Shown here in pieces: positions 1-58,192 of a DNA stretch of 58,192 nucleotides. The DNA comes from Candidatus Bathyarchaeia archaeon (lineage in GTDB: Archaea; Thermoproteota; Bathyarchaeia; 40CM-2-53-6), in the NCBI GenBank assembly GCA_049517415.1, contig JBEKSC010000018.1:1-58192 (forward strand). The letters run 5' to 3'. Position numbers and translations under genes: made by a program. Below the pieces are notes generated by a model. It did not search any database, was not told the origin of the DNA, and saw nothing but the letters and a program-made list of their open reading frames with translations. Each line of letters opens with the position of its first letter. The stretch's first letter is position 1.

Positions 1-222
1 CCAATGGAAATCCAACGAGAAGTCGGTATAAAGAAGGGCGACGAACTCCTTCTGATCAGAAAAGGGCAGAAGATAGTTCTGGAGAAGCCTCGAAGAATCG
101 TCAAGGTTCTTGAAGATGAGTTCGCAGATTTGCAAGATATTTCGGAAGCTTCGTTACGACGCATGTGGCTAAGGAAGAAGGAAGATATCTGGGACCGGTA
201 CCTCAAGGCGAGCACTAAGTGA
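1..222 (+). CDS. AbrB/MazE-family antitoxin (probably 5'-truncated by window edge)
   Basis: P.EIQREVGIKKGDELLL...KIVLEK swapped-hairpin motif; GTGA overlap with downstream toxin. Confidence 0.8.
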   Translation, partial: PMEIQREVGIKKGDELLLIRKGQKIVLEKPRRIVKVLEDEFADLQDISEASLRRMWLRKKEDIWDRYLKASTK

Positions 223-560
223 TTTTCCAACGAGATATCGTTTTACTCACATTCCCATTCTCTGATCTTAAGAGCTCGAAAGTCAGACCTGCCATTGTTC
301 TATCAAACAACAAGTACAACCGAAACTCAGAGGACTTTGTGGCGGTCCCACTTACTTCTAATTTGAAGTTAAGGGATTACGCTATCTCCGTTACCAACAA
401 CGAACTAGAGAGCGGCAACTTGATAGTCGATAGCAAAGTGAAAGTGGATAGGATCTTCAGCGTGAGCCAACGACTCGTCAGGATGAAGATCGGAAGAATC
501 ACGCCTGAAATTCACGAGCGAATTACCGGCATACTGTTTGAGCTGCTGCATGTCACATGA
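219..560 (+). CDS. PemK/MazF-family toxin
   Basis: DIVLLTFPFSDLKSSKVRPAIVLS...VPLTS signature. Confidence 0.92.
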   Translation: MIFQRDIVLLTFPFSDLKSSKVRPAIVLSNNKYNRNSEDFVAVPLTSNLKLRDYAISVTNNELESGNLIVDSKVKVDRIFSVSQRLVRMKIGRITPEIHERITGILFELLHVT

Positions 561-724
561 ATTCTTCACGAAGGAGACTCAAAAAGCAGATGGGGGCCCC
601 GAGCTACGACGAAGTTATCAGCAAGCTAGCTAGGTCAAAAGCGGGCATCCCCGACTCTCTCTTTGGTGTCTGCCGGAGTTCCCGTCGGTTTGTGAGGGAG
701 AAAGAAGACGAGCACCGCTTCTAA
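557..724 (+). CDS. Short VapB-like antitoxin (55 aa, possibly N-truncated)
   Basis: Manual translation MNSSRRRLKKQMGAPSYDEVISKLARSKAGIPDSLFG...EDEHRF; SYDEVI motif; lies just upstream of a PIN remnant. Confidence 0.55.
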   Translation: MNSSRRRLKKQMGAPSYDEVISKLARSKAGIPDSLFGVCRSSRRFVREKEDEHRF

Positions 725-736
725 CTTTGTAATGGA

Positions 737-1192
737 GAGTATCTGATTGGATCCAAGCAGGGTTCCAAAGCTGGAACCTACATTGAAGGGGGACGTGGTC
801 TTACGCCTTCAATCGTGCTAAGCGAACTGCGGAGATGGTACCTCAGAGAAATCCAGGCGGGGCGCAAGTCTCAAAGAGATATGCAAGAATACTTCACTTA
901 CGTTGAGTCTGTAACTGAGGTTGTGCCTCTCAATGCTCCACTCGCCCTATAAGCGGGGGAGACCGACTTTATCATGAAGAAGAGAATCAAGGCTTGGCCG
1001 CTAGCGGATTCGGTAATCTACGCAACTGCAAAGTCACGCGCGGCTAAGGTAGTGAGCGGAGATCCGCACTTCAGATCGATGGAAGACGTGATTTTCATAG
1101 GTTGGATGGCTACTTACAGACGACCCAAACGAATGTCTGAAGCAACTCATGCAATACCGCTCGGTTTAGACCACTTTTTTCAAAGCCTATGA
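737..1192 (+). pseudogene. VapC/PIN toxin pseudogene
   Basis: EYLIGS...TPSIVLSEL...LAL*AGE...WPLADSVIYATA...VVSGDPHF; in-frame TAA at 950-952; N-terminal Asp motif missing. Confidence 0.8.
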
Positions 1193-1375
1193 TTTCAGCG
1201 ACCGAGAGTTGTTGAAAATCAAATCGAACGATCTTGTCAAAGCTTAAGACGCTCAGAGGATTTTATTGACAAATATTCTGTTTTCATCCAGTCAGGCACA
1301 GGAACTGCAGAGGTTTCAAATCCCACGCTCGGCACTTTCAGTTGCTATCTCATCCAATTGCCAGCGCTTGGCTTG

Positions 1376-1591
1376 TCACAATGAAGCGAGAAAATCGTCT
1401 CTTGATATGTTACAGTCCCTCAGTATCCTATTCAAAAGGCCGATGCGTATTTCCTTCGTCGGCACGGTCACGAAAGTCCCGTTGCGCTGCAGAGTTACAT
1501 GGCTGCCCTTCTGTCGAACCTTGACGAACCCGAACTTGTTGCAGAGAATTTTAATGAGTTCTTTACCTTCTACCGGCCGTAGACGAGGCAA
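1376..1591 (-). CDS. hicA: HicA-family toxin
   Basis: GFVKVRQKGSHVTL...VTVP...GLLNRIL. Confidence 0.9.
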   Translation of the reverse strand: MPRLRPVEGKELIKILCNKFGFVKVRQKGSHVTLQRNGTFVTVPTKEIRIGLLNRILRDCNISRDDFLASL

Positions 1592-1607
1592 AGGTCTGGC
1601 CTAGGAA

Positions 1608-1811
1608 TCAATGTGCTGCAACTGTAAGTTCCCTTGTAGCCTTCTCCCTGAGAACGGACAAATGGAGGTCCAGCGCCTGTTGGAAATTTCGCTTGGCCTC
1701 CCTCAGAGTCCTCCCGACTGAGTAGACACCGAGAGCAGAGCACACGACGGCGTAGGTTCCGTTATCCTCTTCTATAATCTCCGTCTTCACGTCTTTCAGT
1801 TTCAAAGCCAA
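1608..1811 (-). CDS. hicB: HicB-family antitoxin
   Basis: EEDNGTYAVVC..LGVYSVGRTLREAKRNFQQALDL; adjacent to hicA. Confidence 0.88.
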   Translation of the reverse strand: MALKLKDVKTEIIEEDNGTYAVVCSALGVYSVGRTLREAKRNFQQALDLHLSVLREKATRELTVAAH

Positions 1812-1848
1812 GCCTCAATCACGCACGAAGTGGAAATGGCCATGACTC

Positions 1849-2058
1849 CTATAAGTGCTTCAAGTTTTGCGTATTCTTTGAGATGTGTCGGACGAAAGAT
1901 CTCTTTCCTGCTTTATCACGTGCAGTGGACATTACAATTGAATCAGCCAACCCCCAACCAGCTACACGTCTCTTCATCACGACATCCAGCTTGGCGGCTT
2001 CCACAGCCAGTAATGCGGTCAAGTTCACTAAATTTGATGAAGTTCTACAAATTGTCAA
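1849..2058 (-). pseudogene. Second VapC/PIN fragment
   Basis: AVEAAKLDVVMKRRVAGWGLADSIVMSTAR, paralogous to the fragment at 974-1100; truncated. Confidence 0.7.
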
Positions 2059-2091
2059 CGCGAATTCGGGCGAAGCGTGTTGCTGCGAGAG

Positions 2092-2379
2092 TCAGTACCT
2101 GACTTCGGGGAAGAATTTCTTCATGATTGCAACTATGGACTCGTTCTGGCACGGATTGAGGGAGACTTGCAGGCCGTAGCCTGTCGGCTTAGGAACAATC
2201 AGACCCTCACGGGTTAGTTGCTTTGTCAGTTTTTCCACTCTTGCCACATTGTGTTTGCCGGGATCCTCAGCCTTCCATCCCTTCTTCAGATTGTCCAGAG
2301 CTGTGTGGCTTGCTCCCCAGTTTCCCCTTTTGTAAAGCTTGAAAAGTATCGTGGCCTTGAATTGATCATCGGAAAACAT
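2092..2379 (-). CDS. Hypothetical small wHTH-like protein
   Basis: 95-aa ORF with WGASHT...LTREGLIVPKP..G..VSLNP. Confidence 0.65.
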   Translation of the reverse strand: MFSDDQFKATILFKLYKRGNWGASHTALDNLKKGWKAEDPGKHNVARVEKLTKQLTREGLIVPKPTGYGLQVSLNPCQNESIVAIMKKFFPEVRY

Positions 2380-2441
2380 AAGTTCACTTTTGGTACTTTG
2401 GGAGTCTAGTTTTAAATACTTTCAAAACCAATCCAATTGTT

Positions 2442-2789
2442 ATGTCGTATAAGCGGAACGAGACTTTGCTGGTCGAGTACCTCGGCCGAAGCCCGATACT
2501 GAGAATCATAGACTTCTTCCTAGACAACCCCCTGTCAGATTATTCCAAGAACGAGATAGTGAAGAACTTGGGAATGGGGCGGGTGACGTTCTTCAAGTAT
2601 TGGAAGGAGCTAGAAAAATCTGGAGCTGTCAAGGTCACGAGATCGGTTGGCAGAGCCACTATGTATCAGCTCGCTAGGCAGAATGAGGTTGTCAAGCAGC
2701 TGGTTCGCTTGGACATGGCTCTTGCAAGAGGAGCGATGGATAAGTCTGTCAAGGGATATGAGAAGGCTGTTGCAGTAAGACCTCGCTAA
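2442..2789 (+). CDS. Winged-helix DNA-binding protein
   Basis: RIIDFFLDN..DYSKNEI...VTFFKYWKELEKSGAVKVTRSVGRATMYQL. Confidence 0.8.
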   Translation: MSYKRNETLLVEYLGRSPILRIIDFFLDNPLSDYSKNEIVKNLGMGRVTFFKYWKELEKSGAVKVTRSVGRATMYQLARQNEVVKQLVRLDMALARGAMDKSVKGYEKAVAVRPR

Positions 2790-3216
2790 GTTTTGCTCTT
2801 GCCGCTTTCGTTCTCTTGCACTTTATGAAATGTTCTCCTGCGAGCCCCTCTAAGGATTTTGTTCTAACTTCGCCATTTCTCATTTCATGAAATACTGCGA
2901 GTTTGGAGATTGCGACGGTGAAGCAACGCAAAGCTTTGAAACTTGGCAAATTAAAGAAGTTGTACTGCGACGAGCATTACTCTTCCCCGTTGGAGAGCAA
3001 CCAAAGCGAAACCCCAGCTAATGCGAATGTAGTACTAGGGTACTACAGTCAAGTTTGTGGTGCTGGGTGGTTTTCAGTTTGCCTGCGCACTCGTTGATTT
3101 AGCGGTCCGACTCAAGCGACAATAATATCCCATTTTCGCGACGATTTGAACGTAACGTTCTCGTCAACCAATATTCCTAAGGTATTCTAAACTCAGTCCC
3201 AACCAGGGGACGAGGG

Positions 3217-4296
3217 ATGAGGATTTCTAAGGCTACTAGAAAATTCGAGAATTGGCTTGGGAAGCGCCTGCGGCTCGTCCAGGCAGACTTGGATTTGAAG
3301 CATAAGCTCTTGGCGGAACACCCATTCACGTTCCTTCGAGGAACATTCTATCGGTGGGCTCAAGTGCGGCCCGAACTCTGTCCGGAGCTTGCGAAGGCAC
3401 CGGAAGTTTTGGCGGTCGGTGACCTTCACGTTGAAAATTTCGGAACCTGGCGAGACAGTGAAGGCCGGTTGGTCTGGGGGGTTAACGACTTCGACGAAGC
3501 CTACCCACTACCGTACACAAATGACCTAGTCCGCTTGGCGGTAAGCGCCCAACTCGCGGTCACGTCGAGGCACCTGAAAATTGGAGGTGCCCGAGCGTGC
3601 AAAGCTATACTTGACGGCTACAGCGCCTGTTTGAATGATGGGGGTAGGCCATTCATTCTTGAGGAGCATCATGGTTGGCTTCGGGAGATTGCCACAAGCG
3701 ACCTTCGCGACCCACATAGCTTCTGGAGTAAAATGGCTGCCCTGCCTAGGGCTCGCGATGTGCCGAAAAGCGCCAAGAACCCGCTTGAAAGCCTAATGCC
3801 TGAAGGGAACCTCGACTACAAGGTAGCTCGTCGGGTTGCGGGCGGAGGGAGTTTGGGTTTTGAACGATTTGTGGCGTTGGCTGAATGGCAAGGTGGCAAA
3901 ATAGCGCGCGAAGCCAAAGCCCTCGCCCCATCAGCTTGCGTCTGGGCTTCCGCTGGCAGAAGCTCGAAGAAGATTCTTTACGAGGAGATCCTTAGAACCT
4001 CGTGTCGAGCACCCGACCCTTATGTTCGGACGCGAGGCCGATGGCTCGTGCGCCGACTCGCACCCGATTGTTCACGGATCGAACTGGTAATGCTCCCTAA
4101 GAAAGTGGATGAGGCGCTGCTTCTCGAAGCTATGGGATTTGAGACCGCTAACGTTCACCTCGGCAGCAAGACGGCGATGAAAGCCTTGCGCAATGATTTA
4201 GCGAAACGCAAAGACGGTTGGCTGCACGCCGCCGCGAGGAAGATGACTGAAAGCGTTGAAGACGACTATGAGGAGTGGTGTGAGAAACAGCCCTAA
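3217..4296 (+). CDS. DUF2252-family protein (kinase-like fold)
   Basis: PFTFLRGT, GDLHVENFG, NDFDEA motifs. Confidence 0.88.
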   Translation: MRISKATRKFENWLGKRLRLVQADLDLKHKLLAEHPFTFLRGTFYRWAQVRPELCPELAKAPEVLAVGDLHVENFGTWRDSEGRLVWGVNDFDEAYPLPYTNDLVRLAVSAQLAVTSRHLKIGGARACKAILDGYSACLNDGGRPFILEEHHGWLREIATSDLRDPHSFWSKMAALPRARDVPKSAKNPLESLMPEGNLDYKVARRVAGGGSLGFERFVALAEWQGGKIAREAKALAPSACVWASAGRSSKKILYEEILRTSCRAPDPYVRTRGRWLVRRLAPDCSRIELVMLPKKVDEALLLEAMGFETANVHLGSKTAMKALRNDLAKRKDGWLHAAARKMTESVEDDYEEWCEKQP

Positions 4297-4345
4297 CGCG
4301 ACCTAGAGCTTGTGACTGGCGCTCGCTTTCGTTTTCTACTTATGA

Positions 4346-6046
4346 TCAGCTTTGAGTCGATTGCTTGTATGCAGGCTCCAACTCGTGGATTCTTCCGAAG
4401 ATGTAATCGTTCCCGACCAGCTTAGTGATTCCGTAACGATCTAATTCGGCGCGCACGTTAGCTTGAACTTCAACCAGCGTGAAACGGATGCCTCTTTGCT
4501 TCAATAGCTCGCATGTTTCTCGTAGAGCTTCGGCCGCCGAGAAGTCTACGTCATCTACGGCGCCAAGGTCTAAGCAGAACCAGGAGATGGGAGGCAGAGC
4601 TCCCGTTATCAACTCGCGCACTTCAGTTTTGAACTGCTCGCAGTTTGCGTAGTACATGCTGTGGTTGAAGCGGTAAACGATTAGTCCCGGAAATAATTGG
4701 CCACGGCTAGATACGGGAGTAGAATTCCTAACGCCGTCGCTGTCCACTGAAAGCACGGTGTTGCTTGGCCGGTACCCACGTCGTGTATGGTCAAGGAGTG
4801 AGAGAACAATGGCTAGTATGATTCCTTCCCCCACCCCAACGAAAACCACGATGCCAGCAGTAAGCACGGCTATCCAGAATTCGCTGGGACGCTGAAGTAA
4901 GATCTGACGCATCTGCTTAATGTCTACGAGCTCAATCGCGATGACGAAAACGATAGCCGCCAAGACTGCGATTGGCATGTATGAGAGCGGGCCGGTTAGG
5001 AAGAGTATGACGATAAGGACGATGAAGACGGTCGTGAGTTGTGCAAGTTGAGTTCGGCCTCCGGCGCTGTCAACCATCTCAGTCTTCGTTGGACTACCGT
5101 TCACGACAAACGTGCCGGAAAGGGCTGCGCCCAAGTTGGCTATGCCGAGCCCAATTATGTCTAGGTTCTCGTCGAAAGTTTCATTGTACCGCGCTGCGTA
5201 CGCTCTGGAGGTGGCAGCGCTTTGAGCGAGGATGATTACGAACATGGAAACGGCGGTTGGAAGCAATTTCTGGAATATGCTCCAACTCACTGGCGCGTTT
5301 GGGATTCCAAGTTTCGGCAAACCGCTTGGAATCGTGCCGAGCACGGAGACACCGTGTGAGGCAAAATTTAGAGTGTAACTCAGGATGATTACGGAGACAA
5401 CTGCTATCAGCGCGACTGGAATCTCTTTTGAGATTTTTCTCGCACCAAAAATCACAATCAAAACGGCGATCGAGATTAGGACTGAGTAGATGTTCGTTCT
5501 TGGCATTTGCAGAATATCCGTGGTCACTGATTGAATTACGCCGCCGTGTCCCTGAATTCCAAGCATGTCTGGAATTTGCGTGATGGCAACTTCGATGCCT
5601 ACGCCCGCCAGAAAACCAATCAGGACGGTGCGTGAGAGGAAGTCGGTTAGGAAACCTATTTTTGCTAAACGGGCCACGATAAGCATTCCTGCAACCATCA
5701 AAGTGAGGACACCTGCATACGCCACATACTCAGGTGACCCCACCGCAGCAATTCCTACAAGCCCTGCCGCTAGAACCGCGGCAGTCGCCGAATCCGCGCC
5801 CACAACCAAGTGGCGTGATGAACCCAATAAAGCGTACAACGCCATCGGAAGCAAAATTGTGAAGAGGCCTGTGATTACTGGAGTGCCGGAAATTCTCGTG
5901 TACCCCATCACCTCAGGAACCGCCAGAGTTGCAAGGGTAACGCCGGCGAGTACATCCTTCAGAATCTGAGACTTCTCTACTGGCAGTATGCCCTGGAAGA
6001 TTGGCCAACGCATACGCGAACGCTCATTCTCCTTTGCGTTGATCAT
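4346..6046 (-). CDS. SulP/SLC26 anion transporter with STAS domain
   Basis: DVLAGVTLATLAVPEVMGY, GSSRHLVVG, C-terminal STAS (YANCEQF, DVDFSAAEAL). Confidence 0.95.
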   Translation of the reverse strand: MINAKENERSRMRWPIFQGILPVEKSQILKDVLAGVTLATLAVPEVMGYTRISGTPVITGLFTILLPMALYALLGSSRHLVVGADSATAAVLAAGLVGIAAVGSPEYVAYAGVLTLMVAGMLIVARLAKIGFLTDFLSRTVLIGFLAGVGIEVAITQIPDMLGIQGHGGVIQSVTTDILQMPRTNIYSVLISIAVLIVIFGARKISKEIPVALIAVVSVIILSYTLNFASHGVSVLGTIPSGLPKLGIPNAPVSWSIFQKLLPTAVSMFVIILAQSAATSRAYAARYNETFDENLDIIGLGIANLGAALSGTFVVNGSPTKTEMVDSAGGRTQLAQLTTVFIVLIVILFLTGPLSYMPIAVLAAIVFVIAIELVDIKQMRQILLQRPSEFWIAVLTAGIVVFVGVGEGIILAIVLSLLDHTRRGYRPSNTVLSVDSDGVRNSTPVSSRGQLFPGLIVYRFNHSMYYANCEQFKTEVRELITGALPPISWFCLDLGAVDDVDFSAAEALRETCELLKQRGIRFTLVEVQANVRAELDRYGITKLVGNDYIFGRIHELEPAYKQSTQS

Positions 6047-6485
6047 AGACTAACCACACAAAGGACATACTAGTATGCCCACTAACTCCTTGCGCAAAAC
6101 CTCCATTTCGAACCAGATCCTCCGAGGAGACATCGGCCATTAGGTTGAGCCTAATTGAAAAAAACAGCGGTCGGTTCGACGCAGTCACTATGACGGAAAG
6201 AGAGAGGCTAGGTTGTAGTTAATGTGTCAATCAAGTCATCACGTACCTGTGGCACATTCGCAAACTTCTTGGCCATAGCGGCCGCTTGAAAGGCATAGCT
6301 GCGTTCGAACTTCGTGTACCATGCTATCAATGAGGGTTCGGGCATGAGTGAGCAGGCGGTGAAGCTCTGGGGTACCCCCCCTGGAGTACACTGGTAACTT
6401 ATCGGGTGGTGGGCACTAATGTTGGTTCTGTTAATTCTTAGGGACTCTATTTCGGCTGTTAACCGTCGGGACTTGGCTTACGGCA

Positions 6486-6731
6486 CTAGATTTTTGCACC
6501 GCAAAATGGGCAGTAAGCATGGTTACGCAGAGTCTGTTCCTTACACTTGGGACAATGTGGTGTCAATGATTTCATCGTTCTAGTTTCTGAAAGAAACGGA
6601 ACCTTGAACCGAGATTCACTGCGGTGGCAGACTCCGCAGGTAACTTTGTCTCCAATCGGAGTCATCTTGAGACCGCATTTGCAACAAAACTTCACTTCGG
6701 GTTGCATCTGACATCTGAGCGTAAGCCACAT
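6486..6731 (-). CDS. Small zinc-ribbon protein (start uncertain)
   Basis: Four CxxC pairs ending YCPFCGAKI. Confidence 0.65.
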   Translation of the reverse strand: MWLTLRCQMQPEVKFCCKCGLKMTPIGDKVTCGVCHRSESRFKVPFLSETRTMKSLTPHCPKCKEQTLRNHAYCPFCGAKI

Positions 6732-6825
6732 GTGTTTACATTATTTGAGTTTGTGGCGGGACGTATTCTGTATAATCGAAGAAAGCGACTACTTACTCGT
6801 TCCGTTCTGACTTGGTGCTTGCCAT

Positions 6826-7176
6826 CTAGTGTGCAAGCATTTGTAATAGGCTCACTAATCCGAAAATCCAACCAAATCCAAGTAGGAACCCGTCTATGGC
6901 TGGATAGGTGGACAGGCTTTTGTGATGAGCGGCGTTGTAGTAGGTGACATATGCGGAGAGTAGTAGTAAAATCACGACAGCGGTAGTCTGCTCCAATGCA
7001 ACAATCTTGAGAACGCCTAACAGAAGTAGAACGGCGAATATGGCTCCCACGATAAAGCCATCTTTCATCTTTGCCAACGCAAACTCAGCAAAGAAACTCC
7101 GTGGGCTTTCAGTATTTGACAAACCACCCGATAAGTTACCAGTGTACCCCTGGAGGGGGGGTACATGATGACTCAA
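6826..7176 (-). CDS. Hypothetical membrane protein
   Basis: Three hydrophobic segments. Confidence 0.6.
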   Translation of the reverse strand: MSHHVPPLQGYTGNLSGGLSNTESPRSFFAEFALAKMKDGFIVGAIFAVLLLLGVLKIVALEQTTAVVILLLLSAYVTYYNAAHHKSLSTYPAIDGFLLGFGWIFGLVSLLQMLAH

Positions 7177-7179
7177 ATT

Positions 7180-7248
7180 CTAACCAGCTTCCTTGGCAAC
7201 GATTTTCTTGACCTTCTTCGCGGCAACTATCACGTTGTTTCGCGCCAT
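7180..7248 (-). repeat. Duplicated C-terminal coding fragment (MARNNVIVAAKKVKKIVAKEAG), copy of 7701-7745
   Basis: 7195-7239 vs 7701-7745: 37/45 identical, 7 of 8 differences synonymous in the minus frame. Confidence 0.75.
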
Positions 7249-7646
7249 GGCTCTAGCGCGGAGGCCGCTGCACAGGAGGGGATCCAGGCGTAGAAGTGCC
7301 TGGTTGCCTTCTGAGGTCAAGGGTGCATTCACCCTCTCTTGGGTGCATTCGGTGTACTTGCCCAGCAGGTTCGCCGGCTAAACGCGGGACTGTGAGACGA
7401 TCCAAGTCCCTGATTTGGGACCAGTGAGACCAAGCTCGCGGCAATTTGTATGGTGATTTGCGGGAATCGCCATACAATTCAGTCCCGCATCCCTCTGAAC
7501 GATGTACTTGGTCGCCAGCGACCATGTACATGGTTTGTGGCCCCAATCCCGTTTTCGGAAACATGTACCTATTCGCGGGTCCATTCGTACGGTCAGAATT
7601 GGGTTTCCAGATCCTGCCAAATGTAATACACCCTACTCAGGGCGTA

Positions 7647-7990
7647 TTACACCCTTGGAAAGGTATTGCTCTTCGTTGTCGAACAGCCATACCTTTTCCC
7701 GGCAACGGTCTTCTTCACTTTCTTTGCTGCGACTATGACGTTGTTGGCCACCACGGCCGCATACGTCGCGGCTGGAGCGATGATCGTGGCCATGCCAAGC
7801 CTAGGGCCTTTCCATCTGTGTGCTATCCACCAAACGACCAGCATGGCTACGGAGACGACGATCAGTTTCAGGAGGAACACGATCGGGGAGAATGGACCGC
7901 CCAACTGTAGCACAATTGGGTTGGCTTCAATCCCTCGGTCGGTGTTGACTGCGATCTGCGTGGATACGACGTCCGCCAGGTTGAGAGAGC
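7647..7990 (-). pseudogene. DUF5658-like membrane protein, 5' end disrupted
   Basis: Frame extends upstream of the track ORF as LNLADVVSTQIAVNTDRGIEANPIVLQL (D..T...G.EANP motif) with no in-frame start. Confidence 0.55.
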
Positions 7991-8090
7991 AATCTTGGTG
8001 TTGGTCTGCAAGTATAAGCGATTTGAAATTGTACGTGCTCGACCAATTCGAAGCGGATACTGAATCTTTCCTTCCGTTTTCTTAGGATTG

Positions 8091-9005
8091 TTAGGCGGAT
8101 ATTACGACTACCGTGCCTTTCATCCAGGGATGATAGGTGCAGACGTAAGTGTATGTGCCCGATTTGGTGAACGTGTAGGTCCAAGTATCGCCAGGATTCA
8201 GGTTACCTGAGTCGAAGCTATGGTCGGTGGCCGTGACGGTGTGAGGGGCAGTGTCGTTGTTTACCCATTCCACAGTGTTGTTAACTCCAATCACGACGGT
8301 TATGATTGAGGGTGAGTACCCGGTCGAGTTGGGGTAAGCTGCACCAGGCTGTATGGTCACCTGAGAGGTTGCGGGGCTTGTTGATGTTGTCAAGATGGTT
8401 GCGCTTGTTGATTGGTACGCAGCATTGGGCAATACCACTAGGTAGCCAAACATTCCCACTATGACATGGTAAGTGCAGATGAACTCGTATATGCCCGCGT
8501 ATTGGGCTACGAAGGTATACCTTGCAGTAACATTTCCAGGAGTGCCGGTTACCACTACGCCTGGAGAGTTATTGGTTGCTGGGACTGTGTTCTTCACGCC
8601 GGTAAGGTCGTTGTATAAGCCTGGGACGGAGGCATTCACGTTAATGTCGTAAGGTGCCCCGATGACGAAGTTGTGCATGACCGTGTCGTTGTTGATGAAA
8701 GTCAGCTTCACAGTGTCCCCCTGATTGACCACAATGAAGTCTGGGTAGAAGCGGTCTTGCCCCGACTGGGTTTCCTCCCACTGTACCCAGATTTCACGGC
8801 TCGTGGGCGGTTGGTTCATCACTGGTAGCTGAGCGGGCCCGCCGTTCTGTTGAGATGAAGATGCGGTTGCTTGTAAGATGCTTGGGGGAAGCGGCCGATA
8901 TGCAAGGGAAAATGCCGCTGCGAGAATGATAACAGCGATGAGCGCCAATGCTCCAACCTCAAACGAAAGCGCTCTTCGAATGACGAGAGCACGGCTTCGT
9001 TTCAT
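8091..9005 (-). CDS. Membrane-anchored two-domain cupredoxin (blue copper protein)
   Basis: N-terminal TM; two type-1 Cu sites: HNF...CTYH....M and PHTVT...CTYHPWM. Confidence 0.88.
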   Translation of the reverse strand: MKRSRALVIRRALSFEVGALALIAVIILAAAFSLAYRPLPPSILQATASSSQQNGGPAQLPVMNQPPTSREIWVQWEETQSGQDRFYPDFIVVNQGDTVKLTFINNDTVMHNFVIGAPYDINVNASVPGLYNDLTGVKNTVPATNNSPGVVVTGTPGNVTARYTFVAQYAGIYEFICTYHVIVGMFGYLVVLPNAAYQSTSATILTTSTSPATSQVTIQPGAAYPNSTGYSPSIITVVIGVNNTVEWVNNDTAPHTVTATDHSFDSGNLNPGDTWTYTFTKSGTYTYVCTYHPWMKGTVVVISA

Positions 9006-9295
9006 ATTCAGTCCCGAGCCCCAAGTTACCTCTTCCAAATAGAGATTGCGCGCATTCCCAACTCTGAGAGACAGGTGAAGAACGCTTCCTCTCACGGATG
9101 TTCGCGCAAACTTGTCTGCAGTTCAGCCCCTTAGAGGAGAAGTTCAGAGTGAAGTGAAAGATGTACGAGCTTCAGAGCTCGTGACTTCCGAGAGTACGAG
9201 GACTGCGCTATCCCGGGTTGAGAATCGCATGAACACAATCTAATGTTCGGCTTGACTCAGCTTATCCAACGAACTGATGGATGCTCTCTTACGAT

Positions 9296-9592
9296 TCAAG
9301 TATCGGTCTTCTTCTTGCCCTTCGGTACGTAGTCGAAGAAACGTTCCGTGATACCGTCCGCAGTCCATTCCGCACGCAATCTTGTACGGCGTTCAAGTTT
9401 ACGCATCCGTGATAGGAGCGTGCGGTTGAGATCACGTGCACTCTCCCCCGTCAACTCAGCTTCAACATCGAATCCCTCCTCGGTAGCTTTGACAGAGCCC
9501 TTCCCACCCAGGAATTCTTGCAGTGCAGTTTTGATAGCCGCTGGGTTATCGCTGCTTATGTGTGCGGAAAGCTTGAACCTTCTTTGAACCAA
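9296..9592 (-). CDS. Conserved hypothetical protein
   Basis: Coherent 98-aa ORF (GESARDLNRTLLS...RLRAEWT...ERFFDY). Confidence 0.7.
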   Translation of the reverse strand: MVQRRFKLSAHISSDNPAAIKTALQEFLGGKGSVKATEEGFDVEAELTGESARDLNRTLLSRMRKLERRTRLRAEWTADGITERFFDYVPKGKKKTDT

Positions 9593-9694
9593 AACCTCAC
9601 CCGCTACAGGGTCGGCTCATGCTCGGTGTCTCTCCTATTTCTAGATCACTCTAATGTAAGGCCTTATTGACACAAGATAATCGCATGTTACGGG

Positions 9695-9901
9695 ATGATC
9701 TTCACCATAGTGACAACGATCTTCCCAGGCTACGCAAGCTCCGTCGGCGTCACCGCTGAACTGATAGGGATACTGTTTGCAATTTTCGGCATATCTAGAG
9801 TTGCGGTTTTTGCAACTATTCAACACTACTTAAGTTTCGGTGAAGCCAGAGCTTTGATGCTTGTATCCTTAATGATAAGTGGAAGCTGGGTTCAGTTGTA
9901 A
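9695..9901 (+). pseudogene. MFS transporter fragment
   Basis: IFPGYASSVGVTAELIGILFAIFGISR resembles MFS TM7-8; flanked by stops. Confidence 0.5.
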
Positions 9902-10046
9902 ACATCTCCAATTATTCACCTGCCGGTGACCATCTGGAATGATAGTGGCGTCATTACTGAACATACTATCCTATGACAGCGGATAAATCCGCTAAACGTC
10001 CTCGTGTCTAGTGCAAACGATACACTCGGTTACTTGAGTTGAAAGC

Positions 10047-11135
10047 ATGCACCAAGTCTTCGATGATATATGGAAGGTCTATCCGGATCATATGTTCAAG
10101 AATCACACATGGCATTGGTGGTGGTGGATTCACTTCTTCGAGAATCCAGATGCTCCCAAATTTCCCAGGCAGCTCATGATCCTATGGGGCACTAGGAATT
10201 GCAAGAAGGTTCGCGTGAATGATTTCTGCTGGGAACCGACAATCCCAATGGAGACTGACGGCAAGCACGCTGCTTTTGATTCAATCGTAGCCTCCTGGTA
10301 CTATGACGGAGCAAAAATGCATGACCCTCTCCTCCTCGACCACGGGAAAACCGAAACCGAACGAGATGACCACTCTGGACTAATCAGGATGGAAGGAGAC
10401 AAGGGCGTTTATGCCTATGGCGGAAGCTCTGCGGATTTCTGGCTGGACATAGGAACCAAGAATGTCAGAATTAAGTTATCAATGGAGAGATGGAAAGACG
10501 CGATGGCGGAACTCATGCCTACGGGAAAGAACTTCATTGGAAACATGGGGTACTCGATGTTGAAATATAGGGCACTGTCGTCATCGGGAAAGATCCGAGT
10601 GGGTGAAACGGAGACTCCTGTAAAGGGCAGATCGTATTTCCAGAAGGTGCGAATATCCTCGATAACCCCATGTTGGTATTGGGGCACAGTACAGTGGGAT
10701 AATGGAGCCTACTTGCAATACTTCTTACCTCACATTGGAATACCAATGCTTAGACACTCGAGATCTCATGAGAGCACTATGGATTGGGGTGAAAGAATGG
10801 TTTCAAAGACCCTTAACTTCTACGACCCCGATGAAGGCAAGGACCATATTATGGAAGACATCAAAATAACCAAGCACTATGAGAATGACCTACCAATATT
10901 CAGTGTGAACGCCTCCTCCCCTCAAACTGAGGTCAGCATTGAGATGGAAACATACGCACGATGCTGCTGGAACATATCGCAACCCCTACTGGGACCACTT
11001 TGGCACGGTATATTCTACAACGAGTATCCCGCAAGGGTTAGGAACTTCGAATTCAAAAGCGAATCCCGAAGCGCAAACAATGCTGATTTTGGCAAAAGCT
11101 ACTGCAACTGTGAGCACACGTGGGGCACGGTCTAG
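10047..11135 (+). CDS. Hypothetical aromatic-rich protein (possibly tocopherol-cyclase/AttH-like)
   Basis: 362-aa ORF with WHWWWW, GRSYFQKV and PCWYWG motifs. Confidence 0.6.
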   Translation: MHQVFDDIWKVYPDHMFKNHTWHWWWWIHFFENPDAPKFPRQLMILWGTRNCKKVRVNDFCWEPTIPMETDGKHAAFDSIVASWYYDGAKMHDPLLLDHGKTETERDDHSGLIRMEGDKGVYAYGGSSADFWLDIGTKNVRIKLSMERWKDAMAELMPTGKNFIGNMGYSMLKYRALSSSGKIRVGETETPVKGRSYFQKVRISSITPCWYWGTVQWDNGAYLQYFLPHIGIPMLRHSRSHESTMDWGERMVSKTLNFYDPDEGKDHIMEDIKITKHYENDLPIFSVNASSPQTEVSIEMETYARCCWNISQPLLGPLWHGIFYNEYPARVRNFEFKSESRSANNADFGKSYCNCEHTWGTV

Positions 11136-11216
11136 GGCACCTGATCAGTGCGAGTCATCAGATAAGGCCACCATTGTCTTGTTCATTGCCAAGTTAGACA
11201 CGCTACACATAGGCGA

Positions 11217-11711
11217 TTGGCATATGACAACCCTAAGAGAAACACACACGTTTTTCTAAGAGTTAGAGTGGCGTCTGGTGGCAGGAAGAGATTCTTGAGG
11301 CAAAAATACTCGGCCCTTGTTGGAATCGTCGGTGGCCTTGTTGACGTGATCGCGGGCCTAGCGCTGGTTCAACCTACGATGATGATGGAAAGCGAAACGA
11401 TGGTGACCCCTTCCACCGCCCTCTGGGCTGGGGTTTTCCTCATTGCGCTAGGAGTAATCGTCCTACTAACGGGCTTGTACTTGCTGACTGCTCGTATGAT
11501 GAAACACTCAATCATCGGACCTTCGATGTTGCTCTACGGTGTTGTCATGTTGGTTTTGGGCTTTGGCATGTTAGCGAGAGTCTTCTCGATGATGCAGAAT
11601 TCAACGCTTTCCGGAGCTGTGATGCTCCTGACGGGAATAGCCATGCTATGCAGCGGCTACGGTATGACGAATCACTTCGGTAGCATTAGAGCGCGCCATC
11701 AAAATACTTGA
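11217..11711 (+). CDS. Hypothetical 4-TM membrane protein (start may be 11295)
   Basis: Four hydrophobic helices. Confidence 0.7.
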   Translation: MAYDNPKRNTHVFLRVRVASGGRKRFLRQKYSALVGIVGGLVDVIAGLALVQPTMMMESETMVTPSTALWAGVFLIALGVIVLLTGLYLLTARMMKHSIIGPSMLLYGVVMLVLGFGMLARVFSMMQNSTLSGAVMLLTGIAMLCSGYGMTNHFGSIRARHQNT

Positions 11712-11759
11712 TCCGGCGCGGGCGATCAGCAGCTTAGTTCAGAGAGAGTCGTTTTCCAA

Positions 11760-12737
11760 ATGGAGAAGGGACGAATGAAGAGGATAGCCGTTTGTACAAC
11801 TGGTGGAGACGCGCCTGGCATGAATGCTGCCATCAGAGGCGTTGTCCGTATCGCCTCTTCAAAGAAATTTCAAGTTTTTGGTTTCAGGAGAGGGTGGGAA
11901 GGCTTGATCACGAATACGTTTACCCAGTTGACGCCTCGAAGCGTGGGCGGCATTCTACACTTAGGTGGAACAATTCTGCATACATCAAGATGCCCGGAGT
12001 TTGAGAAGAAGGAAGGAATCAGGAAAGCCGCGGAATCTCTCGCATCGAATCACATTGACGGACTAGTGGTCATCGGCGGGAACGGCTCTTTCAAGGGCGC
12101 TCTGAACCTTAGCGCGTACACGGATACAATGATAATTGGAATTCCTGCGTCAATCGACAACGATGTCTATGGAACAGAGGAAACCATAGGTTTTGACACG
12201 GCAGCAAACACAGCGGTCGCCGAAATTGACAAGATCCGGGACACGGCAGTTTCCCATGAGAGAATTTTCATGATTGAGGTGATGGGGCGAGAGAGGGGTT
12301 TTCTCGCGTTGGAGATCGGCCTCGCCGTTGGCGCGGAGATAATTCTAGTTCCAGAAGTGAAATATGGAAACGAGAACCTCTTCGAGACGGTAAGAGAAAA
12401 CATGGCCAAAGGAAAAAAGTCGGGCCTGATCGTGGCGGCGGAAGGAATAGGAGACACTCGTCTTCTTGCGGCACAGATTCAGCGAAACACAAAGGCAGAG
12501 GTCAGATTGAGCATCATAGGCTACGCTCAAAGAGGCGGCAACCCCACGACGAGGAGCAGGCTCTTGGCGAGCTTGTTTGCACACAAAGCGATCCAGCTCT
12601 TGTCACAGAAAGACGGTGACAGAGTAGTCGGATTGCAAGATGGCGAGATTGGGAGTGTGGAGCTTCAGAAATCATGTAATACGGAGAAGGTTTTGGATCC
12701 GGGCCTACTTAGACTGGCTAATCTACTTGCAACATGA
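11760..12737 (+). CDS. pfkA: ATP-dependent 6-phosphofructokinase, PfkA family
   Basis: TGGDAPGMNA, GGTIL.TSR, GGNGS, SIDND, EVMGR, GYAQRGG. Confidence 0.93.
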   Translation: MEKGRMKRIAVCTTGGDAPGMNAAIRGVVRIASSKKFQVFGFRRGWEGLITNTFTQLTPRSVGGILHLGGTILHTSRCPEFEKKEGIRKAAESLASNHIDGLVVIGGNGSFKGALNLSAYTDTMIIGIPASIDNDVYGTEETIGFDTAANTAVAEIDKIRDTAVSHERIFMIEVMGRERGFLALEIGLAVGAEIILVPEVKYGNENLFETVRENMAKGKKSGLIVAAEGIGDTRLLAAQIQRNTKAEVRLSIIGYAQRGGNPTTRSRLLASLFAHKAIQLLSQKDGDRVVGLQDGEIGSVELQKSCNTEKVLDPGLLRLANLLAT

Positions 12738-12767
12738 AAGCATCAATGCGGTTGCGGCGTCCGGTTG

Positions 12768-13559
12768 TCATGTGTCGGGGAAAGGTACGACTTTGGCACT
12801 CTGAATTATTCTTCGTATCAGTTCCTTTGTTTCCTTCGGGCCCGAGACTGATATGCACTTAATACCTGTGCTCTTCATGATGTAGTCGTTCCCACCTCTG
12901 AACAAAGCATCCCCGACAAACAACATACCCTTCCGTTCCACACCGAGCCGTTCTTTCAACTTCTTTACGCATAATGTCTTGTCAACGCCTTTTCTCGTGA
13001 CGTCGATGGACGAGGTCCCGCCAATAGATATCTCAAAGTCGGGCAGCTGCTTTCTCAGGAGCTTTCTGATCCTTAGACGCTTCTGCTGATTGGGATCCCA
13101 TTTACGCTTGAACCGCAACGGAGCTTTCTGGCCCATAGCGGAGAAGGTGAGCTGACTCCCCCTGTTCTCGAAAACTGGTCCGTATGTCTTTGCCGGGTGA
13201 ACGTATTCGGTTTCCGCGAAGACTCTTTGAAATGATTTGAGTATTTTCTTGATGTCCCTTACGGACAGGAGATTAGTGTAAGCTCGAAAGAAACGGCGTC
13301 GTTTTCTGTCAAAATAGTAACCACTGGCCGAGCATGTCGGAAACAGGAACAAGTTGCATAGGTTGCTGCTCTCTGGAAGTCCACTCAAGAATTGACTCTC
13401 AAATTGTTGAAAAGAACACCCCGAGGTCACTGCAACATATCTTAGCCGGAGCAGTTCGCAAACCAGCGACGCCATTTCATGATCGAGGTCTGACTTGCTC
13501 TTTGTTAGAGTACCGTCAAGATCGAAGATGACGATTTTCTTATGCGATATGGAATTCAC
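12768..13559 (-). CDS. HAD-IIB hydrolase, phosphomannomutase-like
   Basis: FDLDGTL, ENRGSQ, SIGGTSSIDV, FVGD..FRGGNDY. Confidence 0.85.
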   Translation of the reverse strand: MNSISHKKIVIFDLDGTLTKSKSDLDHEMASLVCELLRLRYVAVTSGCSFQQFESQFLSGLPESSNLCNLFLFPTCSASGYYFDRKRRRFFRAYTNLLSVRDIKKILKSFQRVFAETEYVHPAKTYGPVFENRGSQLTFSAMGQKAPLRFKRKWDPNQQKRLRIRKLLRKQLPDFEISIGGTSSIDVTRKGVDKTLCVKKLKERLGVERKGMLFVGDALFRGGNDYIMKSTGIKCISVSGPKETKELIRRIIQSAKVVPFPDT

Positions 13560-13579
13560 AAGCTTTGATTAGACGGATC

Positions 13580-14509
13580 CTAGCTGTAGCTTTCTAAGGC
13601 TTCTATTAGCAATTTCATTGGGATACTCGCGACGCAGCAGATTCTGTCTGCTCCGCCGTAGAAGACCTTGAGGTCATCCTTTACGACGACAGCGCCTTCA
13701 GGGAAAACAACATTAGGTACCACTCCGACCCTTTCGAAGTCTTCTTCCGGTTCTAGGATAGGTTCCGGAGTTCGGGCGATCACTCGGAATGGGTTTTCAA
13801 GGTCAAGGAGGGCTGCCCCTGCGCGATATACGGTGTTAGAATCCACGCCGTGATAGATTACCAGCCATCCGGCGTCCGTTCGGATCGGAGGTGGGCCTAT
13901 TCCGACCTTCTGTTCTTCCCACTTCCACTTTGGTTTCATGATAGTGTTTGTTTCTATACGTTTCAGATAGTTCTTCGAGTATGGGTTCTGCGAAACCTTC
14001 TCCATCCGCTTTATGCTATGAAAGAAAACCAACTCAATGTTTGGTGCTATTCTGTGTATAACGGCGAATTTTCCGCCAATTAGCTCAGGAAAGAGGGCGG
14101 CGTCCTTGTCGTCATAGTCCGGTGCTACTACGCCGTAGCGTTCGTAACTCATAAAGTCGGTAGTCGAGGCCAGAGCTACTCGTGGACCCCGTGGCGAATA
14201 AGCCGTATAGAAAACGTAGAATCCGCCATCGAAGGCTGTTATGCGCGGGTCTTCGCAACCCAGTACTTCCCAAGAGTCAACCGGAGCGAAGACAGGTTCC
14301 ATAGATCGGCCCACGATCGTTTCGCCGTCTGTAGTTGTCGCATGGCCAAGCGATGAAATTTTGTGTTCGTTGACAGCCCTATACAGAATGTGAATGACCT
14401 CACCGTTTCTCGCGGCTCCAGGGTTGAAGGTGCCCGCGACTTCCCATGCGATGCCGGGTCTTGGTTCAATGATAGGATTCTTGGGGCTTCGGACGAGCTT
14501 AATGTTCAT
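13580..14509 (-). CDS. GH130-family glycoside phosphorylase/hydrolase
   Basis: FNPGA, GCEDPRIT, KDAALFPE, YHGV, VPNVVFP. Confidence 0.92.
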   Translation of the reverse strand: MNIKLVRSPKNPIIEPRPGIAWEVAGTFNPGAARNGEVIHILYRAVNEHKISSLGHATTTDGETIVGRSMEPVFAPVDSWEVLGCEDPRITAFDGGFYVFYTAYSPRGPRVALASTTDFMSYERYGVVAPDYDDKDAALFPELIGGKFAVIHRIAPNIELVFFHSIKRMEKVSQNPYSKNYLKRIETNTIMKPKWKWEEQKVGIGPPPIRTDAGWLVIYHGVDSNTVYRAGAALLDLENPFRVIARTPEPILEPEEDFERVGVVPNVVFPEGAVVVKDDLKVFYGGADRICCVASIPMKLLIEALESYS

Positions 14510-14576
14510 ATCATCACCTCATTATGCTCATACTTGAAGCCCTGGGCTTTTTTCCCAAATAACTCAATCGATGACT

Positions 14577-16082
14577 TCAGAGGTTAAGGGTGTGATACAC
14601 TATTTCTATTCCCTGTGCGTGTTCTTCCCAGTATCTGAATGCAAAGAGCAGTGCCTCCTCGCTCTCTGAGTGGATACGCAGGAGTAGTTCTCCTTCGTCG
14701 ACGTTATCGCCAACATGTTTCATGAGGTAAATTCCTGCTCCTAGATTGCGAGGTGCACCAGCGAGTTTTGCTGTTCGTGCTATTATTCGGTTCCGAACCG
14801 CGTTCACTCGTCCGCTTCTCCGTGCGTAAATTTCCTTGACATGCGTTCCTAGAGGAGTCAATTCCTTACGCCCTTGGAGGTTTCGAATTCGTTCAAACTT
14901 CTCGTAAGCTTCACCAGATTGTAATAGATTCTCTGCGCGATTACGTCCTCGACCGCGTGGAACCTGACCGGTGAACTCCAACAGTTGTCCAGAAAGATAG
15001 AGAGACCTTTCTTTAAGGTCGGTTGGGGCATCAGGTTCGTTCCTTAAGACTTTCAGTACGTCTTTAGCCTCCAAAACTGGACCGACGCCGTTGCCTATAG
15101 GTTGCGATCCATCGGTAATCTCGACTTGAATATTCAAGCCTAGCCTGGCTCCAATTTGTCGAAAACGCTGCTCAAGACCAATAGCCCTTTCAGCCGTTTC
15201 TGCTTTGGAATCTGAACCCGTTGGAACTTCCAGCAGCACATGTGTAGCTCCCGCAGCCTTCTTTTTTGCAAGGATGGAAGCGATCATGAAACTTTCTGAG
15301 TCTATGTTTAGTGGATGCTCTACCTGGATGATTAGGTCATCCGCTGGAGCAAGATTGAGGGCTCCTCCCCATACAAGACAGCCCTTTTCACTCGCCGCTA
15401 ATTCTTTGATGCGCTTGACCGGCAATTCGACGTTCATTAGTGTCTCCACAGTGTCCGCGGTACCTGAAGGTGACGTTACGGACCGCGATGACGTATTCGG
15501 AATAATCAAACCGGAAGCTGCGGCGATTGATACCACGATCGGAGTCGTTCGATTTCCCGGAACTCCTCCGATCGAGTGCTTATCAGCGATTATTGAACCG
15601 TTGAAGTTTATCTGTTCGCCACGATCGACCATCGCGCTTGTCAACCAATATACTTCATCATCGTTGAGAGGGTTCATCGTTGCCGCTACGACGAACGCCG
15701 TTAACTCAACTGTTGAGTATCGTCCTTCCACAATGTCATCCACGATATTCACAAAGTCTTGTGACAACAGATGCGCCCCCGACATCTCGCGACGCAGTTG
15801 CTCCAACGATTTTGGCGGATCAGCAGGCCTCACATCTACCGTTTCCCCGGATTCCACTCCAAGCTTAGCGAACGCGGAATCGCTTAAACCAATAGAACCG
15901 GACGGTACGGTTGTCCCTTCTGCCACGTTGAGCACAGCGAGAACTTTTCTATCCTTCGCTGAGACTTCAACGCGATCCATCGGATGTAATCCTACAGAGA
16001 ATTTCTTCAGTTCATCATGGTCTAGAAACGCAATGTTTTCTCTGTACGCGTCAATCCCGATCCGTTTTAATGTCAGCTTCAT
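14577..16082 (-). CDS. AMP phosphorylase (thymidine phosphorylase family)
   Basis: DKHSIGGVPGNRTT, TSSR.VTSPSGTAD, TDGSQPIG.GVGP.LEA; N-terminal extension typical of AMPpase. Confidence 0.9.
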   Translation of the reverse strand: MKLTLKRIGIDAYRENIAFLDHDELKKFSVGLHPMDRVEVSAKDRKVLAVLNVAEGTTVPSGSIGLSDSAFAKLGVESGETVDVRPADPPKSLEQLRREMSGAHLLSQDFVNIVDDIVEGRYSTVELTAFVVAATMNPLNDDEVYWLTSAMVDRGEQINFNGSIIADKHSIGGVPGNRTTPIVVSIAAASGLIIPNTSSRSVTSPSGTADTVETLMNVELPVKRIKELAASEKGCLVWGGALNLAPADDLIIQVEHPLNIDSESFMIASILAKKKAAGATHVLLEVPTGSDSKAETAERAIGLEQRFRQIGARLGLNIQVEITDGSQPIGNGVGPVLEAKDVLKVLRNEPDAPTDLKERSLYLSGQLLEFTGQVPRGRGRNRAENLLQSGEAYEKFERIRNLQGRKELTPLGTHVKEIYARRSGRVNAVRNRIIARTAKLAGAPRNLGAGIYLMKHVGDNVDEGELLLRIHSESEEALLFAFRYWEEHAQGIEIVYHTLNL

Positions 16083-16311
16083 GTGTGACGCTCCAAAAAA
16101 TGATGAGGCGTCAGGACAGGGCGCCGCTCCAAGCGATTCATACGCCTAAACTTAAGCGTCTGATATTTCAGAATGTGCTCGTGTTATTTTCAATAAGGAC
16201 AGTTCCGGTACTTTTCCGATGACCCAATTTCAAGTCGGTAATGGTAAATGTTGGTGGAAATCTGGCATAATTTCATATAACCAGTAATCCACCGAAACCT
16301 CCAGACTAGAA

Positions 16312-17961
16312 TTGGATGGGTCGCTCATGGCTAAGGATTTTGCGAAGTTGAGGTTGAGAAGGTTCTTTGTTGGGGGATTGTTTGGCGGCATTCTTGCCAC
16401 AGTTATACTATTTTTTGCCACTGAGTTTCTTGGGTTCCCCTTCCCACCCTTAGCAATCTTTCAAGTGCTAATCGCTCCGGTTCCAGGGTCGATTCAATCG
16501 GTCGTGGTTGATACGTTTCGTGAATATGCCAAATATTCGGCGTTCGTTGCTTCATCCGCTATCTACGCGATAATGTACGGCCTGATCGCTGTCGGCTTAG
16601 CGTTTGTGTTCAGGGGAGATTTGCATGCCAAGGTGAAGGAAGCAACACTTGTCGGCGTCCTAGTGCCAACCGTGATCGGCCTCGGCCTTCAATTGGAGTT
16701 AGCTAACGCGTTCCCAGCCATATCGTCCTTGTACGGTTGGGTTCTTGCCGGCATTCTCGTTGTAGCAGTGAACCTCATCTACGCTAAAACGGTCATCAAC
16801 TACACCACAATTCCTCCAGCCGCCGTAACCGTGAAGCAACCCCCTATGGCCGCTGTCTCATCCGTGCGGCGTGTTCTATTGAAGAAGGCTGTGGTCGCGG
16901 CTGCCGTCCTAGTGTTCGCGGGTGTTGCAGCTAAGATTGCGTTATCCGTACTCTCAAACCAGCCAGTCGTGACAAGCGGGACGTCCGTCCCAATCAACCC
17001 TAACGCAGGCCAAACAACAATCACCGCTAACAGCAGTAGCGGCGTCGCGGATATTTTCAGTGACCCTAGAATCAGCGACCTAGTAGCCTCCGAGGTGAGC
17101 GATAACCGGGTCTTCTACAGGGTGGACATTAACCCAATTCCGCCGCAACTGGACTTCGACACGTGGACACTGAATCTTCACGGGAAAGTGAACAATGCCC
17201 AGACTCTGGACAAGAACTCGTTGCTTCAACTGGCTACCGTTGATGAGTACGCTACGCTTGAGTGCGTTAGCAACACTATCTATCCACCTGGTGGGCTCAT
17301 CAGTAATGCCAAGTGGACCGGCGTCCCGCTCGCTACGCTACTCAAACAGGCTGGCTTACTTGCCGATTCGAAGTACGTGGTTTTCACGTGCGCGGACGGT
17401 TACACGGTGGGCATACCAATCGAACGCGCATTAGAACCAGGCGCTCTCTTGGCGTACAAGATGAATGATGTCATGCTTCCCAACGAGCATGGGTTCCCTC
17501 TACGAGCGATCGTTCCAGGGATTTATGGGATGATGAATGCGAAGTGGATTACGGAGATCGAAGTCACAGACCAAGTTTACTTGGGCTACTGGCAGGTACG
17601 CGGCTGGTCAAACGACGCCCGTATCAAGACAACCTCGATCATCTACTACCCCACAAGCAACGTCCAACTAAATAGCTCCACGCCAATCGCAGGCGTCGCC
17701 TTCGCCGGCGACCGCGGCATCAGTAAGGTTGAAGTCAGCGTTGATGGTGGAAACACGTGGAATGAGGCCACCTTGAAGCCGCCGGGCTCACCCTACTCCT
17801 GGGTGCTATGGGCTTATGAATGGAAGCCGACGGTAACCGGCACCGCCAACATCGTTGTGAGAGCGACTGACGGCACAGGCCAACTACAAGACGCAACCGT
17901 TACACAATCCTTCCCAAACGGAGCCTCCGGATATCCCTCTGTCCAAGTTACAGTTGCATGA
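16312..17961 (+). CDS. Membrane-bound molybdopterin oxidoreductase (sulfite oxidase family)
   Basis: N-terminal TMs; TLECVSN, HGFPLR.IVPG.YG...AKW; C-terminal dimerisation domain. Confidence 0.9.
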   Translation: MDGSLMAKDFAKLRLRRFFVGGLFGGILATVILFFATEFLGFPFPPLAIFQVLIAPVPGSIQSVVVDTFREYAKYSAFVASSAIYAIMYGLIAVGLAFVFRGDLHAKVKEATLVGVLVPTVIGLGLQLELANAFPAISSLYGWVLAGILVVAVNLIYAKTVINYTTIPPAAVTVKQPPMAAVSSVRRVLLKKAVVAAAVLVFAGVAAKIALSVLSNQPVVTSGTSVPINPNAGQTTITANSSSGVADIFSDPRISDLVASEVSDNRVFYRVDINPIPPQLDFDTWTLNLHGKVNNAQTLDKNSLLQLATVDEYATLECVSNTIYPPGGLISNAKWTGVPLATLLKQAGLLADSKYVVFTCADGYTVGIPIERALEPGALLAYKMNDVMLPNEHGFPLRAIVPGIYGMMNAKWITEIEVTDQVYLGYWQVRGWSNDARIKTTSIIYYPTSNVQLNSSTPIAGVAFAGDRGISKVEVSVDGGNTWNEATLKPPGSPYSWVLWAYEWKPTVTGTANIVVRATDGTGQLQDATVTQSFPNGASGYPSVQVTVA

Positions 17962-18043
17962 TTCCCCTGACAGAAACTCCCTCCTACACACGCAAACAGA
18001 ACCGTCAATACCAGGTTAGGGGACCGGCGTCTTCTATTCAGTT

Positions 18044-18439
18044 TCATTTCTTGGTGAATTTTAGGGAAGCGGAGTTGATGCAATAGCGGAGGCCGGTTGG
18101 TGCTGGGCCGTCGTTGAAGACGTGACCGAGGTGCGCTTCGCATTGACTGCATTCAACCTCGGTCCGCCTCATGAAGAAGCTGTTGTCGGCCTTGGTTTTG
18201 ATGTTGTTCTGATCCATTGGTGCGGTGAAGCTTGGCCATCCTGTTCCAGAGTCAAATTTAGTCTCGGAACTGAATAGGTTGTTGCCGCAACAGACGCACT
18301 GGTAGACGCCGGGCTCATCGTTGTCCCAGTACGCGCCCGTGTAGGCTCGCTCGGTTCCCTTCTTCCGGGTAACGTGAAACTGTTCTGGGGTTAGCTGCTG
18401 CTTCCACTCTTCTTCGCTCTTGACAACTTTCTGCGCCAT
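18044..18439 (-). CDS. msrB: Peptide-methionine (R)-S-oxide reductase
   Basis: [23 protein letters not shown]. Confidence 0.97.
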
Positions 18440-18478
18440 CTATCTCAACCCATTAGACGCGATCATAAGGCTGCCACG

Positions 18479-18772
18479 CTAGCGAAGGCTCAACCATAGA
18501 AGCACCGCCAACCCCGCAGTTTCCGCAACCGTAATCGCCATCACAAGCATCTCCACATCCGACGCATAGTACATGAACATCGCAACGTACGAATAGAAGG
18601 CTAAGAGGTTCTGGAGCAGAAAGATCCCAGCGAAGAAAAGTAATCCCGCCGTAAACGCGGCTTTAATTTTCCTGAAGCCATTAGCGTACACGGCAAGCAG
18701 GCCTATTAGAAGTAGGATGTTCACTAAGGAGAACACTGCCGCCGCCTGAAGCATCATCTCCGCCATGCTCAA
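18479..18772 (-). CDS. Small 3-TM membrane protein paired with a wHTH regulator
   Basis: Hydrophobic ORF (FTAGLLFFAGIFLLQN). Confidence 0.75.
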   Translation of the reverse strand: MSMAEMMLQAAAVFSLVNILLLIGLLAVYANGFRKIKAAFTAGLLFFAGIFLLQNLLAFYSYVAMFMYYASDVEMLVMAITVAETAGLAVLLWLSLR

Positions 18773-18803
18773 TCACCCCCGCTTTCAACGCTCAAAACAT
18801 TAT

Positions 18804-19097
18804 CTACTTTGGCCCAATTTTCTCCCAAATCTTCACGAACTCCTCATAATTCTGTTCAAGCTCAGGGGAAAGAAAATACAATGAACCATAACCTTCCCCC
18901 ACCCCAAGGATTAGCCTATTCTTCGACAAAACGCTCAGATGATGTCGCACGGTCTTGTAATCCATTCCTAACCTCTGAGCAAGTTGATTCGCATTAAGTG
19001 GTTGGTCTTTGATAGCCAGTATGATTCGTGCGCGGTTCGCTCCACCTCGGTTCCCTGCGACCACCCACCAAAGAATCCGGCGGACAGCGCTTGACAT
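18804..19097 (-). CDS. ArsR-like wHTH regulator
   Basis: RGGANRARII...NANQLA..LGMDYKTVRHHL.VL; likely start MSSAVRR. Confidence 0.87.
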   Translation of the reverse strand: MSSAVRRILWWVVAGNRGGANRARIILAIKDQPLNANQLAQRLGMDYKTVRHHLSVLSKNRLILGVGEGYGSLYFLSPELEQNYEEFVKIWEKIGPK

Positions 19098-19224
19098 TTC
19101 GTATCTGGCCTCAGTAAGGCTTCCTGTTTCTCCATACATAAGTTGTGAATTAGCCAAAACATTTGCGTGATACTCTGAATCTCCTTCAAGCTTCTTATGG
19201 AACCGGTGTGCAGAGAAGGAAAAG

Positions 19225-19833
19225 TTGGCCTTGACCGCCCCCATTGATGCAGGCACCGCCAACCTGCGGTGTCCTAGCTGTGACACTGAATCCATGCTAA
19301 CGAGTCAGACGGAGTATGAGGTTGAGCATTTCGGTTCCGTCCTCTTGAGCATCGTCACCTGTGGGAAGTGCGGTTACCGGCATACCGACGTTATGACGTT
19401 GAGGGAACGTGAACCCATCTCGCTAACCGCCAAGATCAGTTCCATCGAGGACCTGAACCTACGGGTCATAAAGTCTGGAACAGCTACGGTGATTATACCG
19501 GAATTCGGGGCAACTATCACTCCCGGCCCGTATAGCGAAGGTTACATTTCGAACGTTGAAGGCATCCTAGACAGGATTCAGGATGCGCTAATTTTTATGC
19601 TCTCCACGGCGGACGGAAAACGGCTTGCGAAGGGCGAGAAGATGCTCAAACAATTTCGGTCCGCTAAGGAGTCGAAGCCCCGTTTCACCTTCACCCTTAA
19701 GGACCCTCTAGGCAACAGCGCAATCGTCTCACCAAACCCCCGGAAAGTGAAGAAACGGCGCCTCACAAAACGGGAACTTCTAACCGTTAAGTATGGACAA
19801 TTTGCATTAGCGCAGGCACCAAGACGGCGTTGA
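19225..19833 (+). CDS. ZPR1 zinc-finger protein
   Basis: CPSC...HFG...CGKCGYR, SNVEGIL, DPLGNS. Confidence 0.93.
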   Translation: MALTAPIDAGTANLRCPSCDTESMLTSQTEYEVEHFGSVLLSIVTCGKCGYRHTDVMTLREREPISLTAKISSIEDLNLRVIKSGTATVIIPEFGATITPGPYSEGYISNVEGILDRIQDALIFMLSTADGKRLAKGEKMLKQFRSAKESKPRFTFTLKDPLGNSAIVSPNPRKVKKRRLTKRELLTVKYGQFALAQAPRRR

Positions 19834-19852
19834 GTTAAGAGCGAGCGGTTCC

Positions 19853-20875
19853 TTGCGGCAAGAAAGAATCGGATGGGTCAACGGAATATCTTTTGATACT
19901 GGAACCTCACGTTTAATCTTCGACCCTACCAGCGGCAGGCCGTTAGGCGAAACTTGGAACGTTTTCGTAACCCACGCACACTCCGACCATACCTACGGCT
20001 TCACCACGCGCGCCAAGAAGCATTCTACACCTGAGACACTTCGAATCTACGAAGCACTCCAAAACCGTCAAGTCAAAAACTGCCACACTCTGAAGTTGGG
20101 CGACGCGATTCGAATCGATGATGTTGAGGTTAAGGTCCTCGACGCCGGCCACATGTTGGGCTCATGCCAATTCGAAGTTGTGACTCCCGAATTTACGGGA
20201 GTATACACGGGTGACATTAATTGCGTGGAGACGCTGACCACACAGGCGGCGCAGGTTAAGCAATGTGATTACTTAATCATCGAAGCAACATACGGCCACC
20301 CCTCCTATGTTTTCCCGCAACGGAGCACAATCTACGCGGACATAATCAGATGGACTACGACCGAACTAAAGGATGGAAAGATTCCAACATTCCAAGTATA
20401 CTCCTCGGGAAAACCCCAAGACTTAGTTCGATTGTTCAACGTGTACACGAAGGTTCCCGTAGTCTGCAGCCCAGGTATAGCTCGCGCCAACAACGCTCAT
20501 GCCATTAACGGTGTCCCATTGGACTTCCTTGACTCGTCTACGGGCGAAGGCAAGCAGGCGTTGAAGGCTGGCGGTTGCATTTACGTTACCACGCGATCGG
20601 AGCACATACCGCGTAATGCTTCTCGCGCCGTAGCCACCGGTTGGGCGCTGCGCATGGCGTTCCGTCATTACGCTGCCTTCCCACTTAGCAGCCACGCGGA
20701 TTACAGCCAACTATTGCAGTTCGTGAGCAATGTGAACCCGAAGAGGGTGTACGTTTTCACCGGCTACACGGACCTATTGCCAACCGTAATAGAGCGTAAG
20801 CTGGGCATCAAAGCAAGCCCACTCCCCGTCGTAGCTCAAACGAAACTCTTGGACTTTAAAGAAGTCGTTACTTGA
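19853..20875 (+). CDS. MBL-fold/beta-CASP exonuclease
   Basis: THAHSDH, AGHMLGS, YTGD, EATYG, LSSHAD. Confidence 0.9.
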   Translation: MRQERIGWVNGISFDTGTSRLIFDPTSGRPLGETWNVFVTHAHSDHTYGFTTRAKKHSTPETLRIYEALQNRQVKNCHTLKLGDAIRIDDVEVKVLDAGHMLGSCQFEVVTPEFTGVYTGDINCVETLTTQAAQVKQCDYLIIEATYGHPSYVFPQRSTIYADIIRWTTTELKDGKIPTFQVYSSGKPQDLVRLFNVYTKVPVVCSPGIARANNAHAINGVPLDFLDSSTGEGKQALKAGGCIYVTTRSEHIPRNASRAVATGWALRMAFRHYAAFPLSSHADYSQLLQFVSNVNPKRVYVFTGYTDLLPTVIERKLGIKASPLPVVAQTKLLDFKEVVT

Positions 20876-21047
20876 AGGTGATGTACATGAATAGGCTTAC
20901 AGCGACGAGGCCGATCGAGAACATTACCACAACCTCCGGCCTGATCTTAATTCCCGGAGTATCCTCCTCAAAGAATCGGAGCAACCCGGCGCTTGCCGCA
21001 GGCATAGGAGACTCACGTTTCCGCCTTTTCTCACGCGCGCTAGACAA
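20868..21047 (-). CDS. secG: Preprotein translocase subunit Sec61beta
   Basis: Not in ORF track; manual translation ...PMPAASAGLLRFFEEDTPGIKIRPEVVVMFSIGLVAVSLFMYITFK, 59 aa. Confidence 0.9.
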   Translation of the reverse strand: MSSAREKRRKRESPMPAASAGLLRFFEEDTPGIKIRPEVVVMFSIGLVAVSLFMYITFK

Positions 21048-21110
21048 TCTACAAGCCCTCTAGACGCGACTGAGTTTGATACGGGGCAATTAAACTTTGA
21101 TACCTAAGCG

Positions 21111-21512
21111 TCAAGTCTCGTTCTGCTTTTTCTGTCTCAGTCGCTGATCAAATCGGGCCGCATTTAAGATCGCCCGAACGTGTAACCCTTCGCCTATCTT
21201 CTCTTTGTCGTCCCACGCCTCCACCTAGAACTTAAGTCGATTCCCATTAATCTCGAGCAGCGAGGCGCGAGCCCTCACGCGCATGCCAACAGGCGTCGAG
21301 GCGAGATGCTTTACGGCAATCTCAATTCCGACTGAGGTTTGTCCCTCGCTCAGATGCGCTTGAATCGCAGAGACACTCGCATTCTCCATTAGGGCAACCA
21401 TCGAGGGCGTTGAGTAAGCCTCTACCAGGCCACTGCCCAGCCTCGCGGCCGTATCTTGGTCCGTGACAACGCGGCTCACTTCACCGCGCATTCCTAACTC
21501 TAATTCTCCCAT
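21111..21512 (-). pseudogene. FlK-like thioesterase with one in-frame TAG (21225-21227)
   Basis: LGSG..EAYSTPSMVALME...TSVG...KHLASTPVG; frame continues after TAG as VEAWDDKEKIGEGLHVRAILNAARF to TGA at 21111. Confidence 0.85.
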
Positions 21513-21685
21513 CGCGCAGCACAACCATACTTGTATGACACCTAATCGGGCAGCGATTAGTATCTGCCTTTTGATGCAAACATAGTGTAAGAAATTTCCG
21601 GAGGATGTGGCAGCAAAGTTTCCCTAAGTCTTGAGGAGATGGGCTGTGACACTTTTCAATAGTCCACAATATGAAATTGGTGCAG

Positions 21686-21997
21686 CTAGATTGTGAAGCC
21701 AAATGCGGATGCGAAGGAGTCTACTTTCCTGAAATTGTTGACGAATTCGACTCCTTTCTGGGTTAGGCTGTAAGTCTTGTCGTCGATCCCGTTCTCCTGT
21801 ATTACACCTAAGTTCTTGAGTTCGTCTAAATATTTGGTTAATCTGTCGTGGGATAAGTTTGCACGGTACAGGATCCTCGTGGGTTTGGCTTCGTTGTTTT
21901 CGTGTTGGATGACGTGCATTATGTCGACGTAGATTCGAAACTGGGAACGATATTTTGAGACGGCCTTGGTTGCCTGGCCCTGTTCGCTGGGGATCAT
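21686..21997 (-). CDS. Archaeal wHTH transcription regulator
   Basis: YRSQFRIYVDI...PTRILYRANLS...YSLTQKG. Confidence 0.85.
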   Translation of the reverse strand: MIPSEQGQATKAVSKYRSQFRIYVDIMHVIQHENNEAKPTRILYRANLSHDRLTKYLDELKNLGVIQENGIDDKTYSLTQKGVEFVNNFRKVDSFASAFGFTI

Positions 21998-22620
21998 GTG
22001 GGATGGTTCACCCTGAGCAGCATCGCTAGCAGTAATAGGAAACCGAACAATTGTGCGATGTGAGCGAACGGGAAGAAGAAGGCAGCGAGCGTGAAGAGGA
22101 GGAAGAATAGGTGTGCGACTGAGAGCGAAGCGAAGGCGCCGAAGACGAGCAGCGCGCTCGCAGACTTATTCATCTTGTAATTGATTGCGGTTTGAGTTGT
22201 AATGTAAACGAGCAGGAAGATCAAGATGAGTTCGGTTACGGCGTTGTGTTCAAAGAAGAGGCCGGGTACCGCGGCCACCGCGATGGAGGCCTCTGCGCCG
22301 ACATTCCTCGTTTGCTGCATGTACGCGAAAACTAGGAGTCCATAAGCCAAAAACTGTGCCACGAAATCAATTGTATAGCCAAACGCGGAGAGGAAAAGAA
22401 AGGCTCTGTGGAAGCGAACCAGGACAACGACTAAGTTCGCAAGGCCCTCGATGAGCAACCCCGCCCCCAGCAAGCCGAAGCTTAGGTTTAGGTAGAGAAG
22501 GGTTCGTTCCTTCGAAAGCCTGTAACTTTTCAACGCCTGGTATGCGACTGCGCTCGCGATTGCAAATCCAATGAACTCCATTAAGGATTCAAAGCGAAAG
22601 AACCAAAGAGGGGCAAGCAT
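21994..22620 (-). CDS. Multi-pass membrane protein, possible sensor coupled to the wHTH gene
   Basis: About 6-7 TM segments; ATGA overlap with the regulator. Confidence 0.75.
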   Translation of the reverse strand: MLAPLWFFRFESLMEFIGFAIASAVAYQALKSYRLSKERTLLYLNLSFGLLGAGLLIEGLANLVVVLVRFHRAFLFLSAFGYTIDFVAQFLAYGLLVFAYMQQTRNVGAEASIAVAAVPGLFFEHNAVTELILIFLLVYITTQTAINYKMNKSASALLVFGAFASLSVAHLFFLLFTLAAFFFPFAHIAQLFGFLLLLAMLLRVNHPT

Positions 22621-22719
22621 GCGCCTTCAACACAGTCGTCTACAGCCGGCGAGGCGCACTTTTCAGGATTGCGTATGCATCATTCAACGGAATTTGATTT
22701 GTGAAAAACAGTATGGGGT

Positions 22720-22914
22720 TTAGGTTGTGGCTAACTGGACGAGTTTTCCGTTCATGAAGAAGCCCTTGAGGCCGCACACTTCACAGCGTGCTCCAAGCTG
22801 CAAGTCCGAGCCCTCTTCATAGTACACATCGAGGGTTTTCTCCCCGCATCTTGGGCAAGTATCGCCTTCGGTTTTATCCATCCCCAACCATGAAATATAC
22901 ACACATGCATCCAT
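22720..22914 (-). CDS. Small zinc-ribbon protein (start may be 22881)
   Basis: CPRC...CEVC. Confidence 0.6.
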   Translation of the reverse strand: MDACVYISWLGMDKTEGDTCPRCGEKTLDVYYEEGSDLQLGARCEVCGLKGFFMNGKLVQLATT

Positions 22915-23026
22915 ATAGGCCTGACAGGTCAGTGAAACTAACAGAAATCAGTCTATGGTTATGGGTACCGGCCAAAGACAGACCTGTCCGTTTTTCGGTT
23001 CAAAAATGCGTTTTTAACCACTCCAA

Positions 23027-23929
23027 ATGAAGACGCCTAACATGGACAACGTCTCGCTAATCGGCCTTCCATTCTACAGCCTCTCAAAATACCGAGGCGT
23101 GGCCACCGCCGTAACGGCCCTTCGCTCAGCTGGGATCGCCGAAACGCTGAGGAAATCTACTGAGCACTTCACCGATATGGGCGACTGTGATCTATCCGAG
23201 ATTCTGGAAGACTCAGGCCCACCCAACCTCAGAAACTTTCCACAGTTCCTCCACGATACGGACATCGTGCAAGAAATGGCGGGCAAGGTTGGCCGAGATG
23301 ATTTCGTCTTCTGCCTCGGCGGGGAATGCACTCTCATTACTGGCACGTTAGCCGGGTTCAAGAATAGGTTCAAAGGAAAACCGGGAATCCTCTGGGCGGA
23401 CGCTCACGGCGACTTCAACATACCCGAAACAACCAGCTCAGGGTTCATCGGTGGGATGCCCCTCGCGTTCGCCTGCGGCCGTGGCCCCAAACTAACCTAG
23501 AGCGTAGAACACGCACGGCCGTTGCTTGAAGAGGAGAACGTTGTGCACTTAGCGAGCAGGTCCGTTGACCCTCTCGAATCCAAAGCCATGTCTTCCTCAG
23601 GAATGAAAGTCTACTCCGACGCAACCGCACACAAGGAAGGTATACTGAAAGTAGCCGCGGAAGCAGCAGATTACCTCGCGGATCACTCCGACTGGATAAC
23701 CTGCCACCTAGACGTGGACTCGATCGACCCCACGATCATCCCCGCAGTGAACTACCCCGAACCGGGCGGCCTGACCCTCGAAGAAGTCAGAACGATTGTA
23801 AGGGCACTGCGTGGAATTGGTAAATTGAAAGTCTTCAACCTCACAGCCTACAACCCAACATTAGCTCAGGGCCAAATTTCAGCCAAGAAGCTTCTAACAC
23901 TCATAGCGGACTTGATGGGCAACCCATAA
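23027..23929 (+). pseudogene. Arginase-family ureohydrolase with one in-frame TAG (23498-23500)
   Basis: LGGEC, DAHGDFN, HLDVDSIDP, PGGLT; the two track ORFs share a frame and are separated only by TAG. Confidence 0.88.
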
Positions 23930-23955
23930 AAAACGGCGAAAGTTAGGAAGAGTCT

Positions 23956-24510
23956 ATGATCATTGGACGGGTTGTATCGGTTAACGTTGGGTTGCCCAGG
24001 GATGTGGTTTGGAACGGCCACAGCGTGAGAACTGGGATATTCAAAGAACCAGTTACGGGACGGGTGAGAGTTCATACGTTAGGGTTGGAGGGCGACCAGC
24101 AAGCTGACCTCACGGTTCACGGGGGTCCTAAGCAGGCTGTGTACGCATACCCATCGGAGCACTATGAGTTCTGGAAGAAAGAATTGGGCCGAGCACAACT
24201 GACGTGGGGGATGTTTGGCGAGACCTTGACGACCCAAGGACTTCTCGAAGACACAGTCCGCACAGAGGATGAGTATCATGTTGGTTCTGCAACTGTTGTT
24301 GTGACGCGCCCACGCTCCCCATGCTACAAGCTCGACATCAAATTCGGAACAATGGATATGGTGAAGCAGTTTCAGGCAAGCGGCCGGAGCGGCTTTTACC
24401 TTTCCGTCAAGCAAGAAGGAGACGTAGGGATAGGAGATGCAATTGAGCTAATCTCCAGCGACAAATCGAAACCGAAAATCTCAGAGCTCTTCTTAGAGCG
24501 AGTGGAATAA
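23956..24510 (+). CDS. MOSC-domain protein (YiiM-like)
   Basis: TGIFK, GLEGDQQAD..VHGG, PRSPCYKL, SGFY. Confidence 0.9.
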   Translation: MIIGRVVSVNVGLPRDVVWNGHSVRTGIFKEPVTGRVRVHTLGLEGDQQADLTVHGGPKQAVYAYPSEHYEFWKKELGRAQLTWGMFGETLTTQGLLEDTVRTEDEYHVGSATVVVTRPRSPCYKLDIKFGTMDMVKQFQASGRSGFYLSVKQEGDVGIGDAIELISSDKSKPKISELFLERVE

Positions 24511-24547
24511 GATAATGAACGCCGCAAAGGGTCGTAGCGACCTGCCG

Positions 24548-25312
24548 TCAAGCGTAACGGTTTAGGAATGGGATCGTGGCTAGCCCGGATTCGCCAGCAA
24601 CTATTGTCTTGAAGTCTAGCTTTGGGCCGTCCACGATCTTCAGCCATGCGCGATACTGTCCCTTCTTGATTTCGACTATGTTGTATGAGTTGGAAAAGAA
24701 GCCGCGGAGGCGTTCGGATGATAGGCTGCCGGCGTGAACTATGGGGATGCGGTTTAGAATCCATCTCCACGGTCTGTGTCTGTGGCCGCAGAGAATCAAC
24801 CCTACCCCAGACCGGTCCAAGGCGCGAAGTACATCCCCCGCGTCCAAGATCGGAATTGTGTTAGGCCCCGTGTCCGGGACGGGGACTAAGTGGTGGTGCA
24901 TCATCACTAGCTTGAATCTTCTTCTCTCCCGCCGTAGAAGGTTTTGAAGCCAAACGATTTGCCTGTGCCCCGCTTCACCATCATTTCGTTCTGGTCGAGC
25001 TGTACCTAAAGTCGCGACCAAGAGATCACTTGTTCTTAACACTGGTTTTGACGGGAAGAATTGCCGAAAAAGCAAGTAACCCGTGCTGCGGTAGTCGTGG
25101 TTGCCGCTCGTGTAAAGCCGACGCCTGCAAGTGAATTGCTTCATCAACTCAGCGGCGCTCTCGTACTGTGACAGTAAACCGTTCTCGGTGAGGTCGCCAG
25201 TCACCAAAAGAAGGTCGGGGTCGAGTTCATTGATCTCATCAACTGCACGGTGGAATACATCGTCCCGAAACTCGGGGCCTACGTGTATGTCGGAAATTTG
25301 GATTATGAGCAA
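24548..25312 (-). CDS. Calcineurin-like metallophosphoesterase
   Basis: SDIH, TGDLT, GNHD, HHH, GHRH. Confidence 0.92.
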   Translation of the reverse strand: MLIIQISDIHVGPEFRDDVFHRAVDEINELDPDLLLVTGDLTENGLLSQYESAAELMKQFTCRRRLYTSGNHDYRSTGYLLFRQFFPSKPVLRTSDLLVATLGTARPERNDGEAGHRQIVWLQNLLRRERRRFKLVMMHHHLVPVPDTGPNTIPILDAGDVLRALDRSGVGLILCGHRHRPWRWILNRIPIVHAGSLSSERLRGFFSNSYNIVEIKKGQYRAWLKIVDGPKLDFKTIVAGESGLATIPFLNRYA

Positions 25313-25478
25313 ATCAAGTCATCTGCTTATCATGCGCCGATTTAAGGCTCTTTCTCGACTAGCTCTCTTATCAGTATGTGTAGAAACGATCACAATGACA
25401 AGTCTTGGTGGAGTTGAGCGATAGCTCGGAGCATTTAAGAAGACGGCCCAGCCGAGCTAGCCAAGTCGAGGCGTTAGT

Positions 25479-25745
25479 ATGATTACTGCATTTGTTATGA
25501 TGAACGCTGAACGGGACCGCATAGCGGCAGTCCCCGACGAGCTTCTGAAAATCAGTGGGGTCACTGAGGTCTACTCCGTTGCGGGCGACTATGACCTCGT
25601 AGCCATCGTTCGCGTCAAGGAAGCTGAAGACCTCGCTAAGGTTGTAACCGAAGGGTTCGTGAAAGTCCGCGGCATAACAAAGACGATGACGCTCACAGCC
25701 TTCCGCTGCTACAGCGATTACGACCTAGACCACATGTTCGGCTAA
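25479..25745 (+). CDS. Stand-alone Lrp/AsnC ligand-binding domain protein; C-terminus altered by integration
   Basis: GVTEVYSVAGDYDLVAIVRV...T.TLTAFR; no HTH; 3' end contains attL. Confidence 0.92.
   Translation: MITAFVMMNAERDRIAAVPDELLKISGVTEVYSVAGDYDLVAIVRVKEAEDLAKVVTEGFVKVRGITKTMTLTAFRCYSDYDLDHMFG
25726..25739 (+). repeat. attL core TAGACCACATGTTC
   Basis: Identical to 36525-36538. Confidence 0.9.
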
Positions 25746-26121
25746 GAATAACCTATGCTATTTAATAATGTGTTCTAAGCCAGCTACTGTTAGGGCTCGG
25801 TTCCAGTAGGTGTTAGGGTCTTAGGTTAAGGTAAGTGTGTGTAACCCAAGTGCGGTATCGTAAAGTAGGTCACTAAAGACGGCCAAGACTTACCCGAGAT
25901 AAGGAAGTCAAATAATTTCAAGGTCAGTTAGCTTATCGCCACTGAGTTAACTAAACCACACGTACGTCATGCCTACTCCGTTTAGCGTTTAGCGTATCAC
26001 ATGAAAAGTGTTTTATCATAATTTATGAAGTTCATGAATTGGTCTGTGTGGAGACCTTGTATCTTGGAACGTTCAAAGGAATCCAAGAGAGGGCTGAGAC
26101 CTGCTGGGTTTAGGTAAGCTT

Positions 26122-26547
26122 GTGATTTTCGTTGATGGAGCATGCGAACCTAAGAATCCCCGCGGGGTTGCTACATATGGATTTGTTATTTATCGTGAAG
26201 AAAAACAGTTGGCCGTTGGGTCTGGGCTAGCTGCGGAGCCTTGGACAGAACAGGCAAGTAACAATGTTGCTGAGTATGTTGCTCTGATAATGGCATTGGA
26301 GAAGGTACTGTCCCTTAGACTTGAGGCTTCCGAAGTAGAAGTTAGGGCTGACAGTAAATTGCTTGTTGAACAAGTGAATGGAACCTACGCTGTTAGAGCG
26401 CCTCGATTGAAACCGCTTCATGAACGAGTGAAGCGTTTGCTACCGCAGTTCAAGAATCTATATCTAAGATGGATTCAACGCGAAGAAAACGCTGAGGCAG
26501 ATGCCTTAAGCAAAGAAGCTTATACATCATACATTCGGTCTAGTTAG
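26122..26547 (+). CDS. rnhA: Ribonuclease HI
   Basis: FVDGA, NNVAEY, ADSKLLVEQ, WIQREENAEADAL; all four acidic residues present. Confidence 0.92.
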   Translation: MIFVDGACEPKNPRGVATYGFVIYREEKQLAVGSGLAAEPWTEQASNNVAEYVALIMALEKVLSLRLEASEVEVRADSKLLVEQVNGTYAVRAPRLKPLHERVKRLLPQFKNLYLRWIQREENAEADALSKEAYTSYIRSS

Positions 26548-26591
26548 TTATCACAATCGATACCTTGATTGTTTTGTCGCTGTGATCTTCT

Positions 26592-27407
26592 TCACCGTTT
26601 GCGTCTGAATCTGGGCAAAACGAGAACGACGCCCAACGCGGCTACTAGTATGATGCCTGCCAGGTACCACAGGACAGGTCGAATTGCCCCGAAGGCAATG
26701 GTTGACGGACTTTCAGTAACTTCAGCGCTCGTTTCTGTTCTATATTGTGTCAAGTAACTAGCGAGGGTAACATTGGCATTGACCAAGAACCCATCTACTT
26801 TCAACGTGAATTCAGGGTAGGAAAATGTGTTAGGGTAGGAGGGTGTATTCTGGGGCGTATACTGAAGGTAATAGTTTGCCAGGATGAAATATGTTCCATC
26901 GCTAGGTGGAGTGAAGTCGATTGTAAGTGAAGTAACCTGTAAGGACGCGGTTGTGTAGCCATCCGGAGGGTAGCAGCTTGGAAATCGGTTTCGCTCTTGG
27001 TTTATCCATTCAGCCCATTGAGACTCCGAGAGAAAATAAAAGTCGCTGAAGGTCGGAGGGGTAGACGAATAAGTGATGTGAACATCCTGCCCTGCCCTTG
27101 CCATGAACGAATCTATTACAGCATATGGGCACTGTAGTACGTGCTGAGGGACGTCGTTAGCGCAACATTGGTATGTTGCATAACCCAAAAAATTGCTGGC
27201 ATTTAAGGAATAGGTGAATGTCACCGATGTTAAAGCGAGGGAAGTCGTTGTGCTTAACATTGTTGACACTGAAGTTAATGTGTCGGTTAACGTTTCAGTT
27301 ACTGGGACGGTTGTTGTGGAATCCATTTGTGCATTTGTTGTTGTGACACCGAACGAAACTAACGTAACTAGAAGGATCAGAATTACGATTCTTTGCTGTT
27401 TCTTCAT
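26592..27407 (-). CDS. Secreted S/T-rich surface protein with C-terminal TM anchor
   Basis: Signal peptide, Thr-rich linkers, TM followed by RFRRKR. Confidence 0.75.
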   Translation of the reverse strand: MKKQQRIVILILLVTLVSFGVTTTNAQMDSTTTVPVTETLTDTLTSVSTMLSTTTSLALTSVTFTYSLNASNFLGYATYQCCANDVPQHVLQCPYAVIDSFMARAGQDVHITYSSTPPTFSDFYFLSESQWAEWINQERNRFPSCYPPDGYTTASLQVTSLTIDFTPPSDGTYFILANYYLQYTPQNTPSYPNTFSYPEFTLKVDGFLVNANVTLASYLTQYRTETSAEVTESPSTIAFGAIRPVLWYLAGIILVAALGVVLVLPRFRRKR

Positions 27408-27931
27408 TGCATCTTCGCCTGTCTTCGTCGTAGTAAGTATAGCGAAGCTGCGAGCGCAGTGAACGCTACGATTTGGATTGCGTTAAATTCAGGGACAGGA
27501 ACCGTCGGCTTCGCCACTCTAAAGATGCTGCACATTGGGCTACCAATATTAGCATAGTAAGCGTAGACTACAAGGCCGTATAGCCCAGCAGGCAGGCCCG
27601 CCGTTGAGGTGGCGCTCCAAACATTTTCACTATTAGGCGAAGCATGAAGCGTTAGGGACGGACTAAGCTGGAGCCAGTCTCCAGTATCACATAAGTTCAA
27701 GGACGCGTTAGGGTAAATGGAAAACGTAACTTGGAATACTTCCGAGTTCGAGATTGTCACACTGAAAGTAACTGGTTGATTAGCTGTGGGGTTTGCGGGG
27801 CTGATTTGAGGGTAACCATTGAATTGCCCATAAGCGGGCGTAAAGTTGCTCGCCCTCAGACCAACTAACGTAACCATCACGAGAAGTAAGCCTGTAATTA
27901 TGACTTGTTTACTCATAATGTAGGCTTCCAA
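27404..27931 (-). CDS. Surface protein with PEF-CTERM-type sorting signal
   Basis: Signal peptide; C-terminal VPEF + TM + RRR. Confidence 0.8.
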   Translation of the reverse strand: MEAYIMSKQVIITGLLLVMVTLVGLRASNFTPAYGQFNGYPQISPANPTANQPVTFSVTISNSEVFQVTFSIYPNASLNLCDTGDWLQLSPSLTLHASPNSENVWSATSTAGLPAGLYGLVVYAYYANIGSPMCSIFRVAKPTVPVPEFNAIQIVAFTALAASLYLLRRRQAKMQ

Positions 27932-28317
27932 CGTTCAAGTAACTTATTACTCCATAACTAACGCTCTAAGATTGCGGTAACGTCCCAAACATCACCTAAG
28001 TTGACCGTCTAATTATCCTGCCTCCGTTCACTGCGAGCCTTGCGAGCAAAAGTCTGGGAAACCCCAAAAACAAATCCGATTAATTATAGCGCACTCAACT
28101 ATGACAAACGCCGTTAAAATTACCCGTTGAGATCTCTAGTTAGCCATCTGTATGTGACCGGTCACTACGCTAGTTCTGTAGGTATACGTCGATTGCGTCC
28201 GCATAGCAGGACGATTAGAGGTATGAACGAGGTCTGTTCGAGGTTCCAGCGGATAAACTAAGCCCTAGGCTCGATCGTAATCTTTCGACACTTCAGGTTC
28301 TTTAGCCACATTACCCA

Positions 28318-28755
28318 TCAACGCTCCTTCAATAACCAATAAACCGCGACCCCGACACCGACCGCAGCGCCTATCACAAAACTCACCAGGAGATGTAGGC
28401 CCAAGTCGTTCAACCATATTGGGATAATTAGCGGCGCGAGTGAGACTATGGTAGCGATGACGATGGATTTGCCTAGAATGCCGAGGATTCGACTTTGTGC
28501 AACCCTGCGCTTTTGTGTAGTCTCTTCGATTGAACCCAATTGAGACCCAGCGAAGGCAACGGTAACCATTACGACCCCAACTAGTGCCATAGCCACTATC
28601 GTATTGAATAACGGGGCATCCCAGCCGCTACCGTAACCACACCACATACTCTGAGGAGTAAACTGAATACAGTTGAAGTAACTCAATAACCCGAAACCGG
28701 CTCCCGATAACAGGAAAGCACCGATGCTGAGTATGATGCGCCAGAATATCTTCAA
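28318..28755 (-). CDS. Hypothetical 4-TM membrane protein
   Basis: Four hydrophobic segments. Confidence 0.7.
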   Translation of the reverse strand: MKIFWRIILSIGAFLLSGAGFGLLSYFNCIQFTPQSMWCGYGSGWDAPLFNTIVAMALVGVVMVTVAFAGSQLGSIEETTQKRRVAQSRILGILGKSIVIATIVSLAPLIIPIWLNDLGLHLLVSFVIGAAVGVGVAVYWLLKER

Positions 28756-29374
28756 ATTTATTCGATTCTAACGCTATTCTGTTAATTTATTTGATTTTGC
28801 GTTGAATCCTGAACTAAGGCGATAACGACGTATCAGTAATTTACCTTACTTTAACCGTGGTCTGGATCTCGGGTTGACCATCTGTAAGCCTTCCCTAACG
28901 TTGTAACTTGCTGTAACTGGTTTGTTGTGTTGTTTGTTTTTCTTATTCGACGTGCGAACAATCGAGCGCATATAGGAAGTCGCATTGAGGAAGAGAGGAA
29001 GCCGCATGCGGAGAGAAAGGAAGTCTTACAATGACAGACCGCAGGTACTACTCACAACACATATTCTTACTCTAAGCTAACATCTGGGGGCCTCAGCATT
29101 CCAACAGAATCCAACGTTAACCCGTTAACCGTCAGTCTATCAATAAGAATGGGAATAGATCAACCACCCTAACCTTACCTAAGGATACGAACCAGCACAG
29201 ACCGGTGATTCATCCGTCAAACCCGATTACTACACCACTAGAAATATGACTTGAATACTACTTTGAATGAATGATAGAATAAGTTCCTACTCCTAGTTAG
29301 ACCAGTGTGTTAGCTGTAAGTTAACAGGTTCACCGTTTTATTTAGGATGTATAGGGGAAACGTAGGGGAGCTGG

Positions 29375-30184
29375 TTAAATCGGCTTCGTGTAATTGTGCC
29401 CTAAGATGAACTGGGAAATATTCTTGTAGAGCGGTTCGCTGTTAGATGGATTGTCAGTTATCACAAATCCGTAAGATAGTCGCTGATTTAGTTCTTCGTA
29501 TAAGTCATGGTATTTCTCTGGCGCATAAATGTTACCCGCATATGCGATGGGGATGTGCTCTGCGATCAGTATGCTTGCGGCCTTGGGCTGAGTTCTAACT
29601 GCAACGACTGCTGTTCGAATGTCAAGTTTCCAGCGTAGGCGGGCTATAGATGTTGTTCGGATGAATTCGTCTACCTCCTTTGTTTCGAGTTTGGCACGCC
29701 TATTTTTCACCTGGATGTTTTGGTAGTAGCCATTGGTGGGATGTTTGGCGAATACGTCGATGTCACGACGAGCGATGCCTGGTTCGAGAAGATCCTGAGT
29801 TAGGTGGCTCTTCTTGCGTGTTTCCACCTCAGTATAGCCTAAAGCTTGGCATATCTGGGTTACCAAGTTTTCGCCGTGCAAGCCTATTTCTTCATGAAGG
29901 TCGTAGTGCTTCGCTAGGAGCTGCGCCTTTTCTTGAATTACCTCGTCTATTTGTGTCTGTGAGAAATCTGTACAGTAGATGAACCGTGTCTCGGTCTTTT
30001 CCTCGCTGGGTGTCGTAATCAGCCTTACGGAGACTTTTTTTTCTGCCTGAAGCTGACGGATAGCTGGGTCAACAACTGTAGGCGGACATGTGAGGGCCTG
30101 GATGCGGTTGTTGAGTTCTTCTAGCTGGCATGCGACCTGGCTCTGTAGTATCTGTAGAACTAGGTTCGCTTCGGGTGACCTCAT
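29375..30184 (-). CDS. PD-(D/E)XK nuclease, Mrr/type IV restriction-like
   Basis: G..GENLV..I...LGY...DIDVFA...IQVKN. Confidence 0.72.
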   Translation of the reverse strand: MRSPEANLVLQILQSQVACQLEELNNRIQALTCPPTVVDPAIRQLQAEKKVSVRLITTPSEEKTETRFIYCTDFSQTQIDEVIQEKAQLLAKHYDLHEEIGLHGENLVTQICQALGYTEVETRKKSHLTQDLLEPGIARRDIDVFAKHPTNGYYQNIQVKNRRAKLETKEVDEFIRTTSIARLRWKLDIRTAVVAVRTQPKAASILIAEHIPIAYAGNIYAPEKYHDLYEELNQRLSYGFVITDNPSNSEPLYKNISQFILGHNYTKPI

Positions 30185-30592
30185 GGCGTTGCGCCCGATG
30201 GTTGCGGTTGTTGCTGTATCGGCTGTTGGTGAGAAATTACTACGGGCAAAGTAAAAGTAATCGATATTTCCTATTGAATTACCATCTGGCTACCAAAAGG
30301 GCCAGACGCAACGATTCCTGCCGATTTAAGCTTAACCGTGCAGAATCAGCCTCTGATTGGCGTCGACACTCACAACTCATACAAATTAACACCCAATTAC
30401 ATTAGACGGTTAGTGGAGTTATTAGAACACTAGACTAGCTATCGGTACAGTATACCTTTGTGTACTCAATGGAATAGAAGTATACAGACATCGTGTAGGA
30501 CAACCTTAGTAACGATAAAGGGTTGGTTTTAGGCCGTTTTTGGGTACCCATAAGGGTGTTAGATAGTCCCTGAATACGGTTTAGGTTAATGG

Positions 30593-31501
30593 TTATTGAC
30601 CGAGCACATGTTTTTCGTTCGTAAGGCGATTCCATATGTTGCGGCGCCCCGTTGCACCTCGCATGATTGGGTGGTCTCTGCTGTAATAGGTCGGTAATGG
30701 TGTTTGTTGGGGTAATTTTGTTGAATGGAAGTTGCGTTTCAGTGATTCTTTCAGCCATGCGCTGAGAGTCTTCCTCAGTTTCGTTTCAATATTTTTGGGG
30801 AGTTGTTCTCCAGGCTTCAGGTCGTAACCTAACTGGTATACTCTGAGACCAAGTCGCTTGATCCGCCATAGGATTTTGTCATTCTCACTCGTGGAAGCGG
30901 GTATGAGTCCAAGCTTACGCTTTTCTTCAAGCTCATGAGCTACGTCCGGCGCCATGGTTTTGTGAGTGTGTGGGATTCTCTCTGCTTTTGCTGTGAAACC
31001 GAATGTCGGCTGAATTAGAATTTTGATAGCGTTAGGAAAAGAATTTCTGAAATTTGCTTCCCAATTCTCCACGCTGAGCAGTTTGGGAACGTCAGTTGCC
31101 TTTACCCTGAGGAATCGTCGCATTACGTCTCTATCGAAAACCCAAGCTTTGTTCCATCGGTACCCTAAGTTGTAGTTCTTCAGTTCAACAGCCATAATCG
31201 GTACATTGGTCCAACTAGGAGGTATTCCTTCCCAATCTGATTCGGTCCAGATTTTGTGGCAAAGAACCAAATCGGGTTGCCTGTATGTTATTATCCTCTC
31301 GCCCTCATCGTCGGTGTAGCTAGACTTAGGCACTTGACTATTCCAGAAAAGATAGATAGTGCCATGACCGACCCAGACCTTGCCAAAATTGGTGGACTCT
31401 TCTTTGCCTGGCGTGCGCATCTGCAACTGCAGAATTTTCAGAAAGGTCTGATATGTTGCCTCTTCGAGGGTAAGTCCCTTTAACTGCTTATATGATGGCA
31501 T
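30593..31501 (-). CDS. Putative PD-(D/E)XK nuclease
   Basis: G..LEE...QPDLVL...AVELKNY. Confidence 0.62.
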   Translation of the reverse strand: MPSYKQLKGLTLEEATYQTFLKILQLQMRTPGKEESTNFGKVWVGHGTIYLFWNSQVPKSSYTDDEGERIITYRQPDLVLCHKIWTESDWEGIPPSWTNVPIMAVELKNYNLGYRWNKAWVFDRDVMRRFLRVKATDVPKLLSVENWEANFRNSFPNAIKILIQPTFGFTAKAERIPHTHKTMAPDVAHELEEKRKLGLIPASTSENDKILWRIKRLGLRVYQLGYDLKPGEQLPKNIETKLRKTLSAWLKESLKRNFHSTKLPQQTPLPTYYSRDHPIMRGATGRRNIWNRLTNEKHVLGQ

Positions 31502-31721
31502 AGTTGAGAACTGGCTTGTAGACTAAATTAGGTTAAGTTATCCATACCGAGCTGGAGCGAATTAGCGGGACTCCAAATGTGGGTGCCGAGGCAGTACGAC
31601 TATTCCCACCTTGTAGGCGTGGCCGAAAGCCGACAATAAGCAAACGGATCTGAGCTGAGTTAATGTAAGGCAGGTCAAGAACCGGGAATCAGTCATATGC
31701 AAGTAAAGCTAATTTGGGGGC

Positions 31722-32447
31722 GTGAGGCGTAAGATGGCAAACAACCCGAAGACGAGTTTCGATTACGTAGCAGAAATCCGCAGCGTTTGGAAAATTGCCT
31801 CCGATGCGATATCACTTCAATTCACTTATGACCCGACTCTCGGATTCGCAAGGACGACGAGAAAACGGGTACGTGACGGGGGCATTATGGCCGAGGTGAG
31901 CGCGCCAGATACAAATGACTACGAGACTATTGTTTTCCACGAGGGGGCTCATGTCTATTTAATGACATTGAACTATCCCGCCGTGTTAATCGAGCGGAGC
32001 CCCACCTCTATGTTCGACTGCTACGACTTTCTCAATGAATACTATACAATCACGCTTGAGCTGGAGAAGACGGACTCAAATAAGCAGGCCCGAGCAGCGA
32101 CAGTCAAGAAACGCATGATGGACATTCTCAACACGAAGTGGATTCTATTTGAACGTACGGCTTACAATGCAGCAGTGTACATTCGTGTCTTAGAGGACCT
32201 GGGAGAGCCCAACCAAGACCTTAGAGATTTACTTTTCAAAAAGATATGTGATTGGAAAGGACCAGAGGCACTGTCCGTCTTTAGATCGTTATTCTTCGAG
32301 GTCTTGAAGATATTAGAAGCTGCCCCCAGAATCCAGAACCGAAGATTCAGTGACATCGAAGCCGCAGAAATAACTGAGTTGTTAAATCGTGCATGCAGTA
32401 TAGTGTATCAAGGAACATGCAAGCTGATGCCCCCCGACCTAGTTTGA
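31722..32447 (+). CDS. HEXXH zinc-metallopeptidase-like protein
   Basis: TIVFHEGAHVYL plus downstream NEY. Confidence 0.6.
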   Translation: MRRKMANNPKTSFDYVAEIRSVWKIASDAISLQFTYDPTLGFARTTRKRVRDGGIMAEVSAPDTNDYETIVFHEGAHVYLMTLNYPAVLIERSPTSMFDCYDFLNEYYTITLELEKTDSNKQARAATVKKRMMDILNTKWILFERTAYNAAVYIRVLEDLGEPNQDLRDLLFKKICDWKGPEALSVFRSLFFEVLKILEAAPRIQNRRFSDIEAAEITELLNRACSIVYQGTCKLMPPDLV

Positions 32448-32836
32448 GGTGTAATATAATTCGGTACTATCTTAGGTGATGAAATAAGATTACTTCCCAA
32501 CCGTAAGAGGCACCGAGAATTCGGACATACTACGGCTTGTTGACTCGCCCTGCAACAGGTCTTTCTATGCTTGAGCGTTGGTCAAGCGTAACTTGGATAA
32601 ACCTGCTCAACATTGCCTTTGGAATCTACACCCAACAAGGCTAATCCTAACTTATCAAAAACCTTAGAGTCAATATCCTTAGCCGACCGTAAGGTCGTAA
32701 CCATCGCTACTTGGTCGTACCGTAGGCTAATGCTTCCGCTAATTGTCCTATGCCCCTCGTAACATCATCCCGTGGGGTTTTCAGTTCTAGAGCCGTCTTC
32801 CAGCCTTCGCCAGGAACCTCGCCGTCTATCGCCACA

Positions 32837-33076
32837 TTACCTAATCTTATCGAACGCATCTGCTATCCAACAAAAGCATAAGGCCAGAAGAGGCAAGCCG
32901 AATATCCACACAACACTGATGAGATTCTGTGTCGAATCGTCAGGTCGGTTTGGGGAGTAACTCCAAGTGCCAAGGAACATAATCCCGAAAGCCCAGATGA
33001 AAAAAAATAAAGCCACGGCTGCTCCCTTCCAGGTCCATTTGATTTCTACGTCTCGTCCCAACGAGTTAACCGGCAA
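32837..33076 (-). CDS. Small 2-TM membrane protein
   Basis: Two hydrophobic helices. Confidence 0.55.
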   Translation of the reverse strand: MPVNSLGRDVEIKWTWKGAAVALFFFIWAFGIMFLGTWSYSPNRPDDSTQNLISVVWIFGLPLLALCFCWIADAFDKIR

Positions 33077-33354
33077 AGAATGAGCTCATTCAATAAAATT
33101 AAACTATTCACATTCGCTAGTCCAAATCTCACTTTCCTCGCTTACAGATACTAGTTGGCATTCTCCACAATCAGATAACCAGAGGATGACGGTGTGGTCT
33201 AACAGTCAGTGAATTGTGAAAGTAGAATTACTTAAAGTGGGAGAGAAGGCTGAAGCTAATTGTCGGATATGTTATGCTACAAGAAATCGTGGCACTAAGC
33301 TCTTAGCTCTCTCGTAAGATTGCTTAACAATAAGTTCATAGCGATTTATTGGGT

Positions 33355-34659
33355 TCACTTGCTCATTTTCCAGAGGCCTAATATAATGCTGAAAAATCCG
33401 AATACAAGTCCAGCCTGCATCCACCAGGTAAAGGAGGGTGGCGAGGAGGGAAGATACGGAAACTGTTGGTAATTGAGCTGATAAAAATACTCCTGCCCAT
33501 ACCAGCCGATAGCTACGACCAAGACCAAAGCTATGCCAGCAAGTAATTGACTAATCCCTTTATCCCAATCCCATATAGACCTCTTTTTCTGCATGTGTAT
33601 CGCTGGTTGAAGCGTAGTCTTCTGAAGTGGGCTAACCCGTCCTTCTTCGACAGGAACGGAACGGCTCACCAATACTCCTTGACCACGAGTAGGAGGTGGT
33701 TCAGGAATTCTCTGGTCAACGCTACGCTTTATTGGTGGTCTTCTGCTGCTCCGTGTTAGCATAAGGAACATGATTCCACCTAATATTCCAAACTCCAGAG
33801 CTGTTAGAGTCACAAACTCAATTGAACTAAGTCCAAACTGCGTGTACGGTGGGACTACGTAGGTCTGATATGTCGTGGAAGAATAGACTATGCTACTGTA
33901 TTGCGTCCCCAAGGATTGATTTGTAATTTGCAGCTGAGAAGTACTATAGCTGCACAATTGCTGAGAGCCGTGCCCGTTTGCCTCCAAAGAGCATGATGTT
34001 ATTGTGGAAGAGATAGTGTTTGTCGAAAACGAAGTATACGCATAGGGTGAAGTGGATGAAACAACCCCCACATCAGAAGTTACCTGCCCCACTGACGGGT
34101 AGACAAGATAGAGCGAGGTGGCTACTGCAATTACGAGGACCAGCAGCAGCAAGAGGAGCGCCATTCTTGGTTTCAATACGACAAATGCCGTCAAAAGAGC
34201 CAGAATGCCGATCACCACAACAGCCAGTGTGGTAAACAAACCGTCGGTTAATCCGAGAGCAGCAGACGCAGGCACAAGGCTTGTTGAACTCTCCGTCCCT
34301 AAACTAGTCGCTGTGTAATTTGATGTCAGCTGATAAGAAGTTGTGCGTGTGCTCCATATCACGTTAAAAGTGGTGCCCGTTGCATATTCGGTATTATAAA
34401 CGAAGCCGCCACCACAAAGCAATTGCCAGCAATTCGGTTCATAGTATTCAGCATTAACTCCTATGATGTACGTAGTTGTCGTTAGACTGTCACTCAATTC
34501 ATCGACAGTAGTCGGAATAGTTGCAACCTGAAGTAGAATGGATTGCTGAGTTATCGTCTGGGTTGTGCTCATAGGAACTTCTTGGTAGGCGAGACCTGCG
34601 AACGCTAAGATTGCCACTGCGAGAAGTAGACCTGTAACCATAGCCGGTTTTGGTATCAC
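33355..34659 (-). CDS. Multi-TM protein with two tandem S/T-rich extracellular modules
   Basis: Two units of TM, Thr-rich Cys-pair region and VP....GL...F..L...GIL TM; two more TMs at C-terminus. Confidence 0.75.
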   Translation of the reverse strand: MIPKPAMVTGLLLAVAILAFAGLAYQEVPMSTTQTITQQSILLQVATIPTTVDELSDSLTTTTYIIGVNAEYYEPNCWQLLCGGGFVYNTEYATGTTFNVIWSTRTTSYQLTSNYTATSLGTESSTSLVPASAALGLTDGLFTTLAVVVIGILALLTAFVVLKPRMALLLLLLVLVIAVATSLYLVYPSVGQVTSDVGVVSSTSPYAYTSFSTNTISSTITSCSLEANGHGSQQLCSYSTSQLQITNQSLGTQYSSIVYSSTTYQTYVVPPYTQFGLSSIEFVTLTALEFGILGGIMFLMLTRSSRRPPIKRSVDQRIPEPPPTRGQGVLVSRSVPVEEGRVSPLQKTTLQPAIHMQKKRSIWDWDKGISQLLAGIALVLVVAIGWYGQEYFYQLNYQQFPYLPSSPPSFTWWMQAGLVFGFFSIILGLWKMSK

Positions 34660-34846
34660 TGGATTTAACCAGCGAACTATAATGCAACTCGGTGCGTTTG
34701 GAATTAATTCTTTTCTATATGTTTGCTAATCATCGAACGGCTAAAGCCGCCTTACTCGGTAACTTAAGCCGTTAACTTATTTCTGGTTTAGCCGAACTCG
34801 TCCCCTGATTTAATTAAGCCTAATCTGAGCAACCGTTCTGTGCTAG

Positions 34847-36130
34847 TTACTTTCTTCGTTTCTTAACCTTGACTCTACCAACTTTCTTCAGTTGCTTAGC
34901 TTTTCGTCTAACAACCTTCCCTGAGGGGAGCTTTAGCTTCGGTTTAGGTGCTTCTACGGATGGTTCGGGCTGCAAGTTCTTACTAATGTATAACTGGTTA
35001 ATGTGTTCCCTCGTGTACTTGTTACTGCCACATTGAGGACATTTGAAGTGGTCTAAATCATCTTCCGGCCCCAACTGATAGCCGCACCTATCGCAGGTTA
35101 CAAGGTACATACCTAACTTCTGGGTTACGAGGTTCGTCAAGCCTTTTACCATCGATTCTAACTCTTCGATCTTCCTGTCTCTAGCCTCAAGTTCCGTTGT
35201 TGTTGCTACGCTAGGGCCGTAAATTACTTTAATTCGATTCCACAGCCAACTTTCATCGCGATAGCATTTGTTATAATTTTGCGCATCGAGTCGGTGGCCG
35301 AGGAAGAATTCACTTACGCTATCGTTCACGTCCAAGTGGGTGCAGTAAGTTTTGAACGTGTCCCGTAGTTCATGTAGGCTAGGCTTAGTGCCATTGAATG
35401 GCGGAATTGGAGCCCTAACTAATGCGGTTCGCCAAGCGCCTTCAAGGGCTGCTTTAGCGGTAACGTAATGTTGAACATTCAATGGTGCCCCCATCTTCCC
35501 TGACTTCTTAACAGTCCGGAACGGTAACTGCACGCCTGAATTCAATATGTCCCTAAGAACCGTTAACGGAATTAGACTATAGAATTTCTTCCTGTTACTT
35601 TTACGGCCGAGAAAGCCGACCCTGAAATATTCCTGAGTCGGATTAGCTTGAATGAACGCTCTAATGGCCGCCCATGATTCGTCACTGTTGAATTGGAGGA
35701 ATTGGGTTAACCCCCAGCCGTTCAGAAGCATGAGCCGCAAAATCAAATTGAAGGGCTTACTTGCCGAATTACATACGGCTTCGGCCTGCTGCCAAGTCAG
35801 GCCCGTTTCTTCCTTAACGTTACCGGGCAAACCAAGTTTAGGTTCAGGTAAATTGAGGATGCCGTTATACTCTAACCAGGATTTCAAAGAGTACATGGCA
35901 TGGTTGCGGCCCCGTTCCCCATGCCTCACCCCGTTCTGGTCCACACGCACAATGCTGCCTGCAAGCTGCTTAGCTTTCACCCACAATTCAACGGGGTTAG
36001 CTTTAGCTGCCGCCACAACGTCGCTAGATGACATCTCCATTAATTTGAGTAGACGCTTAAGGTAAGCTGAGTAAGTTATTCGAGTGGATTCTTTAAGGGA
36101 TTGACGCCATAATTCGAATGTGTCAGTCAT
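34847..36130 (-). CDS. Tyrosine recombinase/integrase with C-terminal zinc ribbon
   Basis: KESTRITY..YL N-domain; LHELRDTF, FFLGH, YNKCY; CDRC/CPQC tail. Confidence 0.88.
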   Translation of the reverse strand: MTDTFELWRQSLKESTRITYSAYLKRLLKLMEMSSSDVVAAAKANPVELWVKAKQLAGSIVRVDQNGVRHGERGRNHAMYSLKSWLEYNGILNLPEPKLGLPGNVKEETGLTWQQAEAVCNSASKPFNLILRLMLLNGWGLTQFLQFNSDESWAAIRAFIQANPTQEYFRVGFLGRKSNRKKFYSLIPLTVLRDILNSGVQLPFRTVKKSGKMGAPLNVQHYVTAKAALEGAWRTALVRAPIPPFNGTKPSLHELRDTFKTYCTHLDVNDSVSEFFLGHRLDAQNYNKCYRDESWLWNRIKVIYGPSVATTTELEARDRKIEELESMVKGLTNLVTQKLGMYLVTCDRCGYQLGPEDDLDHFKCPQCGSNKYTREHINQLYISKNLQPEPSVEAPKPKLKLPSGKVVRRKAKQLKKVGRVKVKKRRK

Positions 36131-36471
36131 GCGTAAACCCTCTGTAGGGGAGTAGAGGGCTTTTCTCCCTCTACCTCTAAGAATTCCTCAATCGAATGGT
36201 TGACTTTGCGGATTAATTCACTATGATGTTTATAGTGGCATCCGCAAGTGCATTTTGGCCGTAAAGCTACCCGACATTTTCCACGGCATTTATGTTCTAC
36301 AGGTACAGGGCTAACCCACGGCTGTTCAACGGCCTCCGATCTTACTTGGCCCAAAAAACTTAGGGGCATGGGGGATACTATTGGCTCCGAGGACACGGTC
36401 ATCCTTGGAGCTAGGAACCTAGAGCCGTCAACGCTCAAAGTTCCATCCTTTGTGTTAAGGACTGATTTCAA
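36127..36471 (-). CDS. Cys/His-rich small protein coupled to the integrase
   Basis: HKCRGKCRVALRPKCTCGCHYKHH; ATGA overlap with integrase. Confidence 0.65.
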   Translation of the reverse strand: MKSVLNTKDGTLSVDGSRFLAPRMTVSSEPIVSPMPLSFLGQVRSEAVEQPWVSPVPVEHKCRGKCRVALRPKCTCGCHYKHHSELIRKVNHSIEEFLEVEGEKPSTPLQRVYA

Positions 36472-36490
36472 GGCTCTAACTGCCTCAAAA

Positions 36491-36520
36491 CCCCCGTTAG
36501 AACGAGGGGTAACTTAAAGG
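36491..36520 (-). promoter_or_regulatory. Putative integrase-operon promoter and operator
   Basis: TTTAAG TATA-like box (minus, 36513-36518) next to imperfect inverted repeat CCCCCGTT-AG-AACGAGGGG. Confidence 0.45.
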
Positions 36521-36524
36521 TTCT

Positions 36525-36538
36525 TAGACCACATGTTC
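36525..36538 (+). repeat. attR core TAGACCACATGTTC
   Basis: Identical to 25726-25739; followed in frame by CAA ATA GGA TTC AAA GGC TAA. Confidence 0.9.
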
Positions 36539-36555
36539 CAAATAGGATTCAAAGG

Positions 36556-37527
36556 CTAACCGTACTTCGATATGACTGAGGCCAGAGTTTTCAGTGAAAC
36601 GTTCCCGCCACTCACAACCAAGACAACCTTCTCCCCGGCCTTAGGATGGACTTTCTCAAGTAGTGCCGCTATAACCGCGGCCGCTGAAGGTTCGATTGCC
36701 AAGTGACAATCATTCAGGGCGGTGAAAACTGCTTTCTCAATCTGTTCTTCACTTACTAGGATTATATCGTCGACGTAGCGTTTGACTATTTCGTAAGTTA
36801 GCGAACCGGGCTCACGTGTGGCAAGCCCGTCAGCGATCGAAGTTGTGTCGGAGAGGCGTGTGATTTTGCCGCTTCTAACTGATTGGTACATGGAAGATGC
36901 CTTCTCCGGTTCAACGCCCAGCACCTTCACACTTGGTTTGAGGCCTTTGATTGCAGTGGCAATTCCTGAGATGAGGCCGCCCCCACCGATGGGTACGATC
37001 ACCATGTTTACGTCGGGTAGGTCCTCGCAAATTTCCAGGCCGGCGGTTCCTTGCCCAGCGATAATCTCTGGGTCGTCGAAGGGTGGGATAGGGATGGCTC
37101 CGGTGGCCTTCTGAATTTCCAACGCTTTCTCGAAGCGTTCATCGTGGAAGAGCCCGTGCTTGACGACCGTAGCGCCGTATTCTTCGATCGCCTTAACCTT
37201 CTCCTCCACTGCGTTCGTTGGAACGACAATGGTCGCGTGTGTGCCGGTCAATTTCGCGAGGTATGATACGGCTAGGCCGTGGTTGCCCGAGGAGGCGGCG
37301 ATTAAGCCGTGTTTGCGCTCGTCCGGGCTTAGTTGAAGGATTTTGTTGGCTGCGCCGCGGATTTTGAAGACTCGGATTGGTTGGTAGGATTCGAGTTTCA
37401 GGTAGACCTTCGCGTCAGTTAGCGCGCTTAACCGGGGCGAGAGGTAGAGTGGCGTGCGGTACGCGACGTTTACGATGCGGGCTTTTGCGGCTTGAATCTC
37501 TTTGAGAGTAACTAGTCGGTTGCTCAT
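36556..37527 (-). CDS. ilvA: Threonine/serine ammonia-lyase (PLP-dependent)
   Basis: LKLE..Q....FKIRGA, SSGNHG, GGGGLISG, SGGN. Confidence 0.93.
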   Translation of the reverse strand: MSNRLVTLKEIQAAKARIVNVAYRTPLYLSPRLSALTDAKVYLKLESYQPIRVFKIRGAANKILQLSPDERKHGLIAASSGNHGLAVSYLAKLTGTHATIVVPTNAVEEKVKAIEEYGATVVKHGLFHDERFEKALEIQKATGAIPIPPFDDPEIIAGQGTAGLEICEDLPDVNMVIVPIGGGGLISGIATAIKGLKPSVKVLGVEPEKASSMYQSVRSGKITRLSDTTSIADGLATREPGSLTYEIVKRYVDDIILVSEEQIEKAVFTALNDCHLAIEPSAAAVIAALLEKVHPKAGEKVVLVVSGGNVSLKTLASVISKYG

Positions 37528-37964
37528 GGTCCCGTGGACCTTTTGTTGGTCGTGGATGCGGCGACCGAGGGTTTCCCTTTACCGAAGTAGCTTTGGACGC
37601 GTGGCTGCATAAGATAATAGATTATCACCAAGTTCAGAACCAGCGCTATGGCCTCACCCACACGAGCCCTCATGAATAATGTAAGCGTCGAAAAAACAAG
37701 GCCAATCACAGCAAAGATCAGGGAACCAATCCAAGCCCAACCTTTCCCCTTCCACAACCCATAAGCAAGAAGGAACTCGACGAAAGCGAAAACAACCAAA
37801 CCCAACCCGGAAAACGGCGCAAAGAACCTCACATGCGGAAACATTTCCGGTAGAACAAAACTAACGAAGGCCACGATAAAGGCCCCTAGGAGTTCGAGAA
37901 TCCCCAAGAGAATCTGTAGTACGACTAAGAGTGTGATGCCAAATGGGCGAGTTGTGTGTAGCAA
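37524..37964 (-). CDS. Conserved 4-TM membrane protein
   Basis: RPFGITLL...YGLWKGKGWAW...IYYLMQPRVQSYF. Confidence 0.8.
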   Translation of the reverse strand: MLHTTRPFGITLLVVLQILLGILELLGAFIVAFVSFVLPEMFPHVRFFAPFSGLGLVVFAFVEFLLAYGLWKGKGWAWIGSLIFAVIGLVFSTLTLFMRARVGEAIALVLNLVIIYYLMQPRVQSYFGKGKPSVAASTTNKRSTGP

Positions 37965-38279
37965 TGCGAATCAGCCTATTTGCCTGCTTTGCCTTGCTGG
38001 GACAAAAGCTGCCTAATCTGTTCAGCAAGCTTCTTCCGTTCAGCCTCGTCCTTCGAAGACATCCACTGCAACTTCAGGTAGAAAACATCCTTGTCCTTTG
38101 AAGGCATTAGCGTCGCCTGAAACTAGTACACATTGAGTGGCGCAACAGTTCGGGAATGCGAAATATAACTTTAGACCGACGGCGCCACGCTTGGCTTCAA
38201 GCAGAGGTGTTTGAACAATTATTTGTACGTCCCGTAACCGTGCGGCTATATTCCGGCCTGGCCGTGGTGGCCTCACGTG

Positions 38280-38567
38280 CTAGTCTTTCACTGTGGCGAC
38301 GAATTCGTTTAGCATCATTGCTGGAAGCGTAGTAATCTCTATGGTTCCCCTTGAACCAAGTTCCACTGAAACCTTGACCACCGTTTTGTTGTCTGGTGCG
38401 TCGACGATGTTAACGAAATCATAGGCACCGAGCGTAGCGTATTGTGAGAGAACTTTTACTCCGAATTTTTCGATTTCTTTATTGACCTCTTGGATGCGCC
38501 CTGGATTCTCGCGAACTGTCTTCCGGCCTTCGGCTGTCAACTTCGAAAGCAGAATGTAAACTGCCAA
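38280..38567 (-). CDS. GYD-domain protein
   Basis: YATLGAYDFVNIVDAPD. Confidence 0.9.
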   Translation of the reverse strand: MAVYILLSKLTAEGRKTVRENPGRIQEVNKEIEKFGVKVLSQYATLGAYDFVNIVDAPDNKTVVKVSVELGSRGTIEITTLPAMMLNEFVATVKD

Positions 38568-38629
38568 GCTATCTCCCTGCCTACAAATTGCGCCCAGCGC
38601 ATTTGGAGCTTTCTATCCCCAGCAAATCT

Positions 38630-39073
38630 CTACTTCAAGTTTTTCCGCATTGCAACCGCAGACGCACACATGTCTCCAAACTCAACCGACGCCTTAACAG
38701 CTTCGTCAACATCTTTCCGGTCAACGACAGCGAAACCGAGGCCGCCAAAATAAGACTCAGCGTTATCGGTTAGCAAGTAGACTGTTTTGATATTTTTCGC
38801 CTGAGCGCTCCTGAGACCCGCGGCCACTAAAGCTCGGCCCTGGCCCATGCCCCTAAACCGCGCATCAACTGCAACGGATCTCAATAGACCGCTCTTACCG
38901 TAAACCTCAAGCCCAGCCGTGCCAACCCAAGAACCGTTCTTGTCTTCGGCGACGACGAAATTCTCAACACATTTGTCGACCCCAGACAACGGCAACCCGT
39001 TGTCCTCAAGGAAACGGGAAATTCTTGCCACCTCGCCCTTCATGGCGGGCCTAATTTGGACATCGGCTAACAT
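38630..39073 (-). CDS. arsN2: GNAT acetyltransferase, ArsN2-like
   Basis: GLE.YG..GLLRSVAV...RG.G.G, YLLT..AE.YF, S.EF...CASA; near the ars genes. Confidence 0.85.
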   Translation of the reverse strand: MLADVQIRPAMKGEVARISRFLEDNGLPLSGVDKCVENFVVAEDKNGSWVGTAGLEVYGKSGLLRSVAVDARFRGMGQGRALVAAGLRSAQAKNIKTVYLLTDNAESYFGGLGFAVVDRKDVDEAVKASVEFGDMCASAVAMRKNLK

Positions 39074-39350
39074 GGCTAAGTCAGGCTTTGTTCTCTTCAC
39101 TTGAATGAAAATCATTCGAAGATGCGACAACGCAAGGCGTTCAGTGTGTCACACAGGAATTCGAAGCGGCATTAGAGTATGGATACTTGTCCAAGAACCT
39201 CGCAAACCAAGCCCTGAAGCAAATGGATTCGCTAATTCAGATCCGAATAATCCCAAGCAAGCTACGCGGCTTCTAAGCCGACATACATTCCATTAATTGT
39301 TTCCTCCGCAGAGTCTGAATACGAATCTGTCCATGACGTTGACTGTCTTT

Positions 39351-40277
39351 TCACGCATTGAACGTTTTAGTTTCTGTTGACGCTATCGCCGCCAAGATGT
39401 TGCTCTTCCATGTCCATGCCACATCGCTGAAGAAGAAGTCTGGGGCACTGAAGATTAAGTTCAGAGAGTTACCGTTCCAGAAGAAGACCGTTCCTTTAGC
39501 CATTCCAACCTGGCCGGTTGCTGTTACAATTGCCGCGACATCGGCCGAAGGCTTCCAGGCCACTGCGACTGGGTATACGTGGTTGTTCTCGAACGAGACG
39601 GGTGAAACGGTCGTTCCATTGTAACTTCCGATGAACCCAGTATGCCAAACAACATCATACCCTACAACTAGCGCCGACTCTCCAGTCTGCTTCCAGTCTA
39701 CACCGATGAGGTCCAGGTGTCCCTCGTTCATGGCTCCTACGATGTTGGTATCAGCATCGTAGGTGAAGAGGTTAGGCGATGGGATGAATTCCTCGGCAAA
39801 GCAGTTGGATGAGATTAATGCGCTGCTGGTTTTTGGCCGCCACGAGATATCCCGCAGGTTCGCCTTTCCCGCGTCCACCATTACAGCCTGTCCGCGTGAA
39901 AACTTGAACAAGGTCCCGTTGTTGCCCGCAAGAAGGGCCACGTAGCCATCATGGTTCCACGCGACCGTGCGGAGGTTTTCGAGAGTGGGCACGGGTATCT
40001 TCTTAAAGCGTTCTCCGTCTAGAAGCAAAACCGTCCCAGCGTTTCCAACAATTAGCGCAGTTCCATCTCTGGGATTCACGGATACTGCCCTGAGGTTATG
40101 GTGCGTCCCAGAATCAAGAGAAATAGGCCTTTCGCCCTGAACCTTTAGAACTCGGCCACCGTTGCCAACAATGATTGGAAAACGGTCCTGTAGTTCCCAA
40201 GCGAGCCCTCGAAGGTGGCCCTGCAGGTTCACGGTTCGCAGGTTCTCCCGATCGTAATAGAGCAGCTTCGAGGCCAA
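39351..40277 (-). CDS. Beta-propeller repeat protein (start inferred)
   Basis: Repeated NLR.V.W...G..AL.VGN.G units. Confidence 0.8.
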   Translation of the reverse strand: MASKLLYYDRENLRTVNLQGHLRGLAWELQDRFPIIVGNGGRVLKVQGERPISLDSGTHHNLRAVSVNPRDGTALIVGNAGTVLLLDGERFKKIPVPTLENLRTVAWNHDGYVALLAGNNGTLFKFSRGQAVMVDAGKANLRDISWRPKTSSALISSNCFAEEFIPSPNLFTYDADTNIVGAMNEGHLDLIGVDWKQTGESALVVGYDVVWHTGFIGSYNGTTVSPVSFENNHVYPVAVAWKPSADVAAIVTATGQVGMAKGTVFFWNGNSLNLIFSAPDFFFSDVAWTWKSNILAAIASTETKTFNA

Positions 40278-40363
40278 CAAATCACAACCTAGGTGCGCTG
40301 CCTCTCTCAGCCCAAAAGTAGATTTGAAGGCAGTATTAAGAATGGGACAAGTGCCCCCGCAAC

Positions 40364-40705
40364 ATGCCCAGGACCCAAACTCGCAGTTCACGAACCGTTC
40401 AGTTGTATTCTGAACGGCCCATCCACAATGAACAGGACCTTCTGGACTTCATAGAGGCGCTGGACGAGGATGAGGGGGTTAGAATTGAGGGAAACCTCAA
40501 GAACCATGAGAATGGTGGCTTCGTATTCGTCGGAACCTACAGAGGAAGCTACTGCGTTAACATATGCGACAAGGTGTGGGCCCCGAAGCTGAGACAGTAC
40601 GTAGCCGGCGGAAGAGATGAATGGTATTACTTCGACAAGGGCAAAGAGGCATTCCGCTTCGTCTTGAAAGAAGCAAAGAGACCCCTACGAGCTTGGCTGT
40701 ACTGA
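40364..40705 (+). CDS. Hypothetical protein
   Basis: 113-aa ORF with coding-like composition. Confidence 0.65.
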   Translation: MPRTQTRSSRTVQLYSERPIHNEQDLLDFIEALDEDEGVRIEGNLKNHENGGFVFVGTYRGSYCVNICDKVWAPKLRQYVAGGRDEWYYFDKGKEAFRFVLKEAKRPLRAWLY

Positions 40706-40795
40706 GAGCGTATGGTGTTAAGGGAGATTCCACCAATAGCCGCAATTCTCTTGGTTACATAGCCGAATGAGATGTACGTGCTCGGCAAGCTTATC

Positions 40796-41884
40796 CTACT
40801 CCGTAGCTGGCACCGAGACTGTTGCCCTTTCGACTTTTGACTGCCGGAAATAACGTTTCTTCGCCCACAAAGCCACATTCACAAGACCGATCAGAATTGG
40901 AACTTCGAATAGGGGCCCGATTACGGCGGCGAAGGCCTGGCCAGAATTTATTCCGAAGACTCCGACTGTAACCGCTATTGCCAACTCGAAGTTATTGCTG
41001 GCGGCTGTGAAGGATAACGTGGCGGTTTCTGGATAAGAGAAGTTCCACGCTCTGGACATGATGAATGAGACTGTGAACATGATCAGGAAATAGCAGATGA
41101 GCGGTATTGCAATTCGCACAACATCCCATGGCAGTGCAAGAATATCCTCGCCTTTCAGTGAGAACATGACTACGATCGTGAAGAGCAAGGCGATCAAAGC
41201 TGTTGGGCTAAGCTTCTCCACAAAGACTTCATCATACCATTCCTTCCCTTTCCTTCGTACGAGCGTGTATCTGGTTACTATGCCGGCGATGAATGGGAGG
41301 CCCAGATAGATGAATACGGTTTTGGCTATGTCCCATATGGAGATCGCAACCGTTACGCCTGAACCATGGGACACCCAAGATGAGAGCAACGTGACGAAGA
41401 ACCACGCGTAAACTGAATATAACGCAACTTGAAAGATTGAATTGAGGGCAACGAGAACGGCTGCGTATTCGTTGTCTCCCCCTGCGAGCATGTTCCAGAC
41501 TAAGACCATAGCGATGCATCTTGCTAGTCCGACGATGATGATTCCGATTCTATATTCGGGCAGGTCAGGTAAGAACAACCATGCGAGACCGAACATTAGG
41601 AAAGGCCCGACGAGCCAATTCTGGATGAGGGAGACGCTGAGCACCTTCCAGGCCCTTCCAACCTTCGAGAGCTCCTCATACTTCACACGAGCTAAGGGGG
41701 GATACATCATCCAGAGTAGTCCAACCGCAATAGGAAGCGAGATTGTGCCTACGCTCAACGTGCCAAGAAGCTTCGGAAGTTGTGGAAAAACCGCTCCTGC
41801 CCCAACTCCTAAGGCCATTGCTAAGAAAATCCAGAGCGTAAGAAACCTGTCTAGCAGCGGTAGCCGCTGCGTCATTTTCTTCAA
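40796..41884 (-). CDS. acr3: ACR3-family arsenite efflux transporter
   Basis: [39 protein letters not shown]. Confidence 0.96.
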
Positions 41885-41922
41885 GCTCGTGATTCTACGA
41901 TCTTAGGGCACAAAGGAAATGA

Positions 41923-42657
41923 TCAGCTAGGTTTCGTGGCCTGCCAGGCCATGCTCTTTACGTGAAGTTGCCGCGACGCCGTTTCCTCGTTTATTGGGTG
42001 GGATTCATCCGACCCTTGGATTTCTATAAAACCCGCCTTTTCGAGGATGCTTCGGTACTCGTTGGACGTAACGGCCCCTGATATGCAATCTGCCCATTCT
42101 TCTGGGTTGATCGGCTTTCGGCCTCCTTGAGTAGCAACCATGTCTGACACTGAAATTCTACCTCCGGGTTTGAGGACACGGTAGATTTCTTCGAACGCTA
42201 ATTCTTTGTTTGGGACCAAGTTCAGCACGCAGTTGCTTATGACTAGGTCCACAGAGTTACTCTCAATGGGCATGTGCTCTATCTCGCCGAGTCGAAACTC
42301 CACATTGTCATAATCATGTTTCTTGGCGGTTTCACGTGCGCGGAAAATCATTTCGGGCGTGGCATCAAGCCCGATTACCTTGCCCGATATGCCTACGAGT
42401 TTCGACGCACGGAAGACATCGACGCCTCCCCCACTACCAAGGTCCAATATGGTTTCCCCTTCCCGAACCTCGGCATGCTCTAGGGGCAAGCCACAACTTG
42501 CAACGACATTCAAAGCCTCCGGTGGAAGATCCTCTTCCTGCATTACGCTCGTGGCGCAGCACGAATTCTCCGCCCCTCCTCCGCAGCACGGTTCATTCAA
42601 CACGGCCAGTTTGCTGTAGTGTTTTCTTACAGCTTCCTTGATTTGTTCCTCACTCAT
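41923..42657 (-). CDS. arsM: Arsenite methyltransferase
   Basis: SCG.P, LDLGSGGG.D, ISNCVLNL, W..CISGA. Confidence 0.93.
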   Translation of the reverse strand: MSEEQIKEAVRKHYSKLAVLNEPCCGGGAENSCCATSVMQEEDLPPEALNVVASCGLPLEHAEVREGETILDLGSGGGVDVFRASKLVGISGKVIGLDATPEMIFRARETAKKHDYDNVEFRLGEIEHMPIESNSVDLVISNCVLNLVPNKELAFEEIYRVLKPGGRISVSDMVATQGGRKPINPEEWADCISGAVTSNEYRSILEKAGFIEIQGSDESHPINEETASRQLHVKSMAWQATKPS

Positions 42658-42685
42658 GTTCGCTCGTCCACAAGACATCAGAACA

Positions 42686-42709
42686 ACATATTTAAGAATG
42701 TTGATATGT
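42686..42709. promoter_or_regulatory. Putative ArsR operator
   Basis: ACATAT-ttaagaatgttg-ATATGT inverted repeat in the divergent arsM/arsR spacer. Confidence 0.6.
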
Positions 42710-42716
42710 ATTGTGA

Positions 42717-43124
42717 TTGGCCAACATGAGCGCAACAATAGCCCAAGCAAGAGTCAAACGCCTCGTAAACCTAGGGTTAGTGGACTCTAATTGCACGCCC
42801 AGTGGACGAATTACGCAACTGAAATCGAGAATAAGCGAGGATGACGTCACCTTTCGAGAACTGAAGGCGTTCTTCTCCGCGCTTGGTGATTCTACTCGGC
42901 TGAAGATGCTTAGGCTGATTGGTGATGAGGCGTTGTGCTCTTGCGAAGTTATGGCCACCCTTGAGCTGACACAGCCGACCACCTCGCACCACCTAGGAAT
43001 ACTCGAAAGGGCTGGGCTCCTCAGTTCACGGCGCAACGGGAAATGGGTTTTCTACAGGATAGCGAATCCGAAAGTCAAGAACCTGATCACCAAAGGATTC
43101 AACCTCATTGGGGGCGCGGAGTGA
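42717..43124 (+). CDS. arsR: ArsR/SmtB repressor
   Basis: ALGDSTRL, LCSCE, QPTTSHHL, GKWVFY. Confidence 0.92.
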   Translation: MANMSATIAQARVKRLVNLGLVDSNCTPSGRITQLKSRISEDDVTFRELKAFFSALGDSTRLKMLRLIGDEALCSCEVMATLELTQPTTSHHLGILERAGLLSSRRNGKWVFYRIANPKVKNLITKGFNLIGGAE

Positions 43125-43522
43125 TGAGGCGAGTGCTCTTTGTCTGCGTAGAGAACGCTGGCAGAAGCCAGATGGCTGAGGCTATTGCACGCTCATACGG
43201 AATTGAGGCTGCTAGCGCAGGCACGATCCCGGCTGCAGCGGTTAACCCAACCGTTGTTGAAGCCATGAAAGAGAGAGGGTTCAGTTTGTCTTCCGCTAAG
43301 CCGAAGCTTCTGACCTCCCAGATGATCGAAGCGGCCGACTACGTTGTTACAATGGGCTGCCGTGTCGAAGACGTTTGCCCAAGACCCCTGATTGTCAAGA
43401 TGGAGAAGAAGCTTGTTGATTGGAATATCGACGACCCTAAAGGAAAACCGTTAGAGGATGTCCGCAAGATACGAAGTGAAATAGAAACCCGCGTTATTGA
43501 GTTGCTCAAGAAACCAAGCTAA
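43121..43522 (+). CDS. arsC: Arsenate reductase (LMW-PTP fold)
   Basis: FVCVENAGRSQMAE, TMGC...CP, W.IDDP. Confidence 0.92.
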   Translation: MMRRVLFVCVENAGRSQMAEAIARSYGIEAASAGTIPAAAVNPTVVEAMKERGFSLSSAKPKLLTSQMIEAADYVVTMGCRVEDVCPRPLIVKMEKKLVDWNIDDPKGKPLEDVRKIRSEIETRVIELLKKPS

Positions 43523-43716
43523 CCCGCGCAATTTACAAGTTAAGCCCCGCATATCTACCTAAACGCAAGAGACAGGCAGCAGGCATCCCATCTAAGCATA
43601 TTCCTCGAAGTTAATTATGTCAATTTACTTAGTCTTCGCGTCTGCACATGATTAACCTCCATCTGCTTCCTGGTTGTGTCGGTCTAATGGCGTGCACTTA
43701 CAACGATGGATTGAGC

Positions 43717-44193
43717 CTATCGGCCTGACATGATCGAGGCTAGGGTGAACATTGTGCACCCCAACCCAAGAGGAACCAACCCAATCAATAGGAAAAACGC
43801 TGATAAGTTTGGCGCGGCACCCGTTAGCGGTCGAAACATGGAAAGGTAGAATGAAAGTGAAATTTCTGCAGTGAACACGGAAAGTGTTAGAACCCCAAAC
43901 AAAACTGCTGCTGCGTTAGCTTTTGATTTCTCAAACGATAAGAGTACAGCAGCTACGATAAAGGATGAAGCCATTGAAGCATTAGTTACGAATGGTGTCA
44001 ACGCCCTAAGATAACCCGATCTGAAAGCTGTGCCTGTTCCACCATTTTCGGTGATTGCTCCCATCAAGATCGGGAGAAGTACTGAGAATGTGACCAATGC
44101 CAATCCAACAATGGCCAAGAGAGCTTCAGGGAATCGTAGACGTGTGGAATGTTTCGTATCCTGATCATCGGGTTGTGCTGACGTTGATTTCAC
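43717..44193 (-). CDS. Hypothetical membrane protein
   Basis: Four TM segments. Confidence 0.65.
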   Translation of the reverse strand: MKSTSAQPDDQDTKHSTRLRFPEALLAIVGLALVTFSVLLPILMGAITENGGTGTAFRSGYLRALTPFVTNASMASSFIVAAVLLSFEKSKANAAAVLFGVLTLSVFTAEISLSFYLSMFRPLTGAAPNLSAFFLLIGLVPLGLGCTMFTLASIMSGR

Positions 44194-44240
44194 CCAGTCC
44201 CGGCGACCGCGGCATGGGTCAGCGTGAACATGATAGAGCG

Positions 44241-44528
44241 TTAGGTGACGGCTTTCAGCTTTGTTTGTATCGTTGCAGGTTTGTCGCGCCTATCATCGAT
44301 CTTCAAAGTGGTGACCACCCTCTTGGCACCCGTCTCGACGACTGCTAGGTGAGCTGCCTTCACCGCGTAAAGAATCTCATCAATGCTAGCAGCTTCAATC
44401 GAAGTTCCATTAGGTCCTGAAAGCGTTTTGAGCCCTGACTTCTTCAGACTCGCCACTGCGACCTTGACGAACCGGCTGATGCTTGACCCTTCACCGAGAA
44501 CTGAAACACTAACCTCTGCAACTATCAT
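44241..44528 (-). CDS. MTH1187/YkoF-family thiamine-binding protein
   Basis: SISRFV, GTSIE, RVVTTLKIDDRRDK. Confidence 0.9.
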   Translation of the reverse strand: MIVAEVSVSVLGEGSSISRFVKVAVASLKKSGLKTLSGPNGTSIEAASIDEILYAVKAAHLAVVETGAKRVVTTLKIDDRRDKPATIQTKLKAVT

Positions 44529-44711
44529 CTTACGATCGACAATACTAGAATGCCCCCACCAAATATCTTCGCCGATACTGACCGGGCGATCGGACTCTTG
44601 CCATTGAAGGCCATCAATGTGACGAACCTCCTCAACTTTTGCGTATCCCTCTTGATCAGGTCACGTTAAGGACGCGAAGTTAAAGCAACGGGCACAAAAA
44701 CTCTAGGTAAG

Positions 44712-44900
44712 TCAGAGAAGCATTTCCAGCTCTAACTCATCTCCAAGTGGAATGCCATCTAAGCCTAATAGGGAAATTTCTGGCTTGAGCTGGCGTGATC
44801 GTTCAAGCGCGTTGCTGTATAATGCGGCTAACGTGAAGCCCCTCCGTTGATAGAACCGTAAGGCTGGGAGGTTGTCCACTAAGGTTCGGAGCCACGACGA
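44712..44900 (-). pseudogene. GNAT acetyltransferase C-terminal remnant
   Basis: Manual translation WLRTLVDNLPALRFYQRRGFTLAALYSNALERSRQLKPEISLLGLDGIPLGDELELEMLL*. Confidence 0.75.
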
Positions 44901-44914
44901 CGCTATTGAGTAAT

Positions 44915-45211
44915 TTAGAGGGACGGATGAGGTGGTTCCCCAGGGTGCCGGCGCGGGCTAAGAGCCCGAGTGATGAAGGCGAGCTTCCACACGCGAGTGG
45001 CAAAGGTGAAGCATTTCTCATGCATTGGAGCTTCCATGACATCGCCAATGCGCCAGCTTGACGACGTGAAGCCCAATGCCCTAGCTGAATCCAACAGCTT
45101 CTGCTGGCCATGGGTAATCTTAAGCCTCAACGGCGTGGACTTCCCGCGAATAATAGCCCCACAACCTACACAATGAACCTTGACTTTCTTCGACATAGCC
45201 TTCCACTTCAT
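44915..45211 (-). CDS. Hypothetical small Zn-binding protein
   Basis: CVGC...HEKC; overlaps cysS stop. Confidence 0.5.
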   Translation of the reverse strand: MKWKAMSKKVKVHCVGCGAIIRGKSTPLRLKITHGQQKLLDSARALGFTSSSWRIGDVMEAPMHEKCFTFATRVWKLAFITRALSPRRHPGEPPHPSL

Positions 45212-46437
45212 TTTGCGGGTGAATACTGCGGTAGTATGCCGAATACGTTTGCCATTCTCAGAAAGATAGTTTCCGCCCTCTGTTTCGATTCTTGGTTCAC
45301 TCGCAAACTTGACAAGTTCCTTGCGAGCGCCTTCAGGACGCTGAGGGCCTTGGGCGTGTCGAAGTCGTCATCCATGCTGCGTCTGAACGCCGATTCAGAC
45401 CTTTCGAGTAGGACCTGGAGTTTTCTCTCCTGCTTCGAGTTGGTGGTTGGCGGGACTGTCGTGAAAGCTTGAAGGTTCTTGGTTATCGCAGTCAGTTCGG
45501 CCGTGGCTTTCCTGAGTCCGGTTACGGAGAGGACCATTGGTTGCCTGTAGTGGAATGAGGCAAAGTAAAACCTCAGCGTGGGGACACCGTATTCTTTGAT
45601 GGCGTCGCGTATACGAACCACGTTGCCTAATGATTTGCTCATCTTGCGCCCTTCCACACTCAACAAACCCGTATGAAGCCAGTACCGCACGAAGGGGACC
45701 TTGCCGGTCAGGGCTTCGGCTTGCGCTATCTCTGCTTCGTGGTGGGGGAAGATGAGTTCTGAGGCGCCGCCGTGCATGTCGTAAGTATCCCCGAAATGGG
45801 CCATCGAAACCGCAGTATCCTCAATATGCCATCCCGGCCGCCCGTAACCCCACGGCGAGTCCCAACCTAGGCCCTTCTCATATTTCCTCCATAACGAGAA
45901 GTCTTCGGGGCTGCGCTTCGATGAGCACAATTCAAGGCGCCTCAAACCGAGCTCTTCATGACTCTGCCCGGAGAGTTCCCCGAAACTTGGAAACTTGTTC
46001 ACTTGGAAGTATACGCCGGTCTCAGTCTCGTACGCCACACCATTCTTGACCAACCCCGCCACTTGGGCAATCATTTGTGGAATGTAGTCGGAGGCTCTCT
46101 CGTACTGGTCCACGCTAGTTATCCCGAGGGCTTGCATGTCCTCTAGAAAGGCTGTTTCATAATGGCGGGCAAGGTCGAGCGGATCCCTTTTGAGTTCCTC
46201 CGCTCGCTGCACAACCCGCTCCGCCACGTCCGTGACATTCATCAAATAACGCATCCGATATCCCGAATACTTCAGGTAACGGGCGATTGTGTCAAAGGCC
46301 AAATACGTTCTAGCGTGGCCTAAGTGAAGGTAATCATAGACGGTTGGCCCACAGACGAAGAATTTCACTTCCCTGTCCATGGAAGCTGCGAATGGCTCCT
46401 TTCGGCGGGAAAGCGAATTGTACACTCTGAGCGGCAT
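45208..46437 (-). CDS. cysS: Cysteine-tRNA ligase
   Basis: CGPTVY, HLGH, GRPGWHIE, FPHH, KMSKS. Confidence 0.96.
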   Translation of the reverse strand: MPLRVYNSLSRRKEPFAASMDREVKFFVCGPTVYDYLHLGHARTYLAFDTIARYLKYSGYRMRYLMNVTDVAERVVQRAEELKRDPLDLARHYETAFLEDMQALGITSVDQYERASDYIPQMIAQVAGLVKNGVAYETETGVYFQVNKFPSFGELSGQSHEELGLRRLELCSSKRSPEDFSLWRKYEKGLGWDSPWGYGRPGWHIEDTAVSMAHFGDTYDMHGGASELIFPHHEAEIAQAEALTGKVPFVRYWLHTGLLSVEGRKMSKSLGNVVRIRDAIKEYGVPTLRFYFASFHYRQPMVLSVTGLRKATAELTAITKNLQAFTTVPPTTNSKQERKLQVLLERSESAFRRSMDDDFDTPKALSVLKALARNLSSLRVNQESKQRAETIFLRMANVFGILPQYSPAK

Positions 46438-46737
46438 CTGCTAATCTTAACCTCTCTTACTGGTGCACCGGTTTTGTCTAACTCCCACCTTAACCACTTA
46501 CCGCCCTGAGCCGCCCAGAATTCAGCTAGAGCCCAGTAAATACCCCTCGGTCACAGGCTCGGCTAACCTATCGAATAGGCCGTCACCAATCGTCCAGACA
46601 CCCGTATTCTTCCTTAACAAGAAGCTCAATTGCATGTTCTCAGGTGCTCAATCGTCAAGCTCTGGGAACCCTACGGTTGAAAAAGGGCCATTTGACCCTC
46701 AGACATGAAGGGTGCCTAGAACTGGCTTGTTTGCAAG

Positions 46738-47064
46738 CTAAGCGCGGGCTTTCTTCGGTTGAACGATGTAGTAGTTTTCGTCCACATCAATTTCCAGGTC
46801 GGGAACGAAAGACAGGACGAACTCGATTAGTTCATCCATGCTGCGCTTACGCCTCTCTTTCAACTGGAGAAATCCCTGAAGGCTTACCAATCGCTCATAC
46901 ATGTCGGAGCTAATCTTTATGCTGCGGCTTAGGCGCCTTTTCTTCCCTCGTTCGATACTTCTTGACACTAGTTCTCCCTTGTAGAAATGTGGAACGTTCG
47001 GCCTTTTTTTATTTTTCCTCCAACCATCGCCATATTGGTAAGACCGTGGTTGATGGGGGGTCAC
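46738..47064 (-). CDS. Ribbon-helix-helix-like protein (start uncertain)
   Basis: RSIKISSDMYERL...SMDELIEFVL. Confidence 0.6.
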   Translation of the reverse strand: MTPHQPRSYQYGDGWRKNKKRPNVPHFYKGELVSRSIERGKKRRLSRSIKISSDMYERLVSLQGFLQLKERRKRSMDELIEFVLSFVPDLEIDVDENYYIVQPKKARA

Positions 47065-47173
47065 TGAATTATTTTAGTGAAGAAACGCAAGATTAAGATG
47101 AAGCTAGACAGCCGTGAGGCGAGAGACAATACAAGGCAAATGAAGACTCGCGGGATCCCAGGCCTTGAAAGAA

Positions 47174-47192
47174 TTCTCACTCATAGTGAGAA
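47174..47192. promoter_or_regulatory. Perfect inverted repeat upstream of DP1
   Basis: TTCTCACT-CAT-AGTGAGAA. Confidence 0.5.
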
Positions 47193-47244
47193 GACTCATC
47201 CTAGCGGTGAGTAATGCATTTGCCATTAAGTTCCAGTTGGCCAA

Positions 47245-48810
47245 ATGGGGCTATCGGTAAGTTCTTCAGTTCAGTCGGTCAAGTTTCACCAAAGAAAACC
47301 GAGGTTCGAGATGTTGGAGCAACTGCGGCGCCTGGTTCAGGAACTTGCGTTGGCAGGATACCAACTCGACCGTTCAGCGTATGATTATCTTAGGTCGATG
47401 AACGAACTTGACGCGACAAGGTTCGCTAAGAACCTCCTGATAACGATAGGTGAAACTCCTGAAGCGGGACGAATTCTTACCAAGGAAGAATTGCTGGAAC
47501 TCACTGAGCCACCGCAGGCGCTTCAAATGCCCATCCCAGTCTCAACGACCATTCCGGCAAAGCAAATGTCCTCGAGGCTAGAAATCGTAAGGGACCCTTC
47601 CAAAGAGATCGGAACAGGCGGCAGCATCGATGATTTCTCACACTACTTCCGAGATAGATTCCACAAGTTGTCATCTGCCTTTCGTGATCGATACGATGCA
47701 AGGGACGCAACAACCGTCGCCGATGCCCTAGCCGCCGAACAAAATCATAAAGTGAAATTTCTAGCCATGGTTATGGAGAAACGCGAACGACAAGAGAAAC
47801 TCTTCTTACAAATCGACGACCTAGAGGATTCAGCCACAGTACTCGTCTCGGCCGACGCCCGAGGAGCTTACGAAGTGGCGCAGAAGACCCCCCTCGATCA
47901 AGTGATCTGCGTTTCCGGGTTACGGGCGAAAGGTGACTTAATCGTTGCAAAGGAGATCTTACTTCCCGACATCCCTGACCACAAGCCACACCTCGCCGAC
48001 GAGGAGGTTTGGGCAGTGCTGCTCTCAGACCTGCATGCCGGCAGCAAGAAGTTCCTCGGGGCTGAGCTCGCTAGGGTTTTCGATTGGTTGAACCTGAAGA
48101 TCGGCGGCCCCGACCAACGAGCAATTGCTGAACGAACCAAGTACCTAGTCATCTGCGGGGACATCGTCGACGGAATCGGAATATACCCACGCCAGGAACA
48201 GGAATTGGCAATCGTAGACCTCTATGAACAGTATCATGAAGCCGCAAAATACGTGAGCAGGATACCTGAACACATTGAGACGGTTGTCCTTCCAGGAAAC
48301 CACGACCCAGTGAGACAGGCGCTGCCGCAACCTCCCATACCCAAAGACTTCGGGGAACCTCTCTATGAGTCACGCAATCTAATTTCTCTAGGCAACCCTG
48401 CCGAGGTTTCAATGCATGGAGTCAAGCTTCTACTTCACCACGGCCGCAGCCTCGACGACATCATCACGAGCGTTCCCAACATTGACTTCACGCAACCCGA
48501 GAAGGCGATGAAACTTCAACTGCAATGCCGGCACTTAGCCTCGGAGTACGGGAACAGGACGGCCATAGCCCCCGAGAAAGTCGACCACCTAACCATTGAA
48601 AATATACCTGACATTTTCCAATCAGGTCACATACACGTAGTCAAATACGAAAACTACCGAGGCACGCAAATCATCAACTCAGGAGCCTGGCAAGCCCAAA
48701 CTGACTACCAACGTCGAGTCGGCTTGGTTCCGACACCTGGCATCCTCACGGCGGTCAACCTACACACGCTACAGGTACGATTGATGAACTTCATGGAAGC
48801 TTCACCATAG
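47245..48810 (+). CDS. polB: DNA polymerase D small subunit DP1 (start may be 47311)
   Basis: YFRDRF, SDLH.GS, GDIVDGIGIYP.Q, PGNHD, GHIH, NSGAWQ.QT. Confidence 0.96.
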   Translation: MGLSVSSSVQSVKFHQRKPRFEMLEQLRRLVQELALAGYQLDRSAYDYLRSMNELDATRFAKNLLITIGETPEAGRILTKEELLELTEPPQALQMPIPVSTTIPAKQMSSRLEIVRDPSKEIGTGGSIDDFSHYFRDRFHKLSSAFRDRYDARDATTVADALAAEQNHKVKFLAMVMEKRERQEKLFLQIDDLEDSATVLVSADARGAYEVAQKTPLDQVICVSGLRAKGDLIVAKEILLPDIPDHKPHLADEEVWAVLLSDLHAGSKKFLGAELARVFDWLNLKIGGPDQRAIAERTKYLVICGDIVDGIGIYPRQEQELAIVDLYEQYHEAAKYVSRIPEHIETVVLPGNHDPVRQALPQPPIPKDFGEPLYESRNLISLGNPAEVSMHGVKLLLHHGRSLDDIITSVPNIDFTQPEKAMKLQLQCRHLASEYGNRTAIAPEKVDHLTIENIPDIFQSGHIHVVKYENYRGTQIINSGAWQAQTDYQRRVGLVPTPGILTAVNLHTLQVRLMNFMEASP

Positions 48811-48947
48811 AGGAATAACTCTAGGGCGGTCAACTTCCGCGTTCACGATTCTAACCTTCGCTCTTTTCCTAAATCCACTAATTCAGGTGTTGTCTGGCGG
48901 TTAAGGCTTCATGTGTGAGTCTGATGGTTGGCGCGTGAGAATTTGGA

Positions 48948-49571
48948 TTAGTTTCCGTCTGTTTGCGTGGTCAAAGCACTGAGGCCGCGAGCCAGGATGC
49001 CGGCGACTCGGACGGGTTCGGGTAATCTGGAAATTATCGCTGCAGATGCGATTGTTTTCTTGGCGAATGAGGGGCCGGCACCATTCACTTCGAAGTATAG
49101 TTTGGGTTCTTGCGGAAGCGGTTTGAAAGCGTAGAGGCGTCCAGCATTTCGAACTATGTGCCAGCGTTCTTCCCAATCGCTGAAATGTTTTCGCAAAGCC
49201 CGCAGGACGGCTGGGTTGTCCGGCTTCTGTCTAGTGATAGCAATAACTGGCTTCCGCGTGGATCGGGCGAGTTGCTGGATGTCGACGAGGTTGAACCCTC
49301 CGAAGGAAATGCCGGAAAGCATCACAACGTCAAACCGCAAGTTCTTGAGAAGAGAGTTTAGAACGCGGTTGGCGTCCCTCCCATCAACCCCTATGCGTCC
49401 GAGTGTGACATCGGAAATCATTGAGCCCTGGAAGAGTATTGCGACTAGGAGAGCGCTTTGCTTCGCTGTCCTAATTGCTGGAATTGCGCCGTCGTCCACT
49501 CCAACAATTCTCAAGTTAGGGTTGGTGTTTCTGGAGGGACTTCGGGACATATCCGAAGAGTCGGCCTGCAA
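48948..49571 (-). CDS. DUF99-family protein (endonuclease dU)
   Basis: VGVDDG, VDGRDA, GISFGGFN, PEPVRVA. Confidence 0.88.
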   Translation of the reverse strand: MQADSSDMSRSPSRNTNPNLRIVGVDDGAIPAIRTAKQSALLVAILFQGSMISDVTLGRIGVDGRDANRVLNSLLKNLRFDVVMLSGISFGGFNLVDIQQLARSTRKPVIAITRQKPDNPAVLRALRKHFSDWEERWHIVRNAGRLYAFKPLPQEPKLYFEVNGAGPSFAKKTIASAAIISRLPEPVRVAGILARGLSALTTQTDGN

Positions 49572-50760
49572 GATTGTCCTCGGCGTAGGTGTCTGTGATC
49601 ACTCGCGGTGAGATGCCTAGTCTTATCTTCTTGGTGCGGCCATACCGGCCGAAACTCACCACGCGTGCATTCAGTATCCCCAGCACGTCCAATTCGTTGA
49701 TCAGCCCGCTTACTCTACGCTGCGTTAGGGGTTCCAGGTCGCTGTGTGAACAGAGTTCATGGTAGACCTCGTATACGTCCCCCGTAATTGCGCCCGCGGG
49801 AAGGTTGTTGCTGAGCAGGAAGGCGCTTACTAAGAGTATCTTGGAATGCGCTGGAAGGGACTTCAATACCTCTGACACGCGGTCGTGTTCAATTTTTTGT
49901 TGCGCCGTACGAACATGTTGTTCCACGATGTGTGTGGCGCCTTCACGTTCCGCCAATTCTCCAGCCACTCTAAGCAGGTCCAAAGCACGCCGAGCATCAC
50001 CATGCTCCCCAGCCGCGAGAGCTGAGCAAAGCCTCAGGGCGTTCTCATCAAGGCGGTCGTTAATGAAAGCCAGTTTAGCGCGGTCCATCAAAATATCGAA
50101 TAGCTCATTCGCCAGGTATGGCCGAAAGACCACCTCCTCTTCACTTAGAGAACTAAGCACCCGCGGATCCAGAAATTCCTTGAAATGAAGATCGTTCGAA
50201 ATTCCCACGATGCTAATCCAAGAGGAGTTCAAGCTCTCATTGATTCTCGTCAACTCGTAGAGTAGCGAATCGTCCGCGCTATGCTTTATGAGGGCATCAA
50301 TCTCGTCCAAAGTGACCAGCAACGCAGTGCGGTCCGCATTTATCCCACTACAGAACCGGTCGAGCAACTCACCGACCGCAATCCCCGTGAAGGGCACCTC
50401 CACGCCAACAGCCCTACATATCTCAGCAAGCACCCGGTAATTCGTTCCAGCCAAACGGCAGTTTATGTAAGCAATCCTAACCGGCGCTCCAATCTCTGTC
50501 GCTTTCTTCTCAAGTTTGTCAAGCACAAACTTCGTGACAATTGTCTTGCCGGTGCCTGTCTTACCATAAACGAACACGTTCGAGATCTTCGACTGCTGAA
50601 GTGCCGGAGCTAGCATACCGGCCAAGCGCTGAATATGTTCGTCCCTGTGAGGTAGGTGACTGGGCATGTAATCGTGGCGTAACACATCACGGTCTTCGAA
50701 AATGTTCGCAGTCGAGAGATATTTATCAAACAGAGTCTCCATAACATCTACGGTTGGCAT
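49516..50760 (-). CDS. cdc6: Orc1/Cdc6 replication initiator
   Basis: GKTGTGKT, LDEID, GDARRALDLLR, GRYGRT. Confidence 0.97.
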   Translation of the reverse strand: MPTVDVMETLFDKYLSTANIFEDRDVLRHDYMPSHLPHRDEHIQRLAGMLAPALQQSKISNVFVYGKTGTGKTIVTKFVLDKLEKKATEIGAPVRIAYINCRLAGTNYRVLAEICRAVGVEVPFTGIAVGELLDRFCSGINADRTALLVTLDEIDALIKHSADDSLLYELTRINESLNSSWISIVGISNDLHFKEFLDPRVLSSLSEEEVVFRPYLANELFDILMDRAKLAFINDRLDENALRLCSALAAGEHGDARRALDLLRVAGELAEREGATHIVEQHVRTAQQKIEHDRVSEVLKSLPAHSKILLVSAFLLSNNLPAGAITGDVYEVYHELCSHSDLEPLTQRRVSGLINELDVLGILNARVVSFGRYGRTKKIRLGISPRVITDTYAEDNLAGRLFGYVPKSLQKHQP

Positions 50761-50917
50761 ATTGAAACTTCCAATGGCAAATGTGCCATTACATGTTGAA
50801 AACTAGCTAACCATTCTTGTACAAGAAAACCAACAAGAGCAACTGGAAACATCAACCGTAAACGAACCATACAGTCGCAAAAATTGTTGTAAAATCTAAA
50901 AAATAATTAGAAAACAA

Positions 50918-50946
50918 CCCCCTCACCCCTGCACTTCCACTCGAAG
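50918..50946 (-). promoter_or_regulatory. ORB element 1
   Basis: Minus strand CTTCGAGTGGAAGTGCAGGGGTGAGGGGG. Confidence 0.8.
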
Positions 50947-51102
50947 TGTAGTTATGGTTGGGGGTGTTTTTGTTGTTGTTAGAAAGAAGTCATTGGTGTT
51001 AATGCTTTTCGGGACTATAGCGTAACGCGTTTATCCAATTGTATAATCTGCTCTAATTTCCATATTCTAGTGGTTGGAGGATTAATGCATACTTCAAGGC
51101 TT

Positions 51103-51131
51103 GTCCAGTCGAAATGAAGGGGTTAGGGGGG
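51103..51131 (+). promoter_or_regulatory. ORB element 2
   Basis: GTCCAGTCGAAATGAAGGGGTTAGGGGGG. Confidence 0.88.
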
Positions 51132-51188
51132 ACGTTTCTGAATACGATTAGCACTTTTAACGTGTTGTCCTCTGTGGAATGTAACAAT

Positions 51189-51211
51189 AACCCCTCTATT
51201 TCCACTGTAAG
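51189..51211 (-). promoter_or_regulatory. ORB element 3
   Basis: Minus strand TTACAGTGGAAATAGAGGGGTT. Confidence 0.85.
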
Positions 51212-51278
51212 CACAAAATTGCTACTAGAACTCTATGGATTAGATGGTCCACAATTAAGTTCAACTTATTACATGTGA

Positions 51279-51692
51279 ATGATTAACCGTGTGGCTCCTA
51301 TGAAGAAGCGTATCAAACTAGAATTCTTCGATCGCCACGGCATGAAACATAGCATTGCAATTGAAGGTGAAGTTACAGCCGACAAAGTCAACCACTTGCT
51401 CGAATATGCTGAGATCGTTGCCGGCTCAAATGAGAGAGCCCCATTACTCCCTGGTACCCAGGATAGTAAGATGGGTAGATTGTTGGACGTGATCAACACA
51501 CGGTTAGTGGATCGTAGCTTTGATTCACGTGAGATTTTGCAAGCTTACAGGGAAGCTTGGGGGGATGATTTTACGCTCGGCGCGGTATCAACCTACCTGT
51601 CTCGTTTGGTTGATCGGGGAACGTTGGAGAGGACTGGTTCGGCTTCCCACTGGTTCTATAAGCTTAAGCCTTCGCCGACTCTTTCTCCGTGA
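51279..51692 (+). CDS. Uncharacterised protein with C-terminal wHTH
   Basis: FDSREI..AY...LGAVSTYLSRLVDRG.LER.G. Confidence 0.8.
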   Translation: MINRVAPMKKRIKLEFFDRHGMKHSIAIEGEVTADKVNHLLEYAEIVAGSNERAPLLPGTQDSKMGRLLDVINTRLVDRSFDSREILQAYREAWGDDFTLGAVSTYLSRLVDRGTLERTGSASHWFYKLKPSPTLSP

Positions 51693-52401
51693 CCTCCGTC
51701 CCCGCGGGCTGCAAGGCAGAACGGGCCGTCTCGCTCAACTTATACCTAAACGGGGCTCGGTTTGATTCTCGGTCCACATACCCTTCCAAATACAATTTCT
51801 TCATCAACCGCGAGGTGTGCTCCCTCGACTTCCTTAGTCGTTGCCCTAGTTCGGGCGCCGCCTTCGAGCCTTCAACGTTCAAAATCATGAGTGTCTCACG
51901 CTCCGTAGGTGTCAGTGGGGACAGGATGTCTCCTTCACTGACGACGCCAGCTAGGTTCATGCGTTTAGCGGGGGGATGGGCCACTGTTCCTACGGGTGGT
52001 AGGGAGGCGAACCTAGCTTTCAAGTTCTCAAGGTCGACTACGAGGCGTTTATCATTGCTTAGGACTTCTTCGAGGCGCTTGAACACCTGAAGGTTGGACG
52101 AGCGAAGTTCCGCCTCCTCCCATTCCACCCCACCAATGCGCGTTTTCAAGCCGTCCATCTCAGTCTGCGCTTGGCTGAGCACGAACTCGGATTGCGCAAT
52201 GCGGGACGTAAGGGCGTCCACGATTACGCTGATGATTGAGGCTGATTCCATGAGCGCCTGCTTACTTTGTTTGAAGGCGTGGACGGCCTTGGTTGCTATT
52301 AGGAGGAGGATTACAAGGACGACGGCGGAAACTGCGTCCACGGCGATTATGAAGGGATCCAAGGTTGATGTGTAGTTGCCGATTAGGTATTTCAGTCTCA
52401 T
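51664..52401 (-). CDS. Membrane-anchored coiled-coil wHTH protein
   Basis: N-terminal TM, heptad-like middle, LTPTE...SREHTSRLMKKLYLEGYVDR...PFRY. Confidence 0.82.
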   Translation of the reverse strand: MRLKYLIGNYTSTLDPFIIAVDAVSAVVLVILLLIATKAVHAFKQSKQALMESASIISVIVDALTSRIAQSEFVLSQAQTEMDGLKTRIGGVEWEEAELRSSNLQVFKRLEEVLSNDKRLVVDLENLKARFASLPPVGTVAHPPAKRMNLAGVVSEGDILSPLTPTERETLMILNVEGSKAAPELGQRLRKSREHTSRLMKKLYLEGYVDRESNRAPFRYKLSETARSALQPAGTEVTEKESAKA

Positions 52402-52408
52402 TTACACG

Positions 52409-52614
52409 TGTGATGTCACAATGGTTGTTTGACGTCACAATGATAACGCGGTGATGAAAGTATGATGCACTCATGTCACAGCCTCAGGAAAATAAGGCCG
52501 CTATAGCTGGATAGAGCTGAGAAAGACTCATTTTTAGCCTTTCACAATGTTTGACTTCATTATCGTGATGTTGGGTGGATATCAGAAGTTCGATGGATAT
52601 CACGTGATGTCACA
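52409..52614. repeat. Cluster of TGA(T/C)GTCACA boxes
   Basis: TGTGATGTCACA 52409, TTTGACGTCACA 52428, CTCATGTCACA 52470, CGTGATGTCACA 52603. Confidence 0.7.
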
Positions 52615-52630
52615 TTGACACATTGAATTC

Positions 52631-53086
52631 TTAGACTTCAAGAGTATCCTTGAAGCTCTGACGTTTGGCTAGGGCGGAAATGCTGTCGCGAAGCCTTTGG
52701 TTCAGTTGTTCGATGGCCTCGTGGTCTGTTTGACCAATTTGTCTAGCTTGTTGGATATAGTCTTGAATTGTGTCGGAGAGTTCCGTGAAGGGTTGAAGAG
52801 AGGGCGTATCGAAGAGCCCTACGTACCCGAGCAGAAGAATGGTGTAAATTGAGCGGATTACATTGTTTTGGGCTTGAATTAAGGTCCGATTATAGGCGCC
52901 ACGGCTGACACGTTTCCCGGATGGCCTGAACAGCCGCCTATGGGCCTTCAATGCCCCTTTTTCGCTAGAGAGAGAGTCGGCGAGAATTGTTTCTAACTGA
53001 GGGAGAGTCAGTTGGCTAGTTCGGAGAAGCAGCTTTGTAACGGGATCGCCGAGCGTATCACGAATTGAGGCACGAGCCTCTGACAC
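52631..53086 (-). CDS. Uncharacterised HTH-like protein (start inferred at GTG 53086)
   Basis: SQLT..QLET...VSRGAYNRTLIQAQNNVIRSIYTILLLGY. Confidence 0.75.
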   Translation of the reverse strand: MSEARASIRDTLGDPVTKLLLRTSQLTLPQLETILADSLSSEKGALKAHRRLFRPSGKRVSRGAYNRTLIQAQNNVIRSIYTILLLGYVGLFDTPSLQPFTELSDTIQDYIQQARQIGQTDHEAIEQLNQRLRDSISALAKRQSFKDTLEV

Positions 53087-53359
53087 CGTATCGGGATGGT
53101 CGGACGTATGAACGGCCTCATGGATACGATTTTGTATTCGCTTAAGGCTTTTTCGACAACGTGGACCCACCTTTCTTGGCACTGTTTGGCACCACCCCTT
53201 GATGGGTGGATCCACCCTCTCCGCGGCGAAGCTATCACGGAGAAATTGTCCCATTTCGCGATGCTCCATTCTGCAATGGTGATGTTGAGCGTCATGGAAT
53301 CTGCAATCTTGAAATACGGCGGGATTCATGTCGCCTCCTCGCAAAGAAGGGGATTCTAG

Positions 53360-53623
53360 TTGGGTAGGCGCAGAAGAAGGGTCATCAAGGTAGTCAAGAA
53401 GAAACTTCCATCCGTTTTCACTTGCCCCTCATGTGGCGAGGAATCAATACGCGTCAAACTGCCCCAGGGGCCCGGCCCTGCCATCGTTCAATGCGGCGCA
53501 TGTGGACTCAAACGTGAATTCGAGGCCACACCGTCCAGCCAGATTGTCGACATATATTGCATGTTCACGGACTCCTATTACTCAAAAGAGAAACCACCCG
53601 AACCCCCTCAGCAAACGTCGTAA
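53360..53623 (+). CDS. elf1: Transcription elongation factor Elf1
   Basis: MGRRRR...LPSVFTCPSC...CGACG...VDIY..F.D. Confidence 0.9.
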   Translation: MGRRRRRVIKVVKKKLPSVFTCPSCGEESIRVKLPQGPGPAIVQCGACGLKREFEATPSSQIVDIYCMFTDSYYSKEKPPEPPQQTS

Positions 53624-53710
53624 CGTCCAACGTACTCGTATAATCAGTCAGATCATCGGCCCTCTCAGTGTTAAATTACGGTTAGCCCTTCTGTAAGCTA
53701 GGCTAGCCTA

Positions 53711-56700
53711 ATGGCAGCAACTATTCTCAGCGAGCACGATGCGTATTTCCAACGTCTCAAAGAAGAGTTGGATGAAATTTACGATCTTGCTAGGCAGGCG
53801 AGGGCAAAAGGGCTCGACCCTTCACAAGAACCCGAATCCGTACTGACCCATGATGTCGCAGAGCGTGTCGAGAAAGCAGTTGGCCCAGTTGGAGTATCGT
53901 CCCGAATTCGTGAACTCTCGCATGTCATGCAGCGCGAGCTCGTCGCGCTCAAAATTGCTGAGGAAATTGCCCTCGGTAAGTACGGAGGCATAGATGAAGG
54001 GGCAGCGGAGCAAGCTGTGCGGACCGCTTCAGCCATACTAGATGAGGGAGTGACCGCGGCGCCGATAGAGGGGATCTCTAGCGTCCGCATTAGAGCAAAC
54101 CAAGATGGGAGCAGGTATCTTGCAGTCTACTTTGCCGGCCCCATAAGGTCCGCCGGCGGCACCGATATGGCTCTTATTCTCGTGATCGCCGATTACGTTC
54201 GCCATCAGCTCGGCTTGGGTAAGTACAAGGCTACGGAACTTGAAGCGAAACGATTCGTGGAAGAACTCCGCATCTATGAGAGAGAAGTCGCCCGTTTTCA
54301 ATTCAAAGTCTCGGATGAGGAGTTGTTCAACGCCATCATGCGGCTGCCGGTGGAAGTTAACGGAGTTGAAACAGACCCTGTCGAGGTGAGCGCGTACCGA
54401 AATGTTCCGAGAGTAGACACAAACAGGGTCAGGGGTGGGGCGCTCAGGGTCGTTCACGATGGTTTGATTGGGAGAAGCCACAAGGTACTGAAGATTGTAG
54501 ACAGTCTCGGTATCGAAGGGTGGAGTTGGCTGAGGGAGATCAAGCCCCCAGTCGCTGAGGCGGAGGAGGCGCGTGAGTTCATGTTTATGGAGGATGTCCT
54601 CGCAGGCCGGCCGATATTCTCCTTTCCACAGTTTACAGGAGGCTTTAGGCTCAGGTATGGGCGGGCCCGAAACACAGGGCTTGCGGCCATCGGGCTACAT
54701 CCATCAACTATGCTGGTCCTTGGAAAGTTCATAGCAGTTGGAACGCAGCTGAGGCTTGAGAAGCCAGGAAAAGCGGGAATAGCTGCGACGGTCGACTCCA
54801 TCGAACCCCCAATCGTGAAACTGAACGACGGATCCGTTGTAAGGCTCTCCGACCCTAAGCAAGCCGAAAGACTGCTTGATTCGATCAGCCAAATCCTTTT
54901 CCTCGGTGACATTCTTGTGGGATTCGGAGAATTCCTTGAGAACAACCGCCCCCTGCTACCATCGGGTTTTGTTGAAGAATGGTGGCGTGAACTCGTTAGG
55001 ATTGAAGCTGCGAACTACGGCGGCCTTGAGGGCTTCGCGAAACATGTCGGTGTGAATGGAACCGAATTAGTAGGTTGGGTTGCAGACTCAGGTGGAACCA
55101 TCCCAACCGCCGAGAACGCGCTGGGCATCGCGAGACACTCAAAAATACCGTTACACCCGAGGTACACGTACTTCTGGGAGAATATTGCCCCCCAAGACTT
55201 CGACAAGTTACGCTCTAGGCTGATGGACAAGGGCCAAACAGACGCCTCCCCTGCACGAATCGTGACTAGGAAAGAACCCCTAATCAAGGCTATTCTTGAG
55301 AACCTCTGTATCCCCCACAAAGTCAACGGCGAGTCCATTGTAATCGAAGAGGAGGCGCCCATACTGTACGAATGCCTCGGCCTGTCTTCGTCCGCGAAAC
55401 CACTTGACGGTGGAGATGTCTTCCAAAAAATCGCCCAAGCATCGGCCATACAAGTGATGAAGAAGGCCCCGGTTTACGTTGGCGCTAGGATGGGCCGGCC
55501 GGAAAAGGCAAAACGGCGGGAAATGCGGCCAATGGTACACTGCCTCTTCCCAGTGGGGTTGGCTGGAGGTCCAAGGAGAAGCATCGTTGAGGCGGCGACG
55601 GAGCATTCTGTTATTTCGGTCGAAATAGCGTATCGTAAATGCGGCAGATGCGGCAACATAACTCACCTCAATTTCTGTGAAAGATGCGGCGAGAAGACCG
55701 CGAAAGTCTTTGTCTGCCCGAAATGTGGCGCTGAGGGCGCCAACCAGATCTGCCCCAACTGTCGGAGCACTTCGCGTGCGTACACCGAGAGAAGTGTGCC
55801 GCTAAGAGACTTGTTGAATTCAGCAGAAAGAAAGCTCTCCTTGACAGTGATTCCTGAAGCTGTTAAGGGAGTGCGGGGCTTGACTAACGATGCTAAAGCC
55901 CCAGAACCCCTCGAGAAAGGTCTCCTACGGGCGAAACATGACGTATCGGTCTTCAAAGATGGGACGGTTCGCTTTGACGCAACCAATGCGCCCCTCACAC
56001 ACTTCAAACCGGCCGAGATAGGCGTTGAGGTTGAGAAACTTCAAGCGCTAGGGTACAACTTGGACATGAACGGCGAACCCCTCAAGTCGGCCGAGCAGTG
56101 CTGCGCTCTCAAAGTGCACGATATCATAGTGACCGAACAATGCGGCGACTATTTCGTTAGAGTTGCAAAGTTCCTCGACGAACTACTACAAACCTTCTAC
56201 GGCCTACCCGCATTCTACCAAGCAAGAACAAGGCAGGACATAGTCGGCCAATTAGTCGTTGGCCTATCACCCCACACCTCAGTTGGAGTCATAGGCCGCA
56301 TAATCGGTTACACTCGCGCCAGCGTCTGCTTCGCGCACCCCTTCTGGCACGCTACCAAGCGCAGGGATTGTGACGGTGATGAGGACTCAGTTAGCTTGGC
56401 TTTGGATATCTTGTTGAATTTCTCCAGGCAGTTTCTGCCTTCAAGGATTGGGGGTATTATGGATGCGCCGCTCTTGTTGTCGGCGGCCATCAAGCCCAGC
56501 GAGATCGCACGCCAGGCCTTCAACCTTGAAACCGTCCAGCGCCTACCGTTGAAGTTTTTTGACGAGACGCAGACTCGTGCGGATCCGAAGGCGTTGACGG
56601 AGTTGATTGAGACGGTGCAGAAGAAACTTGGCTCCGACGCCGTCTTGGGATCGCTTGGGTTCACGCATGACACGCATGACTTTAACAGCGGAAACTTGGA

Positions 56701-57127
56701 AAGCGTGTACAAGAAGCTTGGATCGATGGTCGACAAGGTAACCCTGCAACTCAAGCTCGCTGAGTCAGTTAAGGCGGTGGCAGCGGGGGAAGTTGCGAAA
56801 CGCGTTCTCTCGACACATTTCATGCGAGACTTAACCGGAAATCTGAAGGCATTCGCGAGTCAGCGGTTCCGCTGCACCAAATGTAATGCGAAGTTTCGAA
56901 GGATACCGTTAAAGGGCGCTTGCCCTCGTTGCGGCGGCAAACTATCCCTAACCGTCTACAGGGGCAGCGTGGAAAAATACTTGACCGTAGCGCAAGATCT
57001 GGTCAAGCGATACAATCTAGGCAAATACCATGAACAGCGCCTACTCCTCCTCCATGAGGAAATTAATTCACTCTTCAACGAACCGGAGGAAAAGAAGAAA
57101 CAACCCACACTCGCGCAGTTTGTGTGA
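53711..57127 (+). CDS. polC: DNA polymerase D large subunit DP2
   Basis: FAGPIRSAGGT, RLRYGR, RMGRPEK, KRRDCDGDED, C-terminal Zn finger, QPTLAQF PIP-like tail; no intein. Confidence 0.97.
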   Translation: MAATILSEHDAYFQRLKEELDEIYDLARQARAKGLDPSQEPESVLTHDVAERVEKAVGPVGVSSRIRELSHVMQRELVALKIAEEIALGKYGGIDEGAAEQAVRTASAILDEGVTAAPIEGISSVRIRANQDGSRYLAVYFAGPIRSAGGTDMALILVIADYVRHQLGLGKYKATELEAKRFVEELRIYEREVARFQFKVSDEELFNAIMRLPVEVNGVETDPVEVSAYRNVPRVDTNRVRGGALRVVHDGLIGRSHKVLKIVDSLGIEGWSWLREIKPPVAEAEEAREFMFMEDVLAGRPIFSFPQFTGGFRLRYGRARNTGLAAIGLHPSTMLVLGKFIAVGTQLRLEKPGKAGIAATVDSIEPPIVKLNDGSVVRLSDPKQAERLLDSISQILFLGDILVGFGEFLENNRPLLPSGFVEEWWRELVRIEAANYGGLEGFAKHVGVNGTELVGWVADSGGTIPTAENALGIARHSKIPLHPRYTYFWENIAPQDFDKLRSRLMDKGQTDASPARIVTRKEPLIKAILENLCIPHKVNGESIVIEEEAPILYECLGLSSSAKPLDGGDVFQKIAQASAIQVMKKAPVYVGARMGRPEKAKRREMRPMVHCLFPVGLAGGPRRSIVEAATEHSVISVEIAYRKCGRCGNITHLNFCERCGEKTAKVFVCPKCGAEGANQICPNCRSTSRAYTERSVPLRDLLNSAERKLSLTVIPEAVKGVRGLTNDAKAPEPLEKGLLRAKHDVSVFKDGTVRFDATNAPLTHFKPAEIGVEVEKLQALGYNLDMNGEPLKSAEQCCALKVHDIIVTEQCGDYFVRVAKFLDELLQTFYGLPAFYQARTRQDIVGQLVVGLSPHTSVGVIGRIIGYTRASVCFAHPFWHATKRRDCDGDEDSVSLALDILLNFSRQFLPSRIGGIMDAPLLLSAAIKPSEIARQAFNLETVQRLPLKFFDETQTRADPKALTELIETVQKKLGSDAVLGSLGFTHDTHDFNSGNLESVYKKLGSMVDKVTLQLKLAESVKAVAAGEVAKRVLSTHFMRDLTGNLKAFASQRFRCTKCNAKFRRIPLKGACPRCGGKLSLTVYRGSVEKYLTVAQDLVKRYNLGKYHEQRLLLLHEEINSLFNEPEEKKKQPTLAQFV

Positions 57128-57136
57128 GATGATAGC

Positions 57137-57409
57137 ATGCCAAAGGCCCCTGCGTTCCATCCCAAAGCCTTCCTAACATCGAAAAGGAACGTCAAGGCCG
57201 GACTAATTTCCCGTTCGAAAATCTTGGTCGTTCTTGAGAGGGAGCGGAAAAGCGCGAGCGCCATAGCGAAGGAAGCTTCTCTATCATACGAATGCGTCAT
57301 GTACCATCTGAAGGCGTTGAAAAAAGAACGGTTAGTAGACAAGCTGACCAAGACGAAGCCATTCACGTGGGGGTTTACACCATTTGGGCAACAGAAGCTG
57401 CCCACCTAA
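57137..57409 (+). CDS. Small wHTH protein
   Basis: SRSKIL..L...SASAIA...LSY..V.YHL..L. Confidence 0.75.
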   Translation: MPKAPAFHPKAFLTSKRNVKAGLISRSKILVVLERERKSASAIAKEASLSYECVMYHLKALKKERLVDKLTKTKPFTWGFTPFGQQKLPT

Positions 57410-57537
57410 CGCCGCATCTCAGAGGCCGCATGTATTTAGGGCAAAGGATCGCGACCCCGATGGCGTTTCATAAACACACTAAATACGAGCCTTTCCATAC
57501 TTCTTCCGTCTAAGAAAATTAGTGCCGGCGAAACGTA

Positions 57538-58192
57538 ATGCAAACAGAAGTTAAGTACCATCAACAACCACAACTAAACAACCCCGTAATGGTTTGCGGG
57601 CTTCCAGGGATCGGGTCAGTGGCTTGGCTTGCCGTCAGTCATCTCCAGAAGGAGTTGAAAGCAGAGCTTTTCGCCGAGGTTTTTTCTCCCATGTTTTCGC
57701 CGAAGGTTTGGCTTACCGATGAGGGGGTAGTGCAACTGATGAAGGGGGAGTTTCATGTTTGGAAGAACAGCGCTGGCGGAATCGACCTGTTACTCTTCTC
57801 GGCAAATGAGCAACCGTATTCGCCTGAAGGGCAATATGAGCTGGCTGAAGTTGTTCTGGATATGGCGGAGAAGTTTGGTGTGAAAAGGGTCATCACGATG
57901 GGCGGGATGGCTACAGAGAGGTTCACTGAACAGCCAAAGGTGTACGTTGGCGGTACCGATGTTGAGCAAGTGAAGGAATTGGAGGGCCTCGGTGCGGTAA
58001 AGCTTGCAGGAGGCGCGATAACAGGAACAAACGGCCTAATTTTTGGTTTGGCAAAACCAAGAAAAATGCCTGCAATCTGCCTTCTGGCCGAAACTCCCGG
58101 TTACCTAACCCTGGACGCAAACGCTGCGAAAACGGCTTTGCAGCTCGCGTCCAAACTACTGAACATCCCAATGGATGTGGCGGCTTTGGAAA
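57538..58192 (+). CDS. PAC2-family proteasome assembly chaperone (3'-truncated)
   Basis: Not in ORF track; NPVMVCGLPGIGSVAWLA...ITMGG...GTNGL...AICLLAETPGY. Confidence 0.88.
   Translation, partial: MQTEVKYHQQPQLNNPVMVCGLPGIGSVAWLAVSHLQKELKAELFAEVFSPMFSPKVWLTDEGVVQLMKGEFHVWKNSAGGIDLLLFSANEQPYSPEGQYELAEVVLDMAEKFGVKRVITMGGMATERFTEQPKVYVGGTDVEQVKELEGLGAVKLAGGAITGTNGLIFGLAKPRKMPAICLLAETPGYLTLDANAAKTALQLASKLLNIPMDVAALE

Follow-up and report, generated by a model that had tools for sequence, protein, structure and literature searches.

The window, by which we denote the whole stretch of DNA that was analysed, comprises one contig of 58,192 nt from a genome of 2.65 Mb. The features described here are collected in Table 1; three genes between the initiator gene and elf1 are referred to as A, B and C, and three DNA motifs as alpha, beta and gamma. 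For comparison, a class survey of 121 genomes (Bathyarchaeia), a phylum survey of 201 genomes (Thermoproteota) by profile searches and a synteny set of 100 loci were used, the latter being picked for family spread. Families and genera are given as codes (f2 to f56, g2 and g3).

Table 1. Genes, origin elements and DNA motifs from DP1 to DP2, in positions of the window
Feature	Position	Strand	Basis or remark
DP1, PolD small subunit	47245..48810	+	Pfam DNA_pol_E_B, Metallophos
Endo_dU family endonuclease	48948..49571	-	PF01949, E 1e-45
orc1/cdc6 initiator	49516..50760	-	Cdc6_C, Cdc6_lid, AAA families
ORB1, left box of inverted pair	50926..50945	-	pattern scan; kept in relatives
Spacer between inverted ORBs, presumed unwinding element	50946..51102	.	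layout common to loci; role suggested by the available part of PMC12141716
ORB2, right box of inverted pair	51103..51122	+	pattern scan; kept in relatives
ORB3	51191..51210	-	pattern scan; kept in relatives
Alpha motif TTACATGTGAA, 5' of A	51269..51279	+	array degenerate in this genome
Gene A	51300..51692 (ORF may open at 51279)	+	130 aa; N-terminal beta-beta-alpha domain, C-terminal winged helix; model
Gene B	51664..52401	-	245 aa; short N-terminus, TM helix, coiled coil, MarR/TrmB-like winged helix
Predicted TM helix of B (~residues 17-37), basic residues after	52291..52353	-	hydropathy
Beta palindrome 1 (perfect copy), 8 bp before the start codon ATG of B	52409..52420	.	motif scan, relatives
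Beta palindrome 2, one mismatch	52428..52439	.	kept in relatives
Beta palindrome 3, perfect, just past C's stop	52603..52614	.	motif scan, relatives
Gene C	52631..53086	-	151 aa, all-helical, no known family
Gamma palindrome, ATACA-N4-TGTAT type, upstream of C	53124..53137	.	best PWM match in genome
elf1	53360..53623	+	PF05129
DP2, PolD large subunit	53711..57127	+	ORF; conserved position

The strict ORB pattern matched five times in the whole genome, and three of these matches are the boxes between cdc6 and gene A, which stand out as conserved islands among close relatives. Since an inverted ORB pair flanks an AT-rich spacer beside orc1/cdc6, the layout of an ORB-type archaeal oriC is present, and this site is predicted to be the place of initiation, i.e. 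an ORB-type replication origin with three boxes. Over the loci compared, the usual order is DP1, cdc6, the ORBs and A, then B and C on the opposite strand, followed by elf1, GGGP synthase and DP2. A sequence-only reading of this DNA had placed the trio beside the ORB boxes, between cdc6/DP1 and elf1/DP2, and this placement was borne out by the Pfam families and the pattern scan and, in the case of the gene that we take to be DP2, by sequence features and position.

Architecture and DNA motifs of genes A, B and C

Gene A had been read as a wHTH protein, in agreement with the C-terminal winged helix that is predicted behind an N-terminal beta-beta-alpha domain in the structure model (pLDDT 81). 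The winged helix reached similar fold scores with many winged helices (Z 8-11), the matches being generic for wHTH folds. The start of A is probably the ATG at 51300, because the ATG at 51279 is missing from three close relatives. Penicillinase_R matches were weak and found in 17 of 39 A members (best E 2e-5), and TIGR02698 scored 21 bits against a cut-off of 122. In BlaI, MecI and CopY proteins, the wHTH is N-terminal and the dimerisation domain C-terminal. Compared to this family (PF03965), A shows a weak winged-helix match only, with its own wHTH at the C-terminal end of the model, and membership of A in the family was rejected on these two grounds.

The alpha motif comprises TGT(G/T)AA repeats around ORB3. 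In 48 loci it occurs on either side of ORB3 at a density of 1.5 per 100 bp, compared to 0.2 in the unwinding element and the left flank (0.22 in the spacer). The origin region of the genome studied here showed no enrichment (2 exact half-sites, 1.8 expected), and neither did the array in the A-carrying families f35, f48, f49 and f56. Genome-wide, the number of tandem alpha sites was near the control level, both in five genomes with A (18 vs 14) and in genomes without A (9 vs 5), and an alpha regulon is not supported by these counts. In appearance, alpha may resemble parS.

With respect to its position, A tracks ORB3 more faithfully than cdc6: in 72 of 82 loci an ORB is found at most 500 bp upstream of A (9.8% in random windows), whereas cdc6 lies within 1.5 kb of A in 53 of 82. 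In 22 loci an ORB precedes A without any cdc6 within 1.5 kb, two of these loci ending at a contig edge. This was also reflected in genera g2 and g3, in which ORB3, the alpha repeats and A are kept together and cdc6 and the ORB pair have moved away. Three A-less loci comprise neither ORB3 nor the alpha arm, and the A-less families f17, f20 and f26 showed no ORB match or pair either; a normal ORB pair is retained in the A-less family f6 and in the A-less part of f12. In f37, f42 and f51, A and the ORBs are separated by tens to hundreds of kb.

For gene B, the sequence-only reading had proposed an architecture of TM helix, coiled coil and wHTH, which holds as a prediction and is conserved in most homologues. 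The hydrophobic stretch has a mean Kyte-Doolittle value of 3.06 over 19 residues, and the segment N-terminal to it is too short for a sensor domain. Among 72 homologues, a set from which one TM-less row had been removed (a second match at one locus that is a different protein), the TM helix was predicted in 51, belonging to 24 families, and absent in 21, belonging to nine families; all 51 homologues with the helix carry two to six K/R residues after it. The coiled-coil region shows heptad periodicity, the heptad score exceeding that of shuffled sequences in 63 of 65 homologues, and the spacer from helix to winged helix has a median length of 119 residues (range 24-172). Mean column identity amounts to 0.66 in the winged helix compared to 0.25-0.31 in the helix and coiled coil, and the MarR/TrmB-like matches stayed below the Pfam cut-off. 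In the window, B converges on A. The B of family f31 matches Nitrosopumilus proteins, including those of N. maritimus, which are annotated just as winged-helix or MarR proteins.

The spacer between B and C contains the 12-bp palindrome YGTGAYRTCACR (beta), and both perfect copies in the 2.65-Mb genome sit there, at a distance of ~1.3 kb from ORB2 and with a span of ~0.3 kb for the sites. All three copies, including the imperfect one, are conserved in close relatives though the spacer itself diverges. At least one perfect copy was found in 72 of 78 B-positive compared to 7 of 43 B-negative class genomes, counts which overstate the significance of the co-occurrence since related genomes are not independent. 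Behind C, at least two beta half-sites are present in 56 of the 62 loci that have B, compared to 1 of the 18 that lack it. The distance to B was at most 1 kb for 56 and at most 4 kb for 61 of the 68 listed beta sites that come from 31 B-positive genomes, the listing covering 75 of 179 sites. Since the remaining sites away from the locus are at background level, no regulon of perfect beta sites is visible. The first palindrome overlaps the stop codon of C in 22 of 34 site-bearing spacers, and another lies near the start of B; where C and B are separated by an additional gene, the palindromes remain at the end of C and precede the entire unit. Family f31 has a degenerate yet dense array, and f34 has B without the array. 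Beta may resemble matS.

Gene C was assigned to its shorter reading frame, as homology begins near 53086; a 237-aa ORF starting at 53344 was rejected for this reason. C is a conserved gene, and its label of an HTH-like protein from the sequence-only reading is putative: searches of Pfam and of PDB sequences gave no match and the fold search no clear one (best Z 6.8, on a helical hairpin), the lead that points towards an HTH being a weak atlas match (score 0.80) to a cluster with Sigma70_r4 in 14% of its members. C may resemble Tfx. C is a probable HTH-type autorepressor. Its gamma palindrome reached a PWM score of 25.6 compared to 18.6 for the next site in the genome, and one gamma site precedes the start of C in 66 of 80 loci, irrespective of the presence of A or B.

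The pairing of each motif with its protein (alpha with A, beta with B and gamma with C) is suggested by co-occurrence. None of the three motifs had been noticed in the sequence-only reading.

Distribution, linkage and other partition systems

Within the class survey (121 genomes), a single query sequence detected B in 77 genomes and a profile in 78; A was detected in 72 and C in 92. With rare exceptions, each gene is single-copy. The profile searches in the 201 phylum genomes gave A in 133 (one of them weak), C in 91 and B in 116, the number for B comprising strong matches after 48 of 164 genomes with weak matches only had been dropped; among the rows listed, the weak ones covered the coiled coil only, and all 48 genomes were excluded. 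In f31, A and B are present in 30 of 30 genomes. No strong match to A, B or C was obtained for f32, f38, f39, f44 and f47 in the phylum profile search.

Of the 80 C loci, 47 have all three genes in the same fetched stretch. In the class, 43 of the 121 genomes gave no B, among them the whole families f2-f5, f16, f19 and f21, and A is absent from f6, f17, f20 and part of f12. Since the three genes were lost independently, they do not form an obligate three-part machine.

Linkage to the origin also varies between lineages. Nine loci of families f13, f17, f20 and f26 carry a TM-containing B and beta sites with no ORB pair or cdc6 within the 13-19 kb fetched, and in these families B and C adjoin DP1. 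A search for ORB pairs in five genomes of this type gave none, compared to clustered ORBs in 7 of 10 control genomes, with a strict pattern that misses some families possessing ORBs. In f37, B and C are found 13-16 kb from the ORBs, and over f37, f42 and f51 the distance of A or of B and C from the ORBs ranges from 13 kb to hundreds of kb. Where A is missing, as in f6, f12 and f50, B becomes the neighbour of the ORBs. Other members of the replication cluster are conserved as well, e.g. GGGP synthase (19 families) and an XRE-CBS gene (18 families).

Altogether, the synteny comparison over Bathyarchaeia and the wider phylum, including Nitrosopumilus and thereby marine ammonia oxidisers, confirms the trio as origin-linked across class and phylum. 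The idea that B links origin DNA to the membrane was upheld in part: the linkage, the conserved architecture and the palindrome confined to the locus agree with it, and the separate losses, the 21 of 72 homologues without the helix and the nine loci without ORBs do not. Accordingly, a B without TM helix and a B without linkage to the origin, both of which speak against a tether, are found in a minority of lineages.

As to other partition systems, the earlier statement that no ParA or SegA is encoded in the window can be extended, since neither a query with canonical ParA nor a profile of four SegB-like sequences gave a match in this genome. Its five CbiA-family matches are MinD-like, Mrp-like or unrelated, and ScpB is encoded. 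Within the class, canonical ParA was detected in 8 of 121 genomes, comprising six with a TM-less B (all such genomes), one without B and one with a TM-containing B. Within the phylum it was detected in 6 of 201, of which five belong to the B-less family f51, and in four of these five ParA lies co-oriented directly upstream of C. The phylum search gave no canonical ParA in the TM-less families f34, f40, f48 and f50, and a general compensation of TM loss by ParA was rejected at this level.

Several ParA copies of genus g2 come without a SegB partner. SegB-like genes (matches to PDB 7DV2, E 1e-3 and 2e-6) are present in four of the 121 genomes of the class, and two of these possess a parA-segB pair 0.1 to 4 kb from C. 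None of the four has a TM-containing B, which corresponds to a p of ~0.03 for related, i.e. not independent, genomes and for matches identical to the four sequences from which the profile was built. The profile also matches 2 of 2 control genomes of f44. Most B-less families (f2-f5, f16, f19 and f21) show neither SegB nor ParA. Since the events are few, the profile comes from the same four sequences and most genomes without a TM-containing B have neither system, the mutual exclusion of SegB and TM-containing B is just suggestive.

Proposed role, rival explanations and known systems

The origin-flanking module is real and conserved, and each of its genes has its own motif. In the literature searched, the trio is apparently described nowhere; the arCOG neighbourhood tables in supplements could list the genes. 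The best reading of the sequences is that A, B and C are candidates for three self-regulating, site-specific DNA binders, which may well work without being joined in a single complex. The likely place of action of A is the edge of the origin; there it would bind the TGT(G/T)AA repeats that surround ORB3 beyond the unwinding element, and thereby it may adjust the use of the origin or couple its own expression to the occupancy by Cdc6. C would bind its single operator before its own start and set the transcription running towards B.

For B, a tether is the best single explanation of its candidate function, which we put at not quite an even chance. B would dimerise via its coiled coil, bind two or three of the 12-bp palindromes, repress itself and at the same time anchor the origin region, so that sister origins may be held or drawn apart, possibly alongside SMC-ScpAB. 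Since its only visible target is its own locus, and since it combines an anchor with a long spacer and no sensor, the simplest reading of B is a device for holding this locus. If B occupies the beta sites while residing in the membrane, DNA 1.3 kb from ORB2 is tethered by geometry. In its full form, i.e. a conserved origin-flanking module whose predicted membrane protein B binds palindromes before its own gene and fixes the DNA at this point, ~1.3 kb away from the origin, to the membrane, the proposal is tentative, with the chances slightly against it. A wider version is doubtful, namely that B and its palindrome constitute an archaeal centromere-to-membrane tether without an ATPase, which would have arisen independently of RicO, RocS and RacA, would be ancestral in Bathyarchaeia and Nitrososphaerota, would have been replaced by SegAB or ParA in some lineages and would be coupled to initiation through A and ORB3. 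The readings of tether, regulator and initiation control are not fully exclusive.

The position of the motifs can also be explained by ordinary gene regulation. Every motif lies at an operator-like position before its own gene, as in common autoregulators, and A, B and C could all be autoregulated transcription factors, B being a single-pass TM regulator possibly controlled by the state of the membrane or by proteolysis; the site at the origin would time expression via replication or gene dosage, and tethering would be incidental. We regard this as quite possible, at well below an even chance. The beta copies at the stop of C and the start of B suit looping or a roadblock, the sites stay at the end of C, upstream of the unit, when a gene is inserted, the loss of the helix in 21 of 72 homologues is tolerated, and TM regulators are common in archaea according to the available part of PMC10269533. 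However, conserved targets elsewhere are missing: perfect beta sites away from the locus are at background level (degenerate targets would escape this count), gamma has no close second site in the genome, and tandem alpha sites elsewhere barely exceed the control (18 vs 14). In addition, B and A are convergent in the window, and no gene lies downstream of B that it could control. A further explanation shifts the emphasis to the firing of the origin, A helping or blocking Cdc6 at ORB3 and B sequestering the new origin at the membrane against re-initiation, not for segregation. The concentration of alpha on either side of ORB3 in 48 loci would fit, as would the A-less loci and families that lack ORB3 and the alpha arm or any ORB match or pair, and Sulfolobus possesses UBP, an accessory protein that binds to an origin (available part of PMC12141716). 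This explanation is nevertheless improbable, since g2 and g3 keep ORB3, alpha and A while cdc6 and the ORB pair leave, which better fits a promoter role, and since tens to hundreds of kb separate A from the ORBs in f37, f42 and f51 and the A-less f6 and part of f12 have a normal ORB pair; moreover, the strict pattern misses ORB-bearing families, with clustered ORBs in 7 of 10 control genomes. Finally, the three genes could be unrelated regulators that hitch-hike in a slowly rearranging cluster of DP1, cdc6, elf1, GGGP synthase and DP2 with no link to the origin. Genes without an obvious origin role are indeed conserved there (GGGP synthase, XRE-CBS), and A, B and C are lost independently, but A follows an ORB in the 22 loci without a nearby cdc6, and B takes the place beside the ORBs when A is missing (f6, f12, f50), which makes this explanation very improbable.

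Chromosome segregation in archaea is largely unexplained according to the accessible part of PMC7617429, and the part of PMC12139799 available describes SegB for Sulfolobaceae. The locus gives named genes and exact origin DNA motifs in Bathyarchaeia and in cultivated Nitrosopumilus, and since genes and motifs are present in a cultivated organism, binding, localisation and the position of the origin are directly testable. Even if A, B and C are regulators, three conserved origin-linked factors with defined operators are new candidates for archaeal cell-cycle control.

Compared to the TM transcription regulators as defined in the text available of PMC10269533, B conforms with its one predicted TM helix and a DNA-binding domain. 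It differs from them in that a sensor region outside the cell is missing, the coiled-coil spacer is long, its place next to the origin is fixed and a regulon is not visible. With SegAB/segS of Sulfolobales (PMC12139799) and with ParABS, the locus shares repeated sites directly upstream of the gene of the presumed binder. In contrast to both systems, locus and genome contain no ParA ATPase or SegB homologue, and B is composed of a winged helix and a membrane helix; an identity with SegAB or ParABS was rejected, as the searches for ParA/SegA and SegB in this genome gave no match. UBP and its ucm motif in Sulfolobus islandicus, in the accessible part of PMC12141716, resemble A in that an accessory candidate meets a short motif at a three-ORB origin. 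The same part of PMC12141716 describes UBP as binding inside the unwinding element by beta-hairpins and at >300 genomic sites, whereas the motif of A lies outside the unwinding element, its gene beside the origin, and its winged helix is predicted to be C-terminal.

The closest counterparts of B in design are bacterial. RicO of S. aureus, as presented in the available part of 10.64898/2026.03.06.710092, joins a DNA-binding domain to a coiled coil and a membrane helix, binds nine specific origin-proximal sites (ricS) distributed over ~700 kb and works with SMC. Like RicO and like RocS of S. pneumoniae (PMC11500499, PMC13042908 and 10.1101/359943), B is predicted to combine a DNA-binding domain, a coiled coil and an anchor in one chain, and like RicO it has a candidate motif near the origin, binding being predicted from co-occurrence. 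Relative to the available descriptions of both proteins, the order in B is reversed, with an N-terminal TM helix instead of a C-terminal amphipathic helix, and its palindromes number two to three in ~0.3 kb beside its own gene, not nine over 700 kb as given for RicO. The likeness of B to RicO and RocS is one of predicted design.

Neighbours and insertions in the replication gene cluster

In the family-spanning comparison (L096-L195), elf1 is followed in the replication cluster by the gene for GGGP synthase, an enzyme of membrane lipid synthesis (cluster n0, 19 families), and an XRE-CBS gene is often found between the trio genes C and B (cluster n1, 18 families). The window carries neither gene at the corresponding position. 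In f15, f28 and f30, a gene pair is interposed between A, the winged-helix gene of the trio, and B (L121, L128, L134, L140, L144). One gene encodes a HerA-like ATPase (E 1e-14); for its neighbour (337 aa), which we take to be possibly NurA-like, the NCBIfam search gave no match.

In the window itself, a 108-aa ORF upstream of DP1, the PolD small subunit gene, showed no Pfam match and was not recovered in the other compared loci. The position of the ArsR-like gene after DP2 is kept in many loci. Based on the reduced GC content of 44-49% at 26000-36130, the orphan ORFs in this stretch and a recombinase-like ORF, this region is suggested to be an integrated element.

Variation at the origin

A fourth small HTH-like gene (~100-125 aa) was observed inside or adjoining the origin in f12, f14, f29, f35, f48, f50 and f56 (L118, L120, L139, L166-L170, L183, L184, L187, L188, L195), often between the inverted ORB pair and the third box, ORB3; the NCBIfam search for this gene gave no match. 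The TGT(G/T)AA repeats around ORB3 are few in several of these families or loci.

In f13, f17, f20 and f26, A is absent (L119, L125, L126, L132, L133, L136, L152-L154), no ORB pair was seen, and cdc6 is relocated and partly divergent. Near DP1, these families carry an uncharacterised pair of genes, one wHTH-like and one RHH-like. Possibly, they use a different origin type or replicate without an origin.

ParA and SegB-type operons

Coordinates of operons and window features
Feature	Location	Remark
segAB-like operon	L115:6124-7219	
segAB-like operon	L109:3586-4653	ParA broken into two frames
segAB-like operon	L235:5587-6622	
segAB-like operon	L228:5069-6188	
RHH-like gene (small), ParA, C	L189:9632-11283	f51 g114; also L223-L227
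108-aa ORF	window:46738-47064	upstream of DP1
Weak ORB-like match	window:46850-46869	within 108-aa ORF
ArsR-like HTH gene (small)	window:57137-57409	directly after DP2
Recombinase-like ORF	window:34847-36130	assigned by eye; lower-GC stretch

Elsewhere in the genome of the window, a coiled-coil and HTH gene lies upstream of a MinD-like ATPase gene (L033:1027-2265), and another HTH-like gene is followed by a P-loop ATPase gene (L035:288-2307).

In genus g114 of f51, B is absent, and the operon joining C to ParA is convergent with A. Four Bathyarchaeia genomes comprise segAB-like operons, in which ParA is followed by a SegB homologue matching PDB 7DV2.
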